From the IMG/VR virus record IMGVR_UViG_2531839661_000010: a stretch of 44,444 nucleotides of DNA; one strand, 5' to 3'. Source of the DNA: a virus (taxonomy: Duplodnaviria > Heunggongvirae > Uroviricota > Caudoviricetes). Below the pieces are notes generated by a model that made no database searches, had not been told where the DNA came from, and saw nothing but the letters and a program-made list of their open reading frames with translations. The translations under genes were made by a program, and so were the position numbers. Below, piece after piece: positions 1 through 44,444 of the stretch (positions are counted from its first letter, which is position 1; each line of letters begins with the position of its first letter).

Positions 1-186
1 ATGGCAGAAAGGTTCGTGAAAACGATGAAGGAAGACTACATCGCGTTCATGCCGAAACCGAATGTAAGAACGGCATTGCATAATCTTGCAGTGGCGATCG
101 AACATTACAATGAAAACCATCCGCACAGTGCGTTGGGTTATCGCTCTCCGCGAGAATATCGACGTCAGCGGGTAACGTTAACTTAA
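1..186 (+). mobile_element. IS3-family (IS2-like) transposase OrfB, C-terminal fragment; gene is cut by the window start
   Basis: ORF ends ...[23 protein letters not shown], the conserved C-terminal tail of IS3-family integrase-core transposases; only the last 61 codons are present. Confidence 0.55.
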
Positions 187-227
187 GATACACCCCCTGT
201 CTGGAAATAAGGGGGCAAGAACAATGA

Positions 228-971
228 TCAGATTCCCTGGTGAGTAAGAATTTTACTTTCTGAACTCCTCTGAGAGTATTGACTTGGAGAAACACCAAAA
301 TAACGTCTAAATACATAAGTAAAGTATGAGATACTGGCATAACCACAGACCTTAGCTACTTTACTAATAGGATAACAACGAGTGCTGAGTAAATATTCAG
401 CCATTTGCATCCTCTCATCAAGTATGATCTTACTGAATGATACCCCCTCTTCTTTCAATTTCCTCTTTAGTAAACTTTCGCTGAGATATAATCTTGATGA
501 TATATCCTTAAGACGCCATGGTGCAGATAAATCCGTATGAATAATCGTTTTAACTTTAGCCCCTGTGCTTTTCAAACATCCAAACAGAAATACTCCAAAT
601 TGTTTTTCAGAAGAAAATGCAGAGAGACATGTAAAAGCAATAGACTCATCAAAAATTTCTATGTATTCAGCACAGTGATTAGCCCAACTAATTAATCCTT
701 TAATTAAACTGAAGTCAGCAAAGTTTATTTTTAAATAAGATGGATATTCCCTATAATCAGAAATATCCCTTAAGTTATTAGCTTTCAAATAGCGACTAAT
801 AAACTCAGCGCCAAAATCTGCCACTATCACTCTTTCAGGATATGTCAGGAAGAAATCTCTAGAGCTAGAGTCGACAAGTACAGATGAACCTCTCTCCAGA
901 AACACACTCTCTTTTCCGAAATAAACATCAAAGGACTCCAAAATCAATATAACTGAACATGTAGTTGCCAT
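228..971 (-). CDS. AraC/XylS-family transcriptional regulator
   Basis: C-terminal helix-turn-helix signature KVAKVCGYASISYFTYVFRRYFGVSPSQY; AT-rich gene; first ATG is at 971 (ORF-track start at 980 is a GTG). Confidence 0.7.
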   Translation of the reverse strand: MATTCSVILILESFDVYFGKESVFLERGSSVLVDSSSRDFFLTYPERVIVADFGAEFISRYLKANNLRDISDYREYPSYLKINFADFSLIKGLISWANHCAEYIEIFDESIAFTCLSAFSSEKQFGVFLFGCLKSTGAKVKTIIHTDLSAPWRLKDISSRLYLSESLLKRKLKEEGVSFSKIILDERMQMAEYLLSTRCYPISKVAKVCGYASISYFTYVFRRYFGVSPSQYSQRSSESKILTHQGI

Positions 972-1358
972 ATCATCCACCCAATTTAACTGAAACTAGG
1001 ATGAAGTATATGCATATAAAGTTCACTTTGCCAAACTTCAGTATAAAAAACCACATAAAAAATAGGGTGTGATAAAAAATACCGTAACAATAAAGCAAAG
1101 AATTATAAATTACGTTACAGTTACAAATGATACTCAAGAAACAATTCCTTAGGAAAAACTTATTTACAGCCAATAAGTAAGACACTTATATGATATCAAG
1201 TTTTCATAAAACATAACTAGGCTAAATAGCTGCGCCTAATACCGCTACACTTTTGCCAGCCCATGTTTGCCTCCGGGTATTGACCCCTTCTCTACGCAAC
1301 TTCAGTTCCCACCACCAACTTTGCGGCAGCTTTGTAGGATCAATGTCTAAAAGAATAA

Positions 1359-1372
1359 TGGTGACCGATAAG
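1359..1372. repeat. Degenerate copy of the thrW 3' core (candidate attR of the prophage)
   Basis: tggtgaccgataag matches the plus-strand 3' end of thrW at 43001-43012 (tggtgccgataa) 12 of 12 with one inserted base, same orientation. Confidence 0.3.
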
Positions 1373-1555
1373 AAAACGACTGAATAACTGCAGATTTTCG
1401 CTCAAAACCTTCCTGTCAGATCCATAGCGAATCAAGTGCTGAATGTCACAGTATCGAACAGAAAACAGTGACGATCTAACCCTTCAAGAATATTCTACGA
1501 TTGTTCTGTTTAGGAAAAGCAAGGCGGGAAGTCGGGAGATAAGTCATTGATAAAG

Positions 1556-1620
1556 TGGCGGAGAGAGGGGGATTTGAACCCCGGTAGAGTTGCCCCTACT
1601 CCGGTTTTCGAGACCGGTCC
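1556..1620 (-). pseudogene. 3' fragment (65 nt) of a tRNA-Ser(CGA) gene, serU-like; the 5' third is absent
   Basis: Reverse complement reads GGACCGGTCTCGAAAACCGGAGTAGGGGCAACTCTACCGGGGTTCAAATCCCCCTCTCTCCGCCA (anticodon stem through CCA end, as recalled for E. coli serU); upstream sequence is unrelated AT-rich DNA. Confidence 0.7.
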
Positions 1621-1700
1621 AATCATCAAACGAAACATAAAATTAATTCACATTATGAGGAAAAGTATCTTTTTTGTACTATGTAAATTCAAAGAGTTAG

Positions 1701-2570
<870 letters not shown>

Positions 2571-2630
2571 GTCTTTAAGTGATAAGCATAAACCGCAGCA
2601 CGATCTTCTTGCATACGACGTGCTACGGTT

Positions 2631-3185
2631 TCATTTATCTCCGACCGGAAACTTCTTATACAGTGTCGATATACCAACATCATAGATGATCGCCACCTTC
2701 TGGCGAGGAACGCCTGATGCAATTAATCGTCCGGCCTGCTCCCATTGTTCTGGTGTAAGTTTGGGGCGACGTCCACCAATTCGTCCTTGTGCGCGAGCTG
2801 CTTCCAGTCCAGCTTTTGTTCGTTCAACAATCAGTTCACGCTCCATTTCAGCCAGGGCACCCATCACATGAAAGAAAAAGCGCCCCATTGGGGTACTGGT
2901 ATCAATTGAATCCGTCAGACTACGAAAGTTGATGCCTCGTTCGCGCAACTCCTCCACCAGCACGACAAGATGCCGCATACTGCGCCCCAGTCGGTCCAGT
3001 TTCCAGACTACCAGCGTGTCACCTGCCGATAATGTCCTGAGCAGCTTTTTCAGTCCTGGTCTGTCGGACTTTGTACCGCTTATCTTGTCTTCAAAAATCA
3101 GCTCGCATCCTGCACAGTTCAGCGCATTACGTTGTAGATCTGTGTTCTGGTCATTTGTTGATACGCGTACATAGCCAATAAGCAT
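2631..3185 (-). CDS. Serine-recombinase DNA invertase (Gin/Pin/Hin/Cin family)
   Basis: MLIGYVRVSTNDQNTDLQRNAL...VVWKLDRLGRSMRHL...GINFRSLTDSIDTSTPMGRFFFHVMGALAEMERELIVERT is near-colinear with Gin/Pin as recalled; start placed at the MLIGYVRVST methionine (ATG 3185). Confidence 0.9.
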   Translation of the reverse strand: MLIGYVRVSTNDQNTDLQRNALNCAGCELIFEDKISGTKSDRPGLKKLLRTLSAGDTLVVWKLDRLGRSMRHLVVLVEELRERGINFRSLTDSIDTSTPMGRFFFHVMGALAEMERELIVERTKAGLEAARAQGRIGGRRPKLTPEQWEQAGRLIASGVPRQKVAIIYDVGISTLYKKFPVGDK

Positions 3186-3211
3186 GGTAGATCCCCCTGA
3201 CAAAAGCAGGA

Positions 3212-3586
3212 ATGATGCCATTTGCTCGTTATTTCTGCATTTTCATAAACGTTGGTTTGGGAGAAGCGGCGAAAAGGAATGTGGGGACTGGGGCGAATCA
3301 GATACCAGACATGTCAGCTTATTCATCAGGATCTGGCTGGCAAAAATTGCCTGATGGTTCAATTGAACAGTGGGGAAGAATTAATTTCCCGACTAACGCC
3401 GCGGCGGTATCTACAAATGTGACTTTCCCCATTCCTTTTACGCAGGAGCCAGACGTAGTGATTGTATATGACGGCGGTTTTGGTGGTGGGAATATGTGGG
3501 GCGCAACTAACTGGACGCGAACAGGATTTGTTGCGCATTGTAACTATGGATTTGAAGGTGGAGCTTTCTTTGCGAAAGGGCGTTAA
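3212..3586 (+). CDS. Alternative tail-fibre C-terminal variable segment, silent in this orientation
   Basis: Reading frame runs through the left crossover site in the same frame as the tail-fibre gene at the right site (VGLGEA vs LGLGEG); Gly-rich fibre-tip-like sequence; followed directly by a tail-fibre assembly gene. Confidence 0.55.
3240..3265. repeat. Invertase crossover site (gix/hix-like), left copy
   Basis: TTTTCATAAACGTTGGTTTGGGAGAA; 20 of 26 positions match the reverse complement of 5090-5115, including a 14-nt perfect block TTGGTTTGGGAGAA; lies just upstream of the invertase start. Confidence 0.6.
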
Positions 3587-3588
3587 TT

Positions 3589-4029
3589 ATGAAATATTTA
3601 TATATTGATAATCTGGCGTACCCTTACGCCCTACAGTCTGTTTACGCTGCAAAAGGGCAATGGCCAGAAGGAAAAGGCGTAGACATAGACGAAGCTATTT
3701 TCAGGGAATATTTCCATGACACGCCGCCCGAAGGTAAGCGCAGAATTACCGCAGGCGACGGAATGCCAGCTTGGGCAGATGTTCCTCCACCAACACGTGA
3801 AGAACAAATTGCATCAGCCGAAACTAAAAAGCAGCAATTGATTAACCAGGCCAACGAATACATCAACAGTAAACAATGGCCAGGTAAAGCATCAATTGGT
3901 CGTCTGAAAGGTGAGGAACTGGTGCAATATAATTTGTGGCTGGATTATCTGGACGCACTGGAACTGGTCGATACTTCCGGTGCGCCAGATATTGAATGGC
4001 CTACGCCTCCGGCAGTTCAGGCCAGATGA
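3589..4029 (+). CDS. Tail-fibre assembly protein, alternative copy
   Basis: C-terminus LDALELVDTSGAPDIEWPTPPA parallels the C-terminus of the convergent assembly gene (DAVTATDTSTAPDVIWPELPEA); follows the alternative fibre segment. Confidence 0.7.
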   Translation: MKYLYIDNLAYPYALQSVYAAKGQWPEGKGVDIDEAIFREYFHDTPPEGKRRITAGDGMPAWADVPPPTREEQIASAETKKQQLINQANEYINSKQWPGKASIGRLKGEELVQYNLWLDYLDALELVDTSGAPDIEWPTPPAVQAR

Positions 4030-4603
4030 CGTCCGGCGCTGTGCTGGTATCTGTTGCCGTCACCGCGTCAATGTAATCCAGCACAGCGTTAAGTCGGGTG
4101 TTTTCTGGCTGCGTCAGCTTCCGCCCAGCCTGTAATTTCAGTTGAATCAGACTGATGGAAGCCATTGCAGCATCAATCAGCGACTGGCGCTGTGCTTCTG
4201 CCGCTTCTACTGCGGCGCTATGCTGTGCCTCGGTATCCGTCACCCATTTCTCACCATCCCATTTATCGTATGGCGTTAACGGGGCGATAGTGGTTGTATT
4301 TTCAGGGTAATCACCCGGAACTGTGATTTCTTTGGTATCTCCCGTTTCGGTACTATAGACAACTTCACCGCGATGGTCTGGCACATATTCCCATGAATTT
4401 AAATCTACAGAGCGACAGATTGCATAACCAGCTTTATGTGTACCTGGTGCATCCAGACAGGAACATGCCGGGATACCGACTCCGACAGCGAGATATTCAG
4501 TTGATGTAGAAATATATTCCCGCGTTTCGCCATCATAGTTATGTACGATGATTTCCCCATCATTTAAAGCGTAACCGTCTTTTCCCAAAATAGCCTGTTC
4601 CAT
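4001..4603 (-). CDS. Tail-fibre assembly protein
   Basis: Immediately downstream of the tail-fibre gene (stop/start adjacent); conserved C-terminal motif shared with the alternative copy; 3' ends of the two genes overlap by 29 bp. Confidence 0.75.
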   Translation of the reverse strand: MEQAILGKDGYALNDGEIIVHNYDGETREYISTSTEYLAVGVGIPACSCLDAPGTHKAGYAICRSVDLNSWEYVPDHRGEVVYSTETGDTKEITVPGDYPENTTTIAPLTPYDKWDGEKWVTDTEAQHSAAVEAAEAQRQSLIDAAMASISLIQLKLQAGRKLTQPENTRLNAVLDYIDAVTATDTSTAPDVIWPELPEA

Positions 4604-5440
4604 TTATGCAGCCCTCACAATGTAGTTAAATGCAATGTTTCGCGGGCTACCATCACCGGCGCCGGAACTGACATGATTTGTTCTATCCATTCGTTTACTG
4701 TCATTTGTTGTTCCACTCCCATCCTTCCACGAATACAATAACCCGCCATCGCCAATGCTCAACTGCACCGCAAATACGGATGATGTACCTAATTCACCAA
4801 CATCTCTAGCCATGAGTGGGTTCCCTGTCCATCCATGCATTTCATGGTTATGTTCAAGGATAGATGCTGCCTGACTTGAAAGCAGCAGTCTCGCGGAATC
4901 AACACCTCGCCCATCATCCCACCCGCGAATAAACTCACCGCGCAAATCCGGTAATTTTAACTTTGGGTAAGCCTTTGCCAGTTTTGGGTACTCTTCGGCA
5001 GAAAAAGGTGCACCGTTGCATTTCAGCCAGCCTGTTGGTGGTGTGGCTGAAGGCCACGGAACAGGCACACCAACGGGTAACGCTGAGCCTTCTCCCAAAC
5101 CAAGGTTTTCGAGAGCCGTTGGTACCGTGCCGTCCGATTTGATATCACCAAACGGATTCTTGCGGCTCAGGTATTCAACAGCAAACCCCGATCTCAGCAA
5201 TTCAACAAAACCGGGCAGATCACCATTATCAAGCACATCCCGTTGCGTTTTGTCACTTACAAACTGGGCCAGAGCTGCAGCAATAAAGCTGGCCTGCCGA
5301 ATAACCTTATTGACTTGCGCACTGGATGCTTTCCCTGCTGTAAATCCGGATAAAAGCGCAGGCAACGCTTCCCATTCCTCCTGCGACATAACATTGGCAT
5401 TCCGATCAGTTGCAAACGCTTTAAAGTCATTTTTCGCCAT
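4604..5440 (-). CDS. Tail-fibre protein (constant N-terminal part plus currently joined variable C-terminal part)
   Basis: Start ATG at 5440 overlaps the upstream gene stop (ATGA); C-terminal part carries a tail-collar-like sequence; crossover site lies inside the gene at 5090-5115. Confidence 0.75.
5090..5115. repeat. Invertase crossover site (gix/hix-like), right copy, inside the tail-fibre gene
   Basis: TTCTCCCAAACCAAGGTTTTCGAGAG; imperfect 12-2-12 dyad around a central AA, resembling hix/gix sites as recalled. Confidence 0.6.
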
Positions 5441-6120
5441 CAGAGTAATACTCCCCATGCCCCTACATCAAAACCACTGATGAATTCGTTATCCATATCA
5501 AAACCAAAAAATTTTGAACCTTCCGATGGAGTTTCCACCGAAGGTGTTTCAATGCCACCCGCCCAAACCCCGGCGGCTTTTACTGTGAGATATCCCTGTT
5601 TAATTGCAGCAATTAACTCACGCGATACATCTGAAATATCAGTATCAGGAAAGAGCCAGACCGATATCGTCATGTCCTGGTTATCGACTATCTGCATTCG
5701 CAGTCCGGATCCTGCTGTCGCCGCGTCAAGAATTGCTGGAAGCGAATCATTCCGTCCGTCCCAGTTATTAATCGCAATCTTCGCTTTAAGGATGACACGA
5801 TAAGTTTCATCGCTGAGGTACATGTATCCGGAATCAGGATCGTATGGCCCCTGCCATACACCCTGATCATATCCAAGCCCGTCGGTATCCCAGCTGAAAT
5901 AGACACCTGAGATAGGCTGGCTGACAACACGGCTACGTCCGATCCACAATCCAAGAATGTCAAGTTGCACACCAACCGCAGAGTCAATATCAAATGCAGT
6001 AATCAGCCCTCTGGTGGCAGCCGCAACATCAATAAGCGGCCGGGTCATCAGATCAACATGTGCAAGAAATTTAGGTTTGGTGGCGTGGTAGTTCGTGATC
6101 AGTTCGGTGTATTTGCTCAT
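5440..6120 (-). CDS. Tail/baseplate protein (Mu gp48 / e14 YmfQ position)
   Basis: Position between baseplate J-like gene and tail-fibre gene; start/stop overlaps with both neighbours; family assignment is positional, not verified. Confidence 0.45.
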
Positions 6121-7316
6121 GACTCCACCGTTATAACGATATTTTCCGGTGTACAGGACGCAGATTCGTTGTATCTGATATCAATGTTTGATGACGACAA
6201 AGCCCCCGGGGATTTCCCAATCGTCAGTTCCTGAATATCGTAATAGCGTGCATTCCCGCCACTCACCACGCCAAGATTCGCCGGTGAGTAAATGCGACTT
6301 AAAAGGACCGAATCACCAATCATCAGACTATTGATATAGTCGGAAATAGCCTGCTGGATCTGCTGCCCTATCTGTGAGGTATAACCCGTAAAAACTTTTA
6401 ATTTAATCCGGGCATAAACAGGTACATCACTGGAACGCGAGAATTTGATTACATGGGGATTGCCGTATTTATCCGGAACCGTAACGGATGTTGTACCGTG
6501 AGTGGCTGTCCCCTGGCCTTTATTCCCTCTGATAGCCTGAGCAATATCCGTCACATCACCGCCATCCACAATTACAGCAACAGAGTGTGGCGGTAACCCG
6601 TTACCGTCCTCCGAACCAGTATCGTTTTCATAGAGTTTGTGGCGGGTTACACCGGTAACATTAGAAACAGCACCATCCAGTGCTTCAAATGGGGTTATTG
6701 ATGGCAACGCAACACTTTGCGACTGGCGGATACGTAACTCAGCATCAGTTTCTGCCGGAGAGCCAACAGTAGCCGCAGCAGGATTAGTTACCGAAACCCA
6801 GCCACGGGTTGGCGTATTAATTTCAGTGATAGTTCCAGCCAGCGCCGCCACTGCACCACTGACGGAACATGTTGCGGTCGCCATCACTGTACCATCCACG
6901 CCGACCACCACTGAAGCAGGCAAACGCCATATCACATTATTACTGTCTTTCACGCTGCCATTAATGATGGTTGTTCCGGCAGTTCCTGTAAGAAGCAAAT
7001 CAACCGTAGAGTTCGTCGCGCCTTTACGTGAAATACCATTTATTTTCACGTTACTGGTCAGTGCAGCCCCATAGCCGGTTGCCGGTGAAAAACAGTTGTA
7101 GACAGTTATCGCCATATTATTGGCATCATGAATCGCCAGCGCCATCAGAGCCACCATCTGGCCGTCTTTGCTGTCCGGTTCGAGGTAGGCATCACTGCCA
7201 TAAATCTGCTGAAAATAGCTAATCATGGTGCTGAGTATCGTCTGATAATCAGGCGCACCGATCCCCTCCGCGGTTACCTTTGCAGATAAACCGAGAGAAT
7301 CAAGGTTCAGAGCCAT
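6117..7316 (-). CDS. Baseplate J-like protein
   Basis: 399-aa protein in the baseplate J position of myovirus tail clusters; translationally coupled to neighbours. Confidence 0.5.
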   Translation of the reverse strand: MALNLDSLGLSAKVTAEGIGAPDYQTILSTMISYFQQIYGSDAYLEPDSKDGQMVALMALAIHDANNMAITVYNCFSPATGYGAALTSNVKINGISRKGATNSTVDLLLTGTAGTTIINGSVKDSNNVIWRLPASVVVGVDGTVMATATCSVSGAVAALAGTITEINTPTRGWVSVTNPAAATVGSPAETDAELRIRQSQSVALPSITPFEALDGAVSNVTGVTRHKLYENDTGSEDGNGLPPHSVAVIVDGGDVTDIAQAIRGNKGQGTATHGTTSVTVPDKYGNPHVIKFSRSSDVPVYARIKLKVFTGYTSQIGQQIQQAISDYINSLMIGDSVLLSRIYSPANLGVVSGGNARYYDIQELTIGKSPGALSSSNIDIRYNESASCTPENIVITVES

Positions 7317-7669
7317 TACGCCTCCGATGTAACAGTCGTTATTCCATAGAGAGTGTCGATTTCAGCGGAAAACATGACACGTCGGGTCGTGGTATCCACC
7401 GTCGTATTGAAAGAGAGGATTGATTTAACGCCCCGCGTTTCGAGGATGCGCTTACGGACGGACAGGTTGTAGGTTTCCGGCTTCTGCTTACCGAGTACGG
7501 ACTGGATCCACGGAGTCCCCTCGGTGGTGTCGAGAAACCATTGCCCATACCACAATTCGAATCGCGTTTTTACCGCCTGTGCCACGGCATCCGGTGAGTT
7601 AATCAGCCAGGTGTCATCACCGCTGCCAAAGGTGTAATCGCCATCGGCGTCTTCACGTCTGTATCGCAT
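7316..7669 (-). CDS. Small baseplate protein
   Basis: 117-aa ORF coupled between the spike-like and J-like genes. Confidence 0.4.
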   Translation of the reverse strand: MRYRREDADGDYTFGSGDDTWLINSPDAVAQAVKTRFELWYGQWFLDTTEGTPWIQSVLGKQKPETYNLSVRKRILETRGVKSILSFNTTVDTTTRRVMFSAEIDTLYGITTVTSEA

Positions 7670-8421
7670 CAGTTTACCCCGTCGGTACTGCTTCCACCGC
7701 GCTGAACACCACCATGAGTGTGCGTATTATCGATTGGCTTGCCGTTAGCCTTCACGCTACCCAAAAACTCAACAACACCAGTGATTTTTGAAGCCACACC
7801 AGAAACAACAGACCCCACCATGCCCCCCATCCAGGTTAACAGGCCATGAATGGTTACTTTCTCAGAAAAATCAGCCAGAGGGGCAACCACATCAAGACCA
7901 CCCGGAGCGACAATTTTAATTTTCCTGGTATCAGGATTAAGCTCAAAATAGGTGCTGCCATCGTCACTACGCAACTGTGTGGCACTGGTATTAATACCGC
8001 TAATCTTCCTCGCCTGCGACTGGGGGCCTACAATACAAAACGCATCCGATAAATCATGCATTCTGTCATCGACCGGTTCCTGTATTCCGCCGCTCTGCCA
8101 CCAGAAATCAATACAACGATCGGCAAAAACGACAAGACACTCATCCCCGGCTTTAATCGGAAACGTTAGCGTACATCCTCCGCCACGTGGGAATACCACT
8201 GGAACATCCACCAGCAATGGGTAATTTTTGGTAATGCGGTTGCCGTCATTATCCTTTTCAACCGAACGGATAGCAGGCTGCACAACCGCCGTCACCGCAT
8301 CAGGATCGAATGACTGAATAATGCCAGGCAAGGCGACACGGATCTGATTCTTTGTTGTTTCCCGTTCAGATTTGAATGTTTCGGCAAGGTCGCCGCTGCG
8401 GGTCTGGTCAGATACTGCCAT
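7669..8421 (-). CDS. Baseplate spike / assembly protein V-like
   Basis: Position and size; ATG at 8421 (ORF-track start 8442 is TTG and would overlap the terminator). Confidence 0.45.
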   Translation of the reverse strand: MAVSDQTRSGDLAETFKSERETTKNQIRVALPGIIQSFDPDAVTAVVQPAIRSVEKDNDGNRITKNYPLLVDVPVVFPRGGGCTLTFPIKAGDECLVVFADRCIDFWWQSGGIQEPVDDRMHDLSDAFCIVGPQSQARKISGINTSATQLRSDDGSTYFELNPDTRKIKIVAPGGLDVVAPLADFSEKVTIHGLLTWMGGMVGSVVSGVASKITGVVEFLGSVKANGKPIDNTHTHGGVQRGGSSTDGVN

Positions 8422-8440
8422 TTGGTAGGCTCCAGAAAGC

Positions 8441-8469
8441 AAAAAACCCGCCGAATGGCGGGTTTTGTT
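8441..8469 (-). terminator. Rho-independent terminator after the HEPN-like gene
   Basis: Stem CCCGCC/GGCGGG with 4-nt loop, followed by a U-run on the minus strand (and an A-run on the other side); sits between the HEPN gene stop and the next baseplate gene. Confidence 0.5.
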
Positions 8470-8485
8470 AATTCACTGAATGAGT

Positions 8486-8881
8486 TTAAACAGCTTCATC
8501 AGTCTTCATTTTTTCCCACTGAGAAAAAATAGTCTTAACCTCTAAGAGAGATTGCTGTGCCATTGCTTTATCTATTGCACAGCTAGTGAGGTCATAATCT
8601 GCTTCATTTCGAGCCAGTCTCTGTTGCTCAAGTTTGTAAGCCATGGATTTTAGGCTTAATGGATCATATGGCTCCAGTTTGTTTTCACTCTTATTTTTAA
8701 GATAAGAGATAAGACTGGAATGATGATCCTTCGTATAAGCAGGAAGACTGGTCAGATTCTCTTTTATTTCATGGTAAAGCGCATAATATGCCCGCGAAAT
8801 AGTATTACGATAACCAACTTCAGAATCCTCCGCAAAGCAACGCTCCGCTGAAGATAAAAACTCAGAGCTAGTTATAGGCAT
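8486..8881 (-). CDS. HEPN-like domain protein (putative RNase toxin/effector)
   Basis: N-terminal helix SAERCFAEDSEVGYRNTISRAYYALYHEIKENL with R-x6-H spacing, and a later RLARNEADYD motif; AT-rich; ATG with AAGGG upstream. Confidence 0.5.
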   Translation of the reverse strand: MPITSSEFLSSAERCFAEDSEVGYRNTISRAYYALYHEIKENLTSLPAYTKDHHSSLISYLKNKSENKLEPYDPLSLKSMAYKLEQQRLARNEADYDLTSCAIDKAMAQQSLLEVKTIFSQWEKMKTDEAV

Positions 8882-9638
8882 ATTTACACCCTTTCAAGCT
8901 ATTTCTTTCAACGGAAAAACGTGCAATAAGATTGCAATCATCAAGTAAATCGATTGAACAAATTTCATCTGCAAGTCGCATATTCATTGCAACCACCTGT
9001 TCAGGAGATGCATTAACTACCTCAACCAGATAAGTCCCACCAGATGCACCGTTGATGTCAGCACGATATTCAGTTGGAGGGAATTCAGCCATGACTCTAT
9101 GAACAGCAAGAGCAACTTGCATGTATTGTTCTGAAGAGCATCCTGACTTTTTGTATGCTTCATCCATATCGTGAATTACCTCCTGCAAGAAGGCTTCTGC
9201 GTCATCCCTATGTTCTTCTTGGGATAACATTTTGCAATGACGTCCAAAATATTCTACGCATTTTGATAGTTTCCCTACCAAATACGCAACGCCACCAGCC
9301 CTATAAGTAAACCACTTGGTTGGATACTTATCAGCTAAAGAATAGATGTAGTAGTCCGATTTTTCGAGTAGAGAAAAACGCTCAAGCAGCTTACAAAAAA
9401 TCCGCGCAAAGTTAACATCAGCATGTGGGAGGATAGCTTCAAGCATTTCAATCCCGACACTCACATCACCTTTAGCAATATGAGCCAAAGCTACAAGCGT
9501 GTCAGCAGGCGGAGTACGCTTAGAGCCATACTCCGAGACCACCTCTCGAAAGGTCCAAATATCAAGAGGTTGACCACTATTGATTATCTTAACCAACTGG
9601 TCAAAACGCTCTTCCGCTTTCAGTTTTGGTCTTGCCAC
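8868..9638 (-). CDS. Hypothetical alpha-helical protein, upstream partner of the HEPN-like gene
   Basis: 256-aa ORF overlapping the HEPN gene start by 14 bp; GTG start with weak ribosome-binding site, so the exact start is uncertain; no nucleotidyltransferase or Walker motifs seen. Confidence 0.45.
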   Translation of the reverse strand: MARPKLKAEERFDQLVKIINSGQPLDIWTFREVVSEYGSKRTPPADTLVALAHIAKGDVSVGIEMLEAILPHADVNFARIFCKLLERFSLLEKSDYYIYSLADKYPTKWFTYRAGGVAYLVGKLSKCVEYFGRHCKMLSQEEHRDDAEAFLQEVIHDMDEAYKKSGCSSEQYMQVALAVHRVMAEFPPTEYRADINGASGGTYLVEVVNASPEQVVAMNMRLADEICSIDLLDDCNLIARFSVERNSLKGCKYAYN

Positions 9639-9758
9639 AGTACGCTCGCTACTTATCTTTTGGTTGAATTTTATGTTCGCGTATACAGTTTAGTCAATCC
9701 GAAGCTCGTGCTGTTGAGCCGTTTCGCACAAAATCATCCTTGCAAAAAGGATGGGACT

Positions 9759-10100
9759 TCAACCATCAACCTTTTTACACGGGAAAGATCCGATGATTTT
9801 CGGCGCGTCCATGCTGTTCTGCAGCAGTTGGACATTCAGGAATCGCGTTTCGGTACTAGGGCGACGAATGTATTCAAAGCCGTAGTTGTTACCGTCTTTG
9901 GCAGGCATAAGCCCCATGTCTACTTTCAAACCATTGGTACCCAGTTCGGTGATTTTTTGAGAGGTAACTCTTTCACCGTTGATAGTCGATAACTCGCCCT
10001 GGTTTGCAACCATAGTGTAGCCACCGCATTTAACCGTGAAGCCATCCGCCCACGCGCTGCACGCAGAAAAGACAGCGAACAGAAAAATAATACCCCTCAT
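9759..10100 (-). CDS. Small secreted protein with signal peptide
   Basis: N-terminus MRGIIFLFAVFSACSAWA followed by DG (AxA signal-peptidase site; possible lipobox FSAC); start 4 bp after the upstream tail gene; hairpin downstream at 9734-9752. Confidence 0.5.
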   Translation of the reverse strand: MRGIIFLFAVFSACSAWADGFTVKCGGYTMVANQGELSTINGERVTSQKITELGTNGLKVDMGLMPAKDGNNYGFEYIRRPSTETRFLNVQLLQNSMDAPKIIGSFPCKKVDG

Positions 10101-10103
10101 TGC

Positions 10104-11165
10104 TCATCCCCTTTGCAAAGCCGATTGCGTATACAGATCCGCCGCGCCACGCGCTTCGCACATCATATCCATGTACCACGCCTGGCCCCTTGTGTCGCCA
10201 GTGTACATAATCCCGCGCACAATATAAACGCCATCCGTTGCGATGCTGGCAGGCTGCGATGTGGTGCCGCTTAGCGTAATATTTCCGTCCGTGTTCTGGT
10301 CGGTGATCTGCCCACCGGCCATCGCGATATCGTTATTCGACAACGCGGTACGATACACTGAAGCCTGATCCAGTTGAATGAGCCCGTTAACCCGGATGTT
10401 CGGATTAATAAGCGCGCGGACATTTACGCCGTTGCCGATGGTCTGCTGCGGCATGCCAATAAGCCCGGTAGCGCTGTTGAGCACAATCGCTTTGTGAATA
10501 TATTCATTATTCGCCACCATCTGGCGTTGACCGTCCACGAATTGCCATGTTGCGCCACATTGACCGGCTACGTTATCCATAAGATGCCGCGTCATGCCAA
10601 AGAGTACCCGCCCCCGGGGGAATACAGTAGCAGGCATTTCAGGCGTCAGGCCTTCAGTCGCGCCTTTGGCTTCGAAGTCTTTCATCAGCGCACGGTTCAC
10701 ATCAGCGACCGTGTAACCGGCAGCCAGCGTCTGTGAGGTTATACTGGTGGCAAAAGCCAGATCAGTATCTGCTGCCTGAATCAGGACGTAGGTATCAACC
10801 GGACTGTCTTTTCCTGTGACCGAGTAGCGAATTTCACCGCTGAAAATCAGTCCGTAGTTGCGGCCATCTCTCTGGCCCACGTCCGCCGCGTCAACTTCCC
10901 GCACGGTCCCTACGTCGCTTGCTGACACCTCCGGCGCGATACCGTCGTAACCGGCAATCAGACGCACTTTCGAAAATTCCTGCCCGGTGATTCGGTTCAC
11001 AGTATCTGCCGAGAGGTTATAAATTTTGATAGTCCCTACCCGGGACGCGCTGCTGATGTTGAACCAGTCGATCGTAAAGGTGACTTTGAAATCACTTAGC
11101 TCAATTCCCTGACCGTTCCCGTCCACAAGCTGCAGCTCGAAATGTCTCATCCAGTTCTGTGACAT
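10104..11165 (-). CDS. Tail/baseplate hub-like protein
   Basis: 353-aa ORF in the tail cluster between tape-measure-proximal genes and baseplate genes; assignment is positional. Confidence 0.4.
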   Translation of the reverse strand: MSQNWMRHFELQLVDGNGQGIELSDFKVTFTIDWFNISSASRVGTIKIYNLSADTVNRITGQEFSKVRLIAGYDGIAPEVSASDVGTVREVDAADVGQRDGRNYGLIFSGEIRYSVTGKDSPVDTYVLIQAADTDLAFATSITSQTLAAGYTVADVNRALMKDFEAKGATEGLTPEMPATVFPRGRVLFGMTRHLMDNVAGQCGATWQFVDGQRQMVANNEYIHKAIVLNSATGLIGMPQQTIGNGVNVRALINPNIRVNGLIQLDQASVYRTALSNNDIAMAGGQITDQNTDGNITLSGTTSQPASIATDGVYIVRGIMYTGDTRGQAWYMDMMCEARGAADLYTQSALQRG

Positions 11166-11167
11166 GC

Positions 11168-11470
11168 TTACTCCGTTGATACCAGTAAATGACTGCGGCC
11201 GCCCAGATCAGTTTTCGTGGGATAATCCTGTGTGTTGTCATCGCAGACCACCACCAGCTTAAAACCAAGCCCCATACAGGCGTACTGCGCCAGCAAGTCA
11301 GCACCAGTGACGAGAGGAATACCGGAGATTACCGGCTCCCCTCTGTCGTTCTGCAGGTCCATAATCCAGTAAAGATCGCGCCATATGATGCTAATCCGCC
11401 AGGTGACCCCCCCCAGGACGATGCTGAACTGCTGATTGTCCGCTGTCAGCGGAATTTCCTGAATTGTCAT
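11168..11470 (-). CDS. Tail protein (hypothetical)
   Basis: 100-aa ORF coupled within the tail operon. Confidence 0.4.
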   Translation of the reverse strand: MTIQEIPLTADNQQFSIVLGGVTWRISIIWRDLYWIMDLQNDRGEPVISGIPLVTGADLLAQYACMGLGFKLVVVCDDNTQDYPTKTDLGGRSHLLVSTE

Positions 11471-12057
11471 TATCCGCCTCCCAGTAATGACGCCACGTTA
11501 CCCGTGATGCTTTTCAGCAGTGAAGTATCTGGAGGCTTTGTGGTTTTGTTGCCGCTGTTCTGTACCGCCGACGTGCTGGCCCCTTCCTTCATGTTGGTTT
11601 TATCAGCAACGGTGATCTGCTGTGTCCGGGAGATAAGGACCTCCCTCAGGGTGAGGACGGCGGACAGGACGTTTTCGGTTGTCTTGTCCGTCGTCACTTC
11701 CAGCGCCCGGATCAACATGTTGCTGTACAGCCGTTTACCGGTTACCACATCGAAGGGGATACGGCTTTCCTGCAGATCCAGTAGCTCCTGATACGTCTGC
11801 TGAGGACTCAGGCCGAGCAGGCTGGTAGCCGTCAGGTTACTGGCAAAATCCAGCAATGCGCCGCCACCGGCGAAACCAACCTCCATCACCACTTCTGACG
11901 GTTTTTTATAGGCATGATCAGCGACAGCAGCCCCGACCTCTACCGGATGCTCTGTTATTTCAAGCATATCTGTATGCTTCTCTGAAATAACAACACTGGG
12001 AACAATCATTCCTATTTTTCTGCTCTGCTGATGAAAAAGTGTAGAGAGAATATCCAC
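11470..12057 (-). CDS. Tail protein (hypothetical)
   Basis: 195-aa ORF immediately downstream of the tape-measure gene, stop/start adjacent. Confidence 0.4.
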   Translation of the reverse strand: MDILSTLFHQQSRKIGMIVPSVVISEKHTDMLEITEHPVEVGAAVADHAYKKPSEVVMEVGFAGGGALLDFASNLTATSLLGLSPQQTYQELLDLQESRIPFDVVTGKRLYSNMLIRALEVTTDKTTENVLSAVLTLREVLISRTQQITVADKTNMKEGASTSAVQNSGNKTTKPPDTSLLKSITGNVASLLGGG

Positions 12058-14045
12058 TAACCCACCCTCACCTGATTACTTCGCATGACCTGAGCATTTG
12101 CAGACTGTTGCCGACGTGCAACCTCATTACCGACAGCGTGCGGATCTCCGCCACCGTAAATGTGGTAAGTATTTTGCTGGTTAACCTCTGTCACTTTGCC
12201 ACTAATTCCCGCCACGGCAGCCTTATTAATCAGCTCTCGAGAATAGATATTTCTTCCATTTTCATGCTGGATAATGCTGCTCATCAATGCTGACATGGTT
12301 TGCGGATCGCTCATATTCAGGGCAGCCCGGGGATCCACTCCCAGTCGTTGCGATACAGCCCTGATATACGCAGTTGTGTTGTTATTATCAGACGCAGGTG
12401 CCCAGGTAGAGATAATTTTCTCCACGCTGTTTATTCCACGTCCGGCGTACAACATTAACTGACGAGCAAGAGCCCGTAATCCATCAAAAGCAGTTTCAAA
12501 TCTGGCAAATCGCCCGCCCGGGCGTTCAAGAGAAGCCCCTGCCTGACCAGCAAAATTAAGGTTTCCCGGATTGTTATTCCGTTCTCCTCGTTTTGTAGCC
12601 TGTGCATATTGTTCCGGCTCATCATCACCAAACCAGCCGCGTACCGTCCGGCCCACGCTGCGAGGATCGAATCCCCAGTGCTCTTTAATCCAGTCGGCAG
12701 TACTGTTAGCGCTGTCTGTAACCATCGGCATCGCTGACGGATTTTCGCTGCCCTGATTAAGTATCTGTTTGCCGATGCTGACGGCATCAGCCCAGCAGCC
12801 ATCTTTGATAGCGTTGAGCAGGTCGGCGATCATGTTCAGCATTTTGCTGAATTCGCCCATCTGGTCGATGAAGTTGCTGAAATCCCACTTCAGGGACCAT
12901 GATTTGGGGTCAATATTGAGCAGTTTCGCCAGCGCTTTCGCCAGTTCATTAACAGACCCTTTCAGGTCACGAACCATCTTCAGCGCGGCATCGACCTCCG
13001 GCTTCCACTTGCCCCAGTCAATCAGGCTGTCGCCGCCTTCCTTCCAGGTCTGATAGTCCTCCCACAGAAGGGCAATCCCCGCCGCCAGCGCGGTAATGAG
13101 GCCAATCGGCGACATCCAGAACGTACTGTTCAGAATGCGCAGCGCAATCGTCAGCGCGCCAAACAGCGAGATGAGCTCCCGCGTTTGCTTATCCAGCGAT
13201 TGCCACCAGGTGATGAGGCCTGATGTTCCTTCAATCAGTCTGAAGAACAGCCGCACGATAATATCCCCGAGCGCCAGAATGCCTTTTATGGCTTTCGTCA
13301 GGGTCTGCTCGATACGCGGGAAGTTGTCCAGGATATGGCGGCGCAGAGTGTCCAGCGAACCCGCAAGCCCACCCGCAAGATTAGAGCCGATTTTGTCACG
13401 GGCCATGCCTGCCATCGCGCCAAACTCACGCAGGGAGGTCATAAATTTGTTGGAGCTTCTGGCCGCCTCGTCAGCATTGAAGCCGATAGCTTTCGCCATT
13501 GCGCTGTACTGCCCGGAGAAACCACCCACACCCCGGCGCATCGCCATAAGGGTATTTTCGTCAATGCCCAGCATCTGCGCATACTGGTTAGCCCGGTAAT
13601 ACGGCATGCCGCTGAGCTTCTGTCCTACACCTGTAAAAATAGCGGCCATGTCACGCATGTTACCGCTGGCATCCCGTGTCTGTACCCCCAGACGATTCAG
13701 AAATCCCTCAGCCCCGGGGTTATTACGGATAAAACGGGCAAGGCTCTCCAGTGACCCGCGCGCAGCGTCCACGCTGCCGCCAACCTGCGAAACCGCATAG
13801 CCAATAGACTGAATCCCCTGAACCGTCGCGCCGGTGCGCTGTGACGCCCAGTAGAGATTATCCAGACCGGAGGCGATCTTAGCCGTGAAGGCCACCACGG
13901 ACAGCGCAGATCCTTCAACAGCCAGCCCCATTTTGATGACATTTGCAGTTGTACCGGAGAGGACAGAACCGAACTTTTTCGCTCCTGCATCATCCACACT
14001 GAAGCCAAGCGAGACGAGGAAATCTTTAATAGTTTCAGCGTTCAT
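12057..14045 (-). CDS. Tail tape measure protein
   Basis: Longest gene in the tail cluster (about 660 aa), Ala/Gly/Leu-rich helical sequence, directly downstream of the chaperone frameshift region; ATG at 14045. Confidence 0.7.
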   Translation of the reverse strand: MNAETIKDFLVSLGFSVDDAGAKKFGSVLSGTTANVIKMGLAVEGSALSVVAFTAKIASGLDNLYWASQRTGATVQGIQSIGYAVSQVGGSVDAARGSLESLARFIRNNPGAEGFLNRLGVQTRDASGNMRDMAAIFTGVGQKLSGMPYYRANQYAQMLGIDENTLMAMRRGVGGFSGQYSAMAKAIGFNADEAARSSNKFMTSLREFGAMAGMARDKIGSNLAGGLAGSLDTLRRHILDNFPRIEQTLTKAIKGILALGDIIVRLFFRLIEGTSGLITWWQSLDKQTRELISLFGALTIALRILNSTFWMSPIGLITALAAGIALLWEDYQTWKEGGDSLIDWGKWKPEVDAALKMVRDLKGSVNELAKALAKLLNIDPKSWSLKWDFSNFIDQMGEFSKMLNMIADLLNAIKDGCWADAVSIGKQILNQGSENPSAMPMVTDSANSTADWIKEHWGFDPRSVGRTVRGWFGDDEPEQYAQATKRGERNNNPGNLNFAGQAGASLERPGGRFARFETAFDGLRALARQLMLYAGRGINSVEKIISTWAPASDNNNTTAYIRAVSQRLGVDPRAALNMSDPQTMSALMSSIIQHENGRNIYSRELINKAAVAGISGKVTEVNQQNTYHIYGGGDPHAVGNEVARRQQSANAQVMRSNQVRVG

Positions 14046-14222
14046 TATCCTCTCTCCATTTCTCAATGCGCCGCTGGTTATCCGCTTTTACCGCCAGATG
14101 GTCATTCAAGAGAGCAATGTCGTACAAATCGACAGAGCCATCTTTAAGTGCTGTATAAGGAATTAACCCGGCGTCAACCGGATTGAGAAGGTAGGACAGC
14201 CCGTCCGGCAGGCTGTTAAACG

Positions 14223-14675
14223 TCAGCCCTGTTGCAGGCTCTGTGTCGTGCTGGTAAGGGGTGTAGGCAAAAAATTTCCCAGTGAATCGGCGACCACCCG
14301 CGCCACCAGCTGCAGCATGGTTAGCAGGTCGATATCATCGAACATCAGCTGACCGCTGTTGAATACCGGTGTCCATCCGTCCATGTGCTTACGTGACACT
14401 ACGGCCAGGCAAGGATGAATAATCGCGTTGGTATCTTCTTCAGTCAGGGAAGACAGTTCCTCAGCGATACGCGGGAGCATGGCTTCAAACACCGGTTTTA
14501 ACTGCTCGAATTTCACGGTGTCGATTTTGCCGTCAGCAGGCAAACGGGAGCGAATGCTCCCGAAATCTGACATCATTCCTGCCAGCACAGGCAGAAGTTT
14601 GCGGGTCACTTTCAGCTGATCAAAAACGCTGAGTTTTGCCGCGCGATATTTCACGCCTTTGATTTCGAATTCCAT
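14223..14675 (-). CDS. Tail assembly chaperone (short form)
   Basis: 150-aa ORF between tube and tape-measure genes; contains a slippery site feeding a -1 frame that runs to the tape-measure start. Confidence 0.55.
   Translation of the reverse strand: MEFEIKGVKYRAAKLSVFDQLKVTRKLLPVLAGMMSDFGSIRSRLPADGKIDTVKFEQLKPVFEAMLPRIAEELSSLTEEDTNAIIHPCLAVVSRKHMDGWTPVFNSGQLMFDDIDLLTMLQLVARVVADSLGNFLPTPLTSTTQSLQQG
14266..14280 (-). other. Candidate -1 programmed ribosomal frameshift site of the tail chaperone
   Basis: Minus-strand GGGAAATTTTTTGCC gives A_AAT_TTT and T_TTT_TTG heptamers in the zero frame; the -1 frame is open from here to a TGA at 14035-14037 overlapping the tape-measure ATG. Confidence 0.5.
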
Positions 14676-14678
14676 GTA

Positions 14679-15119
14679 TTAAAACTCCCCGAGAACCTGG
14701 TCAATCTTGCCGCAGTCAAACACCCACGGCATCGTATTACCGGTTTTAGCGTTGGCATTATCCGGTTGTTTCTGGAACGCAACACTACGTGCCGTGATGA
14801 TGTCGCCGCTGACCTTGTTTCGGATCACAATAACGTTATTCCCCCATGTGGCAGAAGACTGGCTCTGTGCGTTATACGCCAGCGACAATTTTTTATTTGT
14901 CGGTGATGTCTTCAGAAGGTTAACGGTAATCGTCCCGCTTTTATCTGCATGGAGACTGTGCATCACTTCGCCATCAGCACCGATGGTCATGGTGTTTTTA
15001 GGGCCGCCCATCGCAACCACAATCCCCTCTTCAGAACTTGCAGAACCGTACCCGAGGTCAATCGAACCGGTCGGCCCGGTCAGCGTCGCAGTGACATCCA
15101 TAAAAGAATAGGTAGACAT
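14679..15119 (-). CDS. Tail tube protein
   Basis: 146-aa ORF between sheath-like and chaperone genes; positional. Confidence 0.5.
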   Translation of the reverse strand: MSTYSFMDVTATLTGPTGSIDLGYGSASSEEGIVVAMGGPKNTMTIGADGEVMHSLHADKSGTITVNLLKTSPTNKKLSLAYNAQSQSSATWGNNVIVIRNKVSGDIITARSVAFQKQPDNANAKTGNTMPWVFDCGKIDQVLGEF

Positions 15120-15129
15120 TCACTTCCCC

Positions 15130-16275
15130 TTAGCGAACAACGTTAATCTGTACGTCAGCGTAATGAACCGCGCCTGCAAGTTTTATTGCAGCCTGAATCA
15201 CCGGAGCCTTACGGGCTTCACGTTCTGATTGTGCCTGTTCATCCAGCGGCTGGGCGTATACGTAATAACCTTTGGGCAGCGTGTCACCTGATGACAACTG
15301 GCCAAGGTCGCCCCCGTTCCATACGCCCGGAGCAATCAGTCCATTCTGAACGGCCTGATCCAGTGATTTTTCAACATTTGATAACAGTCGGGTAATACCG
15401 GCTTCAGTCTGGGGAACCTTCGTGGTGCTGGTATAAAGCAGGTTATAGAGGTTGGTCTGCACATAATTCTGTAACCAGTCCAGGCCGTGGCGTTCATCAA
15501 AGAAATCGCCGTTAGCCATCACTCCCTGCTGGAGGATAGCTGTATCATTCTGGTAGTACACGAACACATTGCAGTTTTTTGCATCAAGTGCCGATGCCTG
15601 GCTGACTGTCAGTGTTTCATACCCGACACCCGGCTCCTGCTTAAACTTGAGCGTAATCGCGGTATTACTGCCATTGAAATTAACCGTGAATGCCCGGCCA
15701 AATGCAGATAACGCAGCGTATTTATTACCCGATGAATACTGAATAAAACTGCGTGAATATCCGGCGGTTTTCAGTTTTGATGCCAAATCATCGCTGGATG
15801 CAGTCTGCAGGCATTTCTCATCGCTTGTCGTAATCGCCAGAATACGGCTTACAGAAGAGGATTCGATCGCCGCAGCCACTTTCAGCCAGTCTGCATCCGG
15901 AATATCTGCATCGTCTGCAATCCCCAGCCCATACCATGAAGTATAATCAAGCATGGCATTCACAGCCTGCTCCAGCGTCTCAGGCGTGGCCTGTTCGCTG
16001 TCTCCCTTCGTTTTCACCCAACGACCAACAAAAACCTCCTGAGGTTTCGGTGATTGTGAGAAAAACACCTGCGCAGCCTTATACTCTGGTGATTCCACGC
16101 CAAAATCTTTTCCAATATCTTCCGCGGCAGAATAACGGCGAATGCGCTCACTTACCGGAATGATTGTGGACGGGCCGAGAATGAGTAATGCACCAAAATT
16201 TCGCCCTGATGCTGCACGCGGCGACATGATCACATCAACATTAACAACGTTTGATACAGGCAAGCCCTGTGCCAT
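15130..16275 (-). CDS. Tail sheath protein
   Basis: 381-aa ORF immediately upstream of the tube gene in a contractile-tail gene order. Confidence 0.5.
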
Positions 16276-16278
16276 AGC

Positions 16279-16845
16279 TTAATCTCCGAAAAAGATGACT
16301 GGTGCTTCCACCAGCGATTTAATACCGTACTCGCGCACAACCTTCCGGCGCAGACGCACCGTCATATCGTAGCGGCGGACCCATTGCTGATTAATAAGTT
16401 CAGGGAAGGGAGTCAGACCTGTGTAATCGCCAAGAGACAGCCCCAGCGCATTCAGTGCTGCGTTGTTCTGCGGTACAGATATACCGTCACGAAACCGGGA
16501 CGCATACACCATCCCCGCCGGACCATAAAACGAAGCCATACACTCAATCGTTTCATGCCGCCAGAGCTGAGAGCCATCATCGGTCTGTCTGGTGAATGCC
16601 GGACTGTCATCACCTGACCATCCGATAACCCCAAACGCACACCAGTTCGTTTCAGCCGGTAGCAGTGGCGGCTGCTCTTTCTGCCAGCGCGGGCGAACCA
16701 TCCCGGCAGACAGACCGGAAACGTTACGCATCCACTGGCTTAACATCCTGTCGAGCGCTTCGTCATAATCCGGATCGCCACTGGTTGGTATTAACCATCC
16801 GCGCTCTGTACTGGTGTTATTGCTCAACCGGAGTTCCCCCATCAA
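16279..16845 (-). CDS. Virion completion / head-tail joining protein (hypothetical)
   Basis: 188-aa ORF coupled within the structural operon. Confidence 0.35.
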   Translation of the reverse strand: MMGELRLSNNTSTERGWLIPTSGDPDYDEALDRMLSQWMRNVSGLSAGMVRPRWQKEQPPLLPAETNWCAFGVIGWSGDDSPAFTRQTDDGSQLWRHETIECMASFYGPAGMVYASRFRDGISVPQNNAALNALGLSLGDYTGLTPFPELINQQWVRRYDMTVRLRRKVVREYGIKSLVEAPVIFFGD

Positions 16846-17206
16846 ACGGCATCAACTCACAATGCGCCTGAACGAATCCGGCCCCATAAGTTGTATACGG
16901 GTCGACGAAGGTCACACGATAATCACGGCCCTGATACGTCACGATATCGGCATCACGGCCAGTCTGTCCCTGCGTCAGTCGCTCAGTCGTCACAATCAGA
17001 ATTGCACCGCTGATTACCTGCCCTGCCTGCATACGGCGGTTTTCCAGAGAGCGATCAACAGTTACGACTCCGGCAAACTGCTTTTTAACTTCACTGTCGC
17101 TGCCGATCCCGTCCTCATCCACCGTTTGCACACGGCGTGTTACCCACAAATTGAAGTCGCAAAAATCGGGGTCAAAAAGCACATCTGTTACATCAAGAGT
17201 CGGCAT
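16817..17206 (-). CDS. Virion structural protein (hypothetical)
   Basis: 129-aa ORF coupled within the structural operon. Confidence 0.35.
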   Translation of the reverse strand: MPTLDVTDVLFDPDFCDFNLWVTRRVQTVDEDGIGSDSEVKKQFAGVVTVDRSLENRRMQAGQVISGAILIVTTERLTQGQTGRDADIVTYQGRDYRVTFVDPYTTYGAGFVQAHCELMPFDGGTPVEQ

Positions 17207-17747
17207 CTTTATCCCTCACAACATGGGTAATAGCTCTGCGATATTGCCCGGTATCAATTAATGGTTTCGCCAGTTCGGTTCCCGGAGATTCGCCAGCAGC
17301 ACGCCGGGCAAGTTCCAGTGTTGCCCCCTTGCGCCCCCGACGAGCCCGGGCTTCAACAGTGCTGTCAGCAAGCGGCGTAAAGCCGGTAATGGTCATGTAA
17401 CGCCTGACGCCATTAGCGGCCAGCGTTCCGGCACGGTTGAGTGCGCGTTCTGCTCCCGCAGCATTACCATCAAGTGCAGCCTGCGCCGCGGCTTTGAGCT
17501 GCGGCACCGTCTGCTCTTCTGCCGATTTAACGCCGGGGACCAGGTGAGGTCGTGGCGGGATGTTCTGCTCTGGTGAGCCGTATTCGTTGAGGTAACCGAT
17601 GCCCGCATTACCAAACGGAACATCATCCCGCCCGCTGTCTTCCGAAGGGATGCCGACCAGCACATCTTTTTTGGTTAACGACCTGAGCGCATCCAGAATG
17701 GCCTTAGCGTTATCCACCCTCGTTGTTACACCGCTTTTGAAACTCAT
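17193..17747 (-). CDS. Virion morphogenesis protein (hypothetical)
   Basis: 184-aa ORF coupled within the structural operon. Confidence 0.35.
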
Positions 17748-18151
17748 AGCTGGCGACCGCCTGCACCGAACATCGTGATCAACTGATAAAATTCAGCGCC
17801 ATATCGGGTGTTATTCCAGAAGCCTGCATCAGGATTCAGCGTCGCGCTGATGTCATAACTGACACTTACCTTGTCAACGGACTTTGAGGACTGAACACCA
17901 TTGGTTGAGCCGCCAGGGCCACCAGCCAGCATCGCCCTGCTGTCAGCCGCCCAGAGCGTCATGTAGTGCACAACGAACAATCCGGCAAAGTACGGAAACA
18001 ACTTTTTGCCGGTGACGTTTTCGCTCAGCAGTTCATCTGCCAGATTCAGACGAAACTGGATTTGCGCTTCGGGATATTTGGCAGGGTCAGCAAACTGCGG
18101 GAAGTCGCGGCGAAAATCACTTACCGCTGGCAGGCTTTGATTCTTTGGCAT
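17744..18151 (-). CDS. Head-tail connector-region protein (hypothetical)
   Basis: 135-aa ORF, stop/start overlap with neighbours. Confidence 0.35.
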
Positions 18152-18338
18152 TTTTTACCTCGTTACGCGCGTCTGTGGCTTTGCCAACGGATACTTCCGC
18201 GTGCGCACGAGTGAACCAATGCGTGGCAACGTCTTCCTCCACAGCATGACGGCCTTTAACAAACTCGCGCCGTGAACCGTCGGGAAGCGTGAGCACAAAC
18301 GGGGTATGTACGTGTATTACTGCATTATTTTTTGCCAT
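18117..18338 (-). CDS. Small structural-operon protein (hypothetical)
   Basis: 73-aa ORF directly downstream of the major capsid gene. Confidence 0.3.
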
Positions 18339-18379
18339 CGGGTCATCCTTAATGGCCCCGCCAGGGGGCCATATGGCTG

Positions 18380-19321
18380 TTAAATGCCATCAACGTACGA
18401 AATGGTTTCTTTGTACACTGGCTCGACTGCACCCAGCTTGCCGTAGTAAGTGACGATCTGATACAGACCGCGATACTGCACCGGCACGCTCTGAAGCGGA
18501 ACCAGCGGGTAGCGGACGTATTTTTTATCGTTGGTGTACGCAACCATGCGATCCTTTTTCCCCACACCACGGCCTTTCAGCCATTTAACCGCGCGGATAT
18601 TCAGCGGAACACCGTTCTGGTGATAGCTGATGGTGTTGGTCTGAAGATACGTCAACAGGGACTGGTTACCCGCAGATGAAACGATGATGCTGGACAACAG
18701 AGCAAACTGCTCAGGCGGGATCAGCAAATCACGCGGAACCACAGAGTAACCGGAAGCGGCCCACGCATCAGACAGCGCCTGGTTAATGCTTGCGCGGATT
18801 TCGTCCGGTGTTGAGGTTGCCCACGTTTTGGCAGCGTTGTTGACAGGAACGCCGTCCAGGGTAACAAGGCCTTTCAGGTTTAATGCGGAATCGCCAACAT
18901 ATACCTGTTCATCGTTATCCATCTGCCATTTCAGTTGCATCCCGTCATACTTCTGCGTATCGATCGGGCGTCCGACCTGCTGAGCAGCCTGCAATTCTAT
19001 GACCGTCCAGCCAAGTTCCATCCCCCACAGGTTCAGCGGGTTACCGGATTTGCCGATATCCACGTTCACGCCAGCAATAGCGCTTGAGTCTTTGCCTACC
19101 CAGTTTTTGCCATTCGGATTTGCACCAGTACCTGCAGCGGCGAAGCTGGTATTCGTCCAGCTGGAAATGTCATCTGCGATGGAGACATCTTCACGCAGTT
19201 GGATATCGCGGGTCCAGGTGTACCCCACCAGTGGCAGGTTCAGTGTCTGGTCGAGTCGTTCCAGCTCCCCGATGAGAAAGGCACCAGAGCTGTCAACGGT
19301 TGCCTGATCAAAAGTAATCAT
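18380..19321 (-). CDS. Major capsid protein
   Basis: 313-aa ORF downstream of protease/scaffold-like and accessory genes, in the usual major-head position. Confidence 0.6.
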   Translation of the reverse strand: MITFDQATVDSSGAFLIGELERLDQTLNLPLVGYTWTRDIQLREDVSIADDISSWTNTSFAAAGTGANPNGKNWVGKDSSAIAGVNVDIGKSGNPLNLWGMELGWTVIELQAAQQVGRPIDTQKYDGMQLKWQMDNDEQVYVGDSALNLKGLVTLDGVPVNNAAKTWATSTPDEIRASINQALSDAWAASGYSVVPRDLLIPPEQFALLSSIIVSSAGNQSLLTYLQTNTISYHQNGVPLNIRAVKWLKGRGVGKKDRMVAYTNDKKYVRYPLVPLQSVPVQYRGLYQIVTYYGKLGAVEPVYKETISYVDGI

Positions 19322-19332
19322 TCGTCTGTTCC

Positions 19333-19839
19333 TTAAATCTTCCAGGAAATTTCTGCATTGCCGTCAGCATCACCGGCACCTGTGAATTCAGCGTTGGTCA
19401 GCACCACATTTTTGCCACTGACTGACGTGGACATGAATCCACCCAGCGGCACTTTGATGGATTCATCAGTGGAGACGACAACGTATACCGGGTCGCCTTT
19501 TTTGATGGTGCTGGCATCAAAATCAGAACCGAGATTAACGGTCACGTAGCCACGCTTCATGGCGTCGCCCGGGAAGTTCTTGCCACTCCCCACCTGGCGA
19601 ACCATGTCCGGCTGCGAAGTGGTCGGATAAGGGCGCACGTAGATCCCCTTCACCTTGTCTGCGGTATCACCATCTGCCAGCGGCACGAAAAAACCGTCAT
19701 CATCGTATTTACCAGCCAGCCCATAGGCAGCGAAGGCGTTATCGGATTTAAGGACCACCGGTTCGACGGTTAAGTCCTGCGGGCGAGAGACAGCCCCGGC
19801 AATGCCAACAGGCATCCGGTACAGAAATACATTATTCAT
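19333..19839 (-). CDS. Head accessory / decoration protein (hypothetical)
   Basis: 168-aa ORF between the protease/scaffold-like gene and the major capsid gene. Confidence 0.35.
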   Translation of the reverse strand: MNNVFLYRMPVGIAGAVSRPQDLTVEPVVLKSDNAFAAYGLAGKYDDDGFFVPLADGDTADKVKGIYVRPYPTTSQPDMVRQVGSGKNFPGDAMKRGYVTVNLGSDFDASTIKKGDPVYVVVSTDESIKVPLGGFMSTSVSGKNVVLTNAEFTGAGDADGNAEISWKI

Positions 19840-19842
19840 TTT

Positions 19843-21063
19843 TTACCCTTTACGGTTTGCCCAGAATTCAGCGTTTTGTTTGTTCAGGGAAGCGATACTG
19901 GTCATGCCCATGTTTGGGCGCTGTGCATCGCCGGTGGTGGCGCGGGTGTTTCGCCCTTTGGCAATCTCAGACACGGCATTAAACGCCATGTCGACCGATT
20001 GTTTCGGCAATTTGCGGATATCCGCATCACCGACGATCTGGCGAACCAGCGTTTTATCTGCGGAAGCCAGAACCTCGCGTTTGAACTCGGTCGGTTTCAT
20101 CTTACGGCTCAGATCGATACCCGGAACGATAACTTCGGCACGCCAGGCTGAGTCACCAGTAATCGTGGTTTCCTCTTCATCGTCCTCGCCGTCACCGGTC
20201 GGATTATCGTCAGGCTTATTATCGTTATCGCCCGTGGCATTTCCTTCCAGCTTAGCCAGCAGGGCTTTCAGTAATGTTTTGAGGTCATCATCACTGTCGC
20301 CGGTTGGACCTCCACCCATCTCTGGTGCTTTGTCCGGTAGTGGTTGCTGCGGGGACAGGTTGATGTTGAGATTAACGCCCTGCGGCAAATCCCCCTCATC
20401 TCCTGTAACCGATGCGGGAGCCGACTCCACCAGTTCGTTCATGGTGTCGGCATCTCCTGTCTTGATGGCTGCACGCATGCGGTTCCACCAGTTTTTCTTT
20501 TGATTTGCCATTGTGTCTCTGTCTCCAATTGCACAACGATTTCCGGCTCTGCCTTTAGGGACAAGAGCCACATGGTTTCCGGTAATATCGACCTGCTCGG
20601 CTTTACCTGGCTCGGTCTGCTCGTACTCCGCGTCATAGCCGCACGACACTTCGCGCAGGCCATCTTCGATAAGCTGAATGGCGTTTTCGTCTTTGACGAT
20701 AAGGTCAGCCAGCATCAAATCAGACTGCTCACCCGTCCCGCGCCGGACATTCTGGAGGTGCCCGACAGCAAGCTCTTTCCAGTTCTCGGGATTTACCAGC
20801 CGCACATTCCCGTTTTCATCTTCAGGATGCAGGATCGTGATGCTCATCCCTTCGAATGAGGCAAGCGTGGCCGGATGGAATACCTGCTCAGGAGAACGCG
20901 TGACGACTATTTCACCGAACTTATCGGGTTTCAGTTTTGGCAGATCATCAGCACCATAGAGCTGCTTACCTGTTCGTCCTATCGGCACGTCTTTGCACAG
21001 CAACGAGCCGTCAGCCAGCTGGTAGCGGGTTTCTCCCAGCCGGGTATTGAAAAAATATTTCAT
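19843..21063 (-). CDS. Head maturation protease / scaffold protein
   Basis: 406-aa ORF with acidic, Pro-rich C-terminal half typical of scaffold domains; position between head-morphogenesis and capsid genes. Confidence 0.5.
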   Translation of the reverse strand: MKYFFNTRLGETRYQLADGSLLCKDVPIGRTGKQLYGADDLPKLKPDKFGEIVVTRSPEQVFHPATLASFEGMSITILHPEDENGNVRLVNPENWKELAVGHLQNVRRGTGEQSDLMLADLIVKDENAIQLIEDGLREVSCGYDAEYEQTEPGKAEQVDITGNHVALVPKGRAGNRCAIGDRDTMANQKKNWWNRMRAAIKTGDADTMNELVESAPASVTGDEGDLPQGVNLNINLSPQQPLPDKAPEMGGGPTGDSDDDLKTLLKALLAKLEGNATGDNDNKPDDNPTGDGEDDEEETTITGDSAWRAEVIVPGIDLSRKMKPTEFKREVLASADKTLVRQIVGDADIRKLPKQSVDMAFNAVSEIAKGRNTRATTGDAQRPNMGMTSIASLNKQNAEFWANRKG

Positions 21064-21077
21064 GGGTTACCTGCGAT

Positions 21078-21812
21078 TCAGGCGGGATAAGATTGGGAGG
21101 TGGGAAAAACGATTTCTTTATAACAGCGACAATTCGGGAGCTCGCCAGCGTGACCGGTCATGCCATCAAGCGTTGGAGGTTTGCCCCATTCGACAAATTT
21201 ACCTTCCATTTCCCGATGAGAATGCCTGACGTCACCATCTTCGGCTGTACGCCAGATATAACCATTCGAACCAATTGACAGCGCACGCGCCTGATCCAGC
21301 GCGCCGGTTGCACGTCCAAGTTCAGTACGGGCAATCAGGTCAGCTCTGGACTTTGCTATATCACCCGATGCGGCTATTTCTTTAGCAAAATGTTCCGCTC
21401 TCCCACCGGTCACAACAGCTTCTATCGCCCGATTCTGGATGTCGTACACCCTGTCAGCCGCCTCGAGGGGTAGCGATTTGATGTACTTAACCTGTTCAGC
21501 AACGATGGATTTCATCACCTGCCCTGGGGGGGCACTGTTTACCAGATTGCGTAGCTCACGGCTGATGGTTTTGCTGTGTTTACGCCACTGCTCATCATTC
21601 TTGCGCACAATATCGGCGGTAAAGTTTTCCGCGACCTTTGTCGCCCAGGGGGTGATGATTTCACTGTAGCGTTCCAGCGCCTCAATAATTTCCGTGATAC
21701 TGTCATTTGAGCCATCGTAGCGACCATTTACGATGTCTCCGACCGCCCGCGCTATCCTGCGTAGGCTGGTTCGATAGCGGATTTCCGCCTGACGGTTCCT
21801 GCGGTTCGTCAT
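21078..21812 (-). CDS. Head morphogenesis protein (Mu F / SPP1 gp7 family)
   Basis: C-terminal GELPNCRCY motif and position directly after the portal gene; start uncertain because the ORF overlaps the portal 3' end. Confidence 0.6.
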   Translation of the reverse strand: MTNRRNRQAEIRYRTSLRRIARAVGDIVNGRYDGSNDSITEIIEALERYSEIITPWATKVAENFTADIVRKNDEQWRKHSKTISRELRNLVNSAPPGQVMKSIVAEQVKYIKSLPLEAADRVYDIQNRAIEAVVTGGRAEHFAKEIAASGDIAKSRADLIARTELGRATGALDQARALSIGSNGYIWRTAEDGDVRHSHREMEGKFVEWGKPPTLDGMTGHAGELPNCRCYKEIVFPTSQSYPA

Positions 21813-23169
21813 CAGGTTCGCCGATGCCGGGCGGCGCTTCGTCTTCGGCATTCTCTATGTCCTCGTCGGTAATGGATGCCCCGATGCCGGTTACGTCAGA
21901 ATTTTCGCGCAAATCAGTCATAGCGGCTTTCAGTGTCATCAGACCATCACCCAGCGCTGTACTGATTGCGTTGGTGGTATTTAACGCCACCGTTGAACGA
22001 TCGACATCAGACATTTGCCAGAGCGGGTTAAACTCAAACGTGAAATCATCCGGGAGCGGCTTGCCAAGTTCCGAACGATGCATGATGTCCAGTATCCGCC
22101 GCACCGGAAGACGTAAACGTCTCTCCTGCAACGAACTGATGCGGTCGTAATAGTTGGCAAGGTCTGCATCACCGGTAGAAAATCCTTTCGGGGACTGTCC
22201 AAACAGCCGCACCAGTGGGATACCAACAGCGCCACTAATCTGTTCTGCAAACTGTGAAAGGATGTCATCCAGACCACTGAAGCTGTACTGATGAGTTTCA
22301 AACTTATCCCGCGAGTCCATGAGCGTCATGCCTTCATTGCTCTGGAACTGTCGAATCAGGTCGATATTCTTCAGCAACGCTTCATACGCAGGACCACCAA
22401 GTGCGATAAGCTCGCGTAGCTTCTCCACGCTGTAGGTACGCAAATGCGCCTTGTAGACCAGCTGCGCCGCGCCGACAGTAGCGCTGTCGAACGCGGTAAG
22501 ACGATCCCAGATACGCTCTACAACCGACATTCCCCATTCGTTCTCGGTCATCTTCTGCTGAAATGGCAGCGTGACGCCATCAAAGCGAATCAGGCGACTG
22601 TGATGAATTCGCCAGGCAGGAATTCCCGTTGCTGTGGTCACCACATCGTAAAACTCAGGTTTACCCAGGTCCGGCCCCATATCTTTAATGCGGCGGGTCA
22701 GTACCGGGTCAATCATCCAGCGGTCGAGCGGGAGAATCCCCTTAAACTTGCCCTTACCGATGGTTTCGGGTCGCAGCGGGGTCATTGGTGCCTGCCCCTC
22801 AATCATGATGAAACCCACCGCGCCGCCGTAGAGGCGCGACCATTTCAGCACGTCGTTCAGCGCATCCCAGATTTGCAACTCATCCAGTTGTGATTCGAGA
22901 ATGCCACGATCTTTTGCATCAATTTCCGAAGTAATGCGAATGCCTTTGCGGGTCATATCATCCGGGATAGCATCGACTGCTTCGCCGATGATCCAGGACG
23001 AACGATAGGACCATTCCACCTGCATGCGGTTACGACTGGTGAAATTAGCCCGGTAGGTGGATGCAGAGTGCTGGTTAGGTGTATGCATCCCTACGCGGGC
23101 AATAAAATTCTCATAACCATCAGCTGTGGCCTGCGCAGTTCGCCGCAGGGCTTGTTTGTTTCGTGACAT
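21703..23169 (-). CDS. Portal protein
   Basis: 488-aa ORF immediately downstream of the terminase large subunit with stop/start overlap; acidic C-terminus. Confidence 0.7.
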   Translation of the reverse strand: MSRNKQALRRTAQATADGYENFIARVGMHTPNQHSASTYRANFTSRNRMQVEWSYRSSWIIGEAVDAIPDDMTRKGIRITSEIDAKDRGILESQLDELQIWDALNDVLKWSRLYGGAVGFIMIEGQAPMTPLRPETIGKGKFKGILPLDRWMIDPVLTRRIKDMGPDLGKPEFYDVVTTATGIPAWRIHHSRLIRFDGVTLPFQQKMTENEWGMSVVERIWDRLTAFDSATVGAAQLVYKAHLRTYSVEKLRELIALGGPAYEALLKNIDLIRQFQSNEGMTLMDSRDKFETHQYSFSGLDDILSQFAEQISGAVGIPLVRLFGQSPKGFSTGDADLANYYDRISSLQERRLRLPVRRILDIMHRSELGKPLPDDFTFEFNPLWQMSDVDRSTVALNTTNAISTALGDGLMTLKAAMTDLRENSDVTGIGASITDEDIENAEDEAPPGIGEPDDEPQEPSGGNPLSNQPTQDSAGGRRHRKWSLRWLK

Positions 23170-24791
23170 CAGGCCTGTCTCCCTAGCAGCTCCCAGATGT
23201 TCAGGGCTGAATTCATTGGGGCATAGTTGATCATCACCGAGTCGGCAAGGTTTGGCGACCGGGTTCCATCAGGCTGTTTATCAATAACGATTTTTCCCAC
23301 ACCATTAATGGAATAGGTCGGCTGCGAAAGCTCGATGATGAGTTTATCTTTGAGTGCCATGCTACTGCTGATTGAGATGATTTCGTCCGGGTTGTAAGCC
23401 ATACCTTCAACCACGGCGCGCCAGGTATTCTGAAAAAGTTTACGTAACCGCCACCAGCTCTGGGCTTTGGCGTTAGCGAAGAAGTCCTTGTTCAGACGTG
23501 CGGCTTGCCCGTTGTCCCCGCGAACAGCTTCATCATCCGGATCAAATACCGCACCACTACCTCGAAACGGTGTGGCGAGTATTGACGGTCGGCGCGCAGC
23601 GTTACGCAGTTCGTTGATAGCGCGTGCATCGCCGCGAACGCCAGCGCCCAGCCCGTCCTCGTCAAAGCGAAACTCTTCGAGGTTGTCCTGTTCGCAAAAA
23701 CCGAAGACCTTCTCGACGGACTGATAAATGTCGCTGCCCACACCAGACCATTCCCGCACATTTTCCAGGAGGAAGCCATGACGGGTGGAAAAGGCATTTT
23801 TGTCCCTGCCTTCATCAGCGACATCCATCGCGCCAAGTCGTTTGCCTGTTGGCTGGATACCCAGTTTGATATGTGCATCAACGGCAGCCTGTACCCATTC
23901 GGATGGAATCAGAACGCCTTCCGCTGATGCGCTGTAGTTCAGATCAAGTTCCTGTGCCACCACCACCGGATTATCGATTTTCTCGCATTCCCTGCGATAC
24001 CACTCTTCATCCTTGCGAGGATCATCCCGCCAGTGGAATGTGAATACCGGTATCTTCCCGCCATGACGCTTCTGAGCGAACGGGTTAGCCATGCCGTTAA
24101 CTGAACTCAGGTCGATACGGCAACGCGTCGTTTGTGACAACGCCGCATCAATCAGCAGAGGACGCTGAAGGAATGCAGCCTCATCAACCAGATAAAGCGT
24201 GGTACGGTCACCACGACCAATATTATCGCCAGCCTCGCCTTTGATAACGGCACCAGTTTCAGGAAACTCAACACGCATATATGGCGCGTGCTTCTTCTCG
24301 CTCCACGAACCGCGAAACTCTACAGGTAGCGTTTCCACGAACTTGCGTGCCTTCCAGAACAATGCTTTCGGGTCACCAGTGCTGTCGACGTATTCCTCTT
24401 TACGGGAGCCGAAACCGATAACCATTTCTTTGTTGAAGAGACAAAGCGAGCAGGCCAGTCCGATCGCGGTCCAACTGAGCCCCATTTCACGGGATTTTTC
24501 GGTAATACCATTCTCCCGATTGCCCCAGCGTTCCATAATCCAGTGGATCCACTCCTCCTGCTTAGGGAAGAGTAAAAACGGAATGGTCACCGGCAGGCCA
24601 TAATCAATATTACGCGGGTCCGTTGTCATGCCCCAGTCGATGATGAACTGAGCCGGATTGGTTCGGTAAAACTGTTTTAGTGCAGGCAATATTTCAGGAT
24701 TCTGGCGAATGCGCTGTAAGCGTTCCATCCGCCATTCAAAAACCATCTGGTAATCAGGATGTTTAAAATCGAAGGAGAATGGTAACGGCAT
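23169..24791 (-). CDS. Terminase large subunit
   Basis: 540-aa ORF after the small subunit; ATPase-like N-terminal region and nuclease-like C-terminal region with acidic motif [10 protein letters not shown]. Confidence 0.85.
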
Positions 24792-24793
24792 AC

Positions 24794-25345
24794 TTAGCCC
24801 ATCATTTTTCTATACGCCTCTGCAGCCTGCTCCGGCGTTAAGTTGGTAATTTCTGTTCTGACTGGTCCTCCATCAGCGCCAGTCACTTCATTTTTGACGT
24901 TGTCTTTAAACGCCTGAACAGAAACATGCTTACCAAGAAGTTCGAGGTTTTTAACCTTATCAGGCCATTTGATTTTCTTCAGGAGTGCGGCGCTATCTGC
25001 GGATGCCATCTCCACGACATCCATTCCTGATAACGTTGTGCGCCATACCTTAGGCCAGTCTTTAATGGGTTTTAGCTCACCGTTTTGCAAGAGAATGTCA
25101 AGCACATCCATCTGGTCGATTTCAATAAGGCGATTAAGTACATATTCTGCATTAATACCAACAAGATCATTGCGTTGCGCTTTCAGTTCGGCGATTCTTA
25201 ACTTGATGTCAGGTTTTGACAGGTTTTCGGATGCGGTACGGTTAGCTGTCTTTGCGCTGTACCCCGCCCGAATAGCCGCTTGCGTGGCGTTTAAATCGAT
25301 GAGGTACTCGCGACAGAACATTTCTTGCTTGTCGGTGAGTGCCAT
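24794..25345 (-). CDS. Terminase small subunit
   Basis: N-terminus [30 protein letters not shown] is the classic small-terminase opening; directly upstream of the large subunit. Confidence 0.8.
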
Positions 25346-25365
25346 ATAGTACCCTAGGAGATCAA

Positions 25366-25944
25366 ATGGATAATTTGTCTGAGGAATTAAAGAAGCCCCA
25401 CAATGGTAGGCTTAGAGCTTACATTGCTGGATTATTTGATGCAGACAGAAACAAGAGGTGGGTTGACTGCTCCCATGCAATTACGGCCCACAATCAATGG
25501 TCGACAATAACACTTCAACATCTAGGTGCACTAGATTCTCGCCTAGTTAATGATGATGCTGAACTCATCAAGACTGGATATCTAAAAAACCCAATGCACG
25601 ACTTAAGTGATCATATCACTTCTTCCTATCTCTGGGTTTTAGGAATGTATGAACTAGTAAGAACATTAGATCAATTTGCAAAAAATGATGGATCTCCATT
25701 GAATCATGTGCGAAATGAGATACAGATCTATAAACGTAAGATCAATCGTTTAAGAATTCCATTAGCCAAAATGGAAGCCGCAAGTAGTAACTCTGATGAC
25801 TCACCAATTGCATATCCAGGATTGAATCAAGCTTTAGGCCTTGCATGGCAATTGAATGAGCATGACTGGATCTCTCGGCGTGAATTATCTGATGATGCTC
25901 TCACATTATTCGAGCACATAAAACATTCAATGACTAATACTTAA
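25366..25944 (+). CDS. Hypothetical protein encoded antisense to the late operon (accessory insertion)
   Basis: 192-aa ORF with AGGAG six bases before the ATG at 25366; AT-rich; divergent from the small terminase gene with starts about 20 bp apart. Confidence 0.5.
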   Translation: MDNLSEELKKPHNGRLRAYIAGLFDADRNKRWVDCSHAITAHNQWSTITLQHLGALDSRLVNDDAELIKTGYLKNPMHDLSDHITSSYLWVLGMYELVRTLDQFAKNDGSPLNHVRNEIQIYKRKINRLRIPLAKMEAASSNSDDSPIAYPGLNQALGLAWQLNEHDWISRRELSDDALTLFEHIKHSMTNT

Positions 25945-26155
25945 TTAATTCTTCTTTATCTCAGAGAATACCAGGCGGCGTTTCAGTATTGCATATCTTG
26001 ATTACTGTTTTACTAGACGCCGTCCGATGGCTTCTTTGTCCGGTTTTTACATGATTATGTTCCTAATGCTATAGCCATTAAAAAAGCTACTCGTAGGTAG
26101 CTTTGTCTTAATCTTACTCATATTTAAGGTGAAATAATAAAACTAAAACGAAATG

Positions 26156-26362
26156 CTATTTACCAATCGTTTCCTGAATAGCATCAGTCAACCGCGGAAG
26201 GTATTTTATTGCCTCCTCCAAATCATAAGACACGTTTTTCGCATCGGTAGGGGCAGATACGGCGGCCTTGATAATTTCAAGAGCTGCTTTGGTAGCCACT
26301 AAACGCTGGTGCTCAGAATCAGATACTCGGTTATCGCCAGATTTAAAATAATTGTCCATCAT
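26156..26362 (-). CDS. Small hypothetical protein
   Basis: 68-aa ORF between the accessory gene and the KilA-N remnant; no recognisable motif. Confidence 0.3.
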   Translation of the reverse strand: MMDNYFKSGDNRVSDSEHQRLVATKAALEIIKAAVSAPTDAKNVSYDLEEAIKYLPRLTDAIQETIGK

Positions 26363-26468
26363 AAACCCTCCATTAGATAATCAGAGCCTACAGATTACCC
26401 TTCGTCTTCATACGAATAAAGCATTATTGCAGCCCTCACTGAAGGGCTGCCCGGATTAACCAGCAGAA

Positions 26469-26974
26469 TCACACCATTCCGGGCAAATACATTTGCACTT
26501 CATTTGCCGCTCTCTCACGTGCAACATGAAGCAATCTTTTTCGCCCACCAACGCCCCACTTAGCCATTTGGCTTGCGCACTGGCTTATCGCTTTGGTTTC
26601 AGTATTGATGATGTGATCGATTCTATTCAGACGGGACATTGCGCCAACACCGAGACGGACAACCGTTTTGAAAACTTCATAAACTTCGATTTCAAATTCC
26701 GGCTTAATCCATGCTGCATATCTGATTGCCAGAAGTTCAACACCCCACACACCTGGTTCTGCACCACCTTTGATTATTTTAAGTGGCTGAATTTGTTCCA
26801 AAGTGCTTTTATAAAGCGTTTTATCTGCGCGCTACGCAAAAACTGGCTTGGGCGCTGTTGCTCTGTAGCCTCTCCATTTGCAACTGCTGCTGCATGGAGA
26901 TCGTTTAAGTTGTAGCGTCCATCCTCATCAACACGAACGGACACACCATTGACAATAACTGTTGGGTACTTCAT
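26469..26974 (-). pseudogene. KilA-N domain protein gene interrupted by a frameshift
   Basis: ORF 26774-26974 (NGVSVRVDEDGRYNLNDLHAAA...FLRSAQIKRFIKAL) and ORF 26469-26801 (GVWGVELLAIRYAAWIKPEF) together span one KilA-N-like domain but lie in different frames. Confidence 0.5.
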
Positions 26975-27176
26975 CAGTAATTACCTTTTAGTGATGAACC
27001 TTGTCACACAGGATTCCGGCCCACAGAAAGGTACCGATCACCAAACCGGCATCCTCAAGGGTCATCCTGAAAGGTTCTGTGTTCATAAGTCGCGCGTGTG
27101 AAGCGCGTTTACTGCGGACATAAAAAAGCCCCGCATCGCGAGGCTCATTAAATGGACTTTGTGATTTGCAAAAAAA

Positions 27177-27614
27177 TTATTTCAGGCACTGAGTCCTGAT
27201 GTACTCCTGCAGGTAGTTAACCTGCGCGGTTATCCTGTCTATTCCACTTCGGAGACGGTAATAATTGAGTTCAGCATCTGCTGTAAGTCTTGGGCTTTCT
27301 CCATCGCCCATGCTGCTGGCTCCGGTCGTTGACTTTGCACAGGTGGCGGAGACTTGCAGGCGCTTACGACCAGCAGAAACATCAGCACGGAGACTTTCGA
27401 TAGTCGCGTTAGCATCAGCAAGTTCCTTTGTATATCTTGCGTCGAGTTCTGCTACATCACGTTGACGCTTCTGCATATCAGCGATGATGGATGTGGCTTT
27501 ATCGCGCTGCTCTTTGTAGGCGATGGCGTTATCACGGTAATGATTAACAGCCCATGACAGGCAGAGGATGATGCAAATAACCAGAGCGGAGATAATCGCG
27601 GTGACTCTTCTCAT
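27177..27614 (-). CDS. Rz: Spanin, inner-membrane subunit (Rz)
   Basis: N-terminal transmembrane helix, coiled-coil body, position after the endolysin gene, Rz1 embedded in the +1 frame. Confidence 0.85.
27239..27421 (-). CDS. Rz1: Spanin, outer-membrane lipoprotein subunit (Rz1), embedded in Rz
   Basis: 60-aa ORF wholly inside Rz; lipobox LVVSAC followed by proline-rich sequence. Confidence 0.75.
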
Positions 27615-28087
27615 ACCTCAATCTCTCTGACCGTTCCGCCTGCTTCTTTGAATTTTGCAATCAGGCTGTCAGCCTTATGCTCGAACTGACCATAACCAGC
27701 GCCCGGCAGTGAAGCCCAGATATTGCTGCAACGGTCGATAGCCTGACGAATATCACCGCGATCAATCATCGGTAAAGCGCCACGCTCTTTAATCTGCTGT
27801 AGTGCAACAGCGTCCTGGCTTTTCGGAGAGAAGTCTTTCAGCCCAAGCTGCTTACGGTATGCATCCCACCAACGGGAAAGAAGCTGGTAACGTCCGGCTG
27901 CTGTTGATTTGAGTTTTGGGTTTAGCGTGACAAGTTTGCGAGGGTGATCGGAGTAATCAGTGAATAGCTCTCCTCCTACAATGACGTCATAACCATGATT
28001 TCTGGTTTTCTGCCGTCCGTTATCCGTTCCTTCTGACCATGCCACCATATCGAGGAAAGCCTTACGCTGAGGATTAAGATTTTGCAT
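27611..28087 (-). CDS. R: Endolysin, lytic transglycosylase (lambda R)
   Basis: 158-aa protein ...[47 protein letters not shown]... matches lambda R as recalled over nearly its whole length. Confidence 0.95.
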
Positions 28088-28391
28088 TTTTCACCCCTGT
28101 CAGTCGTTCCCAGAAGTACGTCAGTGCAACCGAACCCATCGCACCACTAATCCCCGCTGTCGCGAGAATCATGTAAATACTGAATCCACTTTCGATGCTG
28201 ATCAGGCCACCAATAACACCGGTGAATCCTGATACCACTATCTGAGCCAGAGCATTTATCCAACTCCACGTTGCTTTACTCTGCTTCACATCTATCAGAT
28301 AGCGGACCAGACCGCCCCAACCAGCGATGATCAGCAAAACGAGCCAGAACGCTCCGGCAAGGCTCTCTTTTTCGTGCATATGAATAGCCAA
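28074..28391 (-). CDS. Holin
   Basis: Small protein with two to three transmembrane segments immediately upstream of and overlapping the endolysin gene; not lambda S-like; start is either TTG at 28391 or ATG at 28379. Confidence 0.6.
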   Translation of the reverse strand: MAIHMHEKESLAGAFWLVLLIIAGWGGLVRYLIDVKQSKATWSWINALAQIVVSGFTGVIGGLISIESGFSIYMILATAGISGAMGSVALTYFWERLTGVKNAKS

Positions 28392-28493
28392 TGTTTCGCC
28401 GCCGACAAAAGGCCGGGACGTTAAATGTCAGAAATCAGGCTCACGGGGTAATTTAATGACAAAGCACGGAGTTGATGCTCCCCGCAAGCCTGG

Positions 28494-28519
28494 AATAAAA
28501 AAGCCAGCATGTAGCTGGC
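28494..28519 (-). terminator. tR'-like terminator between Q and the lysis genes
   Basis: Stem GCCAGC/GCTGGC with 5-nt loop followed by six U on the minus strand, in the Q-to-holin intergenic region. Confidence 0.4.
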
Positions 28520-28700
28520 AACAGAGGGTTAAGCAATATCAACTCAACAGCTGAAGACACCCTGTCTGGGGTACGTTGGAAGGATACTCACCGCCCAGAA
28601 ACAGAAAAGCCCAAGGCTTTAAACCTCGAGCTTGAATTTGGATTACTGCCAGTGCGTACAACATTGGCAAAATATCAGATTTATATGAAATATATGCTTT

Positions 28701-29390
28701 TTAATCCAGTTTTGCAATATTTTGCTGTGAAAATGTCGCCTTTTGTTTTGAACGTGTTCTCGTTAGAAGCAATAAAGCTTCGCTATCAAGCTGTAGAAAA
28801 ATGTGCTTCATTGCAACCCAGCGTTCAGTGAATGTCTCAGACCAGTTTTTTGATGTCACTCCCACCAGTGACGCCAGTTCCTGGTATTCATAAGCCTCAC
28901 GCCCTGCCAGTTCGCTCTTCACATCCTGTGCCGCCAGCCAGATCAATTTCTTCAGGCGTTCCAGTGTCTTACCTGCAATTTTTCTGGTACCCAACAGAGT
29001 CTTAAACTCGCTCCATGCCCACTGCGTTATGGCAACCTGATGCTCCCAGCGAATATTTTCACTGTAACTCCACAGCAACCATGCTTTCTGATGCTCATCG
29101 AGAGACAGAACAGCGCGGCGCCATGAAGAGGTTGAAAACTCGACCGGACTGATCAGGGCGACAGATGCACCTTTTGCGTACGACTGTTTACCGGAAATCG
29201 GCGGATTATCCAGCATAATAATCTTGCCAGTTACCTCATCCAGAATGCGTCGCTTCTTTCGTTTGTATGTACCAGTATCAAATTGTGCATGCTCCAGCCA
29301 GGCTTCAAGCTGGCCTTTCGTTGCTCCGCTCAAGTCAGCGGTAGCCACCATGAGTTGCTCGCGGACATACTGTAAATATTGGGTATTCAT
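28701..29390 (-). CDS. Late-gene antiterminator Q (not the lambda Q type)
   Basis: 229-aa ORF in the Q position downstream of rusA and upstream of the late promoter region; not lambda Q-like; family not confirmed. Confidence 0.65.
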   Translation of the reverse strand: MNTQYLQYVREQLMVATADLSGATKGQLEAWLEHAQFDTGTYKRKKRRILDEVTGKIIMLDNPPISGKQSYAKGASVALISPVEFSTSSWRRAVLSLDEHQKAWLLWSYSENIRWEHQVAITQWAWSEFKTLLGTRKIAGKTLERLKKLIWLAAQDVKSELAGREAYEYQELASLVGVTSKNWSETFTERWVAMKHIFLQLDSEALLLLTRTRSKQKATFSQQNIAKLD

Positions 29391-29523
29391 GCGGCAGCTC
29401 CTTTCAGTGTTTTGGCGTAATTCCTCAGTATTCGGTAATCGGTCAAAACAGAACCGGGGAAACGATATAAGCGCAGGCGCATCCAGCGGTGGCGAAGACG
29501 TTCTGCCATATAAGACTCAAACA

Positions 29524-29886
29524 TCATTCATCTCCCAGTTCAGTGATGGTCAGCTCCAGCTTTCCACCTTTGGTAACGGGCATCTTCACAACGCGGTAAT
29601 CAACGACCTGAGCATCATCCAGCCAGAAACCCGCTTTGGTGAGTGCGTCAAAAGCGGCCTTTTGCAGATTATCTAGGTCACGGCGACGGCGATCCGGCAT
29701 GTGGCACTCAATGCGGATTTTCACAGGAATAGCCAGGCCGATATCCAGCATTGCGTTTTTAATGATTCTGGCGACGTTATCGCGGTATGCCTGCCCCTCT
29801 GCGCTGACGTGCGTGCGCCCGCGATTATGGCGGTAATAGCGATTATTGCTCGGAGGCCAGGGTAATGTGATGCTGTAGGTATTCAC
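29524..29886 (-). CDS. rusA: Holliday-junction resolvase RusA
   Basis: 120-aa protein [38 protein letters not shown]...[25 protein letters not shown] matches RusA as recalled; GTG start overlapping the upstream stop. Confidence 0.9.
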
Positions 29887-30173
29887 GCCTTAATAACCCC
29901 CTCTTTCAGCCACATAACCTGTGTTCTCGCCATACCTTCCAGCGCGCATTCTTTTGCATATCCAGCGTCAACAAAATGCGTGCGGCGGTCGATTTCGTCG
30001 TGGCAGGCAGAACATGCAATGGTGGCAATCAGGTCTGGCGGTTTCGTACCGGTGCCGCACAATCCAGTCAGCCGGATATGTGCCAGTACAGACGTTTCAG
30101 GGTTGCCATTACATACGCCAGGGATTCTTACCTGGCATTCCCGACCACGCGCTGCTTTTCTCAAATCAGCCAT
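29883..30173 (-). CDS. Nin-region protein, YbcO-like (Cys-rich)
   Basis: 96 aa from ATG at 30173; Cys-rich [12 protein letters not shown]...CSACHDE; position between ninE-like gene and rusA as in DLP12-type nin regions. Confidence 0.55.
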
Positions 30174-30336
30174 GACTCCTCCTTGCTGCCAGTCGCAACC
30201 ATTTTTTATCAACCAGGCTGGCGGTATATCCGAGCAGTGTTGGTATTTCGGATGGCTTCAGCTCAGGTTTACGCTTACGACGATTTGGTACTCTGTAGAT
30301 GTGTCCGTTCATGACACGAATAAGCGGTGTAGCCAT
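30166..30336 (-). CDS. ninE: NinE-like small basic protein
   Basis: 56 aa from ATG at 30336 ([25 protein letters not shown]...); overlaps both neighbours by a few bases. Confidence 0.5.
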   Translation of the reverse strand: MATPLIRVMNGHIYRVPNRRKRKPELKPSEIPTLLGYTASLVDKKWLRLAARRSHG

Positions 30337-30791
30337 TACGCCTCCTGCTTGTCGCGCAGCAGCTGAAACTCGCAGCTCTGTGGAATAGTCAGGTGGCAAC
30401 CAATATTCATCGCCCAGGCTTCAACCTTACACAGGAAGACATACATCTCTCCGGTATCAAGATCGGAGGTATGGCGTAACGACTGGATAGTGGTGATATC
30501 ACCGGTTACGACATCAACCAGGTCTTTGGTTTCATAACCGAGATATGTGTGTTTGAGAGCATCTTTTACCCAAGCTGGAGTAGCGAACGTTTTACCCTTG
30601 CTGATGAGGTATTCACTGATTTCGCTGTACCACATGTGGCTGAGTGCATTCTGGGAAAGACTGCGTTTCTCACGCCACGGTTTAAGCACCATGCGAAAGC
30701 ATTTGCCTTCCTCCAGATAAGGCTGGATCTGCTGGCCGATAGCGGTGAAGTTGCCGCGATGTAATTTGATGCCGTCTTGTGGGAGGTTCAC
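30336..30791 (-). CDS. Nin-region protein, YbcN-like
   Basis: 151-aa ORF at the head of the nin operon; resemblance to DLP12 YbcN is from memory only. Confidence 0.5.
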
Positions 30792-30997
30792 GCTTCACCT
30801 CCGCAGAGGTCAAACGCTAGATGCAAAGAATTGCAGGTGCATTTCTGCATCTGTGAAAGGAGAAGATAGTTTGGATTGTATGTGCGCATAAACGTCCCCG
30901 TTTAGCGCAGAAGTCACCGGAGTTGTTCAGGCTCCGATTACTTAATTATGGCAAGTTGATTATCGCAAATCAAAGGTTTTAATTGTGCTTTATTCTT

Positions 30998-31198
30998 TCA
31001 AGCGTTTCCTTCATACCAAAGCCTATAAAGTTTTTCTTCTTCGTTTGGGTTAATAGGCTCACCATGTTTTAATTTTTCAGTGTACAAAATTGTTGAACAA
31101 ATCGCGGAAGTTAATCCAGTGATCGCCATCTGCCGCAGATCGGATTTTTGTGTCCCCCCCAACAGACGATCTCCCATCCATGTAATAATTGTATCCAT
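30998..31198 (-). CDS. Small hypothetical protein
   Basis: 66-aa ORF in an AT-rich stretch; no supporting signal beyond the open frame. Confidence 0.25.
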   Translation of the reverse strand: MDTIITWMGDRLLGGTQKSDLRQMAITGLTSAICSTILYTEKLKHGEPINPNEEEKLYRLWYEGNA

Positions 31199-31796
31199 GC
31201 TTCAGCCCTTCTTAGTAAATAGTGTGTAGGGCGACTGAAGGACCGAGTTTATGCTTTTTCGCATTGCTTTCAGTTAGTAGACCGGTATCGCACCGGAAAC
31301 AATCCTACGGCAAATTGGTTGTCTGACCTCTCGGTTTTTCGTGCATTAACCGATACCCACTACAGTCTCGGCGAAAGCTGCACACCCCCAAGGTGTACTG
31401 GTAGCACTCGGCACAGCCTAGCGCGCCACTTTCTTCTCACTATCCAGTCTAATTTTATCCCCTAGTCAGACACTCAGATGTAGTGCTCCGCAGCGGCATG
31501 CGGGGGAATACAAAAACTCGGACAAAATTGGGCCCTCCTTTTTGAATTACTCGCGGGGATGTAGTTATTAATACATGGGAAAAGATCTGTTTTCAAATCC
31601 AACATTATATGGTTTCAATACCACGGGGTGGCTATGTGGCTATGTGTTTCTCATTATTATTTACAATCTACTGTAATCGCTCCGAACGCAAATGCGTCAA
31701 TACTCGAATCAACTGATCATCCTGCCACGACTGAAATCTCAAATAGGCCGTTTCTCAAGTAAGAGATTTTGAATGCATTATTGGCTACTGAAATAA

Positions 31797-31826
31797 AAAA
31801 CCCAGCGCCAACTGGGTTCATATGAA
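31797..31826 (-). terminator. Rho-independent terminator after the secreted-protein gene
   Basis: Stem CCCAG/CTGGG around a 6-nt loop with U-runs on both strands (bidirectional), 10 bp downstream of the stop at 31836. Confidence 0.5.
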
Positions 31827-31835
31827 ATTTTTTTG

Positions 31836-32330
31836 TCATTTCCAATTGCAAGACTGTGAAATTTTTTCCACAACCTTATCAATCTCAGACAAGTCAAACT
31901 CAACTACTTGCATAGTTGATCCATAAGGTTCAAACCCAAAAATAGCTTTTTTATGCTTAGCCAAGGTCTTTATAAATTGTATTGGTTGTGGAGCAAATGC
32001 AGAATCACCGCCTTCCCCACCTCCCCAAACACTCTTGACCGGCTTTCCGCCATCTAACCGCACTGTAATTCTTGGGTTGTCCGAACCCATATAATCATTG
32101 AATGATAAATAGGCATCTGTTTTGTTATCACTACAACGCAACACCAGTGAAGTTGCACGATCAGTACCTGCTTTGTTATATGAATCTGGTGATAAATTAA
32201 GAGCCACAAAGTCAGTCTGGTCAGTCATTTTATTTATCTCAGACTTTGTTATCCACGGCCCTAACTTCTCTACACCAGCATTTGCTGTAAACGAGGCACT
32301 TATAACAAAGGCTAAAATAAATTTTCTCAT
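31836..32330 (-). CDS. Secreted (signal-peptide) protein of unknown function, accessory insertion
   Basis: MRKFILAFVISASFTANA signal peptide; AGGAG eight bases before the ATG; AT-rich; inserted where ren would continue. Confidence 0.55.
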   Translation of the reverse strand: MRKFILAFVISASFTANAGVEKLGPWITKSEINKMTDQTDFVALNLSPDSYNKAGTDRATSLVLRCSDNKTDAYLSFNDYMGSDNPRITVRLDGGKPVKSVWGGGEGGDSAFAPQPIQFIKTLAKHKKAIFGFEPYGSTMQVVEFDLSEIDKVVEKISQSCNWK

Positions 32331-32500
32331 AACCCTATCTCCTTGGATTCAAAGGACTAAATATTATCAAGTCTCTTGCCACTAGAAAACCCACTTTATT
32401 TCCAAACTCTGATGGCATTCCTTAAAATCCGCTTCATACTCACTTGCCCCGCCCTATCATCCTGAGTAGCTAACCGTTAAACAAACGTTCGCCAGACCTT

Positions 32501-32650
32501 ACCATCAATGACCAGGATTCCTGCCCGCGCCATTTTTGCCGCAGCCTGATTTATGCTGGTTAATGTCACACCTGTTGTCACAGCAACGTCCGGCGCACAG
32601 AAGCTCTTGTGCGTCTCCAGATAATGAATAATTGCCTCTTTGCCCGTCAT
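32501..32650 (-). pseudogene. ren: ren 5' remnant (49 codons)
   Basis: MTGKEAIIHYLETHKSFCAPDVAVTTGVTLTSINQAAAKMARAGILVID matches the N-terminus of lambda Ren as recalled, then stops; ATG overlaps the P stop (ATGA). Confidence 0.45.
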
Positions 32651-33348
32651 ACACTTGCTCCTTTCAGCCCAAACTTCGCTTTGATTTCTGCGATCTTCGC
32701 CAGAGCCTGAACACGATTAAGCGGTCTCCCGCCCATAACAGGAAGTTGTTTTACTGGTTCAGGTATCGCCTCACCACGGTTAATTCGCGCTGTCATACAG
32801 GCCAGTTCATCGGCAGCCTTGCGCCGTAATTCCGCATCAGTCAGCGCATTGCCCCGCATGTTCTGATACAGGTTGGTAACCAGCCAGTAGTGCGCGTTTG
32901 ATTTCCACGGATAAGACTCTGCATCCGGATACAGGCCACGTTTCCGGCAATACTCGTAAACCATATCAACCAGCTCGCTGGCGTTTGGCAGCCCGGCGGT
33001 AACGGATGCTTCTTCCCGGCACCAGGCAACAAACTGCCCGGGTGATGGCAGGAATGGTCGATTCTGCCGACGGGCTACGCGCATTCCTGCGTTAACCTGT
33101 TCCATCGTGGTGATCCCGTTTTCCCGGAAAGCCAGAACCCACTGGCGGCGGATTTCGTTCAGTTCGTTCTGGTCCCGGTTAGCCAGGCTCGCCGGGAAAG
33201 TTGCCAGTAACTGGCTGAACACACCATTGATGATCTGCGCTACCTGTTGTACCTGCGGCTTTTCGTCGTACTGTTCCGGCATGTTGTTGGCGATCCGGCG
33301 CATCTGCTCACGGTCAAAGTTAACCATCTGTGCGGCGATGTTTTTCAT
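32647..33348 (-). CDS. P: Replication protein P (DnaB helicase loader)
   Basis: 233-aa protein MKNIAAQMVNFDREQMRRIANNMPEQYDEKPQVQQVAQIINGVFSQLL... near-identical to lambda P as recalled. Confidence 0.95.
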   Translation of the reverse strand: MKNIAAQMVNFDREQMRRIANNMPEQYDEKPQVQQVAQIINGVFSQLLATFPASLANRDQNELNEIRRQWVLAFRENGITTMEQVNAGMRVARRQNRPFLPSPGQFVAWCREEASVTAGLPNASELVDMVYEYCRKRGLYPDAESYPWKSNAHYWLVTNLYQNMRGNALTDAELRRKAADELACMTARINRGEAIPEPVKQLPVMGGRPLNRVQALAKIAEIKAKFGLKGASV

Positions 33349-34364
33349 AAATCCACCCCGTAAATCCAGTCAGTGTTTGTCAGGTCGAGTTTTGATTTTC
33401 CGGCTGTCACGCCAGCCTGTTGCTTGTTACGGTTGATTTCGAGTTGGGTCCACTTGTCGCGGAGTTTGGCCGGACTTAGCACGTTACCGGACCAGAAGTT
33501 GTCCTGGCATGCCCAGCGGAACAGCACGCACATGTCGCGGTGGTTACGTCCGTCACGTTCACGCATCAGGCGGATATCGTTAGCCCACCCTGCAAAATTC
33601 GGTTTTCTGGCTGATGGCGCGATGGTCTTCACCATGTCAAACATCCACTCTGCGGCGGTCAGGTCTTCTGCTGTCCCCCACTTGCTGCCACTCTGAATTG
33701 CAGCATCCGGTTTCACCACAGGAAGGTCGTTTTCTGGCTGGTCAGAGGATTCGCCAGAATTCTCGGACGAAAAAGGTTTTATATTGTCTTTTGTTAGTTT
33801 GTCTTTTGTGTTTACCTGATTCGGGTAAACGCCTTTACCTGATTTGGGTAAACTTTTCTTACCTGATTCAGGTAAATTTACCTCTTTCAGGTAAACTTTA
33901 TTTTTCTTACCTGATTCGGGTAATGTTGACCATTCACTGACCACATTATTAATGCCGATATTTCGCCCGCTCTGAATAAGAATCCCACGCTTTACCAGAA
34001 CGCTTTTTGCAGCAGAACACTTGTGCGGCAATATCCCGGTCAATTCGGAAAGTTGCTCGTTGCTCACCCAATCCAGTCTTTTATTAAAGCCATATGTTTT
34101 GCGCATGACAGCCAGGAAGACCAGAAGCTGGTGCTGTGTTAATCCGGCCAGCATCACAGCTTCCAGCAACTCATTTGCAATGCGCGTATAACCATCATCG
34201 AGATCTGCCACGCGCGGCTCCTTTTGTGCCGCATCCGGCACTGGAAAATTGAATATCTCAGCAGTGTTTGCCATAATTCCTCCCGCAATGAGTGTGTTAC
34301 GATTTGCACCTGAAAGTCGGTTCTGTTCCCGCAGACCGACTTTCGCCATTTCTGAACCTGTCAT
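33345..34364 (-). CDS. O: Replication initiator O
   Basis: C-terminal third (GTAEDLTAAEWMFDMVKTIAPSARKPNFAGWANDIRLMRERDGRNHRDMCVLFRWACQ...) matches lambda O as recalled; N-terminal DNA-binding part diverged; iterons inside the gene. Confidence 0.9.
   Translation of the reverse strand: MTGSEMAKVGLREQNRLSGANRNTLIAGGIMANTAEIFNFPVPDAAQKEPRVADLDDGYTRIANELLEAVMLAGLTQHQLLVFLAVMRKTYGFNKRLDWVSNEQLSELTGILPHKCSAAKSVLVKRGILIQSGRNIGINNVVSEWSTLPESGKKNKVYLKEVNLPESGKKSLPKSGKGVYPNQVNTKDKLTKDNIKPFSSENSGESSDQPENDLPVVKPDAAIQSGSKWGTAEDLTAAEWMFDMVKTIAPSARKPNFAGWANDIRLMRERDGRNHRDMCVLFRWACQDNFWSGNVLSPAKLRDKWTQLEINRNKQQAGVTAGKSKLDLTNTDWIYGVDL
33811..33924. repeat. Replication origin iterons (O-binding sites) inside the O gene
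   Basis: Five copies of TTTACCTGATTCGGGTAAAC-like dyad repeats at about 24-bp spacing (33811, 33835, 33859, 33877, 33907), flanked by an AT-rich stretch at 33775-33810. Confidence 0.7.
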
Positions 34365-34906
34365 ATTGTCCCCAGCATGGTGGTCACCATCGCCATTAAT
34401 GGACCAGCCAGATCCGGGTCCACACGAAACATCGACACAATACCTTCACTCATTTCCTTCAGTTTCTGGTGGCGTGGTGCGTTGAGAATGACAGCCTGTT
34501 TTGCCTCACTGAGTTCCTTTTCCATTTCAGCCAACCGAGTCATGAAGCTATCCTGCTCAACCAGGTAACCGCGATATTCCAGCGGTAGTACCGCCAGAAT
34601 TGCCGGGGTCAGTTCACGCACGTTATTTCGGTATTTTTCAGAATCGAATTTGTTATCGAGGAAGCGGAACAGCTTCTGGCGTGCACGGCTGACATCATCA
34701 GGGAAATCGATGGTGCCGCCGCCCTGCTCCCGATACTCATTCACAATGAGTGCGGCAACAACATCCTGATTATCTGCAGCCGACCAGGCGCGGACGGCAT
34801 CACGGATTTTTTCGTGGCCTGGAGCTTGTTTTGTTTGAGAACGATTTATCACCGCAGTCGGGCTAAATCCGCTAGTCTGTTGGTATGTAAGTGGTTGCAT
34901 AGTCAT
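34361..34906 (-). CDS. CII-like lysogeny-establishment regulator (putative)
   Basis: 181-aa ORF in the cII position between cro and O, start/stop coupled to O; family assignment is positional. Confidence 0.4.
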   Translation of the reverse strand: MTMQPLTYQQTSGFSPTAVINRSQTKQAPGHEKIRDAVRAWSAADNQDVVAALIVNEYREQGGGTIDFPDDVSRARQKLFRFLDNKFDSEKYRNNVRELTPAILAVLPLEYRGYLVEQDSFMTRLAEMEKELSEAKQAVILNAPRHQKLKEMSEGIVSMFRVDPDLAGPLMAMVTTMLGTI

Positions 34907-34930
34907 TGCCTTATCAGTTAACGCCGCAGA

Positions 34931-35158
34931 TTAGGCGGCAGAATTACTCGCGTTAAACAATGGTGCGAGGTCGGGACGAATATCTGCTGGTTTAATCTTT
35001 CCACCAGTGGCTGAGACAATTTTCATTACATAGCGGGCATCAATTCCGCCACCGTGTAGCCAACGCCAAACAGTGGGCTGGGCTACACCGCATAGATCTG
35101 CCAGTCGTTTTTGACTACCTGTAATACTGATTGCGAGTTGAATGGTTTGATTTGTCAT
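34931..35158 (-). CDS. cro: Cro-like repressor (HTH)
   Basis: 75-aa protein with helix-turn-helix QKRLADLCGVAQPTVWRWLHGG; divergent from cI across an operator-rich region. Confidence 0.65.
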   Translation of the reverse strand: MTNQTIQLAISITGSQKRLADLCGVAQPTVWRWLHGGGIDARYVMKIVSATGGKIKPADIRPDLAPLFNASNSAA

Positions 35159-35268
35159 TATTAATTCCTATTGGTATTACAATGAATAAATAATAGCAAT
35201 ACGTATTAATCATAACAATAGCAAAACGTGTTTTGACCATCAATACGCAAGCGTATAAATTAAAACTT
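35159..35268. promoter_or_regulatory. Right operator/promoter region (OR, PRM/PR)
   Basis: Three dyads between divergent cI and cro: AATACGTATT (35198-35207), AAAACGTGTTTT (35223-35234), ATACGCAAGCGTAT (35243-35256); TATAAAT just upstream of the cI ATG. Confidence 0.6.
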
Positions 35269-35961
35269 ATGAAAAAAGAAACTCTTGCTGATCGCTTAAA
35301 CCTAGCGATGGAACAATCTGGAATGTCTCAAGGCGCTCTTGCAAAGGCGTCTGGCGTAGCTCAACCCACAATCTGGAGACTGACAAGCGGCAACGCGCGC
35401 GGCTCAACAAAAATTGTTGAAATAGCTAATGCATTGGGTGTTCGAACAGAGTGGCTCTCATCAGGCATAGGCCCGATGAGAAATGACGGTCAACAATTAG
35501 GGAAGCCTACTGCCAACCATCCCAAATACTTCAAGATTGACGTTCTTGATATAGAAGTGAGTGCCGGGCCGGGAGTCATCAACCGTGAGTTTGTAGAAGT
35601 TCTACGCTCGGTTGAGTACTCGTTTGACGATGCTCGTCACATGTTCGATGGTAGGAAGGCAGAAAATATCCGCATCATTAACGTACGCGGTGACAGCATG
35701 TCAGGAACGATTGAACCTGGTGATCTTCTATTCGTTGATATCACGGTTAAATCTTTCGACGGTGATGGTATCTATGCGTTTCTGTACGACGACACAGCCC
35801 ATGTAAAGCGCTTGCAAATGATGAAGGATAAGCTGCTGGTTATCTCTGATAACAAAAGCTACTCACCGTGGGACCCGATCGAGAAAGATGAGATGAACCG
35901 GGTATTTATCTTCGGGAAAGTTATTGGGAGCATGCCGCAGACGTATAGGAAGCATGGATAG
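35269..35961 (+). CDS. cI: CI repressor (HTH plus LexA-like autopeptidase domain)
   Basis: N-terminal HTH MSQGALAKASGVAQPTIWRL and C-terminal S24 peptidase motifs (GDSMSGTIEPGDLLFVD, HVKRL); ATG at 35269 (ORF-track start 35233 is TTG). Confidence 0.85.
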   Translation: MKKETLADRLNLAMEQSGMSQGALAKASGVAQPTIWRLTSGNARGSTKIVEIANALGVRTEWLSSGIGPMRNDGQQLGKPTANHPKYFKIDVLDIEVSAGPGVINREFVEVLRSVEYSFDDARHMFDGRKAENIRIINVRGDSMSGTIEPGDLLFVDITVKSFDGDGIYAFLYDDTAHVKRLQMMKDKLLVISDNKSYSPWDPIEKDEMNRVFIFGKVIGSMPQTYRKHG

Positions 35962-36041
35962 TACCAATTAAAAATTATCAACCGGGCATTGTGCTCATTC
36001 AGTAAAACAACTTAATTATTCATTTTAGAATGGAGAACTTA

Positions 36042-37103
36042 ATGGATACTTTAAAATATGAGAAATTCTCTGATTTTGATCACAATGACCCATTTTTTGA
36101 CTCTTTAAAAAAAGATTATAAAGAGTTTCCTCTTTGGTTAGAAAAAAAAGCCAGAGAAGGAGAATCAGCTTATGTGCTCTATGATGACAAGCATAAAATC
36201 GAAGGTTTTATGTATCTAAAAGAAAATGATGATGCAAATGACATTAATCCAGCGCTCCCACCAGGACGTCATCTAAAGATAGGAACATTCAAATTTGAAT
36301 CTAAAGGCACCCTTCGCGGACAACGATTTCTAAAAAAAGCGTTTGACCATGCATTTTCATCAAAATCTGATGATATTTATGTTACTGTTTTCGACAAACA
36401 CGTCCATCTAATAAAACTTTTCCAAACGTACGGATTTTACATTCATGGTGAAAAAGAAACACATAACGGGAAAGAGTTTGTATATGCGAGGTCTTTGCAT
36501 GAGCCTTATGGTGATATTTTATTAGATTACCCTCGAATAATGACATCAAGGGCCAACAAATATTTACTGGCGATTTATCCCGAATATCACACTAGACTAT
36601 TCCCTGATTCAAAACTTGTAAATGAATCACCAGATATTGTCAAAGATATATCCCATGCTAACAGCATTCATAAAATTTACATATGTGGAATGCGTTCTGT
36701 GATGGGAATGAAAAGAGGAGATATCATTGTCATCTATAGAACCGGAGACAAAAAAGGGCCAGCTCGCTATCGTTCTGTAGCCAGTACATTATGTGTAGTT
36801 GAGAGCGTAAAAAATATTTCTGAATTTTTAAGCGAAGATAGTTTTGTAGACTATTGTATTCGTTTTAGCGTATTTTCTGAAGATGAACTCAGAAAAATCT
36901 ATAAAGAACGTCGATACCCTTTCATTATAAGATTCACATACAATCTGTCTTTGCCAAAGAGACCCAATCGTGCTATTTTAATAGATCATGTGGGGCTAAA
37001 TGGTTCGCGTGCATTCCGATGGAGTCACTTTAAACTCACAAATGAGCAGTTCTTAAAGATCATCGAGTTAGGCAAGATAAATGAAAGTTTTATTATCCAT
37101 TAA
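36042..37103 (+). CDS. Two-domain protein: GNAT-like acetyltransferase-fold N-terminal half plus PUA/ASCH-like C-terminal half
   Basis: HLKIGTFKFESKGTLRGQRFLKKAFDHAF...IYVTVFDKHVHLIKLFQTYGFYIHGE resembles GNAT motifs A and B; C-terminal LLAIYPEYHTRLF...GMKRGDIIVIYRTG resembles a PUA-like barrel; GGAG six bases before ATG 36042; about 30 percent GC. Confidence 0.5.
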   Translation: MDTLKYEKFSDFDHNDPFFDSLKKDYKEFPLWLEKKAREGESAYVLYDDKHKIEGFMYLKENDDANDINPALPPGRHLKIGTFKFESKGTLRGQRFLKKAFDHAFSSKSDDIYVTVFDKHVHLIKLFQTYGFYIHGEKETHNGKEFVYARSLHEPYGDILLDYPRIMTSRANKYLLAIYPEYHTRLFPDSKLVNESPDIVKDISHANSIHKIYICGMRSVMGMKRGDIIVIYRTGDKKGPARYRSVASTLCVVESVKNISEFLSEDSFVDYCIRFSVFSEDELRKIYKERRYPFIIRFTYNLSLPKRPNRAILIDHVGLNGSRAFRWSHFKLTNEQFLKIIELGKINESFIIH

Positions 37104-37458
37104 GCCTGAGTTTGCAGAAAAAATATTGAACGGAACAAAGCGGTTCGAGTTTCGTAAAGGTATATTCAAAAATCCGCAAATTAGCACCGTTGTTATTTAT
37201 GCCACGATGCCATTAGGTAAAGTTGTTGGCCAATTCCGTATTGAATCAATACTAAGTGACGAACCGGAATCTCTTTGGAAAAAGACGGAAAAACACGCAG
37301 GTATTTCTAAGCAATTTTATGACTCATATTATTCAGGTAGAGAAAAGGCCTACGCAATAAAAATTGGTGAAGTGGAAAGATATAAAGAACCAATTCCTAT
37401 CTCTGCTCTAGGTAGTAATATTAAGCCACCACAATCATATCTTTACCTACCTGCGTAA
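37081..37458 (+). CDS. ASCH-domain protein
   Basis: N-terminus MKVLLSIKPEFAEKILNGTKRFEFRKG carries the GxKxxExR-type ASCH signature; 125 aa; start overlaps the upstream gene by 23 bp. Confidence 0.6.
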   Translation: MKVLLSIKPEFAEKILNGTKRFEFRKGIFKNPQISTVVIYATMPLGKVVGQFRIESILSDEPESLWKKTEKHAGISKQFYDSYYSGREKAYAIKIGEVERYKEPIPISALGSNIKPPQSYLYLPA

Positions 37459-37462
37459 GAAT

Positions 37463-37488
37463 CCCGGCCACCGTGCCGGGTTTTCTTT
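37463..37488 (+). terminator. Rho-independent terminator closing the immunity transcript
   Basis: Stem CCCGGC/GCCGGG with 6-nt loop followed by TTTTCTTTT, five bases after the ASCH gene stop. Confidence 0.5.
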
Positions 37489-37606
37489 TGTCCCCTCATC
37501 ACACAAACCGTTCGAAAAACCACCACATCCTCCCTTCAGTTATCGCTATGCGATGCAAGTCACAAAATTAATTCTTTTTGCTATCAAACAGTTAATATCA
37601 AAACAC

Positions 37607-37660
37607 ATCAATCAATAGCAATAAGTATTGATACAACCAATAGCAATAGCTATTATCACC
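37607..37660. promoter_or_regulatory. Left operator region (OL/PL)
   Basis: Dyads AATAAGTATT (37621-37630) and AATAGCTATT (37645-37654) share the AATA-NN-TATT pattern of the OR dyads. Confidence 0.5.
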
Positions 37661-37729
37661 ATGTCGCAACAACACAACGATACGGCAATCACCTGATTCA
37701 CCGTTGCGATGACCGCTTAGATCCGCAGC

Positions 37730-38140
37730 TTGAATTTCAGCAGGCTCCGGGGAGTGCGAGGGGTGAAGCGGACGCGTGAACGTCGGTGTGACCAGCTGAA
37801 ATCAACTCAACACCTCATACCTCAGTCGCTTCAACGAGGCGGCTTAGTTATGACAACCGGCGGCCATCCACCGCCTGAATACGCGCAGAAGTCTTTATAT
37901 GTTCAGCAGCCCAGCTTACGGGCAGGAGTTTTTATGGTGCATCAACATTATGGAACGCAGACCGTTAATCGAGGTGCGGTCATGCCAGGCATGCTGGTCA
38001 AACACAAAGATGGTACCTGGACTGCATCAGCTAATTTACGCGGACGGCTTTATCTGCATCGCGGCATCGAGCGCACTTATACCCGTGATTTGCTCGTGGA
38101 AGTTTTTCTCGACGGACGCGGTAACGGCCTGAATCACTAA
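37730..38140 (+). CDS. Hypothetical early-left protein in the N position
   Basis: First ORF after OL; N-terminal Arg-rich stretch [15 protein letters not shown] could be an N-like RNA-binding motif; start and true length uncertain. Confidence 0.3.
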
Positions 38141-38215
38141 CCCCCTTTCCTGTTTTCCTAATCAGCCTGGCATTTCGCGGGCGATATTTTCACAGCCATT
38201 TTCAGGAGGTCAGCC

Positions 38216-38512
38216 ATGAACGCTTATTACATTCAGGATCGTCTTGAGGCTCAGAGCTGGGCGCGTCACTACCAGCAGATCGCCCGTGAAGAGAAAGAGG
38301 CAGAACTGGCAGACGACATGGAAAAAGGCCTGCCCCAGCACCTGTTTGAATCGCTATGCATCGATCATTTGCAACGCCACGGGGCCAGCAAAAAAGCCAT
38401 TACCCGTGCGTTTGATGACGATGTTGAGTTTCAGGAGCGCATGGCAGAACACATCCAGTACATGGTTGAAACCATTGCTCACCACCAGGTTGATATTGAT
38501 TCAGAGGTATAA
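38216..38512 (+). CDS. gam: Gam, RecBCD inhibitor (short form)
   Basis: 98-aa protein [21 protein letters not shown]...[10 protein letters not shown] matches lambda Gam as recalled; AGGAGG before the ATG. Confidence 0.9.
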
Positions 38513-38517
38513 AACGG

Positions 38518-39303
38518 ATGAGTACAGCACTCGCAACGCTGGCAGGGAAGCTGGCTGAACGTGTCGGCATGGATTCTGTCGACCCACAGGAACTGATCAC
38601 CACTCTTCGCCAGACGGCATTTAAAGGTGATGCCAGCGATGCGCAGTTCATCGCATTGTTGATCGTCGCCAACCAGTACGGCCTTAATCCGTGGACGAAA
38701 GAAATTTACGCCTTCCCTGATAAGCAGAACGGCATCGTTCCGGTGGTGGGCGTTGATGGCTGGTCCCGCATCATCAATGAAAACCAGCAGTTTGATGGCA
38801 TGGACTTTGAGCAGGACAATGAATCCTGTACATGCCGGATTTACCGCAAGGACCGTAATCATCCGATCTGCGTTACCGAATGGATGGATGAATGCCGCCG
38901 CGAACCATTCAAAACTCGCGAAGGCAGAGAAATCACGGGGCCGTGGCAGTCGCATCCCAAACGGATGTTACGGCATAAAGCCATGATTCAGTGTGCCCGT
39001 CTGGCCTTCGGATTTGCTGGTATCTATGACAAGGATGAAGCCGAGCGCATTGTCGAAAATACTGCATACACTGCAGAACGTCAGCCAGAACGCGACATCA
39101 CTCCGGTTAACGATGAAACCATGCAGGAGATTAACACTCTGCTGATCGCCCTGGATAAAACATGGGATGACGACTTATTGCCGCTCTGTTCCCAGATATT
39201 TCGCCGCGACATTCGCGCATCGTCAGAACTGACACAGGCCGAAGCAGTGAAAGCTCTTGGATTCCTGAAACAGAAAGCCTCTGAGCAGAAGGTGGCTGCA
39301 TGA
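38518..39303 (+). CDS. bet: Bet single-strand annealing protein (Red beta)
   Basis: 261-aa protein [38 protein letters not shown]... near-identical to lambda Bet as recalled. Confidence 0.95.
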
Positions 39304-39980
39304 CACCGGACATTATCCTGCAGCGTACCGGAATCGACGTGAGAGCTGTCGAACAGGGGGATGATGCGTGGCACAAATTACGGCTCGGCGTCATCACCGC
39401 TTCAGAAGTTCACAATGTGATAGCAAAACCCCGCTCCGGAAAAAAGTGGCCTGACATGAAAATGTCCTACTTCCACACCCTGCTGGCTGAGGTTTGCACC
39501 GGTGTGGCTCCGGAAGTTAATGCTAAGGCGCTGGCATGGGGAAAACAGTACGAGAACGACGCCAGAACTCTGTTTGAATTCACTTCCGGCGTGAATGTTA
39601 CTGAATCCCCGATCATCTATCGCGACGAAAGTATGCGCACCGCCTGCTCTCCCGATGGTTTATGCAGTGACGGCAATGGCCTTGAGCTGAAATGCCCGTT
39701 TACCTCCCGGGATTTCATGAAGTTCCGGCTCGGTGGTTTCGAGGCCATAAAGTCGGCTTACATGGCCCAGGTGCAGTACAGCATGTGGGTGACGCGAAAA
39801 GATGCCTGGTACTTTGCCAACTATGACCCGCGCATGAAGCGTGAAGGCCTGCATTATGTCGTGGTTGAGCGGGATGAAAAGTACATGGCGAATTTTGACG
39901 AGATGGTGCCGGAGTTCATCGAAAAAATGGACGAGGCACTGGCTGAAATTGGTTTTGTATTTGGGGAGCAATGGCGATGA
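39300..39980 (+). CDS. exo: Exo 5'-3' exonuclease (Red alpha)
   Basis: 226-aa protein [47 protein letters not shown]... near-identical to lambda Exo as recalled. Confidence 0.95.
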
Positions 39981-40135
39981 AGCATCCTCGCGATAATATC
40001 CGGGTAGGCGCGATCACTTTCATCTACTCCGTTACAAAGCGAGGCTGGGTATTTCCCGGCCTTTCTGTTATCAGAAATCCACTGAAAGCACAGCGGCTGG
40101 CTGAGGAGATAAATAATAAACGGGGGGCTGTATGA
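39977..40135 (+). CDS. Small hypothetical protein coupled between exo and the methyltransferase gene
   Basis: 52-codon ORF whose ATG overlaps the exo stop and whose stop overlaps the methyltransferase ATG. Confidence 0.35.
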
Positions 40136-40689
40136 CTGATTTCACCGGAAGCAATACTCCTGCCGAACATCGCGACAGCTGGCGCACACCACCAGAGATT
40201 TTTGCTGCGCTTAATGCAGAGTTCGTTTTTCAACTTGATGCTGCAGCCAGCGAAAAAAACCGACTATGTCGGCTTTTTATCTCACAGGAGCAGAACACAT
40301 TAACCACTTCATGGCCTGAAGCAATGGGATATGCCTCTGGTTATGTCTGGTTGAATCCACCATACAGCAATATTTCCCCTTTTGTGAAAAAGGCAGCCAC
40401 TGAAAACAAATTCAGTAGTGTGGGATGTGTAATGTTATTGCCTGCTGACACATCTGTCGGATGGTTTCATGAAGCGATACAAACCGCCAGTGAGGTCAGA
40501 TTCATCACGGCAGGACGACTGGCATTTATTAACCCACTCACTGAGAAACCCGTCAGTGGAAATAATAAAGGCTCGATGCTCATTATCTGGCACCCATACC
40601 CCCGTACACACTGCCACTTTACGACCGTTGATCGTGGAGAGTTGATGGCGTTCGGCTCAAGGATTCTTGCCCGTCGGGAGGCTGCATGA
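40132..40689 (+). CDS. DNA N6-adenine methyltransferase (phage Dam-like, orphan)
   Basis: Catalytic NPPY motif (WLNPPYSN) and overall phage Dam-like layout; no adjacent restriction gene. Confidence 0.8.
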   Translation: MTDFTGSNTPAEHRDSWRTPPEIFAALNAEFVFQLDAAASEKNRLCRLFISQEQNTLTTSWPEAMGYASGYVWLNPPYSNISPFVKKAATENKFSSVGCVMLLPADTSVGWFHEAIQTASEVRFITAGRLAFINPLTEKPVSGNNKGSMLIIWHPYPRTHCHFTTVDRGELMAFGSRILARREAA

Positions 40690-40765
40690 CAACCACGGAA
40701 TGCATTTTTCTGGCAGCGGGCTTCATATTCTGTGTGCTTATGCTTGCCGACATGGGACTTGTTCA

Positions 40766-40981
40766 ATGACACCTCAGCAGGAAAACGCCCTTCGCAGCAT
40801 TGCCCGTCAGGCTAATTCTGAAATCAAAAAAGCCAGACAGCAGTTTCCGGATAAAAACGTCGATGACATTTGCCGTAGCGTACTTAAGAAGCACCGCGAA
40901 ACGGTAACGCTGATGGGATTCACACCGACTCATTTAAGCCTGGCGATCGGCATGTTAAACGGCGTCTTTAAGGAACGGTGA
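40766..40981 (+). CDS. Hypothetical protein
   Basis: 71-aa ORF from ATG 40766 in the early-left operon. Confidence 0.35.
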   Translation: MTPQQENALRSIARQANSEIKKARQQFPDKNVDDICRSVLKKHRETVTLMGFTPTHLSLAIGMLNGVFKER

Positions 40982-41079
40982 ACATGAAAAGCAAAATCAT
41001 CAGGGAGCTACAGGCTCCTTTTTTATTGTTCGCATTCATCCTCAAGCGTATTAACCAACAATTCAGGGATTAATGGAAG

Positions 41080-41298
41080 ATGGCAGACATCATTGATTCA
41101 GCATCAGAAATCGAAGAATTACAGCGCAATACAGCAATAAAAATGCGTCGTCAGAACTACCAGACTGTATCCGCAACTCATTGTTGTGAGTGTGGCGATC
41201 CGATAGATGAGCGAAGACGCCTGGCTGTTCAGGGTTGTCGGACTTGTGCAAGTTGCCAGGAGGAGATCGAACTTAAGAACAAACAATGGGGACTGTGA
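41080..41298 (+). CDS. TraR/DksA-family zinc-finger protein
   Basis: Cys-x2-Cys ... Cys-x2-Cys arrangement (CCECGDPIDERRRLAVQGCRTCASCQ) in a 72-aa protein. Confidence 0.55.
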   Translation: MADIIDSASEIEELQRNTAIKMRRQNYQTVSATHCCECGDPIDERRRLAVQGCRTCASCQEEIELKNKQWGL

Positions 41299-41345
41299 TG
41301 GCCTCAAAGCAGCAAATTTCAACATCGTCCAACTGAGGTGTAAAA

Positions 41346-41624
41346 ATGTTCAGAATCATTTTTCCTAACACCTGGTACGTCGACCACCACGGCACTCCCT
41401 GCAAAATCCTGCGTTCTACCCACAACAAAGTTCACTACATCCGAAAAGGCAGAACATGTATCGCCAGCATGTTCCGCTTTAATCATGACTTTGAACCTGT
41501 GAATAAAGCTGATGCAGATCGGATAGTAGAAGAGATCGAAACGGCAGAACACATTAAGAAGTTACGTGACATGCGTTCAAAAAGCAGAGGTAACCATGGA
41601 ATCATACAGCCTCACACTCGATGA
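41346..41624 (+). CDS. Hypothetical protein
   Basis: 92-aa ORF upstream of xis. Confidence 0.35.
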   Translation: MFRIIFPNTWYVDHHGTPCKILRSTHNKVHYIRKGRTCIASMFRFNHDFEPVNKADADRIVEEIETAEHIKKLRDMRSKSRGNHGIIQPHTR

Positions 41625-41946
41625 GGCCTGTCAGTTTCTCAAGATATCCAGACCTACCGCCACCAACTGGATACGAACAGGCCGCCTACAGGCAACACGC
41701 AAAGACCCCACTAAACCAAAATCTCCTTACCTCACAACGCGACAAGCCTGCATTGCGGCGCTTCAGTCTCCGCTGCATACTATCAAGGTGAGCGCGGGTG
41801 ATGGCATAACAGAGGAAAGAAAATGTCACTCTTCCGCAGAAGTGAAATATGGTACGCCAGTTTCACATTGCCGAACGGTAAAAGATTTAAACAGTCTCTT
41901 GGAACAAAGGACAAAAGGCAGGCGACAGAGCTCCATGACAAGCTAA
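41596..41946 (+). CDS. xis: Excisionase (AlpA-like HTH)
   Basis: [26 protein letters not shown] helix-turn-helix; AGAGG before ATG 41596; 3' end overlaps the integrase start by about 124 bp, so the true stop is uncertain. Confidence 0.5.
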
Positions 41947-42986
41947 AGGCTGAAGCATGGCGGGTCAGCAAACTTGGTGAAATACCTGATATGACGTTTG
42001 AGGAAGCGTGTGTCAGGTGGCTCGAAGAGAAAGCACATAAGAAATCACTGGACGATGACAAAAGCCGGATCGGATTCTGGCTTCAACATTTCGCAGGGAT
42101 GCAACTAAGAGACATCACTGAATCAAAAATTTATTCAGCGATGCAGAAAATGACAAACCGGCGTCATGAGGAAAACTGGAAACTCAGGGCAGAAGCATGC
42201 AGAAAAAAAGGGAAACCTGTTCCAGAATACACGCCAAAACCAGCGTCCGTTGCAACGAAGGCTACGCATCTTTCATTTATAAAGGCCCTGCTAAGAGCCG
42301 CAGAGCGTGAATGGAAAATGCTGGATAAGGCACCAATTATTAAAGTGCCTCAACCAAAGAATAAACGGATCCGCTGGCTGGAGCCCCATGAAGCACAAAG
42401 GCTGATTGATGAATGTCCGGAGCCATTAAAGTCTGTTGTTGAATTTGCACTGGCAACAGGCTTAAGACGCTCGAACATCATCAACCTTGAATGGCAACAA
42501 ATAGATATGCAGCGCCGGGTGGCATGGATAAACCCGGAAGAGAGTAAATCAAACCGCGCAATTGGCGTTGCGCTGAATGATACTGCATGTCGCGTATTGA
42601 AAAAACAAATCGGGAATCATCACCGTTGGGTATTTGTGTACAAGGAAAGCTGTACCAAACCAGACGGAACGAAAGCGCCAACAGTAAGGAAGATGCGGTA
42701 TGACGCAAACACAGCCTGGAAAGCGGCGCTGAGACGGGCTGGTATTGATGATTTCAGATTTCACGACTTGAGACACACCTGGGCAAGTTGGCTGGTTCAA
42801 GCCGGAGTCCCGTTGTCAGTGTTACAGGAAATGGGAGGTTGGGAGTCTATCGAAATGGTTCGTCGATATGCTCACCTTGCACCTAATCACCTTACCGAAC
42901 ACGCACGGCAAATAGACTCGATCCTGAACCCATCGGTCCCAAATTTGTCCCAGTCAAAAAATAAGGAAGGTACTAATGATGTGTAA
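41823..42986 (+). CDS. int: Tyrosine integrase (DLP12 IntD-like)
   Basis: [35 protein letters not shown]-terminus and C-terminal catalytic motifs ([15 protein letters not shown]...RRYAHL); ends 14 bp before the tRNA 3' end. Confidence 0.9.
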
Positions 42987-43000
42987 CTTATTGATTTAAA

Positions 43001-43076
43001 TGGTGCCGATAATAGGAGTCGAACCTACGACCTTCGCATTACGAATGCGCTGCTCTACCAACTGAGCTATATCGGC
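43001..43076 (-). tRNA. thrW: tRNA-Thr (anticodon CGT)
   Basis: Reverse complement GCCGATATAGCTCAGTTGGTAGAGCAGCGCATTCGTAATGCGAAGGTCGTAGGTTCGACTCCTATTATCGGCACCA folds as a 76-nt cloverleaf with CGT anticodon and CCA end. Confidence 0.9.
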
Positions 43077-43190
43077 CCTGAAAGGACATGTTCACGAACG
43101 TGAATCACGGTGGACAAGGTTAAAACTAACCGGGCGATGCGTCAATGGCCTTGTGAATCAAATGGCTACTTTTGCATCACCCGGTTTTAT

Positions 43191-44444
43191 TTACGCACGA
43201 ATGGTGTAATCACCAATGCCGATCCACTTGTAAGTGGTCAGTGCTTCCAGCCCCATTGGGCCACGCGCGTGGAGTTTTTGTGTGCTTACCGCCACTTCCG
43301 CACCCAGACCAAACTGGCCGCCGTCGGTAAAACGCGTAGAGGCGTTAACGTAAACAGCGGACGAATCCACTTCGTTAACAAAACGCTGGGCGTTGCGCAT
43401 ATCGCGGGTCAGGATCGCATCGGAGTGTTGTGTGCCGTGTTCACGAATATGGGCGATGGCATCGTCAAGATCGCTGACGATTTTGACGTTCAAATCTAAT
43501 GACAGAAACTCATCGTCATACTCTTCGGCTTTAACAGCAACCACCTTCGCAGGGCCTGCCTGCAACTGCGCCAGTGCAGCTGCATCTGCGTGTAATGTCA
43601 CGCCGCTTTCCGCCATTTGTTTGCTTAATGCGGGCAGGAAGCTATCGGCGATGTTTTTATTCACCAGCAACGTTTCAACCGTATTACATGTGCTCGGACG
43701 CTGAGTTTTCGCGTTGACGATCACTTTTAATGCTTCAGCGATCTCTACACTTTCATCAACGTAAATATGGCATACGCCTATACCACCTGTGATCACCGGG
43801 ATTGTCGACTGTTCACGGCACAGTTTATGCAAACCAGCGCCACCACGCGGGATCAGCATGTCGATGTATTTATCCATACGCAGCATTTCACTGACCAGCG
43901 CACGGTCAGGATTATCAATCGCCTGCACGGCACCCGCCGGTAAGCCGCAGGATTTCAGGGCGTCCTGAATCACCGCCACCGTTGCAGCGTTAGTGCGACA
44001 CGTTTCTTTGCCACCGCGCAGGATCACCGCATTACCGGTTTTCAGGCACAGCGAAGCGACATCAACCGTCACGTTCGGGCGCGCTTCATAAATCACGCCA
44101 ATAACCCCCAGCGGTACGCGACGACGCTCAAGACGCAGGCCGCTGTCCAGTACGCTGCCATCGATTACCTGCCCCACCGGATCGGCGAGGTTACACACCT
44201 GGCGCACATCATCGGCAATGCCTTTCAGCCGTGCGGGCGTCAGTGCCAGACGGTCAAGCATCGCTTCGCCAAGGCCATTGGCACGCGCGTCAGCAACATC
44301 CTGGGCGTTAGCGTTGAGGATGATTTCGCTTTGTGCTTCCAGTTCATCGGCGATTTTTTCCAGCACGCGATTTTTTTCGCGGCTGGAGAGTTGCGCTAAT
44401 TTATACGAGGCTTGCTTCGCGGCAATGCCCATTTGTTCCAGCAT
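43191..44444 (-). CDS. proA: Gamma-glutamyl phosphate reductase
   Basis: 417-aa protein [50 protein letters not shown]... matches E. coli ProA as recalled; start codon is at the window edge. Confidence 0.95.

Follow-up and report, generated by a model that had tools for sequence, protein, structure and literature searches.

The window analysed here is a single stretch of 44,444 nt of viral DNA (Caudoviricetes; IMG/VR record IMGVR_UViG_2531839661_000010). Its features are summarized in Table 1. From the integrase gene near the right end down to about position 2631, the window consists of prophage DNA. The structural genes of this prophage are 97% identical to those of the induced E. coli myoviruses vB_EcoM-606R2/611R5, which match only the invertase gene in the region beside the serU fragment described below, and the prophage looks full length. 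The invertase gene adjoins oppositely oriented ORFs for tail-fibre assembly (3212-3586 and 3589-4029 on the plus strand, 4001-4603 on the minus strand), and the layout at 2631-4603 is typical of an invertible host-range segment.

Table 1. Positions of the features at the two ends of the window, with the evidence for each
Feature	Position	Strand	Evidence or remark
ISEc48-like IS3-family 3' fragment	1-223	+	97% identity to ISEc48 copies
Transposase ORF remnant, end of catalytic rve_3 domain	1-187	+	Pfam rve_3, E=2.9e-13; meets window edge
AraC-family regulator gene	228-971	-	Pfam HTH_AraC/HTH_18
AT-rich region (27% GC) upstream of the AraC gene	981-1221		Candidate sigma-70-like site at 1034-1005 (-), consensus match only
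IS630-family element, first 56 bp	1222-1277		98% identity to IS630-family copies; internal break at 1277/1278
278 bp of bacterial chromosome downstream of serU (yodB-serU intergenic, B' arm)	1278-1555	-	97% identity to K-12
serU', 3' 65 nt of tRNA-Ser(CGA), serU att core	1556-1620	-	nt 25-90 of K-12 serU, 1-nt deletion
P arm of serU-integrating prophages	1621-2630	+	Contiguous with serU' and yodB in RMDEC332 and MB15
LEM-3-like GIY-YIG gene in the P arm	1797-2570 (ATG)	+	Pfam PF22945
Pin-type serine invertase, tail-fibre end of prophage	2631-3221	-	Pfam Resolvase + HTH_7; annotated pinE in relatives
Tyrosine integrase, 387 aa, thrW-specific, SfI/SfII/SfV (P22-like) type	41823-42986	+	Pfam Phage_integrase, E=5e-48
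attR core of resident prophage	43000-43046		thrW 3' 46 nt plus one base; SfI-annotated 46-bp attP core maps to 43001-43046
thrW, intact, tRNA-Thr(CGU)	43001-43076	-	ARAGORN; Rfam, 71.8 bits
proA, chromosomal flank of thrW	43191-44444	-	417-aa ORF; annotated proA at the same position in O157:H7 SS52

The thrW gene is the only tRNA gene detected in the window by ARAGORN and Rfam. The preliminary description of this DNA had an integrase abutting an intact thrW gene at the right end, and this arrangement is confirmed by ARAGORN, Rfam and Pfam, with 14 bp between the end of the integrase gene and the 3' end of thrW. The integrase region is 98-99% identical at the nucleotide level to the int-attP regions of SfII, SfIV, SfI and SfV, the core included. 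A tyrosine integrase homologous to those of characterised thrW phages lies beside a core identical to the 3' end of thrW, and because this Int-attP module is of the SfI/SfII/SfV type, the prophage sits in thrW. The likeness to SfI, SfII, SfIV and SfV takes in the integrase, the 46-bp core and a stretch of about 125 bp of the arm next to it (98-99% identity). In the Sf phages, attP is followed by the gtrABC serotype-conversion genes, whereas in the window an IS-AraC-serU' block takes that place.

The left boundary of the prophage was previously placed at 1359-1620. To the left of the window, a different boundary is found in four related loci (AR_452, LR-33, TW10722 and O157:H7 SS52), which either are 98-99% identical to window 1-3300 or have the same arrangement. 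All four loci contain a perfect 47-bp repeat of the 3' end of thrW, ATGGTGCCGATAATAGGAGTCGAACCTACGACCTTCGCATTACGAAT. This repeat lies 262 bp to the left of the equivalent of window position 1 in AR_452 and LR-33 and 527 bp to the left of it in TW10722 and O157, which have a longer IS fragment. On its right, one phage arm is common to all four loci. On its left, the neighbours differ: a P4-like element is found in O157, an 18-kb integrase-bearing element in AR_452, and chromosomal LysR'/paoD sequence directly adjoins the repeat in TW10722, as it does in Ceylon31. The flanks are collinear with the thrW region: proA-thrW borders one end and paoD/LysR' the opposite one. A 47-bp repeat with a common arm and differing left neighbours is a classical attL, and the chromosome on each side is that normally found around thrW.

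The thrW 3'-end repeat is absent from window 1-42900, as judged from a 25-mer search allowing up to 3 mismatches and from blastn-short, so that no direct repeat of the thrW 3' end is present at the far prophage end within the window. Because the source genome left of position 1 is outside the window, the position of attL is taken from the relatives, and the attL copy of the window prophage is estimated to lie 262-309 bp to the left of position 1. The proposed boundary at 1359-1620 is therefore abandoned. An attL beyond the left edge of the window puts the serU piece about 1.9 kb from the end of the prophage; this piece is thus internal, as are the AraC gene and the IS remnants, and all of them lie between the tail-fibre genes and attP. 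The loci of O157:H7 SS52 and AR_452 have tandem arrays at thrW, to the left of thrW'. In each, the left-hand element opens with an integrase of its own, immediately next to the thrW' repeat. The P4-like satellite of O157 carries an 'ABC-three component system' and has a further 27-bp partial thrW repeat at its far end, and the 18-kb element of AR_452 carries genes for a TOPRIM/DUF927 primase and for injection proteins.

The sequence at 1359-1372 had been regarded as a thrW-like core copy with one inserted base, namely as an att fossil. The terminal 12-mer of the thrW core, with one edit allowed, has two matches in the window, at 519-530 and 1359-1371, and for any 12-mer of the 47-bp core, 10 one-edit matches are observed, as compared with 10.9 expected from shuffled sequences. 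The 14-mer lies inside the homology to the serU-yodB intergenic region of K-12, which reads TGGTGAGCGATAAG at this site. Outside 43001-43076, no stretch of the window resembles the 3' end of thrW beyond chance. Because the window has no other thrW repeat, the 14-mer is rejected as an att fossil and is a chance-level match in ordinary serU-downstream sequence. The finding named in the preliminary description as fatal to its own reading, a chance match together with a boundary elsewhere, is what is observed: the match frequency equals the shuffle level, and the relatives place the boundary at another site.

The second proposed fossil, a 65-nt serU-like 3' fragment, is real. It extends from the anticodon stem (anticodon CGA, nt 25) to the 3' CCA, and the 5' 24 nt of serU are missing. 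Its match to the serU core covers 65 of 66 positions; the fragment is 65 nt long because one C is deleted from a run in the T stem (CCCCC to CCCC). Among the 12 loci compared, this deletion (window 1575-1582) is shared only by AR_452, which is also 100% identical to the window over 1621-2630. On account of the deletion and the fully identical arm, AR_452 is probably nearer to the source than any other sequenced strain.

The fragment is called a tRNA gene by neither ARAGORN nor Rfam and does not have a complete cloverleaf by tRNA models. A scan for terminators and promoters finds no terminator-like site at the 3' end of serU', and a role in stopping transcription is therefore unsupported. A second serU core is found neither in the window nor between the block and thrW' in the relatives. 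The homologies to intact serU, to the arm of phage ev099 and to the GIY-YIG arm all break within 1612-1620. The serU piece is neither a functional tRNA nor an end of this prophage and has no evident function in it.

The DNA on the AraC side of this fragment is of bacterial origin. Window 1278-1620 is 97.1% identical to K-12 2043190-2043533 over 343 aligned bases, and the 3' part of serU with its downstream flank has a match in 5405 of 5426 complete E. coli genomes. In strains whose serU site is unoccupied, K-12 for example, the 278-bp sequence comes directly after serU; in true serU lysogens, it is found on the chromosome side of attR. When a synthetic attR query, in which the K-12 yodB-intergenic-serU' sequence is joined to the GIY-YIG arm of the window, is searched, it is covered over 100% of its length at 99% identity in RMDEC332 and MB15, whose prophages adjoin zinT/yodB. 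It is also covered in two further genomes with an interruption by IS4. PM4 has the same arm-serU' junction in a lambda-tailed prophage on a chromosome without yodB. In RMDEC332, a 39-kb prophage lies between intact serU and the attR junction, and this attR is 97.3% identical to window 1278-2633. Comparison of the RMDEC332 prophage ends reveals no shared sequence other than the core of about 66 nt and a weak similarity of 17 nt. Therefore, the 278-bp sequence is the B' arm and not a phage arm. An ancient phage origin of this chromosomal stretch is conceivable in principle.

An exact 20-mer of the 278-bp flank, searched for in 185,579 species genomes, is found only in E. coli, in Shigella and in two MAG contigs. 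One of these contigs, from a 'Bacillota bacterium' (JAEWTL010000060.1, 1-3026), is 99.3% identical to the K-12 zinT-yodB-serU-mtfA region and almost certainly represents E. coli contamination in the bin. The other, from a 'Mycobacterium sp.', has the exact 20-mer and no extended match. A displaced remnant of the same serU junction is found in E. coli WP5-W18-ESBL-11 (locus 4979-6011), in which a lambda-tailed ssrA prophage carries the GIY-YIG arm. Of the serU core, this prophage retains no more than the 22 innermost nt (window 1599-1620), beside a restriction-modification pair.

These results indicate that the junction at 1278-2630 has the anatomy of a serU attR: a 3'-serU core extending to CCA, a genuine serU phage arm, and a bacterial flank that continues from the core. 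Its core boundary, GIY-YIG P arm and host flank are the same as those of known serU attR junctions (SerU-LTIIb prophage KU052038; RMDEC332, MB15 and PM4), with identities of 97-99%. It differs from them in that it lies not at mtfA-serU...yodB but inside a prophage at proA-thrW, and in that its host flank stops at 278 bp instead of running on to yodB. Because the locus is the wrong one and the flank ends after 278 bp in an IS630-family fragment, the junction is a displaced fossil copy and not an active one.

At 1277/1278, the host flank is fused to the truncated IS630-family end. This fragment has its terminal inverted repeat at 1222, AAATAGCTGCGC, and, when aligned to a full copy, diverges after ...CCTCCGGG. 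The junction on the AraC side is identical to the base in every carrier examined, including phages ev099 and mEp332, which points to a single origin. The AraC gene is bracketed by two IS remnants, and the ISEc48-like one is annotated in relatives as 'integrase core domain-containing protein, missing N-terminus'. The AraC protein is identical at 246 of 248 residues to the one encoded at the equivalent place in O157:H7 SS52, and, judged by this similarity, its gene is probably the orthologue of PatE (Z0321, OI-8) of O157:H7. PatE is an AraC-like regulator of OI-8 that activates acid-resistance genes (PMC10877973).

The block at 1-1277 is present in 645 of the 5426 complete E. coli genomes, O157:H7 included; there and in the lambda-Int phages named below, the identity is 99% over 1.6-1.9 kb. 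It is joined to the GIY-YIG arm as in the window in 407 genomes and to an ev099-type arm in 97. The first 116 bp of the ev099 arm are the P arm of a genuine serU prophage, SerU-LTIIb, and O157 and TW10722 have a third, slightly different arm-core boundary. Phages ev099, mEp332 and PhiR70_1 match window 1-1616 at 99% identity and carry lambda Int with the lambda attP sequence, and in APEC O78 the corresponding prophage adjoins bioA-ybhB, which is the lambda site. A single AraC/host-flank junction thus occurs with three or more authentic serU P arms and with two or more integration modules. The exchange of modules is also evident from phage phi458 (OP434518.1, 1-1247), a lambda-like siphovirus that carries the same SfV-type integrase as the window at 99.3% identity, lacks the block and has an unrelated b region. 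The thrW Int-attP module therefore passes between phages whose backbones are very different.

The preliminary description proposed a search for the serU fragment in related phage genomes, and the fragment is present in ev099, mEp332 and PhiR70_1. Host DNA beside an att junction is therefore found in free, plaque-forming phage genomes. The record of ev099 is a complete phage genome, that of mEp332 gives K-12 MG1655 as the host, and mEp332 has been used as a K-12 lambdoid phage (PMC3442831); both phages appear to be free and viable. The IS630/AraC block is beside intact serU in none of the 5426 genomes, as judged from a synthetic AraC-278 bp-intact serU-mtfA query at a coverage of at least 80%.

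Window 1278-2630 is very probably a fossil serU attR junction that was captured in a transduction-like manner, was reassorted among phages, and is now cargo in a prophage at thrW. Because no intermediate is present among the 5426 genomes, we infer the capture pathway, and with it the mechanism of capture and the order of events, from the observed anatomy, homologies, junction positions and block distribution. A lambdoid prophage would once have resided in serU, and its junction would have consisted of the P arm with the GIY-YIG gene, the serU core and the 278-bp host flank. The serU prophage may have lost its normal excision path and been excised aberrantly, as in the lambda-gal/bio type of event. 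Alternatively, an incoming phage may have undergone illegitimate recombination with a serU lysogen. By either route, the attR junction with its host flank would have entered a phage genome, and the far joint would have fallen in an IS630-family element beside the AraC gene. From then on, the block would have been carried as cargo in the 'b region', the non-essential stretch that separates the tail-fibre genes from attP. Recombination among lambdoid phages would have put it beside a lambda or an SfV-type Int-attP, and the arm to the right of the core may have been swapped with those of resident serU prophages, either via the common 340 bp or at the core.

In the preliminary description, it was proposed that the phage lineage once integrated at serU and later acquired a thrW-specific integrase module, while the old attP arm was kept. 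An earlier residence at serU is indeed recorded in the window, and the thrW Int-attP module is exchangeable; the piece that was kept is of the attR type and is not an old attP arm. Retention of an intact old attP (P arm, core and P' arm) after the swap of the integrase module is improbable. The GIY-YIG arm and core are the genuine P arm and core of serU phages, and integrase modules are clearly exchangeable, as this explanation requires. However, the other side of the core is host serU-downstream sequence for 278 bp, and the genuine serU prophage arm that follows intact serU is unrelated to it beyond about 17 nt. Instead of a serU-type integrase or a remnant of one, a truncated IS630-family end follows. 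Over the remainder of its length, the RMDEC332 serU prophage shows no DNA-level similarity to the window prophage, which is therefore not simply the RMDEC332 phage with a new integrase.

Recombination or inversion between prophages at thrW and serU, by which the left end would be the serU locus itself, was also proposed and is contradicted by the structure of the locus. The orientation and position of serU' do mimic those of a tRNA 3' end displaced to the far end of a prophage. However, a perfect thrW' attL lies beyond the block in the four relatives, this attL is followed either by the usual chromosomal neighbours of thrW (paoD, LysR', ykgR) or by a tandem thrW element, and the flanks are collinear. 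The serU flank is only 278 bp long and ends in an IS fragment, and the same block is packaged in free phages. Such a chromosomal hybrid is very unlikely.

It is equally hard to credit that a serU-specific element, either the AraC/IS block or the element to its left, entered an internal serU core as a secondary site. The homology among carriers does break exactly within the core, at 1612-1620, as is expected for a site-specific exchange. Against this stand the lack of a second serU core, both in the window and between the block and thrW' in the relatives, the lack of a serU-type integrase in the block, and the finding that the left-hand elements start with their own integrases directly after thrW'. 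Finally, chance resemblance or ordinary chromosome of the thrW locus can practically be dismissed, since chance accounts for the 14-mer at 1359-1372 only, while 343 aligned bases are 97% identical to the serU region and the block is present only inside prophages and absent from the thrW region of K-12-like genomes, so that the tRNA-Ser fragment is not an ordinary part of a prophage-free thrW locus.

If the junction is a captured fossil, serU' with its flank may not be inert, although this is rather unlikely. It might serve as a portable homology patch, or its core might still be a substrate for integrases of the serU type. Arm exchange is conceivable because one AraC junction is joined to three different genuine serU P arms, and continued recognition of the core by integrases is conceivable because the homology breaks fall within it. 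As a homology patch, it would provide about 340 bp that are the same as the chromosome and the attR of any resident serU prophage. Carriers would then swap their tail-fibre-proximal arm with resident serU prophages, and RecA-dependent integration at serU would be a second use.

The structure is comparable to that of the lambda gal and lambda bio transducing phages, in which host DNA contiguous with the prophage-chromosome junction is likewise present in the phage genome. It differs from theirs in that the host DNA is limited to 278 bp of non-coding sequence and the far joint lies in an IS630-family element. It also differs in that the block is fixed, has spread to hundreds of genomes, and is linked to integrases for other sites, so that the carrier no longer uses the site that is recorded in its DNA. 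The thrW prophage of O157:H7 that contains OI-8 and patE has the same order as the window prophage, proA-thrW-int...pin-GIY-YIG-serU'-AraC-IS fragment-thrW', with a tandem element beyond thrW'. In O157, this prophage has decayed to a remnant whose integrase is disrupted by an IS, and its arm-core boundary reads ACCCG, as against GTCCA in the window. We take this O157:H7 prophage to be of the Sp1/CP-933H type. In a literature search, no paper naming both CP-933H and thrW was found.

As a relic of phage mosaicism, the junction is ordinary: it belongs to a known kind of att-site fossil and reveals no new mechanism. What is unusual about it is that the host flank is preserved and that the block is widely spread, with laboratory lambdoid phages and O157:H7 among its carriers. 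The analysis corrects a mis-drawn prophage boundary and shows that the presence of a tRNA fragment within a prophage does not have to signal an end of that prophage. It also provides a clear natural example of transduction-like capture, in which the captured DNA has become fixed and has spread over lambdoid phages whose integration sites number at least two, thrW and the lambda site. The block travels with a regulator of acid resistance and virulence, probably PatE, in O157:H7 among others. The finding is therefore relevant to the prediction of prophage boundaries, to the tracing of integrase-module exchange, and to the mobilisation of patE.

Follow-up and report, generated by a model that had tools for sequence, protein, structure and literature searches.

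A predicted Pin-type inversion switch for the receptor-binding fibre tip of a contractile-tail prophage

Introduction

Site-specific inversion by DNA invertases of the Hin/Gin/Cin/Pin family is an ordinary, textbook mechanism. The known enhancers of these enzymes contain a pair of Fis sites, spaced by about 48 bp in the 5′ part of the invertase gene and about 100 bp from the proximal crossover site. Hin flips a promoter, in contrast to the coding cassettes that flip in the locus described here. The G segment of phage Mu (S/U, S′/U′) is organized around a constant fibre region (Sc) and two tips, each with its own assembly gene, and the invertase is located beside one of the crossover sites. The organization is the same here; however, the G segment is about 3 kb in length and has longer fibres.

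The closest described system is the P segment of e14 (stfP-tfaP / tfaE-stfE-pinE), a defective lambdoid element located at icd in E. coli K-12. PinE inverts this segment in experiments (PMC12529663; PMC4272514). The segment is also inverted in trans by PinQ, the invertase of the PinQ/StfE2 system of a defective prophage, which is 38% identical to PinE (PMC12529663). Kirigo et al. 2025 (NAR, PMC12529663) reported that e14 StfE2, as a free receptor-binding domain, blocks the adsorption of T2.

Here we describe a cassette of this type in a 44,444-nucleotide stretch of viral DNA (to be referred to as the window). We read it, with a probability of about 0.9, as a working Pin-type inversion switch for the receptor-binding fibre tip of a prophage. 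A preliminary description of this DNA had proposed an intact host-range switch of the Mu G-segment or e14 P-segment type. The full-length pin gene and the identity of the crossover sites to those of e14 support this proposal. The likeness to e14 holds at the level of sequence, and Mu Gin and the gix sites are more distant relatives.

Results

Location of the cassette in the prophage

The cassette forms the end of a complete contractile-tail (myovirus-type) prophage of about 40 kb at thrW/proA, with genes for integrase, replication, terminase, portal, head, sheath, tape measure and baseplate. The prophage is related to vB_EcoM-606R2 and to Salmonella phage SEN34. The proA-thrW flank is 100% E. 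coli, and the best match of the switch region in complete E. coli genomes is 93–97% identical. No direct repeat of 11 nt or longer was found between the thrW end (42951-43120) and the first 3.3 kb. A PD-T4-3 defence gene directly adjoins pin; in Mu, a transposable phage, com/mom are found after gin instead.

The complete prophage at thrW differs from the defective element at icd, as do the N-terminal head and the second tip of its fibre from their counterparts in e14. Judged by its sequence, the locus is a homologous e14-type cassette on a different phage, and not e14 itself.

Structure of the invertase gene

The invertase gene is located at one end of the cassette:

2631-3185, minus strand: pin, DNA invertase, a small serine recombinase of 184 aa (Pfam Resolvase and HTH_7)

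Translation starts at 3185, with the residues MLIGYVRVS that also open PinE and Gin, and the homologues do not use the upstream ATG at 3221. The protein has complete Resolvase (1.3e-51) and HTH_7 (3.9e-13) domains and is identical to K-12 PinE at 176 of 184 positions (96%), in agreement with its initial assignment as a Gin/Pin-type invertase. The identity to Mu Gin is lower (146/193, 76%), and the Gin structures 3uj3 and 4m6f align to Pin over its full length (E 1e-95). The catalytic Ser9 is located within the motif VRVSTNDQ, and R7 and D64/R65/R68 are also present.

The Fis-contact residues K46/K47/R50 and Q150/R153/L154 of Pin are the equivalents of K47, R48, K51, Q151, R154 and L155, the Fis/enhancer-contact residues of Hin. 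His106 and Met114, which we take to be the positions of hyperactive mutants of Gin/Hin, are wild type in Pin, and the enzyme is therefore expected to be Fis-dependent.

Crossover sites

Two imperfect dyads flank the segment:

3240-3265, unstranded: pin-proximal crossover site (pix), imperfect dyad of 26 bp; central dinucleotide TT (3252-3253)
5090-5115, unstranded: pin-distal crossover site (pix), lying within the fibre gene; central dinucleotide AA (5102-5103)

The plus strand reads TTTTCATAAACGTTGGTTTGGGAGAA at the first site and TTCTCCCAAACCAAGGTTTTCGAGAG at the second. The positions of these inverted sites and their 14-nt perfect block are as first described, whereas, on recounting, the right site and the reverse-complemented left site agree at 21 of 26 positions rather than 20. 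The block extends to 15 nt with one flanking base (3252-3266 / 5089-5103). We estimate that about 0.005 perfect inverted repeats of 15 nt would be expected by chance in a 3.1-kb region. A repeat search ranks the site pair (20 nt, 95% complementary) as the top inverted repeat of the region. The half-sites are symmetric at 8/12 and 9/12 positions, and the central dinucleotides are the same once the inverted orientation of the sites is taken into account. The proximal site is centred 67 bp upstream of the ATG of pin.

Both 26-mers are letter-for-letter identical to the two sites of the e14 P segment, the left one to the pinE-proximal site and the right one to the stfP-internal site. The hixL site, in the sequence that we assume for it, matches the right site at 20/26 positions. 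The gix sites (TTCCTGTAAACCGAGGTTTTGGATAA, from the Mu record) differ from the sites here at several positions. For the inverted repeats of the PinQ/StfE2 system, TTGGTTTGGGAGAAGG and CCTTCTCCCAAACCAA (PMC12529663), the window has 15/16 and 16/16 matches, respectively. The pin-proximal 26-mer is found exactly in 50 of 80 related contigs, and in most related loci this site starts about 80 nt upstream of pin (with its centre at about 67 nt).

The 14-mer occurs only at the two sites in the 44-kb window (0.46 copies expected at up to 2 mismatches), and the core pattern AAACCNNGGTTT, allowing up to 2 mismatches, occurs elsewhere in the window no more often than expected by chance. These counts rule out a multi-state shufflon of the Min type. 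With no extra sites in the window, the system is a simple two-state switch.

Two fibre tips in frame with one fibre head

The segment and the fibre genes are arranged as follows:

3253-5102, unstranded: invertible segment, 1,850 bp from one site centre to the other (flipped block in public data, 3267-5088)
3254-3586, plus strand: alternative fibre tip (Sv′), now unjoined to the fibre head (Pfam Gp53-like_C, 3.2e-10)
3589-4029, plus strand: assembly gene of the alternative tip, 146 aa, TfaP-like (Pfam Caudo_TAP, 4.6e-30)
4001-4603, minus strand: assembly gene of the currently expressed tip, 200 aa, TfaE-like (Pfam Caudo_TAP, 2.5e-31)
4604-5101, minus strand: currently expressed fibre tip (Sv), StfE-like, with a tail-collar domain (Pfam Collar, 1.1e-14)
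5104-5440, minus strand: constant N-terminal fibre part (Sc), about 112 aa (from the ORF and its translation)

The layout is the same as that in e14, down to the 29 nt by which the two assembly genes overlap tail to tail and a leader ORF beside pin. The segment differs in length, its site centres being 1,850 bp apart as against 1,827 bp in e14. As in the Mu G, P1 C and e14 P switches, the constant N-terminus is outside the segment and two convergent, in-frame sets of tip and assembly gene are inside. The start of Sc and the stop of the DUF2612 baseplate gene upstream of it share an ATGA overlap.

The degree of conservation relative to K-12 varies among the parts. The 200-aa assembly protein is identical to TfaE at 174/200 positions, and the collar-type tip is identical to StfE at 93/178 (52%). 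The 146-aa assembly protein shares 54 of 78 residues with the C-terminal part of TfaP, and 28/31 positions match StfP in the last 30 or so residues of Sc. The gp53-like tip is only about 30% identical to the C-terminus of StfP. Most of the related loci with a gp53-like tip have an assembly gene of the 146-aa type beside it, in the same orientation.

Sc is in frame with either tip, giving a fibre of 278 aa in the present state and 223 aa after inversion. The in-silico inversion product is an open 223-aa protein, with ALENLGLGE of Sc joined to AAKRNVG of the alternative tip and the Gp53-like_C domain at its end. The same fusion is an annotated gene in E. coli NZ_CP148405.1. The Pfam assignments and this product thus confirm what had been proposed from the open reading frames, namely two convergent tip and assembly sets, a compatible frame across both sites, and two open alternatives. 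The alternative segment extends in frame to 3586, as had been given, and its frame starts at 3254, not at 3253.

Both orientations occur in nature

Opposite orientations of the segment are on public record. The public viral contig L010 is the same as positions 1-6685 of the window, except for one SNP (window 5194) and the exact reverse complement of 3267-5088, and it carries the Sc-gp53 fusion. Two E. coli isolates from one collection, Z1323CEC0004 and Z1323CEC0002, have identical loci of 10,650 bp except for an exact flip of 1,826 bp, which is bounded by the same 26-mers. Both crossover sites are therefore breakpoints of the observed inversions. The two orientations are found in 30 and 22 members, respectively, of a set of 80 related viral contigs. 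In complete E. coli genomes, the Sc-collar junction is present in 53 and the Sc-gp53 junction in at least 10. The preliminary description would have been undermined by a single orientation only; the comparison of L010 with the window and the isolate pair both give two. We take these records to establish that the segment flips in nature.

Short-read assemblers can misjoin sequences at repeats, and such orientations could in principle be assembly artefacts, or RecA events at a chance inverted repeat. We regard this explanation as having a negligible probability. Efficient recombination by RecA needs homology longer than 15–20 nt, and the repeat shared here is only of that length, which is also far under the read length. 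The breakpoints fall on canonical 26-bp sites that adjoin an invertase, and the flipped pair of isolates comes from complete (closed) genomes. Moreover, mixed orientations of the homologous e14 segment have been confirmed by PCR (PMC4272514).

The acting invertase

The enzyme that flips the segment may be the one encoded beside it. An unlikely alternative is that the switch is intact while its own pin is silent or inactive, so that inversion depends entirely on a Pin-family invertase in trans, or has ended. Inversion of e14 by PinQ provides a documented example of such action (PMC12529663). Among the E. coli genomes that match the 3.1-kb pin/fibre region at all, the median number of matching places is two. 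In vB_EcoM-606R2, the nearest phage that has been sequenced, both sites are retained, but pin is truncated to about 90 N-terminal residues. In addition, a crude consensus scan of 2400-6200 found no sigma-70-like promoter upstream of pin, and promoter and terminator consensus matches in this region are no commoner than in shuffled sequences.

On the other hand, pin is full length here and has all the key residues, and it differs from the experimentally active PinE at 8 positions, all of them non-catalytic. The inversion must be very recent, because the flipped sister sequence L010 is only one SNP away. The promoter scan itself is no more than a crude consensus match. We therefore favour a working switch, with this copy of pin probably acting in cis.

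A candidate recombinational enhancer

A candidate for the Fis-binding enhancer is located inside the invertase gene:

3101-3164, unstranded: candidate enhancer, two Fis-like 15-bp cores in the 5′ end of pin

The first core, GTATCAACAAATGAC, covers nt 22–36 of pin (window 3150-3164), and the second, GTGCAGGATGCGAGC, covers nt 71–85 (window 3101-3115). By the G...C rule used here, they are centred on nt 29 and nt 78, at a spacing of 49 bp. About 96 bp separate the first core from the centre of the proximal crossover site; in Hin, the distance from the proximal site to the first Fis site is about 100 bp. The motif TAATG lies between the cores, as in the Hin enhancer. Mu gin and K-12 pinE carry the same pair of cores, at matching positions within the gene.

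The third-codon positions in nt 27–39 of pin have at most one variant each among 31 distinct pin 5′ ends. The dip in synonymous diversity is weak, with nt 1–105 only slightly below the gene average (sliding 10-codon entropy over 57 distinct pin/gin genes). These features suggest that a Fis enhancer is likely to be present within the 5′ end of pin.

Discussion

Proposed mechanism

The locus has the traits of the Fis-dependent invertase family, with a catalytic domain followed by a helix-turn-helix, inverted 26-bp dyads, Fis-contact residues, and both orientations. In the proposed mechanism, Pin dimers would bind the two inverted 26-bp sites, and host Fis on the enhancer in the 5′ end of pin would assemble with Pin into an invertasome on supercoiled DNA. 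All four strands would be cut at the central 2 bp (TT/AA) through a phosphoserine link. One pair of subunits would then rotate by 180° and the DNA would be religated, leaving the 1.85-kb segment inverted. The participation of Fis and the enhancer in these steps is predicted for this locus.

Sc would be transcribed with the baseplate genes and would therefore read into one of the two tips. The present state would produce the fibre with the collar-domain tip and the 200-aa assembly protein. The flipped state would produce the fibre with the gp53-like tip and the 146-aa assembly protein. A population of lysogens would then release particles of two adsorption specificities, and inversion would in this way be expected to change the host range.

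A possible role in defence

The alternative tip can also be read as a free ORF, starting from ATG 3212 or 3215. The ORF at 3215-3586 has its own ATG, with AGGA 4 nt upstream, and its 17-aa leader is nearly the same as the leader of e14 StfE. Inversion might have been selected mainly for defence of the host, with the pin-proximal tip made as a separate receptor-binding domain to keep other phages from adsorbing, a role that Kirigo et al. 2025 (PMC12529663) reported for the homologous cassette of e14. Besides the StfE-like leader, the PD-T4-3 gene beside pin is consistent with this idea. However, a complete prophage needs a fibre, which already accounts for the switch, and the gp53-like domain has only distant similarity to the StfP C-terminus that forms StfE2. 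The scan of 2400-6200 detected no promoter upstream of the free ORF, and conservation of the site and the pin control region may by itself account for the leader ORF. We consider selection mainly for defence to be improbable. It is equally doubtful that the tip beside pin is translated from 3215 as a free domain coating or blocking a surface receptor, in which case the switch would toggle superinfection defence as well as host range and would form, with the PD-T4-3 gene, a small defence corner at the end of the prophage. We retain the switch of the receptor-binding fibre tip as the main reading.

Implications

The mechanism being a familiar one, wider interest arises only through a recent study in which inversion of the homologous e14 segment is claimed to create an anti-T2 adsorption blocker. 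For the locus itself, assemblies may legitimately differ by a 1.8-kb inversion, and the ‘pseudogene-like’ tip beside pin is a stored alternative rather than a product of decay. Annotation of the fibre gene should allow for its two states. Since either tip can be presented by the prophage, typing and assembly of the locus hinge on the orientation of the segment, and the host range of the prophage would be expected to do so too.

Organization of the switch locus

The invertible segment lies between two 26-bp crossover sites in inverted orientation, at 3240-3265 and 5090-5115. These positions, proposed in the preliminary description, are borne out by a repeat search, in which the pair ranks first among the inverted repeats of the switch region.

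Parts of the switch locus (coordinates in the window, strand, feature)
2631-3185, minus: pin, serine recombinase, 184 aa (Pfam Resolvase and HTH_7)
3101-3115: candidate Fis-like 15-bp core 2, centered on pin nt 78
3150-3164: candidate Fis-like 15-bp core 1, centered on pin nt 29
3240-3265: proximal crossover site, 26 bp, central TT at 3252-3253
3254-3586, plus: stored fibre tip, promoterless (Pfam Gp53-like_C)
3589-4029, plus: assembly gene of the stored tip, 146 aa (Pfam Caudo_TAP)
4001-4603, minus: assembly gene, 200 aa, convergent with the 146-aa one (Pfam Caudo_TAP)
4604-5440, minus: fibre gene, 278 aa, expressed tip with Collar domain (Pfam Collar)
5090-5115: distal crossover site, 26 bp, within the fibre gene, central AA at 5102-5103

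With the left site read on the opposite strand, the two sites agree at 21 of 26 positions, rather than the 20 counted earlier. The perfect block described with that count is present, as the first 14 positions of the sites (15 with one flanking base). In E. coli K-12 MG1655, the e14 P segment has exactly the same two 26-mers as its crossover sites. The 14-mer has no third copy anywhere in the 44-kb window, and a core-pattern scan found no further crossover sites there. The switch therefore has two states, and a multi-segment shufflon was rejected.

Upstream of the fibre gene are DUF2612 and Baseplate_J genes (Pfam). The fibre start at 5440 shares an ATGA overlap with the DUF2612 stop, which makes the fibre gene a member of the baseplate operon. 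Inversion in silico about the central dinucleotide produces an uninterrupted 223-aa fibre with the gp53-like domain at its end, confirming the proposed compatibility of reading frames; the junction reads ...ALENLGLGE followed by AAKRNVGTG...

The cassette proteins also resemble those of e14. K-12 TfaE is identical to the 200-aa assembly protein at 174 of 200 positions, StfE to the expressed tip at 93 of 178, and StfP to the last ~30 residues of the constant part of the fibre at 28 of 31.

The invertase and its candidate enhancer

Pin is identical to K-12 PinE at 176 of 184 positions and to Mu Gin at 146 of 193, and it aligns with Gin crystal structures end to end (E 1e-95). The serine nucleophile, Ser9, is present. 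Fis-activated invertases are distinguished by basic residues in helix B and a Fis-contact triad (McLean et al. 2013). Both are found in Pin, as K46/K47/R50 (Hin K47/R48/K51) and Q150/R153/L154 (Hin Q151/R154/L155). His106 and Met114 are wild type, while the Gin crystal proteins have Val at 114. The variants behind this reading of the two positions are Hin H107Y and Gin M114V. The wild-type residues thus predict a normal, Fis-dependent enzyme.

The 5′ part of pin, where the preliminary description proposed to look for a recombinational enhancer, probably contains one for Fis, as its sequence suggests. K-12 pinE and Mu gin have counterparts of the two Fis-like cores at matching positions. Core 1 is about 96 bp from the center of the proximal site, close to the enhancer-to-site distance of ~100 bp in Hin, and TAATG lies between the cores as it does between the Fis sites of Hin. 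Among 31 distinct pin 5′ ends, third-codon positions in nt 27-39 have at most one variant each, whereas neighboring third positions vary freely. The dip in the sliding synonymous-diversity profile over this region is weak.

Evidence for inversion

The public viral contig IMGVR_UViG_2778261592_000009 (L010) matches window 1-6685 except for a single SNP, at position 5194, and one flipped block. This block, 3267-5088, is the exact reverse complement of the window (0 mismatches in 1,822 bp), with breakpoints within the 15-nt perfect repeat of both sites. The other orientation of this element is therefore on record. Moreover, the loci of Z1323CEC0004 and Z1323CEC0002, complete genomes of chicken isolates from one collection, are identical over 10,650 bp except for an exact flip of 1,826 bp, flanked by exactly the 26-mers of the window. 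That the recorded orientations are artefacts or RecA events is most improbable.

The census covered 80 viral contigs whose encoded Pin is at least 89% identical: the fibre head carries the collar-type tip in 30 of them, and in 22 this tip is stored beside pin. With a 400-nt probe, the junction of the constant part (Sc) with the collar-type tip is fully covered in 53 complete E. coli genomes; at least 10 cover the Sc-gp53 junction built in silico, and many more span the Sc junction but have a diverged gp53-like tip. In NZ_CP148405.1, the 223-aa fusion predicted here is annotated as a protein. The contig, the isolate pair and the census are three independent lines of sequence evidence that the segment flips, and the concern that only one orientation might ever be seen is answered by all three. 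For the homologous e14 cassette, clonal K-12 cultures hold mixed orientations (PMC4272514), and inversion is driven by PinE and PinQ (PMC12529663).

In the two isolates (L003/L005), an IS3-family element separates pinE from the proximal site, and ISVsa5 lies between the DUF2612 and fibre genes. Either another invertase flipped their segment, or the flip took place although pin, with its candidate enhancer, is ~1.3 kb more distant from the site. In three IMG/VR contigs (L012, L043 and L046), two pin genes in inverted orientation flank the segment, one at either side, and the sites at its two ends are both pin-proximal in type; these contigs may derive from recombination between two Pin cassettes.

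The carrier prophage

The right end of the window, with proA-thrW, identifies the host as E. coli: many strains match it there at 100% identity. The prophage is complete, at ~40 kb, with the switch cassette at its end. It encodes an integrase beside tRNA-Thr, an O-like replication protein, terminase, portal, protease, major head protein, sheath, tape measure and baseplate hub. Its tail module shares 96% identity with that of Escherichia phage vB_EcoM-606R2 and is more distantly related to that of Salmonella phage SEN34. As carriers, e14 itself and a Mu-like phage were rejected in favor of this vB_EcoM-606R2-related prophage.

That phage (L002, ON470579.1), the closest one sequenced, keeps both crossover sites (1834-1847 and 3644-3657) and both cassettes. 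Its invertase ORF (1453-1803) ends after ~90 Pin-like residues and adjoins an unrelated 281-aa gene; its switch is probably frozen unless flipped in trans by another invertase. Since this truncation occurs in the nearest phage and action in trans is documented (PMC12529663), it is plausible that the cis pin is inactive here as well and flips are made in trans. The pin in the window is intact, however, and we consider this unlikely.

The stored tip can also be read as a free ORF of 123/124 aa with its own ATG (3212-3586, plus strand); an AGGA precedes its second ATG by 4 nt, and its 17-aa leader differs little from the leader of e14 StfE. A consensus scan found no promoter for it. The analogous chimera in K-12, StfE2, reportedly keeps T2 from adsorbing (PMC12529663), and defence by the free tip protein could be the main role here, as claimed for StfE2; we regard this as less probable still than flipping in trans.

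Other features of the window

Directly next to pin, at the prophage end, 1746-2570 (plus strand) encodes a LEM-3-like GIY-YIG protein (Pfam LEM-3_GIY-YIG) with a near end-to-end match to the single-gene anti-phage system PD-T4-3 (PADLOC E 2.7e-140). It appears to be defence cargo placed beside the switch. Two overlapping ORFs of 131 and 256 aa (8486-9638, minus strand) separate the spike gene from the baseplate-hub region. They are without a Pfam match, and PADLOC gives only a faint one, to HEPN_IX (E 0.009). Possibly the tail module has acquired a moron or a toxin-antitoxin-like insertion here.

The window opens inside an IS3-family transposase ORF, whose 3′ end occupies positions 1-186. Contig L010 ends at exactly the same place, which suggests an assembly break at the IS. 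Between this fragment and the prophage end, in a stretch that appears AT-rich by eye, is an AraC-family regulator (228-980, minus strand; HTH_AraC / HTH_18), which probably belongs to an older thrW island. A tRNA-like 3′ fragment at 1555-1625 (GGGGGATTTGAACCCC...), without an ARAGORN call, is possibly an old attachment-site remnant. Comparison of the thrW end with the left end of the window found no matching att repeat.

Mechanism and implications

Pin, Fis and the enhancer would build an invertasome, in which the DNA would be cut at the central dinucleotide, the subunits rotated and the ends religated. Inversion would thereby exchange the tip and the cognate assembly protein expressed from the baseplate operon. 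This standard inversion is the best explanation of the locus, with a probability of about 0.9. The Gin/Pin-type fibre switch recognized in the preliminary description is confirmed in its existence, its location and its interpretation. The inversion mechanism has been known since the 1980s, and the locus is an ordinary case of it, its sites being identical to those of a studied system. The complete prophage and its vB_EcoM-606R2/SEN34-like tail place this e14-type switch on a different, apparently viable phage.

Follow-up and report, generated by a model that had tools for sequence, protein, structure and literature searches.

A mobile TPR-HEPN gene pair in the hub-spike slot of an E. coli prophage: a candidate toxin-antitoxin or abortive-infection-like module

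Our analysis indicates that the DNA segment at positions 8467-9758 of virus record IMGVR_UViG_2531839661_000010 (44,444 nucleotides; this whole stretch is referred to below as the window) is most likely a mobile two-gene accessory cassette, or moron, carried by a temperate, myovirus-type E. coli prophage. We favor, with a probability of roughly 0.55, the interpretation that this cassette is a mobile toxin-antitoxin (TA) or abortive-infection-like module, in which a HEPN effector is paired with a TPR protein that would act as its regulator or sensor. The cassette and its neighbors are arranged as follows.

7669-8442: spike gene (PF18352 at 1.4e-44, plus an Apex motif)
8467..9758, minus strand: cargo (variable) segment of the hub-spike slot, delimited by aligning its borders with those of three relatives that have other cargo
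8881-8486, minus strand: HEPN gene, 131 aa, ATG start; AF0298-like HEPN-T subgroup, predicted effector
8868..8881, minus strand: 14-nt overlap of the pair, from the ORF coordinates
9638-8868, minus strand: partner gene, 256 aa, GTG start; TPR protein, predicted to be a non-enzymatic regulator, antitoxin or sensor
9759..10100, minus strand: signal-peptide ORF, 113 aa (phrog_3443), outside the pair
10104-11165: baseplate hub gene (phrog_196 'baseplate hub' at 2.9e-89)

Both cassette ORFs belong to conserved protein families and are thus real genes rather than chance ORFs. PHROGs families without a function label exist for both proteins, and scans of the two window proteins against Pfam, NCBIfam and PADLOC gave no match above threshold. 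The GC content of 8467-9758 is 0.41, versus 0.494 for 5440-8442 and 0.536 for 10104-14066, and the overlap of the two ORFs suggests that their translation may be coupled. The initial annotation had described an AT-rich, overlapping pair of genes on the same strand between two baseplate genes. The ORFs, overlap, base composition and flanks all agree with that description, but the 113-aa ORF also lies between the hub gene and the pair. The position of this ORF is variable among relatives, being taken by a 153-aa signal-peptide ORF in APEC-O117H42 and missing in SEN34.

The two genes are strictly syntenic at about 90 loci. In 78 of the 80 IMG/VR loci found through the HEPN protein, the ~257-aa partner lies immediately upstream with an overlap of 14, 4, 20 or 0 nt, the other two loci being cut by contig ends, and a HEPN gene lies downstream at every locus found through the partner. 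This pair occurs in at least six prophage contexts (between hub and spike, between tail chaperone and tape measure, between tape measure and minor tail proteins, after the endolysin, in the lambdoid nin region, and others) and ranges over prophage accessory slots of Enterobacterales, Gilliamella and Pseudomonas. EPEC E2348/69 carries the cassette at 99.7% identity. As a separate observation, four or five independent phage backbones have the cassette next to genes for tail-tip, spike or tape-measure proteins.

The hub-spike slot itself is polymorphic. The query matches 208 E. coli genomes, most of them through the slot flanks alone; only 10 carry the pair, and it is missing from the collinear relatives vB_EcoM-689R2, SEN34 and YP3. 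Alternative cargo found between hub and spike includes a YafO toxin cassette, a divergent allele of the TPR-HEPN pair (hhalign 97.4%, E 1.5e-11; 30% identity between the HEPN proteins) and further small cargo. Because of this sporadic presence and the replacement by other cassettes, we regard the pair as indel-type cargo between baseplate genes and not as a virion component, in keeping with what had been proposed from the sequence. If both proteins were instead components of the virion or of baseplate or tail assembly, their location within the baseplate operon, on the same strand, would be readily explained, and several of the other contexts are tail modules as well. Yet close relatives with collinear baseplate genes do without them, few of the genomes matching the slot region have them, and the same pair is found after an endolysin and in the lambdoid nin region. 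Together with the low GC, the terminators on both sides (the upstream hairpin being weak) and the HEPN fold, this makes a structural role extremely improbable. The presence/absence polymorphism, deviant GC and transcription signals, including a predicted promoter, are those by which morons and their hotspots are recognized. The same prophage also carries PD-T4-3 and PDC-M11, both recognized by PADLOC, in low-GC accessory slots, and on this account can be considered a multi-defense element.

Three candidate transcription signals were located in and around the cargo segment.

8436..8466, minus strand: intrinsic terminator with a 10-bp GC-rich stem and a T-tract, located past the HEPN stop codon and before the spike start (hairpin 8466-8443)
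9668..9697, minus strand: sigma70-like promoter TTGACT-N18-TAAAAT, 10/12 consensus, 30 nt upstream of the GTG start, within the cargo
9735..9753, minus strand: weak hairpin immediately downstream of the 113-aa gene's stop codon

The terminator hairpin is strong (dG -20.8 kcal/mol, z -4.9), with none of 200 shuffles folding equally well. The pair had been credited with this terminator as its own. The terminator is real, but relatives with the YafO cassette, a 170-aa gene (689R2) or the divergent O8:H8 allele have the same hairpin at their slot border. Border alignment thus ruled it out as a cargo-specific element and identified it as a conserved slot border that also accompanies other cargo. 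The hairpin reported to precede the pair exists at 9753-9735, but is no better than chance (z -0.47, 52/200 shuffles); in a Rosenbergiella relative, a stronger terminator occupies the corresponding position. Transcription of the pair may start from the predicted promoter. A 33-nt block containing this promoter-like sequence is identical between alleles that are otherwise 84-88% identical, but the promoter scan as a whole was only weakly above the shuffled background (8 sites vs 5.0 ± 1.9).

The 131-aa protein adopts the four-helix up-down bundle of the HEPN fold in a structure model of moderate confidence only (pLDDT 75.9), and a Foldseek search with this model against the PDB gave no significant match. 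Against the Pfam profile PF05168, which has a gathering cut-off of 22 bits, the window protein had no match at E<=1; orthologues at 71-73% identity scored 28.4 and 23.4 bits, and three further orthologues scored 18.4-19.7 bits over profile positions 8-112 of 117. Matches to the PADLOC model HEPN_IX were partial and weak, both for the window protein (E 0.0089, residues 10-72 only) and for the divergent O8:H8 allele (E 1.6e-4 over 36 residues).

Eight residues (E21, R25, R30, H37, H54, R91, D95 and Y96) are invariant in the 62 unique homologues, whose identity goes down to 20%. The canonical Rx4-6H motif at the junction of helices 3 and 4 is replaced by R-x4-Y: the sequence R91-N-E-A-D-Y96, at the end of helix 74-96, is in the right position for the HEPN motif and has an invariant Tyr instead of the His. 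The segment RAYYALYH (R30-x6-H37) fits the regular expression, but sits in helix alpha2 (21-43) and not at the HEPN Rx4-6H site. The initial annotation, which had called the protein HEPN-like on the basis of these two motifs, was right about the fold, while one of its motifs is in the wrong helix and the other has lost the His. A literature search on PDB entries 9xbd/9xbc ('HEPN domain-containing protein', RNRSDYDL motif, Tyr-to-Phe variant) found no paper.

A second histidine, H54, lies in the loop and helix start between helices 21-43 and 53-65 and, like R91, is invariant in 62/62 homologues; the family thus has the Arg and alternative His of the AF0298-like HEPN-T subgroup. We know of no AF0298-like HEPN-T protein with demonstrated RNase activity. 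The alternative-His arrangement has been described, and proposed to be catalytic, for AF0298-like HEPN proteins and AbiV (PMC3710099). As the protein lacks the canonical catalytic His, it could plausibly act as an RNase only by way of this arrangement. The 131-aa protein is presumably the effector of the pair and probably an RNase, with an active site in which R91, from the degenerate Rx4-6H motif, would act together with the alternative His54 and with H37, E21, D95 and Y96. Alternatively, the HEPN-T protein could be a non-catalytic module that binds a ligand or RNA, with the pair serving another accessory purpose such as regulation or counter-defense (sequestering a host immune signal or RNA). 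We consider this unlikely: the eight invariant charged or polar residues, R91, H54 and H37 among them, fit an active site, the alternative-His arrangement has been proposed to be catalytic, and a bona fide toxin cassette (YafO) alternates with the pair at the same slot.

The 256-aa partner begins with tandem helix-turn-helix repeats that form a TPR-like solenoid (residues ~27-137), followed by long helices; residues 191-243 form a C-terminal beta-beta-alpha-beta domain. Its earlier description as a helical protein holds for most of the chain, but not for this small domain. The partner has neither the GSx9-13[DE]x[DE] motif nor the pol-beta fold of a minimal nucleotidyltransferase. The reported lack of MNT motifs was thus confirmed, as was the suspicion of an unusual pairing, since in this HEPN subgroup a TPR-fold protein stands where an MNT would be expected. 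No column is invariant in the partner alignment, which, together with the TPR fold, makes it unlikely that the partner is an enzyme. It evolves faster than the HEPN protein (mean identity 29% vs 41%), and the two co-diverge (r 0.93). Distant HEPN relatives (Planctomycetota, Bacillota, archaea) have non-TPR proteins as upstream partners; a search for the C-terminal domain in these proteins, by HMM and by hhalign with the C-terminal sub-alignment, gave no support for its recurrence there.

In the TA or abortive-infection-like module that we favor, the TPR protein would occupy the place of the MNT nucleotidyltransferase of classical HEPN modules. The lysogen would express the pair from the cassette's own promoter, and the TPR protein would bind the potentially toxic HEPN protein and hold it inactive, serving as an antitoxin-like regulator that might also sense a phage protein. 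Once the cell is infected or the partner lost, RNA cleavage would set in and growth would stop, seen as abortive infection or as TA behavior. A plain addiction-type TA module, which would stabilize the prophage or spread selfishly with no anti-phage role, would equally consist of a larger upstream gene overlapping a small downstream HEPN gene. Such a module would also fit with the movement of the cassette between prophages and with a YafO-family TA toxin as the alternative allele at the same slot. We nonetheless think this quite unlikely, as a large, fast-evolving TPR partner is more in line with a sensor than with a labile antitoxin, other defense systems are found in the same prophage, and prophage TA modules have in many cases proved to be defensive.

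A more specific version of the TA or abortive-infection-like module, which we put forward as a long shot, is that the TPR protein, as a receptor, directly recognizes a structural protein (tail-tip or baseplate) of competing phages and gates a non-canonical HEPN nuclease that uses Arg91, His54 and Tyr96. The recurrent adjacency to tail genes would in that case reflect selection for linkage of the sensor to an allele of the trigger protein that belongs to the same prophage and does not set the sensor off. This linkage-selection idea is modeled on Gifsy-1, which evades HepS through a tail-tip variant.

HEPN nucleases often serve as the effectors in TA, Abi and CRISPR-associated immunity. AF0298-like HEPN-T proteins lack the canonical His and have MNT enzymes as known partners; the cassette family has swapped the MNT for a TPR protein and travels as a unit. 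Should the cassette prove to be a true defense system, it would add a compact two-gene system that is present in a reference pathogen, EPEC E2348/69, and would provide a tractable model for a non-canonical HEPN site and its control by a repeat protein. It would also make the hub-spike slot of SEN34-like prophages a new cargo hotspot in which to look for further systems.

Among known systems, AF0298/UPF0332-type HEPN-T proteins (PF05168; PDB 2hsb) differ from the cassette family in that the genomic partners characterized for them are MNT nucleotidyltransferases; the TPR-partnered family is, in addition, phage-borne. The HEPN-T (PF05168) row of Table 1 in PMC3710099 includes MNT fusions, sacsin and R-M neighborhoods, and no TPR partners. 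Distant archaeal and Bacillota relatives of the HEPN protein have upstream ORFs of ~190 aa with a GS..DxD-like motif. The cassette shares with HepT-MntA the upstream regulator, the downstream HEPN gene and the overlapping ORFs, but its partner has no MNT fold or motif and its RX4H is non-canonical, so that neutralization by AMPylation as in HepT-MntA is inapplicable. AbiV, a phage-defense effector shown by experiment to be an RNase, has 2hsb, 1ufb and sacsin HEPN as its closest structures (bioRxiv 10.1101/2024.05.05.592566) and lies in the same structural neighborhood as the cassette HEPN. Anantharaman et al. group it with AF0298-like proteins by the alternative-His arrangement (PMC3710099). 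However, AbiV is 201 aa long, has a flexible loop with the motif RNHKSKH and is neutralized by RNA (type III-like), whereas the cassette partner is a protein; AbiV family models gave no match in the PADLOC scan of the window proteins.

HepS of the Gifsy-1 prophage (PMC13043305) is likewise a small prophage HEPN protein in an accessory slot, thought to be inactive until triggered. It differs in having a canonical R100-x4-H105, in forming a tetramer that is sufficient by itself and lacks a partner gene, and in that its trigger is known (protein J of the siphovirus tail tip); a PDB sequence search with the cassette family profile had no entry named HepS among the matches listed. DefensePredictor system DS-28 (a 163-aa HEPN protein and a 252-aa protein) was rejected as an equivalent, having the opposite gene order, a canonical RNSVAH and unrelated sequences. 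The E2348/69 protein accessions were not found in the main texts searched, nor in the supplementary files of the DefensePredictor paper, some of which are only partly searchable. Nothing specific on a TPR-HEPN prophage system or on a hub-spike hotspot was found in the literature searched. A HEPN nuclease is combined with a helical repeat protein (TPR/Sel1), in an operon or as a fusion, in the LA2681 family and AbiU2 (Table 1 of PMC3710099), but these keep the canonical Rx4-6H and belong to other HEPN clades. Finally, the hotspots and morons of P2/P4 prophages (PMC9122126) resemble the locus described here in having a fixed slot with alternative low-GC cassettes that bring their own promoter or terminator signals, the difference being that the slot here lies between hub and spike in a SEN34/Brunovirus-like myovirus prophage.

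Every gene in the 5.4-14 kb part of the window lies on the minus strand, in a myovirus-type baseplate and tail operon of the nearly complete prophage that makes up the window (integrase, 41823-42986; S24 repressor, 35233-35961). Between the hub and spike genes of this operon are two real genes that overlap by 14 nt, in a segment with a GC content of 0.41 (8467-9758) versus 0.49 and 0.54 in the flanking DNA.

Genes at and around the hub-spike slot
10104-11165, minus strand: baseplate hub (phrog_196 'baseplate hub' match, 2.9e-89; weak PF22759 match)
10100-9759, minus strand: 113-aa signal-peptide protein between hub and pair (phrog_3443, unknown function)
9638-8868, minus strand: 256-aa partner, GTG start
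8881-8486, minus strand: 131-aa HEPN-fold protein, downstream gene of the pair
7669-8442, minus strand: central spike (PF18352 N-terminal domain, 1.4e-44; Apex motif present)

The cassette region is 100% identical to that of E. coli E41 and 2018-10-2CC and 99.7% identical to that of EPEC E2348/69. The position of the 113-aa gene (9759-10100, minus strand) holds a different 153-aa signal-peptide ORF in APEC-O117H42 and none in SEN34, and small secreted or transmembrane proteins are also encoded upstream of the pair in unrelated contexts (related loci L018 and L019). Possibly, a second variable sub-slot lies here, with superinfection exclusion as one conceivable function.

The 131-aa protein has a HEPN fold of the AF0298-like kind. 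By itself it matched only PADLOC HEPN_IX, weakly (E 0.009), with no match in Pfam and NCBIfam scans. However, two orthologues (71-73% identity) pass the gathering score of PF05168 (22 bits) with 28.4 and 23.4 bits, and three more fall just short of it, with alignments spanning nearly the whole profile. The family profile retrieved 2hsb (AF0298, UPF0332; E 0.022) from the PDB, as well as two recent 'HEPN domain-containing protein' entries. The AlphaFold model (pLDDT 75.9) has helices at 5-17, 21-43, 53-65, 74-96 and 105-130; a Foldseek search with it gave no significant match. The recent unpublished structures 9xbd and 9xbc, of a 125/131-aa 'HEPN domain-containing protein', carry the same SRAYYAMF...H...RNRSDYDL signature. 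One has Phe at the motif Tyr position, which suggests that the role of this Tyr is being probed by someone.

At the end of helix 3, the position of the HEPN Rx4-6H motif reads R91-N-E-A-D-Y96, with Tyr instead of His. The initial annotation had placed the motif in RAYYALYH, which does fit the R-x6-H spacing but lies in helix 2 and is not the Rx4-6H motif. This stretch is relevant nonetheless, since its H37 is invariant and the adjacent E38, present in 42/62 sequences, may correspond to the conserved helix-2 acidic residue that is reported to be near the site. AF0298-like HEPN-T and AbiV proteins retain the Arg but not the His, and it was proposed that the site is rebuilt by another conserved His, located in the insert that separates helices 2 and 3 (Anantharaman et al., PMC3710099); H54 sits in this insert. 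Across 62 unique homologues, with pairwise identity down to 20%, E21, R25, R30, H37, H54, R91, D95 and Y96 are invariant. The missing catalytic His counts against an RNase, as does the fact that we know of no AF0298-like protein with proven activity. We consider a non-catalytic binding role, or counter-defence, unlikely; the invariant polar residues would fit an active site.

The 256-aa partner is a TPR-repeat protein. Its confident model (pLDDT 88.3, pTM 0.84) consists of paired short helices (27-137), long helices up to residue 184 and a beta-beta-alpha-beta unit (191-243), so its earlier description as a helical protein holds for residues 27-184 but not for this unit. It is not an MNT, in keeping with the lack of nucleotidyltransferase motifs noticed earlier. 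An exhaustive profile search yielded 83 representative clusters, almost all of 250-260 aa. TPR Pfam models match 8/60 partner clusters, and a search of the PDB with the family profile brought up consensus TPR proteins (1.5e-09). PADLOC models gave no convincing match. Not one column is invariant or nearly so in the alignment of 60 members, which argues against an enzyme.

Partner and HEPN gene form a single, mobile unit. Searching IMG/VR with the HEPN alignment found 163 loci, 80 of which were kept. In 78 of these a partner-family ORF (~257 aa) lies directly upstream of the HEPN gene, overlapping it by 14, 4 or 20 nt or abutting it; the other two are cut by contig ends. Reciprocally, every locus found via the partner has the HEPN gene downstream. 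The two proteins co-diverge (r 0.93), with the partner evolving faster (mean identity 29% versus 41% for HEPN). The commonest context, as in the window, is hub, small secreted protein, pair and spike. Elsewhere, the pair separates the tail chaperone from the tape measure (Klebsiella phage ST405-OXA48phi1.3 type) or, in a lambda-like tail module, the tape measure from the minor tail proteins. It also follows a gpK-like gene or an endolysin gene (match to 4ok7, E 6.8e-75), and a lambdoid Lelliottia prophage has it in the nin region, with replication genes on one side and NinG/Q on the other. Among species-representative genomes, it is carried by Yersinia, Citrobacter, Phytobacter, Trabulsiella, Enterobacter pulveris, Gilliamella and Pseudomonas (hhalign 95-97%) and probably by Acidithiobacillus.

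The neighbours of more distant HEPN relatives differ. In archaea and Bacillota the upstream ORFs are ~190 aa long with an MNT-like motif, so the TPR partner appears to have taken the place of the usual MNT partner. A different conserved pairing is seen in ~170-aa HEPN relatives from Actinobacteria and Burkholderiales (loci L114, L124, L126, L128, L135, L138, L141, L143, L144 and L147), each followed by a ~550-aa ORF.

The slot itself is a polymorphic cargo hotspot. We screened 5,426 complete E. coli genomes, 208 of which match the query, mostly via the conserved flanks only; just 10 carry the cassette (7 nearly identical, 3 at 84%). With other cargo at the same place in relatives, the proposed indel between baseplate genes is supported. 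The alternatives include a 190-aa protein with a YafO-family TA toxin (PF13957, 3.5e-17), a 170-aa gene (phage vB_EcoM-689R2), a 266-aa gene (Yersinia phage YP3), 77-aa and 138-aa genes (SEN34) and, in 12 genomes including E. coli O8:H8 16F5M1D1 (locus L022, 3586-4739), a highly divergent allele of the same TPR-HEPN system (243 aa + 140 aa). For the latter, hhalign gave 97.4% with the partner (E 1.5e-11), and the HEPN protein has 30% identity (E 3e-10); the signatures RNAISRAYY..YH, H and R-x-x-A-D-Y are all preserved in the O8:H8 allele. Trading places with an established toxin cassette and with a diverged version of the same pair is what one expects from conflict genes rather than from virion parts, and a structural role, as location in a baseplate operon might imply, is highly improbable. 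A pure addiction TA is also improbable, though less so.

Border alignments place the limits of the variable DNA at the stop codon of the 113-aa gene and just short of a hairpin with T-tract at 8466-8443 (dG -20.8 kcal/mol, z -4.9), convincingly an intrinsic terminator. Since this hairpin is kept in relatives with quite different cargo, it is the conserved right border of the slot; the terminator reported after the pair is real and strong, but not the cassette's own. The hairpin reported ahead of the pair exists (9753-9735) but is no more stable than expected from shuffled sequence (z -0.47). The cargo contains TTGACT-N18-TAAAAT (10/12 match to consensus), 30 nt 5' of the GTG start. The 33-nt block containing this promoter-like site is identical among alleles of 84-88% overall identity while the adjacent intergenic DNA has diverged, which suggests that it is under constraint. 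A Rosenbergiella relative has the same layout: terminator, promoter-like site, pair and two terminators. The spacer of the site (9668-9697, minus strand), perfectly conserved across alleles, contains CTGT-N8-ACAT, one mismatch from the LexA-box core CTGT-N8-ACAG (by our estimate ~2-3 expected by chance per 44 kb). Possible SOS control is only a lead from this motif.

Other genes of the prophage are also of note. A 274-aa GIY-YIG (LEM-3-like) protein (1746-2570, plus strand), next to the tail-fibre end, matches PD-T4-3 (PADLOC E 2.7e-140), a defence system against T-even phages that consists of one gene and has been validated by experiment. Directly 3' of the CI-like S24 repressor gene, a two-gene cassette (36030-37458, plus strand; GC 0.33-0.39) encodes proteins of 357 aa and 125 aa, the latter with an ASCH domain, which match the PADLOC candidate system PDC-M11A/B (E 2e-133 and 7e-52). 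Both lie in low-GC accessory positions other than the hub-spike slot. A Hin/Gin-type serine invertase (2631-3221, minus strand; Resolvase 1.6e-51 plus HTH_7) adjoins oppositely oriented small ORFs and tail-fibre/collar-domain genes (3212-5458), an arrangement that looks like an invertible tail-fibre host-range switch. A 164-aa ORF (31836-32330, minus strand) in a patch of GC 0.38-0.42 has a borderline Pfam match to VasI of type VI secretion (26.7 bits, cut-off 26.5).

TA and Abi modules built on HEPN proteins are familiar, as are cargo hotspots in prophages, yet the strict pairing of a ~255-aa TPR protein with an AF0298-like HEPN-T appears undescribed so far. No PADLOC v2 system matches the pair, its PHROGs are of 'unknown function' only and RefSeq calls it 'hypothetical', as does the record of the one deposited phage that has it, in which the HEPN ORF is mis-called. 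In the record of Klebsiella phage ST405-OXA48phi1.3 (MK416008), two small ORFs (L148 4304-4435 and 4432-4647) are annotated where an intact 131-aa HEPN homologue (L148 4252-4647) directly follows a 267-aa TPR partner. Identity with DefensePredictor DS-28 was considered and rejected. We found no description of a TPR-HEPN pairing in the searchable literature; in the 2013 HEPN survey, TPR or Sel1 partners are given to clades other than HEPN-T, but not to HEPN-T itself (PMC3710099).

We propose that the cassette is a TA-like abortive-infection module, with a probability of about 0.55 for the mechanism as a whole. In the lysogen, the pair's own promoter would drive its transcription, and the HEPN protein would act as effector RNase through R91 and H54 (together with H37, E21, D95 and Y96). 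The TPR protein would bind the HEPN protein and hold it inactive and, possibly acting as sensor too, release it on infection, resulting in abortive infection. Two known systems support this proposal by analogy: AbiV, an RNase that shares its structural neighbours with the 131-aa protein (bioRxiv 10.1101/2024.05.05.592566), and HepS, a prophage HEPN Abi protein that is inactive until triggered by a phage protein (PMC13043305).

What the first reader, a model, noticed from the sequence alone, without database searches (positions are those of the whole stretch)
25346..26155. Antisense accessory gene wedged between the lysis cassette and the small terminase gene
A 192-aa ORF (25366-25944) with a strong ribosome-binding site (AGGAG) is encoded on the opposite strand to the entire late operon; its start is about 20 bp from the divergent small-terminase start, and it is AT-rich. 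Late transcription reading through from the Q-dependent promoter would be antisense to it, so it is likely expressed in the lysogen and silenced during lytic growth, a pattern seen for prophage-encoded defence or fitness genes. I could not assign a domain by eye.
Basis: partly seen in the sequence, partly recalled or inferred. Interest (0 to 1): 0.5.

Follow-up and report, generated by a model that had tools for sequence, protein, structure and literature searches.

The report
Unknown accessory gene in prophage defence hotspot
A real 192-residue gene of unknown function lies backwards in a prophage's late operon, at the spot just before the small terminase gene where sibling prophages carry a proven anti-phage gene, so it is a good but untested candidate for a new defence gene.

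Summary
The ORF at 25366-25944 (+) has an AGGAG ribosome-binding site, starts 20 nt from the divergent terS start codon, has 38.9% GC against 48.7% for the window, and opposes the whole Q-dependent late operon.

It is a genuine gene. dN/dS is 0.12-0.27. The identical protein occurs in hundreds of E. coli and E. albertii draft assemblies. The family has 884 clusters at 50% identity.

It matches no Pfam, NCBIfam, PHROG or PADLOC model and no PDB sequence. A confident AlphaFold model (pLDDT 88) resembles only generic helical bundles.

The gene is a swappable cassette (25346 to about 26016 or 26073). Sibling prophages with the same flanks carry unrelated antisense genes there, all starting 19-27 nt from terS. 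One of these is a Tai/HepS-family solo HEPN protein, an experimentally validated prophage defence. One related phage has no insert.

Homologues in other genera also sit mostly between the lysis and packaging modules of prophages.

This prophage carries two further defence-catalogue genes, PD-T4-3 and PDC-M11A.

My reading is a lysogen-expressed accessory gene, probably anti-phage, of unknown biochemistry. No promoter could be identified, and neither expression nor function was tested. Interest is moderate: a new member of a known kind.

The parts
25366..25944 (+). Coding sequence of the 192-aa accessory protein (22.0 kDa, pI 6.35, soluble); the end coordinate includes the stop codon
   Evidence: It is conserved and under purifying selection. 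The AlphaFold model has pLDDT 88.4.
25356..25360 (+). Shine-Dalgarno sequence AGGAG, 5 nt upstream of the ATG
   Evidence: Read directly.
25346..25365 (.). 20-nt divergent spacer. It holds the ribosome-binding regions of both the ORF and terS, which overlap in the palindrome CCTAGG (25353-25358).
   Evidence: Sequence similarity to sibling prophages ends within a few bases of the terS start codon.
25346..26016 (.). Variable, AT-rich cassette. The right boundary is about 26016 against E. coli T28R and about 26073 against E. coli EC931.
   Evidence: blastn boundaries and sequences read directly. GC is 38.3%. No copy was found in 5426 complete E. coli genomes, although the flanks match.
26019..26031 (+). 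Weak terminator-like hairpin downstream of the ORF, at the start of the DNA shared with T28R
   Evidence: The fold is not significant (z = -1.1).
26083..26104 (.). 9-bp hairpin with an A-run on one side and a T-run on the other. It looks like a bidirectional terminator, stronger on the - strand where T6 follows. It lies in the conserved flank between the cassette and the 68-aa gene.
   Evidence: z = -2.5 on the + strand, -1.9 on the - strand. It is conserved in T28R and EC931.
24794..25345 (-). Small terminase gene (Terminase_2), the left flank of the cassette. Its first 90 nt are unusually conserved at the DNA level.
   Evidence: E = 2.6e-40. The first 90 nt are 84-87% identical across 75 species-level loci, against 24-28% just upstream.
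26156..26362 (-). 68-aa late-strand ORF (phrog_5901, unknown function), the right flank. It is present whichever cargo occupies the site.
   Evidence: It shows no similarity to AtiEcA.
26469..26974 (-). KilA-N gene, split here into 66-aa and 110-aa ORFs (a probable pseudogene)
   Evidence: It is an intact 176 aa in T28R, EC931 and L003 and split again in L118 and L120.
27177..28391 (-). Lysis cassette (holin, lysozyme, Rz)
28701..29390 (-). Late antiterminator Q gene (229 aa). It defines the late operon that reads antisense through the ORF.
   Evidence: The equivalent 229-aa product in L118 and L119 carries PF06323.

Best explanation
The ORF is a real, horizontally exchanged accessory gene (a moron). 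It occupies a cassette hotspot that begins exactly at the terS start codon, at the junction of the lysis and packaging modules of a lambdoid E. coli prophage. Sibling prophages hold unrelated single genes in the same antisense orientation at the same site, and one of those is a Tai/HepS-family defence protein.

Inferred by analogy, not shown: the gene is transcribed in the lysogen from a promoter inside the 5' end of terS, terminated by the hairpins at 26019-26104, and opposed by Q-dependent late transcription after induction.

Its product is a soluble 22-kDa protein: a helical bundle plus a small beta-sheet, with invariant W32, W90, E96, R99 and W161 and a near-invariant R-x-R-I-P-L-A-K loop.

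I think it most likely acts alone as an anti-phage protein, sensing or binding a component of a superinfecting phage. Its biochemical activity is unknown.

My confidence is about 0.9 for 'accessory cassette at a defence hotspot' and about 0.4-0.45 for 'anti-phage function'.
For: Real gene:
- dN/dS is 0.12-0.27.
- The search found 95 homologues and 884 cluster representatives.
- The identical protein occurs on 212 or more contigs of E. coli and E. albertii, always next to this terS.

Cassette:
- The flanks match T28R and EC931, but the insert is replaced by unrelated antisense genes of 182 aa and 174 aa.
- Strains 1223 and CREC-544 carry 72-aa and 151-aa antisense genes there.
- Phage vB_EcoM-606R2 has Rz directly followed by terS, with no insert.
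- 21 of 73 species-level terS loci have a divergent ORF of at least 90 aa abutting terS, in 15 sequence clusters.

Defence allele at the same site:
- A profile of the 174-aa family hits the solved HepS structure 9oij at E = 7e-7, aligned across the RNxxxH active site.
- The 174-aa protein matches phi80 TaiEcA at E = 1.9e-21.
- Tai and HepS are experimentally validated (PMC11364771; PMC13043305).

Position of homologues:
- Homologues of 32-86% identity sit antisense between lysis genes and terS in Klebsiella prophages and in most IMG/VR viral contigs that carry one.
- Others lie in cargo zones of Aeromonas and Acinetobacter prophages, a Vibrio filamentous prophage and a P4-like island in Serratia.

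The same prophage carries PD-T4-3 (E = 2.7e-140) and PDC-M11A (E = 2e-133) at two other accessory loci.

Foreign composition: 38.9% GC against 48.7% for the window.
Against: - No sigma-70-like promoter stands out upstream. The consensus scan found none on the + strand. My position-weight scan gave a best score of 9.5, against a background of 8.5 +/- 1.9 for stretches of equal length.
- The protein matches no PADLOC model, so it is not in the 2023 defence catalogue.
- It has no recognisable catalytic motif and no conserved partner gene.
- About half of the distant homologues examined lie in ordinary chromosomal contexts with no mobile-element or defence neighbours. The family as a whole may therefore have a general cellular role.
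- Sharing a hotspot with defence genes is association, not proof.
Confidence: 0.5

Rival explanations
1. It is a lysogenic-conversion or fitness gene unrelated to phage defence. It would be expressed from the prophage, as lambda bor is, and help the host with stress tolerance, regulation or interaction with an animal host.
For: It has the same accessory-gene architecture and foreign composition. Many distant homologues lie in ordinary chromosomal neighbourhoods without defence genes. In Aeromonas it sits beside catalase, superoxide dismutase and ankyrin genes. It matches no defence-catalogue model.
Against: The alternative occupant that could be identified at this exact site is a defence protein. 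The other two accessory loci of this prophage match defence-catalogue models. The protein has no signal peptide or membrane segment of the kind typical of surface conversion factors.
Confidence: 0.2
2. It serves the phage's own lytic cycle, for example as a counter-defence protein or as a modulator of lysis or packaging, and is expressed after induction or infection rather than in the lysogen.
For: It keeps its place between the lysis and packaging modules across distant homologues and across different terS families. One Klebsiella locus has an Acb2/Tad1-like counter-defence gene in the same inter-module region. No lysogenic promoter was identified.
Against: It is antisense to the only strong lytic transcription unit in the region. 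A related phage lacks the insert altogether. The site is filled by unrelated genes in siblings with identical terS and head genes, so it is not needed for packaging or lysis. Homologues also occur in a filamentous prophage, next to an integrase and in chromosomes.
Confidence: 0.15
3. It is a selfish addiction or toxin module that stabilises the prophage or the cassette, with the late antisense transcript or another factor controlling its toxicity.
For: It is a solitary, mobile, AT-rich cassette. A Serratia homologue lies near a HicAB toxin-antitoxin pair. The T28R-type cargo at the same site persists in a heavily degraded prophage of E. coli C.
Against: There is no adjacent antitoxin-sized ORF in the cassette. 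No toxin-family match was found. Many homologues are single genes in ordinary chromosomal contexts.
Confidence: 0.08
4. It is not a functional gene: a chance or decaying ORF in AT-rich spacer DNA.
For: No family, fold or promoter could be assigned.
Against: dN/dS is 0.12-0.27. Five residues are invariant and 22 are nearly invariant across 107 members, which share only 28-81% identity with it. The AlphaFold model is confident. There are 884 family clusters.
Confidence: 0.02

Closest known systems
TaiEcA/AtiEcA of coliphage phi80 (tail assembly inhibition; PMC11364771)
   Same: The layout is the same: Q, holin, lysozyme, Rz, a Rha or KilA-N gene, then a single gene of about 200 aa on the opposite strand just upstream of the packaging module. 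[quoted passage not shown] A Tai homologue occupies exactly the ORF's site in E. coli EC931 and SW4848.
   Different: The ORF shows no sequence relationship to TaiEcA (BLASTP E = 0.015 over 18 residues; hhalign probability 0.4%). It has no RNxxxH motif. No cargo-specific late-strand partner like atiEcA is evident: the neighbouring 68-aa ORF is unrelated to AtiEcA and is present with every cargo.
HepS, the solo HEPN abortive-infection protein of Salmonella prophage Gifsy-1 (PMC13043305; PDB 9oij)
   Same: It is a single-gene, partner-less prophage accessory protein of about 200 aa, often encoded on prophages. A HepS-like protein is an alternative cargo at this site.
   Different: The ORF family has no conserved histidine and no Rx4-6H motif. 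Profile comparison with the HepS-like cargo found nothing. [quoted passage not shown]
Tab/anti-Tab of Pseudomonas phage JBD26 (PMC10884400)
   Same: It is a minus-strand moron beside the terminase genes within the late operon. It has its own promoter and is constitutively expressed from the prophage for defence.
   Different: Tab is an unrelated 83-residue protein lying between terS and terL. It has a cognate anti-Tab gene on the late strand. No such partner is identified here.
bor of phage lambda (my own knowledge, not tested here)
   Same: It is a lysogen-expressed accessory gene on the opposite strand, between the lysis genes and the cos/terminase end of the late operon.
   Different: Bor is a small outer-membrane lipoprotein. 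The ORF product has no signal peptide or hydrophobic segment and no Pfam match.
Defence hotspots of P2-like phages and P4-like satellites (PMC9122126)
   Same: These are fixed positions in temperate elements where unrelated, mostly small anti-phage systems replace one another between conserved flanks.
   Different: The element type and position differ. Here the hotspot abuts the terS start codon of Terminase_2-type lambdoid prophages, and its cargos are single antisense genes, most without any known family.

Membership tests
Moron (independently transcribed prophage accessory gene) | Present, absent or replaced between otherwise closely related phages | tested here: met
   An empty site in vB_EcoM-606R2. 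Four unrelated alternative genes between the same flanks. Boundaries at 25346 and 26016 or 26073.
Moron (independently transcribed prophage accessory gene) | Base composition different from the surrounding phage genes | tested here: met
   38.9% GC against 48.7% for the window and 46-52% for terS and terL.
Moron (independently transcribed prophage accessory gene) | Own promoter and terminator | tested here: inconclusive
   No promoter rises above background. Terminator-like hairpins lie at 26019-26031 and 26083-26104, and only the second is better than shuffled sequence.
Moron (independently transcribed prophage accessory gene) | Expressed from the repressed prophage | not testable with these tools
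   This needs RNA-seq or reporter data from a lysogen.
Tai (tail assembly inhibition) defence proteins | Sequence homology to TaiEcA | tested here: not met
   BLASTP E = 0.015 over 18 residues. hhalign probability 0.4%. tblastn of the ORF against 50,697 phage records found only two Acinetobacter phage records, not phi80.
Tai (tail assembly inhibition) defence proteins | Antisense position in the Q-dependent late operon, upstream of the packaging module | tested here: met
   A true Tai homologue sits at the identical site in EC931.
Tai (tail assembly inhibition) defence proteins | Adjacent late-strand counter-defence gene (ati) | tested here: not met
   The 68-aa late-strand neighbour has no similarity to AtiEcA. 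It is conserved whichever cargo is present.
Tai (tail assembly inhibition) defence proteins | Blocks tail assembly of the infecting phage | not testable with these tools
   This needs infection assays and electron microscopy.
HEPN superfamily (HepS-like solo HEPN) | Conserved Rx4-6H active-site motif | tested here: not met
   No histidine is among the invariant or near-invariant columns. The conserved R130-I-P-L-A-K135 has lysine where the histidine would be, and it lies in a low-confidence loop.
HEPN superfamily (HepS-like solo HEPN) | Detectable profile or fold similarity to HEPN proteins | tested here: inconclusive
Catalogued anti-phage systems (PADLOC-DB 2.0.0) | Match to any of the 5027 models | tested here: not met
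   No family matched at E <= 1.
Lambda Bor-type lipoprotein | Signal peptide or lipobox and Bor-family similarity | tested here: not met
   The maximum 19-residue hydropathy is 0.67 and GRAVY is -0.57. There is no Pfam match.

The most novel reading that the evidence does not exclude
The ORF represents a large, unnamed protein family (884 clusters at 50% identity, no Pfam model, no solved or viral structural relative). The family would be a new single-protein anti-phage defence working by a mechanism unlike HEPN, nuclease or NADase effectors. The site it occupies, which begins at the terS start codon and is bounded by an unusually conserved 90-nt terS 5' end, would be a general exchange point for at least 15 further uncharacterised single-gene cargos across Enterobacterales.
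Probability: 0.3. Interest if true: 0.65.

Novelty: new member of a known kind. Interest (0 to 1): 0.5.

Why it matters
If the gene protects lysogens, it adds a widespread, structurally unassigned protein family to the list of single-gene defences.

The terS-proximal site could then be mined systematically. Here it yielded one validated family (Tai/HepS-like), one DUF4145 protein and more than a dozen families with no annotation.

The work also gives a second natural example of the phi80 taiEcA arrangement, a gene set against the late operon, in which the proposed switch-off by Q-dependent antisense transcription can be tested.

If the gene turns out to have no phage-related phenotype, it remains an ordinary prophage moron.

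Tried and rejected
- Family searches on the ORF found nothing with Pfam, PADLOC, PHROGs or NCBIfam. Pfam scans of 43 and then 107 family members also found nothing. The only Pfam line, Rap1a immunity protein at E = 0.13, is noise.
- PDB sequence and profile searches gave one chance-level hit, a terpene synthase at E = 0.008 and then 0.07.
- The AlphaFold-database library was not available.
- I suspected by eye that the conserved R-x-R-I-P-L-A-K was a degenerate HEPN motif. I rejected this because there is no conserved histidine, the motif lies in a loop, and profile comparison found no match.
- I checked for relatedness to the other cargo families at the site and to TaiEcA. There is none.
- I looked for a conserved partner gene. 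Downstream neighbours differ in every lineage.
- I looked for informative domain fusions among longer family members. Most extensions have no recognisable feature. One protein (P0178) has a C-terminal tail with PilZ-like motifs by eye, which I did not test.
- Promoter search gave nothing above background. A composite promoter, with a conserved TTG(C/T)TT inside terS plus a cassette-supplied -10, looks plausible for some other cargos. In this window the spacing is only 14 nt.
- Rfam found nothing meaningful in 24700-27200.
- A literature search for the protein's accession numbers found no paper.

Full report
**Observation.** The + strand carries an ORF from ATG 25366 to the TAA ending at 25944 (192 aa). 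AGGAG lies at 25356-25360. The terS start codon (CAT on the + strand) is at 25343-25345, 20 nt away. All surrounding late genes are on the - strand:
- Q 28701-29390
- holin 28074-28391
- lysozyme 27611-28087
- Rz 27177-27614
- a KilA-N gene split into two ORFs, 26469-26974
- a 68-aa ORF, 26156-26362
- terS 24794-25345 (Terminase_2, E = 2.6e-40)
- terL and portal

GC is 38.9% for the ORF (GC3 31.8%) against 48.7% for the window. The description is therefore correct. The one refinement is that two small late-strand genes separate the ORF from the lysis cassette.

**It is a gene.** Nei-Gojobori dN/dS against four homologues of 84-99% nucleotide identity is 0.12-0.27. A word-indexed search found 95 homologues in Escherichia, Enterobacter, Klebsiella, Pantoea, Serratia, Aeromonas, Vibrio, Marinomonas, Acinetobacter and metagenomes, all named hypothetical. 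An exhaustive profile search found 884 representatives of 50%-identity clusters at E <= 0.001, nearly all 160-230 aa single-domain proteins.

The identical protein is on record on 212 contigs (442 index blocks) of E. coli and E. albertii draft assemblies. Megablast found no copy in 5426 complete RefSeq E. coli genomes.

**The protein.**
- It is 22.0 kDa with pI 6.35. Its maximum 19-residue hydropathy is 0.67, so it has no membrane segment or signal peptide.
- No Pfam, NCBIfam, PHROG or PADLOC model matches it.
- None of 107 diverse family members matches a Pfam model at E <= 0.001.
- PDB sequence and profile searches give only a chance-level line.
- AlphaFold2 with a 43-sequence alignment gives a confident model (pLDDT 88.4, pTM 0.83). 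It has helices over residues 2-127, a low-confidence loop at 128-151, a three-stranded sheet at 152-170 and a C-terminal helix at 171-190.
- Across 107 members that share 28-81% identity with it, W32, W90, E96, R99 and W161 are invariant. R28, D57, S87, Y95, R128, R130, P132, K135, D145 and R171, among others, are at least 90% conserved.
- The most conserved motif, R-L-R-I-P-L-A-K, lies in the low-confidence loop.

**The locus is a cassette hotspot.** E. coli T28R and EC931 match the window on both sides but not across the ORF. Similarity stops within a few bases of the terS start codon and resumes at 26017 (T28R) or 26073 (EC931).

In its place they carry unrelated genes of 182 aa and 174 aa, on the same antisense strand, starting 19 and 27 nt from terS. 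Strains 1223 and CREC-544 carry a 72-aa and a 151-aa antisense gene, both starting 22 nt from terS.

Counts in the 5426 complete genomes:

| Cargo at the site | Complete E. coli genomes |
|---|---|
| 182-aa type (T28R) | 91 |
| 72-aa type (strain 1223) | 16 |
| 151-aa type (CREC-544) | 6 |
| 174-aa type (EC931) | 2 |
| This ORF | 0 |

The megablast query matched 203 genomes, nearly all only over its terS 5' end. Phage vB_EcoM-606R2, which shares terL and the portal at 98% identity, has Rz followed directly by terS.

In one genome per species, 21 of the 73 loci with a related terS and enough upstream sequence have a divergent ORF of at least 90 aa that starts within 33 nt of terS. These fall into 15 sequence clusters, and none is this ORF. 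They are mechanical ORFs, and a few with GTG or TTG starts may be spurious. Of ten representatives, one is a DUF4145 protein, one is DUF6173, the rest have no Pfam match, and none matches PADLOC.

**A validated defence family at the same site.** The 174-aa cargo and its relatives at two other species' loci share an invariant R-N-x-x-x-H motif. Their profile hits the solved HepS structure (9oij) at E = 7e-7, with that motif aligned to the HepS active-site stretch R-N-K-Y-A-H. BLASTP to phi80 orf63 (TaiEcA) gives E = 1.9e-21 at 30% identity over 160 residues.

TaiEcA blocks tail assembly of infecting lambdoid phages, and a phi80 lysogen needs it to exclude HK544 and HK578 (PMC11364771). HepS is a Gifsy-1 abortive-infection ribonuclease (PMC13043305).

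The phi80 map reads Q, holin, lysozyme, Rz, rha, orf63 on the opposite strand, orf64, then cos. This parallels the window. [quoted passage not shown]

The ORF studied here is not related to Tai, to HepS-like proteins or to any other cargo family at the site.

**Where homologues live.** In E. coli the ORF is always flanked by this terS and the 68-aa gene, while the lysis, Q and early modules vary. Other contexts:
- Klebsiella prophages (81% identity): antisense between Rz and a different, 334-aa terS, alongside a P4 cII-like gene and a Beta_protein-family gene (in P4 these belong to the gop-beta-cII locus, from my own knowledge), and in one locus an Acb2/Tad1-like gene.
- IMG/VR: 11 viral contigs carry homologues of 32-100% identity. 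In most of the eight I inspected, the gene lies antisense between spanin, lysozyme and holin genes on one side and terS on the other. In L111/L112 only a spanin-like neighbour was recognised, and in L110 no terS was seen. I identified these neighbours by eye from ORF translations.
- Aeromonas prophage: a cargo island with TIR, HNH and KAP NTPase genes, and also catalase and superoxide dismutase.
- Acinetobacter prophages: next to the integrase.
- Vibrio: at the end of a filamentous prophage, followed by an ADP-ribosyltransferase toxin-like gene.
- Serratia: a P4-like island with HicAB.
- Marinomonas and four metagenomic bacteria: ordinary chromosomal settings, in two cases near a NOV_C or a TIR gene.

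No neighbour is conserved across these contexts.

**Expression logic.** Divergence begins at the terS start codon, so a promoter must lie in the antisense strand of the terS 5' end. The consensus scan found none there. My weight-matrix scan gave a best score of 9.5, against 8.5 +/- 1.9 for any 317-nt stretch of the window.

The first 90 nt of terS are 84-87% identical across 75 species-level loci, including raised third-position identity (0.72 against 0.53). The sequence just upstream is at chance level, 24-28%. This fits a conserved recombination boundary. It may also carry a weak shared -35 element, but I cannot show that.

Downstream there is a weak hairpin at 26019-26031 and a better 9-bp hairpin at 26083-26104, flanked by an A-run and a T-run. 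The second lies in the conserved flank and looks like a terminator on both strands.

For phi80 the literature reports TaiEcA protein in the uninduced lysogen and a reduced level when Q is expressed.

**The rest of the prophage.** The window holds a whole prophage between a host AraC-type gene (228-980) and an aldehyde dehydrogenase gene (43191-44444). The integrase is at 41823-42986 and the cI-like repressor at 35233-35961. Two other accessory genes match defence-catalogue models:
- 1746-2570 (+) matches PD-T4-3, a GIY-YIG protein, at E = 2.7e-140.
- 36030-37103 (+), just after the repressor gene, matches PDC-M11A at E = 2e-133.

**Explanation and rivals.** Shown: a conserved, selected, foreign-composition gene in a replaceable antisense cassette, at a site that elsewhere holds a validated defence gene, in a prophage whose other accessory loci match defence models.

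Inferred: lysogenic expression, antagonism by late transcription, and an anti-phage role carried out by the protein alone. I put the accessory-cassette reading at about 0.9 and the defence role at 0.4-0.45.

The rivals are:
- a non-defence fitness factor (0.2)
- a lytic-cycle or counter-defence function (0.15)
- an addiction or toxin module (0.08)
- a non-functional ORF (0.02)

**Comparison and novelty.** The gene works like Tai, Tab or bor in genome architecture, but it is not a member of any of those families. It fails the HEPN motif test. The architecture and the idea of prophage defence hotspots are known. The protein family is unnamed and its fold unassigned, and I did not find the terS-abutting hotspot with its many unknown cargos described beyond the remark on Tai location. 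I rate it a new member of a known kind, with interest 0.5.

Noticed in passing
window 1746-2570 (+): A 274-aa ORF at the tail-fibre end of the prophage, beside the DNA invertase gene (2631-3221). It matches the PADLOC model for the single-gene defence PD-T4-3 (E = 2.7e-140) and the Pfam LEM-3-like GIY-YIG domain.
   Followed up: partly
window 36030-37103 (+) and 37081-37458 (+): A 357-aa ORF directly downstream of the cI-like repressor gene, on the same strand (the position rexAB holds in lambda, from my own knowledge). It matches the candidate defence model PDC-M11A (E = 2e-133). An overlapping 125-aa ORF follows and may be its partner.
   Followed up: partly
window 26469-26974 (-): The KilA-N gene is split into 66-aa and 110-aa ORFs. 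It is an intact 176 aa in T28R, EC931 and L003, and it is also split or missing in other E. coli carriers of the ORF (L117, L118, L120). This suggests recurrent decay.
   Followed up: partly
window 25256-25345 (- strand, first 90 nt of terS): The 5' end of terS is 84-87% identical at the nucleotide level across 75 loci from different species, including third codon positions (0.72 against 0.53 further in). Identity drops to chance immediately upstream of the start codon. This may be a recombination boundary or a regulatory element.
   Followed up: partly
window 26083-26104: A conserved 9-bp hairpin between an A-run and a T-run, just downstream of the 68-aa late gene. On the - strand it looks like an intrinsic terminator inside the late operon, which Q-modified polymerase would presumably read through.
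   Followed up: partly
window 25353-25358: The palindrome CCTAGG in the 20-nt spacer supplies purine-rich ribosome-binding sequence to both divergent genes: AGGAG for the ORF and TAGGG for terS.
   Followed up: no
L001 3265-3813; L131 3006-3554: The 182-aa alternative cargo is present in 91 of 5426 complete E. coli genomes, including E. coli C and an E. coli B laboratory strain. In E. coli C it survives beside terS and terL in a heavily degraded prophage. By eye it has YRGE, CWTTD and ENEFTV motifs reminiscent of an R-S-E ADP-ribosyltransferase, but it matches no Pfam, PADLOC or PDB entry.
   Followed up: partly
L124 7001-8545 (Vibrio sp. T9): A 46%-identical homologue of the ORF lies at the end of an integrated filamentous phage, after the Zot and secretin genes. 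An ADP-ribosyltransferase exotoxin-like gene follows it directly.
   Followed up: no
L004-L008 (Klebsiella prophages), about 4100-8000 in L004-L007: The region between the lysis genes and terS also carries a Beta_protein gene next to a P4 cII-like gene and, in one locus, an Acb2/Tad1-hairpin protein. Defence-like and counter-defence-like cargo therefore share this inter-module region.
   Followed up: no
L047 and L074; L062 and L077 (loci): Other cargos abutting terS include a 148-aa protein with a PD-(D/E)xK-like pattern by eye, and a 212-aa protein with an N-terminal zinc-ribbon-like motif plus DUF4145 (E = 1.7e-11).
   Followed up: partly
protein P0178 (278 aa): One distant family member has a C-terminal extension with RxxxR and N-x-S-x-x-G motifs that look like a PilZ domain by eye. 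I did not test this.
   Followed up: no
window 28450-28900: A second low-GC stretch (0.39-0.41) lies between the Q and holin genes. It holds a 59-aa + strand ORF (28652-28831) that is called as a gene in a related assembly (L003 13383-13562).
   Followed up: no

Follow-up and report, generated by a model that had tools for sequence, protein, structure and literature searches.

An apparently gene-free stretch of a temperate phage genome almost certainly harbours the gene of a structured non-coding RNA of ~331 nt. Covariation shows that this RNA is conserved at the level of structure across phages of the Enterobacterales, with two domains that are locked together by tertiary pairs. It lies within a window of 44,444 nt (the whole stretch of DNA analysed here), in a region whose genes are all located on the minus strand and in which the early-right operon runs from O via P to a ren-like ORF. 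On balance, the region is probably a mosaic of three independent parts that occupy the accessory slot between ren and ninB in a DLP12-like lambdoid prophage of E. coli (Table 1). The first is a dead ren gene, with a nonsense change at codon 58 and a replaced 3' end, and the second a 649-bp moron coding for a putative periplasmic or secreted VasI/TagO-like protein, an IalB-fold beta-sandwich whose gene is equipped with a ribosome-binding site and a terminator of its own. The third part, and the notable one, would be the RNA gene, read from window position 31560 to 31230.

Table 1. Features of the region (window coordinates; RNA positions count from the predicted 5' end)
Feature	Position	Strand	Evidence or remark
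O	33345-34364	-	early-right operon
P	32647-33348	-	early-right operon
ren pseudogene	32406-32650	-	Turner alignment, PHROG matches, PGAP pseudogene calls
AT-rich replacement module, 649 bp	31757-32405	-	blastn of window vs locus L002, Turner annotation, composition profile
Shine-Dalgarno AAGGAG of the 164-aa gene	32339-32344	-	8 nt before ATG, read from sequence
Secreted VasI/TagO-like, IalB-fold beta-sandwich protein, 164 aa (putative)	31836-32330	-	phrog_1848
Intrinsic terminator of the 164-aa gene	31789-31819	-	9-bp stem (31819-31798), 4-nt loop, T-run
Antirepressor remnant, last ~29 codons	31668-31756	-	PF10548 on Turner ORF, blastn
Predicted sigma70-type promoter of the RNA	31568-31596	-	hexamers read from sequence, conserved in relatives
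Structured non-coding RNA, ~331 nt	31230-31560	-	conservation, covariation, covariance model 386 bits; 5' AUCCCCGCGAG ... CAGUCGCC 3'
Kissing loop, 5' strand CACUAC, RNA 78-83	31480-31485	-	pairs with 31358-31363
Kissing loop, 3' strand GUAGUG, RNA 200-205	31358-31363	-	in loop of hairpin 191-214
Pseudoknot, 5' strand GUCUGACU, RNA 92-99	31464-31471	-	pairs with 31321-31328
Pseudoknot, 3' strand GGUCAGAC, RNA 235-242	31321-31328	-	pairs with 31464-31471
66-aa ORF, truncated type A cargo	30998-31198	-	phrog_8527 and phrog_12412, Turner comparison

A conserved two-domain RNA

As originally predicted, positions 31200-31835 contain no ORF of 60 codons or more; the longest ORF overlapping this stretch in any of the six frames has 48 aa. 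The suggestion that the stretch could hold a small RNA or be decayed sequence was right in kind as to the RNA, which turned out to be a multi-helix, pseudoknotted element of ~331 nt; decayed it is not, and a covarying, conserved fold is clearly present. Likewise, the statement that no repeat or motif is found there holds for repeats, the sole one being an 8-nt duplication (2.4 copies, 31628-31646, found by TRF and a repeat finder, which detected no tandem repeats inside 31230-31560), but it missed a strongly conserved element of 331 nt, one that cannot be recognised from a single sequence.

Searches by pattern, with nhmmer and with a covariance model yielded ~100 loci with about 37 distinct sequences in temperate phages of the Enterobacterales. 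Among 5426 complete E. coli genomes, 159 (about 3%) carry the RNA, each in one copy, and it is also present in the viable phages Turner, IdasGreatGrand and Kp4856-1, with E. coli and Klebsiella as hosts. Identity between the window and Klebsiella phage Kp4856-1 is 78% and confined to the RNA stretch, with flanks that differ, and the genes up- and downstream of the RNA vary between loci. Natural variants include an IS21-like insertion that replaces the 3' part of the RNA (L045) and three sister prophages with a different gene module in the RNA slot (L162-L164). The family is narrow: its members are at least ~64% identical, except for the most divergent one, L086, which was identified with the covariance model as the only more distant relative; a pattern scan of viral contigs recovered the same family only. 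Given this narrowness and an effective sequence number of 1.14 in the covariance model, much of the covariation described below therefore derives from perhaps 8-10 lineages.

The RNA comprises 16 helices in two domains, with closing helices at RNA positions 3-8/101-106 and 114-119/325-330. Of the 97 pairs in the RNAalifold prediction, 28 show compensatory changes. In the named structure including the pseudoknots, 96.6-96.7% of the cells pair, compared with 35-42% when the partners are slid by 1-3 columns; changes on both sides occur in 26-30 pairs, the higher count being the 30 compensatory ones among 99 pairs. The observed pairing values were reached by none of 500 shuffles, a type of control that ignores phylogeny. 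The slid-partner control preserves relatedness, so that the pairing excess counts against an artefact of kinship. Two long-range interactions bridge the domains. The first is a 6-bp kissing loop, in which three of the six pairs covary and 98.9% of the cells are paired; its strands occur as CACUAC/GUAGUG, CGCAAC/GUUGCG, CACCAC/GUGGUG and CAUCAC/GUGAUG. The second is an 8-bp pseudoknot with three covarying pairs and 99.6% of the cells paired, for which L086 provides a double compensatory change (GUCCGGC/GCCGGAC). Long single-stranded segments of the RNA are invariant. The folding energy of the single sequence is ordinary (z = -0.79) and uninformative on either strand; the minus strand is the one that fits the G-U pairs, the downstream terminators and the upstream promoter.

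The predicted promoter consists of a -35 element TTGAAA (31596-31591), a 17-nt spacer and a -10 element TATTAA (31573-31568), placing the predicted +1 at the A residue at 31560, the first base of the closing helix. Across 31 distinct upstream variants, the hexamers and their spacing are kept despite differing spacer sequences. A simple promoter scan omits this promoter because it requires a T at position 6 of the -10 element. Promoter, +1 and 3' end of the RNA are predictions that we infer from sequence patterns, and the RNA is likely to be transcribed from this promoter as a discrete molecule. Most lineages have an intrinsic terminator 8-15 nt past the last conserved base of the RNA; counted by locus, about 30 of 102 have such a terminator, and it is absent in the E. 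coli lineage (64 of 102), window included. In the window lineage, the transcript would therefore run into the truncated 66-aa ORF, which starts 32 nt past the RNA with no terminator between them, so that the RNA may exist there only as a 5' leader.

Searches against Rfam 15 (4227 models), proposed along with the original prediction, assigned the RNA to no family, in the window or in nine homologous loci. At gathering thresholds the window gave only a tRNA (43004-43076); at E <= 10, region 30750-32700 gave one chance match to rliB outside the RNA, and the nine loci gave nothing consistent over it. The only result of a tRNA/tmRNA scan in the window was a tRNA-Thr at 43001-43076. PGAP annotated nothing over the RNA in the 159 genomes, and we found no description of it in the literature when searching by sequence string and topic. 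From IMG/VR, 8,495 short candidate structured RNAs (151 nt or less) have been mined (PMC10690425), and fragments of the RNA could already be among them.

The RNA family has no 3-nt codon periodicity (p = 0.17), and in most members every one of the six frames is interrupted by stops. All lineages retain a short ORF of 16-19 aa that is preceded by a strong AAGGAGG; its frame is shifted in L075 and L076, and where it varies (L053/L054) every change that we read alters the amino acid, with no synonymous variation. We judged it unlikely that this ORF accounts for the function of the element. The best base-pairing target of the RNA within the window, a 12-nt complementarity to the ninB mRNA (30481-30492), is no better than expected by chance (E = 0.7). 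We regard it as unlikely that this molecule acts by antisense base-pairing or as an mRNA. Our working proposal, held tentatively and with somewhat less than even confidence, is an autonomous, fold-dependent RNA acting in trans. As a module of its own, it would be transcribed from the conserved sigma70-type promoter with +1 at the closing helix, both in the prophage state and during lytic growth, and would act through its tertiary fold as a protein-binding scaffold, a decoy or a regulator.

Genes downstream of the RNA

A rather unlikely alternative is that the RNA and the gene behind it form one cassette, in which an abundant folded RNA would control a toxic or defence effector as its antitoxin, sensor or gate. 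Such a cassette would resemble type III toxin-antitoxin or Abi systems, with a large RNA free of repeats, and its effector would be transcribed only when the terminator is read through. In 98 of 102 loci a small cargo gene indeed lies within 20-40 nt after the RNA. For cargo types B and C, the order is promoter, RNA, terminator and, ~20 nt later, the start codon, which leaves no room for a separate promoter and would be compatible with a role in cis as well as with an antitoxin. Some cargos look like effectors: type C has two transmembrane helices, and its distant homologue P0052 is named a SLATT 2TM effector by UniRef; by our own reading, type B contains an RHNLLH (Rx4H) motif, the sole basis of a tentative HEPN assignment. 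Within the phage collection, types A and B are restricted to the four records in which the RNA is present, and within a cargo type RNA and cargo have, judged by eye, diverged to a similar degree.

On the other hand, at least five unrelated proteins are found behind this one conserved RNA, and the cargo type does not follow the RNA lineage. Locus L054 has the RNA without a cargo gene, and prophages lacking the RNA upstream encode proteins homologous to type C (33-51% identity) and to type A (51%); an obligate link between RNA and cargo was rejected by tblastn, homologue look-ups, nhmmer and the covariance model. None of 27 type C family members matched the SLATT Pfam models at E <= 1, so that the label is the UniRef name alone, and the cargo proteins gave no matches in PADLOC, Pfam or NCBIfam. 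The AF2 model of type A is a generic four-helix bundle. In the window, this cargo, which has 118 aa in phage Turner, is shortened by a 123-bp deletion, and the RNA is intact. The site after the RNA appears to be a place where small accessory genes are exchanged, and a number of these look like toxins or effectors.

The comparison with type III toxin-antitoxin and Abi systems (ToxIN, CptIN, TenpIN; AbiF with its ncRNA) is similarly divided. Common to both are the location on mobile elements and, for types B and C, the arrangement of promoter, RNA, terminator and promoterless small gene. They differ in that our RNA is a single 331-nt fold without tandem repeats, that the diverse cargos are not ToxN/AbiQ-type endoribonucleases or AbiF according to PADLOC, Pfam and NCBIfam, and that the pairing of RNA and protein is not obligate; furthermore, the terminator is missing in the window lineage, where the ORF is truncated.

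The ren pseudogene and the 649-bp module

The ORF after P begins like lambda ren, as had been noted from the sequence. It matches phrog_142 (Ren-like; E = 2.3e-19) and phrog_7054 (57/57), its first 55-57 residues are homologous to the Rex-exclusion escape protein Ren of lambda, and it directly follows P, whose stop overlaps the ren start. The intact ORF of ~96-100 aa that characterizes lambda Ren is, however, missing. Using the intact 100-aa ren of phage Turner as reference, we found that the reading frame is open for 57 codons (32477-32650) and not for 49 as first stated; the 49-aa ORF (32505-32654) uses another frame. Codon 58 is a TAA (32477-32479, TAC>TAA), Turner reading ..TGG CGA ACG GTG TAT TAC.. 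and the window ..TGG CGA ACG TTT GTT TAA. Past the stop, homology to ren goes on out of frame for ~70 nt, across a 1-nt deletion, as far as 32406; at 32405/32406 the 649-bp module takes the place of the last ~18 codons. The gene is therefore non-functional, as proposed, and its truncation has to be described in two parts: the stop itself is a point nonsense change and not the effect of an insertion, and the 3' end has been replaced by foreign DNA. In a sister genome, PGAP labels ren as 'frameshifted; internal stop', and the 57-aa allele is common enough to form its own PHROG (phrog_7054).

Instead of an insertion of 1.3 kb, blastn against phage Turner revealed a replacement, in which the 649 bp stand in place of ~2.6 kb comprising the ren 3' end, an emrE/qacE-like gene, a ybcK-like serine recombinase gene and an antirepressor fragment. 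The left junction (31756/31757) adjoins the remnant of a gene for a P22-antirepressor C-terminal domain, a 107-aa ORF in Turner. The supposed common insertion of the RNA stretch and the secreted-protein gene did not stand up, since Turner and IdasGreatGrand have the RNA stretch together with an intact ren and without that gene. The AT-richness ascribed to the whole 1.3 kb applies to the module (GC 0.36-0.43), which does carry the secreted-protein gene as a foreign piece, but not to the RNA part (GC 0.47-0.52).

The expected signal peptide, ribosome-binding site and terminator of the 164-aa gene were all found. Its product has a Sec-type N-terminus (MRKFILAFVISASFTANA followed by G; codons 1-18 read as signal peptide), of which residues 1-17 are disordered in the AF2 model. 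Homology and structure searches showed that the protein is, by sequence, a member of the recurrent phage family phrog_1848, matched at full length (E = 2.7e-70; residues 1-164 vs 1-166 of the 166 profile positions), and that it is weakly VasI/TagO-like. The Pfam VasI profile (PF11319) is marginally reached (26.7 vs a cut-off of 26.5 bits) and only over residues 56-163, the C-terminal 108, and the equivalog cut-off of TIGR03360 is widely failed (14.4 vs 124.2 bits), so that 'TagO' is a weak, domain-level name. The protein thus shares a probable periplasmic beta-sandwich with VasI/TagO and with Bartonella IalB. In contrast to VasI/TagO, its gene is not part of a type VI secretion cluster and sits in the prophage nin region, with P, ren, ninB, ninE, rusA and Q as neighbours; the match to IalB (PDB 3dtd) is at the level of the fold only, with 9% identity.

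It had been suggested that this protein may be a superinfection-exclusion or virulence-associated factor, and it could in this capacity be the biologically important part of the region. We regard this as unlikely, and less likely than the cassette. A signal peptide, own expression signals, the moron-like AT-rich setting and the conservation of the family across Enterobacterales prophages speak for it. However, PADLOC returned no defence-system match for the protein, the likeness to IalB does not go beyond the fold, and our simple promoter scan lists no sigma70-type promoter for the gene on its strand. The function of TagO/VasI is listed as unknown in a 2026 review (PMC13584744). The phage family itself is annotated without a function, and none of these results supports the suggested role.

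Other readings of the RNA and its meaning

Returning to the RNA, which we tentatively regard as trans-acting, a role in cis is quite improbable. In this case it would be an element of the early-right operon, a put/EAR-like processive antiterminator or an attenuator, controlling read-through of a tR2-equivalent terminator between the replication genes and ninB/Q. Its place on the early-right strand is exactly that of tR2 in lambda, most lineages have a terminator straight after the RNA, and the prophage showed us no gene resembling N in the interval from the cI-like gene to kil, the latter being weak evidence. Set against this are the conserved promoter of the RNA itself and a linker between RNA and terminator that varies in length and sequence. 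By eye, no change at the 3' end of the RNA tracks the differing terminator stems, a poor fit to a riboswitch-like expression platform, and the E. coli lineage keeps the RNA intact without any terminator. The put RNAs are two-hairpin elements of about 70 nt, an architecture absent from the 16-helix fold. By analogy, the HK022 put/EAR RNA may be comparable as a structured RNA acting through its fold, and put likewise resides in a lambdoid early operon upstream of terminators; our RNA exceeds it about fivefold in size, is preceded by a promoter of its own, is found in the nin region and not just after pL/pR, and has no sequence resemblance to put.

Still less probable is that the molecule acts as a ribozyme or belongs to a mobile element or retro-element (free-standing group-I-like or self-cleaving RNA, or a guide or bridge RNA with its protein partner elsewhere or lost). 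Size, helix number, pseudoknot, kissing loop and invariant single strands are comparable to those of catalytic RNAs, horizontal exchange moves the RNA together with its promoter as one unit, and a serine recombinase gene is located 0.5 kb upstream in phage Turner. Yet even at E <= 10 no ribozyme, intron, HEARO or guide-RNA family of Rfam was matched, and the surroundings do not consistently include a gene for a recombinase, a reverse transcriptase or a nuclease. With regard to retrons, no reverse transcriptase was recognised among the ORFs within +/-3 kb of 21 diverse loci, and the scanned RNA-flanking proteins matched no reverse-transcriptase family. Moreover, the RNA interrupts no gene and is present in one copy per genome. 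Finally, decayed coding sequence or a dsDNA element (operators, origin, recombination site) whose structure is an artefact of relatedness is very improbable. In its favour, the antirepressor remnant is genuine gene debris, some members have antisense ORFs of up to 179 aa and the narrow family makes shuffle controls generous. Against it, codon periodicity is absent, ORFs agree neither in length nor in frame, compensatory changes include long-range tertiary pairs, pairing drops to about 40% with slid partners, G-U pairs are strand-specific, and promoter and terminators bracket the element precisely.

The trans-acting RNA that we propose may best be compared with the 'ornate' RNAs of the ROOL, GOLLD and raiA type, which are likewise encoded by stand-alone genes of phages and prophages, combine many helices with tertiary contacts and covariation, and have no known function or partner. 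Those RNAs are roughly 600-800 nt long, as compared to about 331 nt here. They are represented in Rfam and none of them was matched, whereas our RNA belongs to lambdoid phages of the Enterobacterales, with a fixed genomic slot in the nin region and a swappable gene downstream.

Although lambdoid phages are among the most closely studied of all, about 3% of complete E. coli genomes thus contain an unannotated 331-nt RNA, whose fold has a complexity typical of ribozymes, riboswitches or ribonucleoprotein scaffolds. 'Gene-free' prophage gaps left by annotation with PGAP and Rfam can accordingly hide conserved RNA genes. The RNA is tractable by E. coli K-12 genetics with phage Turner and through the natural variants L045 and L162-L164. 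Because small genes that may encode toxins or effectors of defence are exchanged in the slot behind it, the locus could connect the structure of an RNA with conflicts between phage and host or among phages. There is a modest chance that the RNA is the conserved core of an RNA-centred cassette, in which an excess of RNA from its promoter would sense or gate, as antitoxin, sensor or scaffold, any small toxic or defence effector placed behind the terminator, or else a catalytic or protein-sequestering RNA directed against host or rival-phage functions; if true, either would represent a new class of functional RNA in E. coli prophages.

A conserved, compactly folded RNA in the ORF-free stretch

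As originally predicted, no reading frame reaching 60 codons overlaps 31200-31835, and of the two contents proposed for this stretch, a small RNA or decayed sequence, the former was right in kind: the minus strand carries, at 31560-31230, a conserved gene for a non-coding RNA with a compact fold. It came to light through 78% identity with Klebsiella phage Kp4856-1 over ~31225-31560 only, the flanks being unrelated. Pattern scans of IMG/VR, GTDB genomes and metagenomes, together with nhmmer and a covariance model, gave ~100 loci with ~37 distinct sequences. Every locus lies in a lambdoid phage or prophage nin region, and the named hosts are Escherichia, Klebsiella, Enterobacter and Obesumbacterium. 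The RNA represents a well-supported family that we found neither described nor annotated: the suggested Rfam scan detected no Rfam 15 family, even at E <= 10, in the window or nine homologues; the 159 carriers among 5426 complete E. coli genomes (one copy each) lack any annotation of it; and literature searches found no published description (a mass prediction of candidate viral RNAs may include short pieces of it, PMC10690425).

RNAalifold predicted 97 pairs, 28 of them with compensatory changes, and a column-pair scan revealed two tertiary interactions, a 6-bp kissing loop (RNA positions 78-83 with 200-205; versions CACUAC/GUAGUG, CGCAAC/GUUGCG, CACCAC/GUGGUG and CAUCAC/GUGAUG) and a long-range helix forming a pseudoknot (92-99 with 235-242). 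With both included, standard pairs occupy 96.7% of cells in 35 sequences and 96.6% in 29 sequences including the divergent locus L086, compared with 35-42% in a slid-partner control that keeps relatedness; 26 and 30 pairs, respectively, are changed on both sides, and none of 500 shuffles reached the observed values. L086, at only 187 bits against the covariance model, keeps the kissing loop and shows a double compensatory change in the pseudoknot (GUCCGGC/GCCGGAC vs GUCUGAC/GUCAGAC). The family is narrow (effective sequence number 1.14 in the covariance model), and the folding energy computed for one sequence does not stand out. Neither codon periodicity (p = 0.17) nor tandem repeats were detected, stops occur in every frame in most members, and non-RNA explanations of the conserved block are unlikely.

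The RNA presumably has its own promoter and start site. Upstream of it, 31 distinct sequence variants keep a -35 hexamer (TTGAAA, TTGAAT or TTGTAT), a 17-nt spacer of variable sequence and a -10 hexamer (TTTAAT, TTAAAT or TATTAA). The last conserved bases are ...CAGUCGCC, ending at 31230. Most lineages outside E. coli have a canonical intrinsic terminator 8-15 variable nt further on; the window's lineage has none, and the ribosome-binding site and ATG of the next ORF come after 32 nt.

In many lineages (L057, L061, L063, L067, L069 and others) the palindrome ACCATATGTTGTATGGT (-55 to -33, counted from the RNA start) adjoins the -35 hexamer or overlaps with it, and may be an operator or else the hairpin that ends the upstream gene. 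At 31539-31480 (RNA positions 24-83), a perfect Shine-Dalgarno sequence, AAGGAGG, stands 7 nt upstream of a UUG; the 19-codon frame beginning there, MSEFLYSPACRCGALHLSV, terminates within the pseudoknot strand. Such a frame of 16-19 aa is present in all lineages, shifted in L075 and L076, and every change read in L053/L054 alters the amino acid; a leader peptide or a role in ribosome binding is conceivable, though not the likely function. The ninB mRNA (30481-30492) contains 12 nt perfectly complementary to RNA positions 114-125 (GACUGGAUAGUG), which is chance level (E = 0.7), and other lineages have a single-base difference in this part of the RNA.

Among individual loci, E. coli M15 has an IS3-family element (L173:1155-2368) that separates the 164-aa gene from the RNA and sits just 5' of the RNA promoter region. 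In another E. coli variant (L045:3010-4344) the RNA is replaced 3' of ...GCGAAAA and a 296-aa ORF follows, whose N-terminus we take to be IS21 IstA transposase-like; the RNA gene of this variant would thus be naturally disrupted. Obesumbacterium proteus has ~840 nt without a called gene between P and the RNA (L165:1295-2136), and further downstream in two RNA-bearing phages Rfam isrJ, an Hfq-binding sRNA, scores above gathering (L073:2253-2329 and L074:3314-3392).

Features around the RNA, all on the minus strand, the direction of the early-right operon
Feature	Position	Remark
O	33345-34364	early-right operon
P	32647-33348	early-right operon
ren-like ORF	32477-32650	early-right operon
164-aa ORF	31836-32330	early-right operon; followed by gap
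164-aa gene terminator	stem 31819-31798	first element of ORF-free stretch, 5' to 3'
Replacement junction	31757/31756	second element
Antirepressor-like gene, last ~29 codons	31756-31668	third element
8-nt duplication, GTGGCTAT x2.4	31628-31646	just 5' of RNA promoter; one unit fewer in phage Turner
RNA -35 hexamer	31596-31591	conserved
RNA -10 hexamer	31573-31568	conserved
RNA +1, predicted	A at 31560	first base of closing helix AUCCCC/GGGGAU
Conserved block (RNA)	~31560-31230	last element
66-aa ORF	30998-31198	early-right operon, after gap
ybcN/ninB	30336-30791	then ninE, ybcO, rusA, quuD

The ren pseudogene, the secreted protein and the prophage setting

E. coli PEC1011 carries a DLP12-like lambdoid prophage to which the queried 1.87 kb (30790-32660) are 100% identical. 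Here ren is a pseudogene, open for 57 rather than the predicted 49 codons, and it was not cut short by an insertion: where phage Turner, whose 100-aa ren is intact, has TAC, a point change has given the stop TAA, and beyond it homology to Turner ren runs for ~70 nt more, with a 1-nt deletion, to 32406. The supposed 1.3 kb AT-rich insertion is a 649-bp module (31757-32405) replacing ~2.6 kb of Turner, namely the ren 3' end, an emrE/qacE-like gene, a ybcK-like serine recombinase and an antirepressor fragment. AT-richness is confined to this module; the remainder of the ORF-free stretch (GC 47-52%) is also present in Turner and therefore lies outside the insertion that carries the 164-aa gene.

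The 164-aa gene was correctly described, with a Sec-type N-terminus and AAGGAG 8 nt 5' of the ATG on reading the sequence, and an intrinsic terminator directly 3'. Its product matches Pfam VasI (PF11319) at 26.7 bits (threshold 26.5) over the C-terminal 108 residues only; this sole type VI-related profile match may be the basis of the PGAP name 'T6SS-associated protein TagO'. The VasI equivalog model fails (14.4 bits vs a cut-off of 124.2), no T6SS cluster surrounds the gene, and neither PADLOC nor a sequence comparison with solved structures gave a match; a 2026 review lists TagO/VasI function as unknown (PMC13584744). The protein has a full-length match to phage family phrog_1848 (E = 3e-70), and its relatives (~165 aa, 54-81% identity) come from sources named Salmonella, Enterobacter, Citrobacter, Pantoea, Serratia and Klebsiella. 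The gene is an ordinary, recurrent prophage moron, separate from the RNA gene. The original prediction was partly right: ren and the secreted protein are ordinary, and the 'empty' stretch, which holds an RNA family, was undersold.

Elsewhere in the window, a tRNA-Thr (CGU) gene close to the end (43001-43076, minus strand) possibly marks the prophage attachment region. Directly after the cI-like repressor, in the lambda rexAB position, a 357-aa hypothetical protein and an overlapping 125-aa ASCH-domain protein (36030-37458) form a candidate defence pair; no N-like gene was seen between this pair and kil.

Accessory genes downstream of the RNA

The 102 loci with a complete RNA were classified by their cargo, the small gene directly downstream. 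Type A (118 aa, 64 loci) has no terminator after the RNA; type B (176-183 aa with an Rx4H motif, 10 loci) and type C (178-191 aa with two transmembrane helices, 14 loci) have one, as do four loci without recognised cargo (ninB, DUF1367 or an unclassified gene next). No T-run was seen after the RNA in types D (4 loci) and E (2 loci); in four loci the downstream sequence was too short for a class, with terminators mixed. The window's 66-aa ORF is a type A gene truncated by the loss of 123 bp present in phage Turner (L002:4231-4353); the deletion junction shows an 11-bp overlap (31009-31019), and the truncated allele is so frequent that a separate PHROG, phrog_8527, exists for it. The cargo proteins matched no defence, Pfam or NCBIfam model, and the AF2 model of type A is a generic four-helix bundle.

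As the RNA/cargo order is like that of type III toxin-antitoxin loci, we tested the link. One rival reading is that the RNA gates the downstream effector, RNA and cargo forming one cassette; another is a cis-acting element for antitermination or attenuation, placed where the equivalent of tR2 would be. In types B and C the start codon lies ~20 nt past the terminator, leaving no room for a promoter of their own, and in a phage collection types A and B occurred only in the four RNA-bearing records. In a large protein collection, homologues of type C (33-51% identity) and type A (51%) were found in prophages without the RNA; L054 has the RNA without cargo, and cargo type does not track RNA lineage. 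The link is therefore frequent, not obligate.

Interpretation

The closest analogues in kind are large phage-borne RNAs of unknown function such as ROOL and GOLLD, to which the RNA does not belong, giving no covariance-model match; a ribozyme or mobile-element RNA is a further rival. In gene order, type III toxin-antitoxin loci come second; the RNA differs from them in having neither repeats nor an obligate partner. We infer that the RNA acts through its fold, and our preferred reading is an RNA that is autonomous and works in trans, by binding protein or as a regulator; the site behind it would be a swap-in slot for accessory genes. In the E. coli loci L162-L164 (L162:1-3600), which are one set of the RNA-free prophages with cargo homologues, the window's O-P-ren57-TagO backbone carries, in place of RNA and ORF, a different three-gene module for proteins of 108, 51 and 181 aa, the last with two transmembrane segments; this natural RNA-minus sister prophage is a useful control.

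Follow-up and report, generated by a model that had tools for sequence, protein, structure and literature searches.

The two-gene cassette downstream of the cI-type repressor gene in the window (the whole analysed stretch of 44,444 nucleotides) is a copy of the known GNAT-EVE/ASCH two-gene module and most likely acts as a toxin-antitoxin defence module expressed in the lysogen. The system has already been described, catalogued and named, and its discovery here adds little. An earlier note on this DNA had not recognised the combination as a described defence system; this view has to be given up, since the architecture and its link to prophages were published in 2013, 2017 and 2020, the pair is catalogued as PDC-M11 and its genes carry the names GevT and GevA. 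The same note's reading of the pair as a toxin-antitoxin or defence module agrees with the PADLOC entry, with the GenBank names and with the published predictions.

Identity of the cassette

A PADLOC search identified the first protein as PDC-M11A (PDLC04419, E 2.1e-133; protein residues 6-356 aligned to profile positions 10-356 out of 357) and the second as PDC-M11B (PDLC04425, E 6.8e-52). The two genes are adjacent, so that both components of PDC-M11 are present side by side. PDC systems are candidates and not validated systems.

At the nucleotide level the cassette is 99.8% identical in the phages Lambda_4C10, 4A7, D2, 1W and 3W and 98.6% identical in Escherichia phage PhiR47_2 (GenBank PV340567.1), where the GenBank product names of the two genes are "GevT toxin" and "GevA antitoxin". 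On the basis of these product names, GevT is a putative toxin neutralised by GevA, and protection against phages by the pair is likewise putative. No paper using the names GevT or GevA was found in the literature searched. The PhiR phages make up a panel of temperate phages from the Laub laboratory; the reference given for it is Brenes & Laub 2025, which is probably where the names come from. "Gev" itself is most likely short for GNAT-EVE.

Bell, Wolf and Koonin (2020) reported that (PIN)-GNAT-EVE fusions are almost always encoded in operons with an ASCH protein and often with an AAA_17 ATPase, that HTH-ASCH fusions occur in alpha-proteobacteria, and that PIN-less GNAT-EVE proteins are common within prophages of beta- and gamma-proteobacteria. 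They predicted the GNAT-EVE and ASCH operons to be toxin-antitoxin systems. The same operons had been described earlier by Matelska et al. (2017) and by Iyer et al. (2013), who, as cited in the two later papers, proposed nucleic-acid acetylation for this architecture. The window pair has the features of the class of Bell et al. (2020), namely a GNAT-like domain followed in the same protein by an EVE/PUA-like domain at the C-terminus, and a second PUA-like (ASCH) protein in the operon.

Gene organisation

The two overlapping genes on the + strand, which had been noticed between cI and a terminator followed by OL, were confirmed by their ORFs, their homologues and their adjacency. The features of the region are as follows.

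35233..35961, + strand: cI-type repressor gene (Pfam Peptidase_S24 E 1.5e-18, HTH_3 E 1.5e-6)
36032..36035, + strand: Shine-Dalgarno GGAG of gevT, read from the sequence; 5' limit of the conserved cassette
36042..37103, + strand: gevT (PDC-M11A), 353 aa; GNAT-fold domain at about residues 1-155 and PUA-like EVE/ASCH-type domain at about residues 165-353
37081..37103, + strand: overlap of gevT and gevA, 23 nt, from the ORF list; the gevT stop lies over the gevA start
37081..37458, + strand: gevA (PDC-M11B), 125 aa; ASCH-domain protein of the ZmASCH type
37463..37490, + strand: intrinsic terminator, part of the cassette; all-GC stem of 6 bp, then a T run (terminator scan)
37590..37660, + strand: OL/PL-like region (context); promoter-like TTGATA-17-TATTAT amid repeated CAATAGCAATA motifs

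The cI label is also found in the GenBank annotation of the near-identical phages. In the program-made ORF list the longest frame for the first gene covers 36030-37103 (357 aa). Judged from the sequence, the true start of gevT is the ATG at 36042, because a GGAG lies at 36032-36035 and the homologues are about 353 aa long and start with MD(T/S/N)L. At E<=1e-5 the two ORFs have 1631 and 2443 database homologues, respectively; with these numbers and the adjacency of the pair at every informative related locus, both are real genes. The 23-nt overlap suggests that translation of gevT and gevA is coupled.

A windowed GC calculation bore out the low GC content noted before, with values of 0.33-0.38 across 35900-37250 versus 0.46-0.55 in cI and gam-bet-exo. 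The terminator hairpin CCCGGCC-ACCGT-GCCGGG occupies 37463-37480 and the T run follows next. Further downstream, a PL-like promoter at 37628-37656 is surrounded by the repeated operator-like motifs, whose putative role as operators is read from their position and from the known lambda layout. A promoter scan gave sites that were no commoner than in shuffled sequence, none of them between cI and gevT, and no Rfam families were detected in or near the cassette. Elsewhere in the window, an integrase gene (41823-42986) abuts a tRNA-Thr(CGU) gene (43001-43076), which identifies the window as a prophage.

Co-conservation and mobility of the pair

The co-occurrence of the two genes in other prophage immunity regions, which the earlier note had suggested surveying, was followed in 88 related loci, of which 87 were informative because downstream DNA exists. 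The gevA gene lies 3' of gevT with an overlap in all 87, at protein identities of 54-100%. Homologues in Vibrio, Klebsiella, Pseudomonas and Bosea and every viral locus likewise have the overlapping gevT-gevA layout. A repressor gene is located directly upstream on the same strand at 53 of 86 loci, and these repressors belong to several unrelated S24 and HTH-only types. P2-like prophages carry the pair between repressor and integrase.

An alignment of cassettes from seven prophage contexts revealed that similarity starts at the ribosome-binding site and stops just past the terminator hairpin. The hairpin directly 3' of gevA is kept in all seven, with compensatory changes in its stem, and a conserved promoter was not detected in this alignment. 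With these boundaries, the unit that moves has no promoter but includes a terminator. From its layout, the cassette would depend on transcription from the repressor gene.

The allele of the window is present at >=99% identity in 275 of 5426 complete E. coli genomes (~5%), as a single chromosomal copy. Sibling phages have a HipA/HipD toxin-antitoxin pair or three other genes between cI and OL. These exchanges support the view that the cI-OL slot is a site of cargo exchange, as had been proposed from its correspondence to the rexAB position.

The pair is also found away from prophages. In Vibrio cholerae it is cargo of a Tn7-CRISPR transposon, in a defence island where SNIPE-domain and SIR2 genes are its neighbours. 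This location bears on a role in phage counter-defence, in which GNAT-EVE would modify nucleic acid or harm the host and thereby shield the phage from restriction. The possibility was raised by Bell et al. (2020), and the prophage form is indeed without the PIN domain that goes with host RM loci. We consider such a role very unlikely, as the PIN-less pair occurs in the Vibrio defence island as well, is listed as a defence candidate in PADLOC and, in the window, is part of a repressor operon that is probably expressed in the lysogen, rather than of the early lytic genes.

The long form of the module known from the literature was also recovered on Rhizobium and Paracoccus plasmids, in the order HTH-ASCH, PIN+GNAT+PUA-like and AAA_17; its PIN+GNAT+PUA-like protein has 512 aa and matches PDC-M11A at E 4e-120. 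In the alpha-proteobacterial variants the ASCH protein bears an Xre-type HTH. An HTH-bearing ASCH partner is a typical antitoxin architecture. A GevA-like gene without a partner was observed on a Campylobacter plasmid. A search for a partner pair of ZmASCH gave no Zymomonas match among plasmids.

Inactivating mutations were found in gevT with gevA intact in four independent events and never the other way round, a bias of 4 versus 0 that falls short of significance when the 2.8:1 length ratio of the genes is taken into account (P ~0.3). This asymmetry was therefore dropped as evidence of toxicity.

Domain structure of GevT

GevT combines a GNAT-fold domain and a PUA-like (EVE/ASCH) domain in one polypeptide. 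Of the earlier description of this protein as a GNAT-like/PUA-like fusion, the fold and the fusion stand, whereas the Pfam GNAT model is not matched and motif A is not canonical. The window GevT matched no Pfam family whatever at E<=1, GNAT included. Among 36 homologues, 17 matched Acetyltransf_10 weakly (best E 2e-5) and 11 weakly touched EVE; the long Rhizobium variant reached 32 bits with Acetyltransf_1, above the cutoff of 20.7.

The canonical acetyl-CoA motif A (R/Q-x-x-G-x-G/A) is not present in GevT, where the central Gly alone fits. The pyrophosphate-binding loop reads T90-L-R92-G93-Q-R95-F, and R92, G93 and R95 are invariant in the homologue alignment. Because of this non-canonical motif, a "writer" or acetyl transfer activity of GevT is unproven. 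The same degeneration of motif A was seen in such domains by Matelska et al. (2017), according to whom acetyltransferase activity is possibly absent.

The best sequence matches of GevT are weak and comprise PaiA (E 3e-5 in the profile search) and spermidine acetyltransferases. They could indicate an ordinary moron without defence function, in which a small-molecule acetyltransferase acting on a polyamine or antibiotic is accompanied by an accessory protein. This is highly improbable in view of the PUA-like domain fused to the GNAT-like domain, the obligatory ASCH partner, the existence of PIN and HTH variants and the location of the pair in defence islands and immunity regions.

Structure comparison of the C-terminal domain gave ZmASCH as the best PDB match, ahead of any EVE structure. 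In a Foldseek search of the whole GevT against the PDB the list was filled by GNAT matches, so that EVE and ASCH are not separated there for the C-terminal domain. The domain has a conserved basic cleft with many invariant basic residues, and its Tyr232-Arg233 are at the position of ZmASCH Tyr47.

GevA and its relation to ASCH proteins

The assignment of the second protein to the ASCH family was upheld by a Pfam ASCH (PF04266) score of 35 bits versus a cutoff of 21.2 and by the GxKxxExR motif, in which G18, K20, E23 and R25 are invariant among 30 homologues. No DNA-binding Pfam domain was found in GevA. Its closest solved relative is ZmASCH, which it matches over the full length (E 7e-18). Besides this full-length similarity, GevA has the cleft residues of the ZmASCH type (Tyr47, Lys53 and Ser128 in ZmASCH); Tyr47 and Ser128 are kept as Tyr40 and Ser119.

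Nucleic acids are bound by ZmASCH, and its Mg-dependent cleavage of ssRNA in vitro is described as weak. The roles in the pair could thus be reversed or dual, with GevA as a ribonuclease of the ZmASCH type that kills and GevT as its sensor or regulator. The shared Tyr and Ser residues and the ssRNA degradation by ZmASCH fit this idea, which nevertheless has a low probability: besides the weakness of the ZmASCH activity, GevT is the protein labelled toxin in GenBank, HTH-ASCH fusions resemble antitoxins, pseudogenes affect gevT only (within the limit of significance given above) and the Campylobacter plasmid carries a GevA-like gene alone.

GevA and the GevT C-terminal domain have secondary-structure elements that correspond one to one in the same order, and the two therefore share a fold. 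At the sequence level, BLASTP revealed "IVIYRT/VVIYAT" as their sole similarity and hhalign a weak match of 40 columns (E 8e-4, probability 24%). As this similarity is marginal, the relationship of the GevT C-terminal domain to GevA rests on structure.

The pocket residues K20, E23, R25, Y40 and S119 of GevA are invariant, which hints that the pocket is functionally needed. GevA is also conserved at least as much as GevT, with a mean identity of 69% versus 65% and a higher value for GevA in 39 of 49 pairs. Such a pocket, as read from the alignment, and such conservation would be unusual for an antitoxin that only binds protein, and this speaks against the explanation that we prefer.

These features suit an enzyme better than a passive binder and speak for a writer/eraser pair resembling DarTG, as suggested in the earlier note. 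GevT would acetylate an RNA or DNA base or a nucleoside, and GevA, as an ASCH hydrolase, would take the mark off again, as YqfB does with ac4C. YqfB demonstrates that the ASCH fold can carry out amide hydrolysis, and nucleic-acid acetylation is what Iyer et al. (2013), as cited in the later papers, proposed for this architecture. GevA does not, however, have the YqfB-type triad (Thr24-Lys21-Glu74 with Arg26), as an invariant Glu stands in place of the nucleophile Thr24. In hhalign, GevA and YqfB gave a probability of 1.5%, and YqfB was absent from the profile-search matches of GevA even at E<=10. Together with the non-canonical motif A of GevT, this makes the writer/eraser reading rather unlikely, and the idea that the mark written and erased is ac4C found no specific support.

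Also doubtful is a modified version in which GevA, as a ligand-active ASCH protein, would read the GevT product or reverse it, and GevT would use an unusual donor or substrate, for example aminoacyl-tRNA. An unusual donor or substrate may be considered because the canonical acetyl-CoA motif is absent from GevT. Some GNAT-fold transferases use aminoacyl-tRNA. If true, the pair would confer immunity as a writer/eraser or writer/decoy couple directed at RNA, and no phage defence system has so far been described with such a mechanism.

Proposed mechanism

Our preferred explanation, to which we assign a probability of about 55%, is that the GNAT-EVE/ASCH module (PDC-M11, GevTA) is a promoterless cassette linked to the repressor, in which GevT is an RNA-directed toxic effector and GevA its neutraliser. 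By the layout, transcription from the maintenance promoter would run through cI into gevT and gevA, and both proteins would be made continuously in the lysogen. GevT would dock on nucleic acid through the basic cleft of its PUA-like C-terminal domain. Its likeliest target would be an RNA of the translation apparatus, e.g. (aminoacyl-)tRNA, and the GNAT-fold domain may then put an acyl group on the target or inactivate it otherwise. RNA is favoured as the target because ZmASCH binds nucleic acids and cleaves ssRNA and because a PIN RNase domain is present in the long variants.

GevA, with the fold of the GevT docking domain, may silence GevT either through direct binding or by taking its place at the nucleic-acid site. 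A superinfecting phage would disturb the balance of GevT and GevA and release GevT from silence; translation would stop and the infection would be aborted.

The pair uses a nucleic-acid-reader fold twice, once in the toxin and once as the antitoxin, along with a GNAT-fold domain whose cofactor use is uncertain. The cassette is a target for mechanistic work, as it sits in an immunity operon that is probably expressed in the lysogen and related pairs are spread across gamma- and alpha-proteobacteria. The substrate of GevT and the mode of neutralisation by GevA would reveal what part PUA-like reader domains play in the immunity of bacteria.

Comparison with known systems

The type II toxin-antitoxin systems AtaT, TacT, ItaT and KacT share with the window pair a GNAT-fold toxin encoded beside a small neutralising protein and a plausible RNA-linked target. 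AtaT, TacT and KacT, however, are single-domain toxins with an upstream DNA-binding antitoxin of the RHH type, whereas GevT is a two-domain protein and the gene of its ASCH partner lies downstream, which places the pair outside this group. Acetylation of aminoacyl-tRNA, the activity of that group, is putative for GevT.

Among ASCH proteins, YqfB (1te7/9kyf) differs from GevA by the Thr nucleophile, which GevA is missing. In the case of ZmASCH (PDB 5guq), the weak RNase activity has been observed in vitro only, and the same activity is putative for GevA.

With lambda rexA-rexB the cassette has in common the slot 3' of cI and before OL/PL and the logic of exclusion cargo expressed in the lysogen, whereas the proteins have no family in common. 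No homology to RexA or RexB was detected; Pfam and PADLOC scans at E<=1 gave ASCH and PDC-M11 families only.

The operons of Iyer et al. (2013), Matelska et al. (2017) and Bell et al. (2020) agree with the window in the GNAT-PUA-like fusion, the ASCH gene and the location in gammaproteobacterial prophages; the PIN domain and the AAA_17 gene of these operons are missing from the window cassette. PDC-M11 likewise includes long forms that begin with a PIN domain, as well as HTH-ASCH partners, and the window has the short PIN-less counterpart; each of the two window proteins matches its family HMM along the whole length, and their genes are adjacent. GevT and GevA of PhiR47_2 have the same gene order, overlap and slot (cI - GevT - GevA - kil - gam - bet - exo). 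Between PhiR47_2 and the window there is essentially no sequence difference in the cassette, whereas the neighbouring cI differs in its N-terminal part.

Early left region and prophage end

Between the PL-like promoter and gam (window 37660-38216), the only ORF encodes 129-136 aa and corresponds to Kil in the annotation of a near-identical phage. No lambda N-like gene was found in this interval, and antitermination in this lambdoid prophage may follow a strategy other than that of lambda N. A 387-aa integrase gene and a tRNA-Thr(CGU) gene directly adjoin each other.

Integrase and tRNA genes in the window
41823-43076, opposite strands: integrase gene and tRNA-Thr(CGU)

This arrangement marks the prophage end, with a threonine tRNA gene as an attachment site.

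Other cargo in repressor-side slots

The cI-to-kil slot of the sibling lambdoid phages PhiR5_1 (L097) and PhiR70_1 (L098) carries cargo different from that of the window, namely a HipA toxin/HipD antitoxin pair in one and three unnamed genes in the other. At 13 P2-like prophage loci, a gene for an unannotated protein of 355 aa separates the CI repressor gene from that of the homologue of GevT, the GNAT-fold protein.

355-aa protein gene of P2-like prophages
L005:6909-7976; also in L006-L008, L060-L068, L075, L087

The protein has a hydrophobic segment at its C-terminal end and matched nothing in Pfam or PADLOC; its gene could be additional immunity-region cargo.

Separation of gevT and gevA

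Four independent inactivations of gevT were identified, three by nonsense mutation and one by frameshift (L027, L058, L075, L089/L091), each with an intact downstream gevA, the ASCH protein gene. An intact allele of the Pseudomonas gevT copy is present in L090. The ASCH partner is sometimes unpaired, since a Campylobacter helveticus plasmid (L096) carries a close GevA-like gene but no GevT homologue; this ASCH gene lies downstream of the gene for an unrelated AAA ATPase (597 aa).

Unpaired GevA-like gene
L096:3492-3863, ASCH gene (PDC-M11B, E 3e-48)

GevA itself (window 37081-37458) matched the C-terminal domain of NCBIfam PRK12279, titled '50S ribosomal protein L22/unknown domain fusion protein' (E 2.8e-15). 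Some organisms thus have a GevA-like ASCH domain joined to a ribosomal protein, a domain arrangement that hints at an association with the ribosome or RNA.

Defence island and AAA_17 partner

In Vibrio cholerae (L002-L004), a Tn7-like CRISPR-associated transposon (TniQ, Csy2, Csy3, Csy4) carries the GevT/GevA pair as cargo, flanked by a SNIPE-domain gene and a SIR2_2 gene (1269 aa); this region is a compact defence island. In Vibrio, Pseudomonas, Rhizobium and Paracoccus, the pair comes with a small AAA_17 P-loop protein (169-189 aa) that has weak PADLOC 'VakA' matches; the window has no AAA_17 gene.

AAA_17 genes
L002:9444-9953
L089:4431-4961
L094:5433-6002
L095:5436-6005

This distribution agrees with the published remark that AAA_17 is an optional though frequent partner (Bell, Wolf and Koonin 2020).
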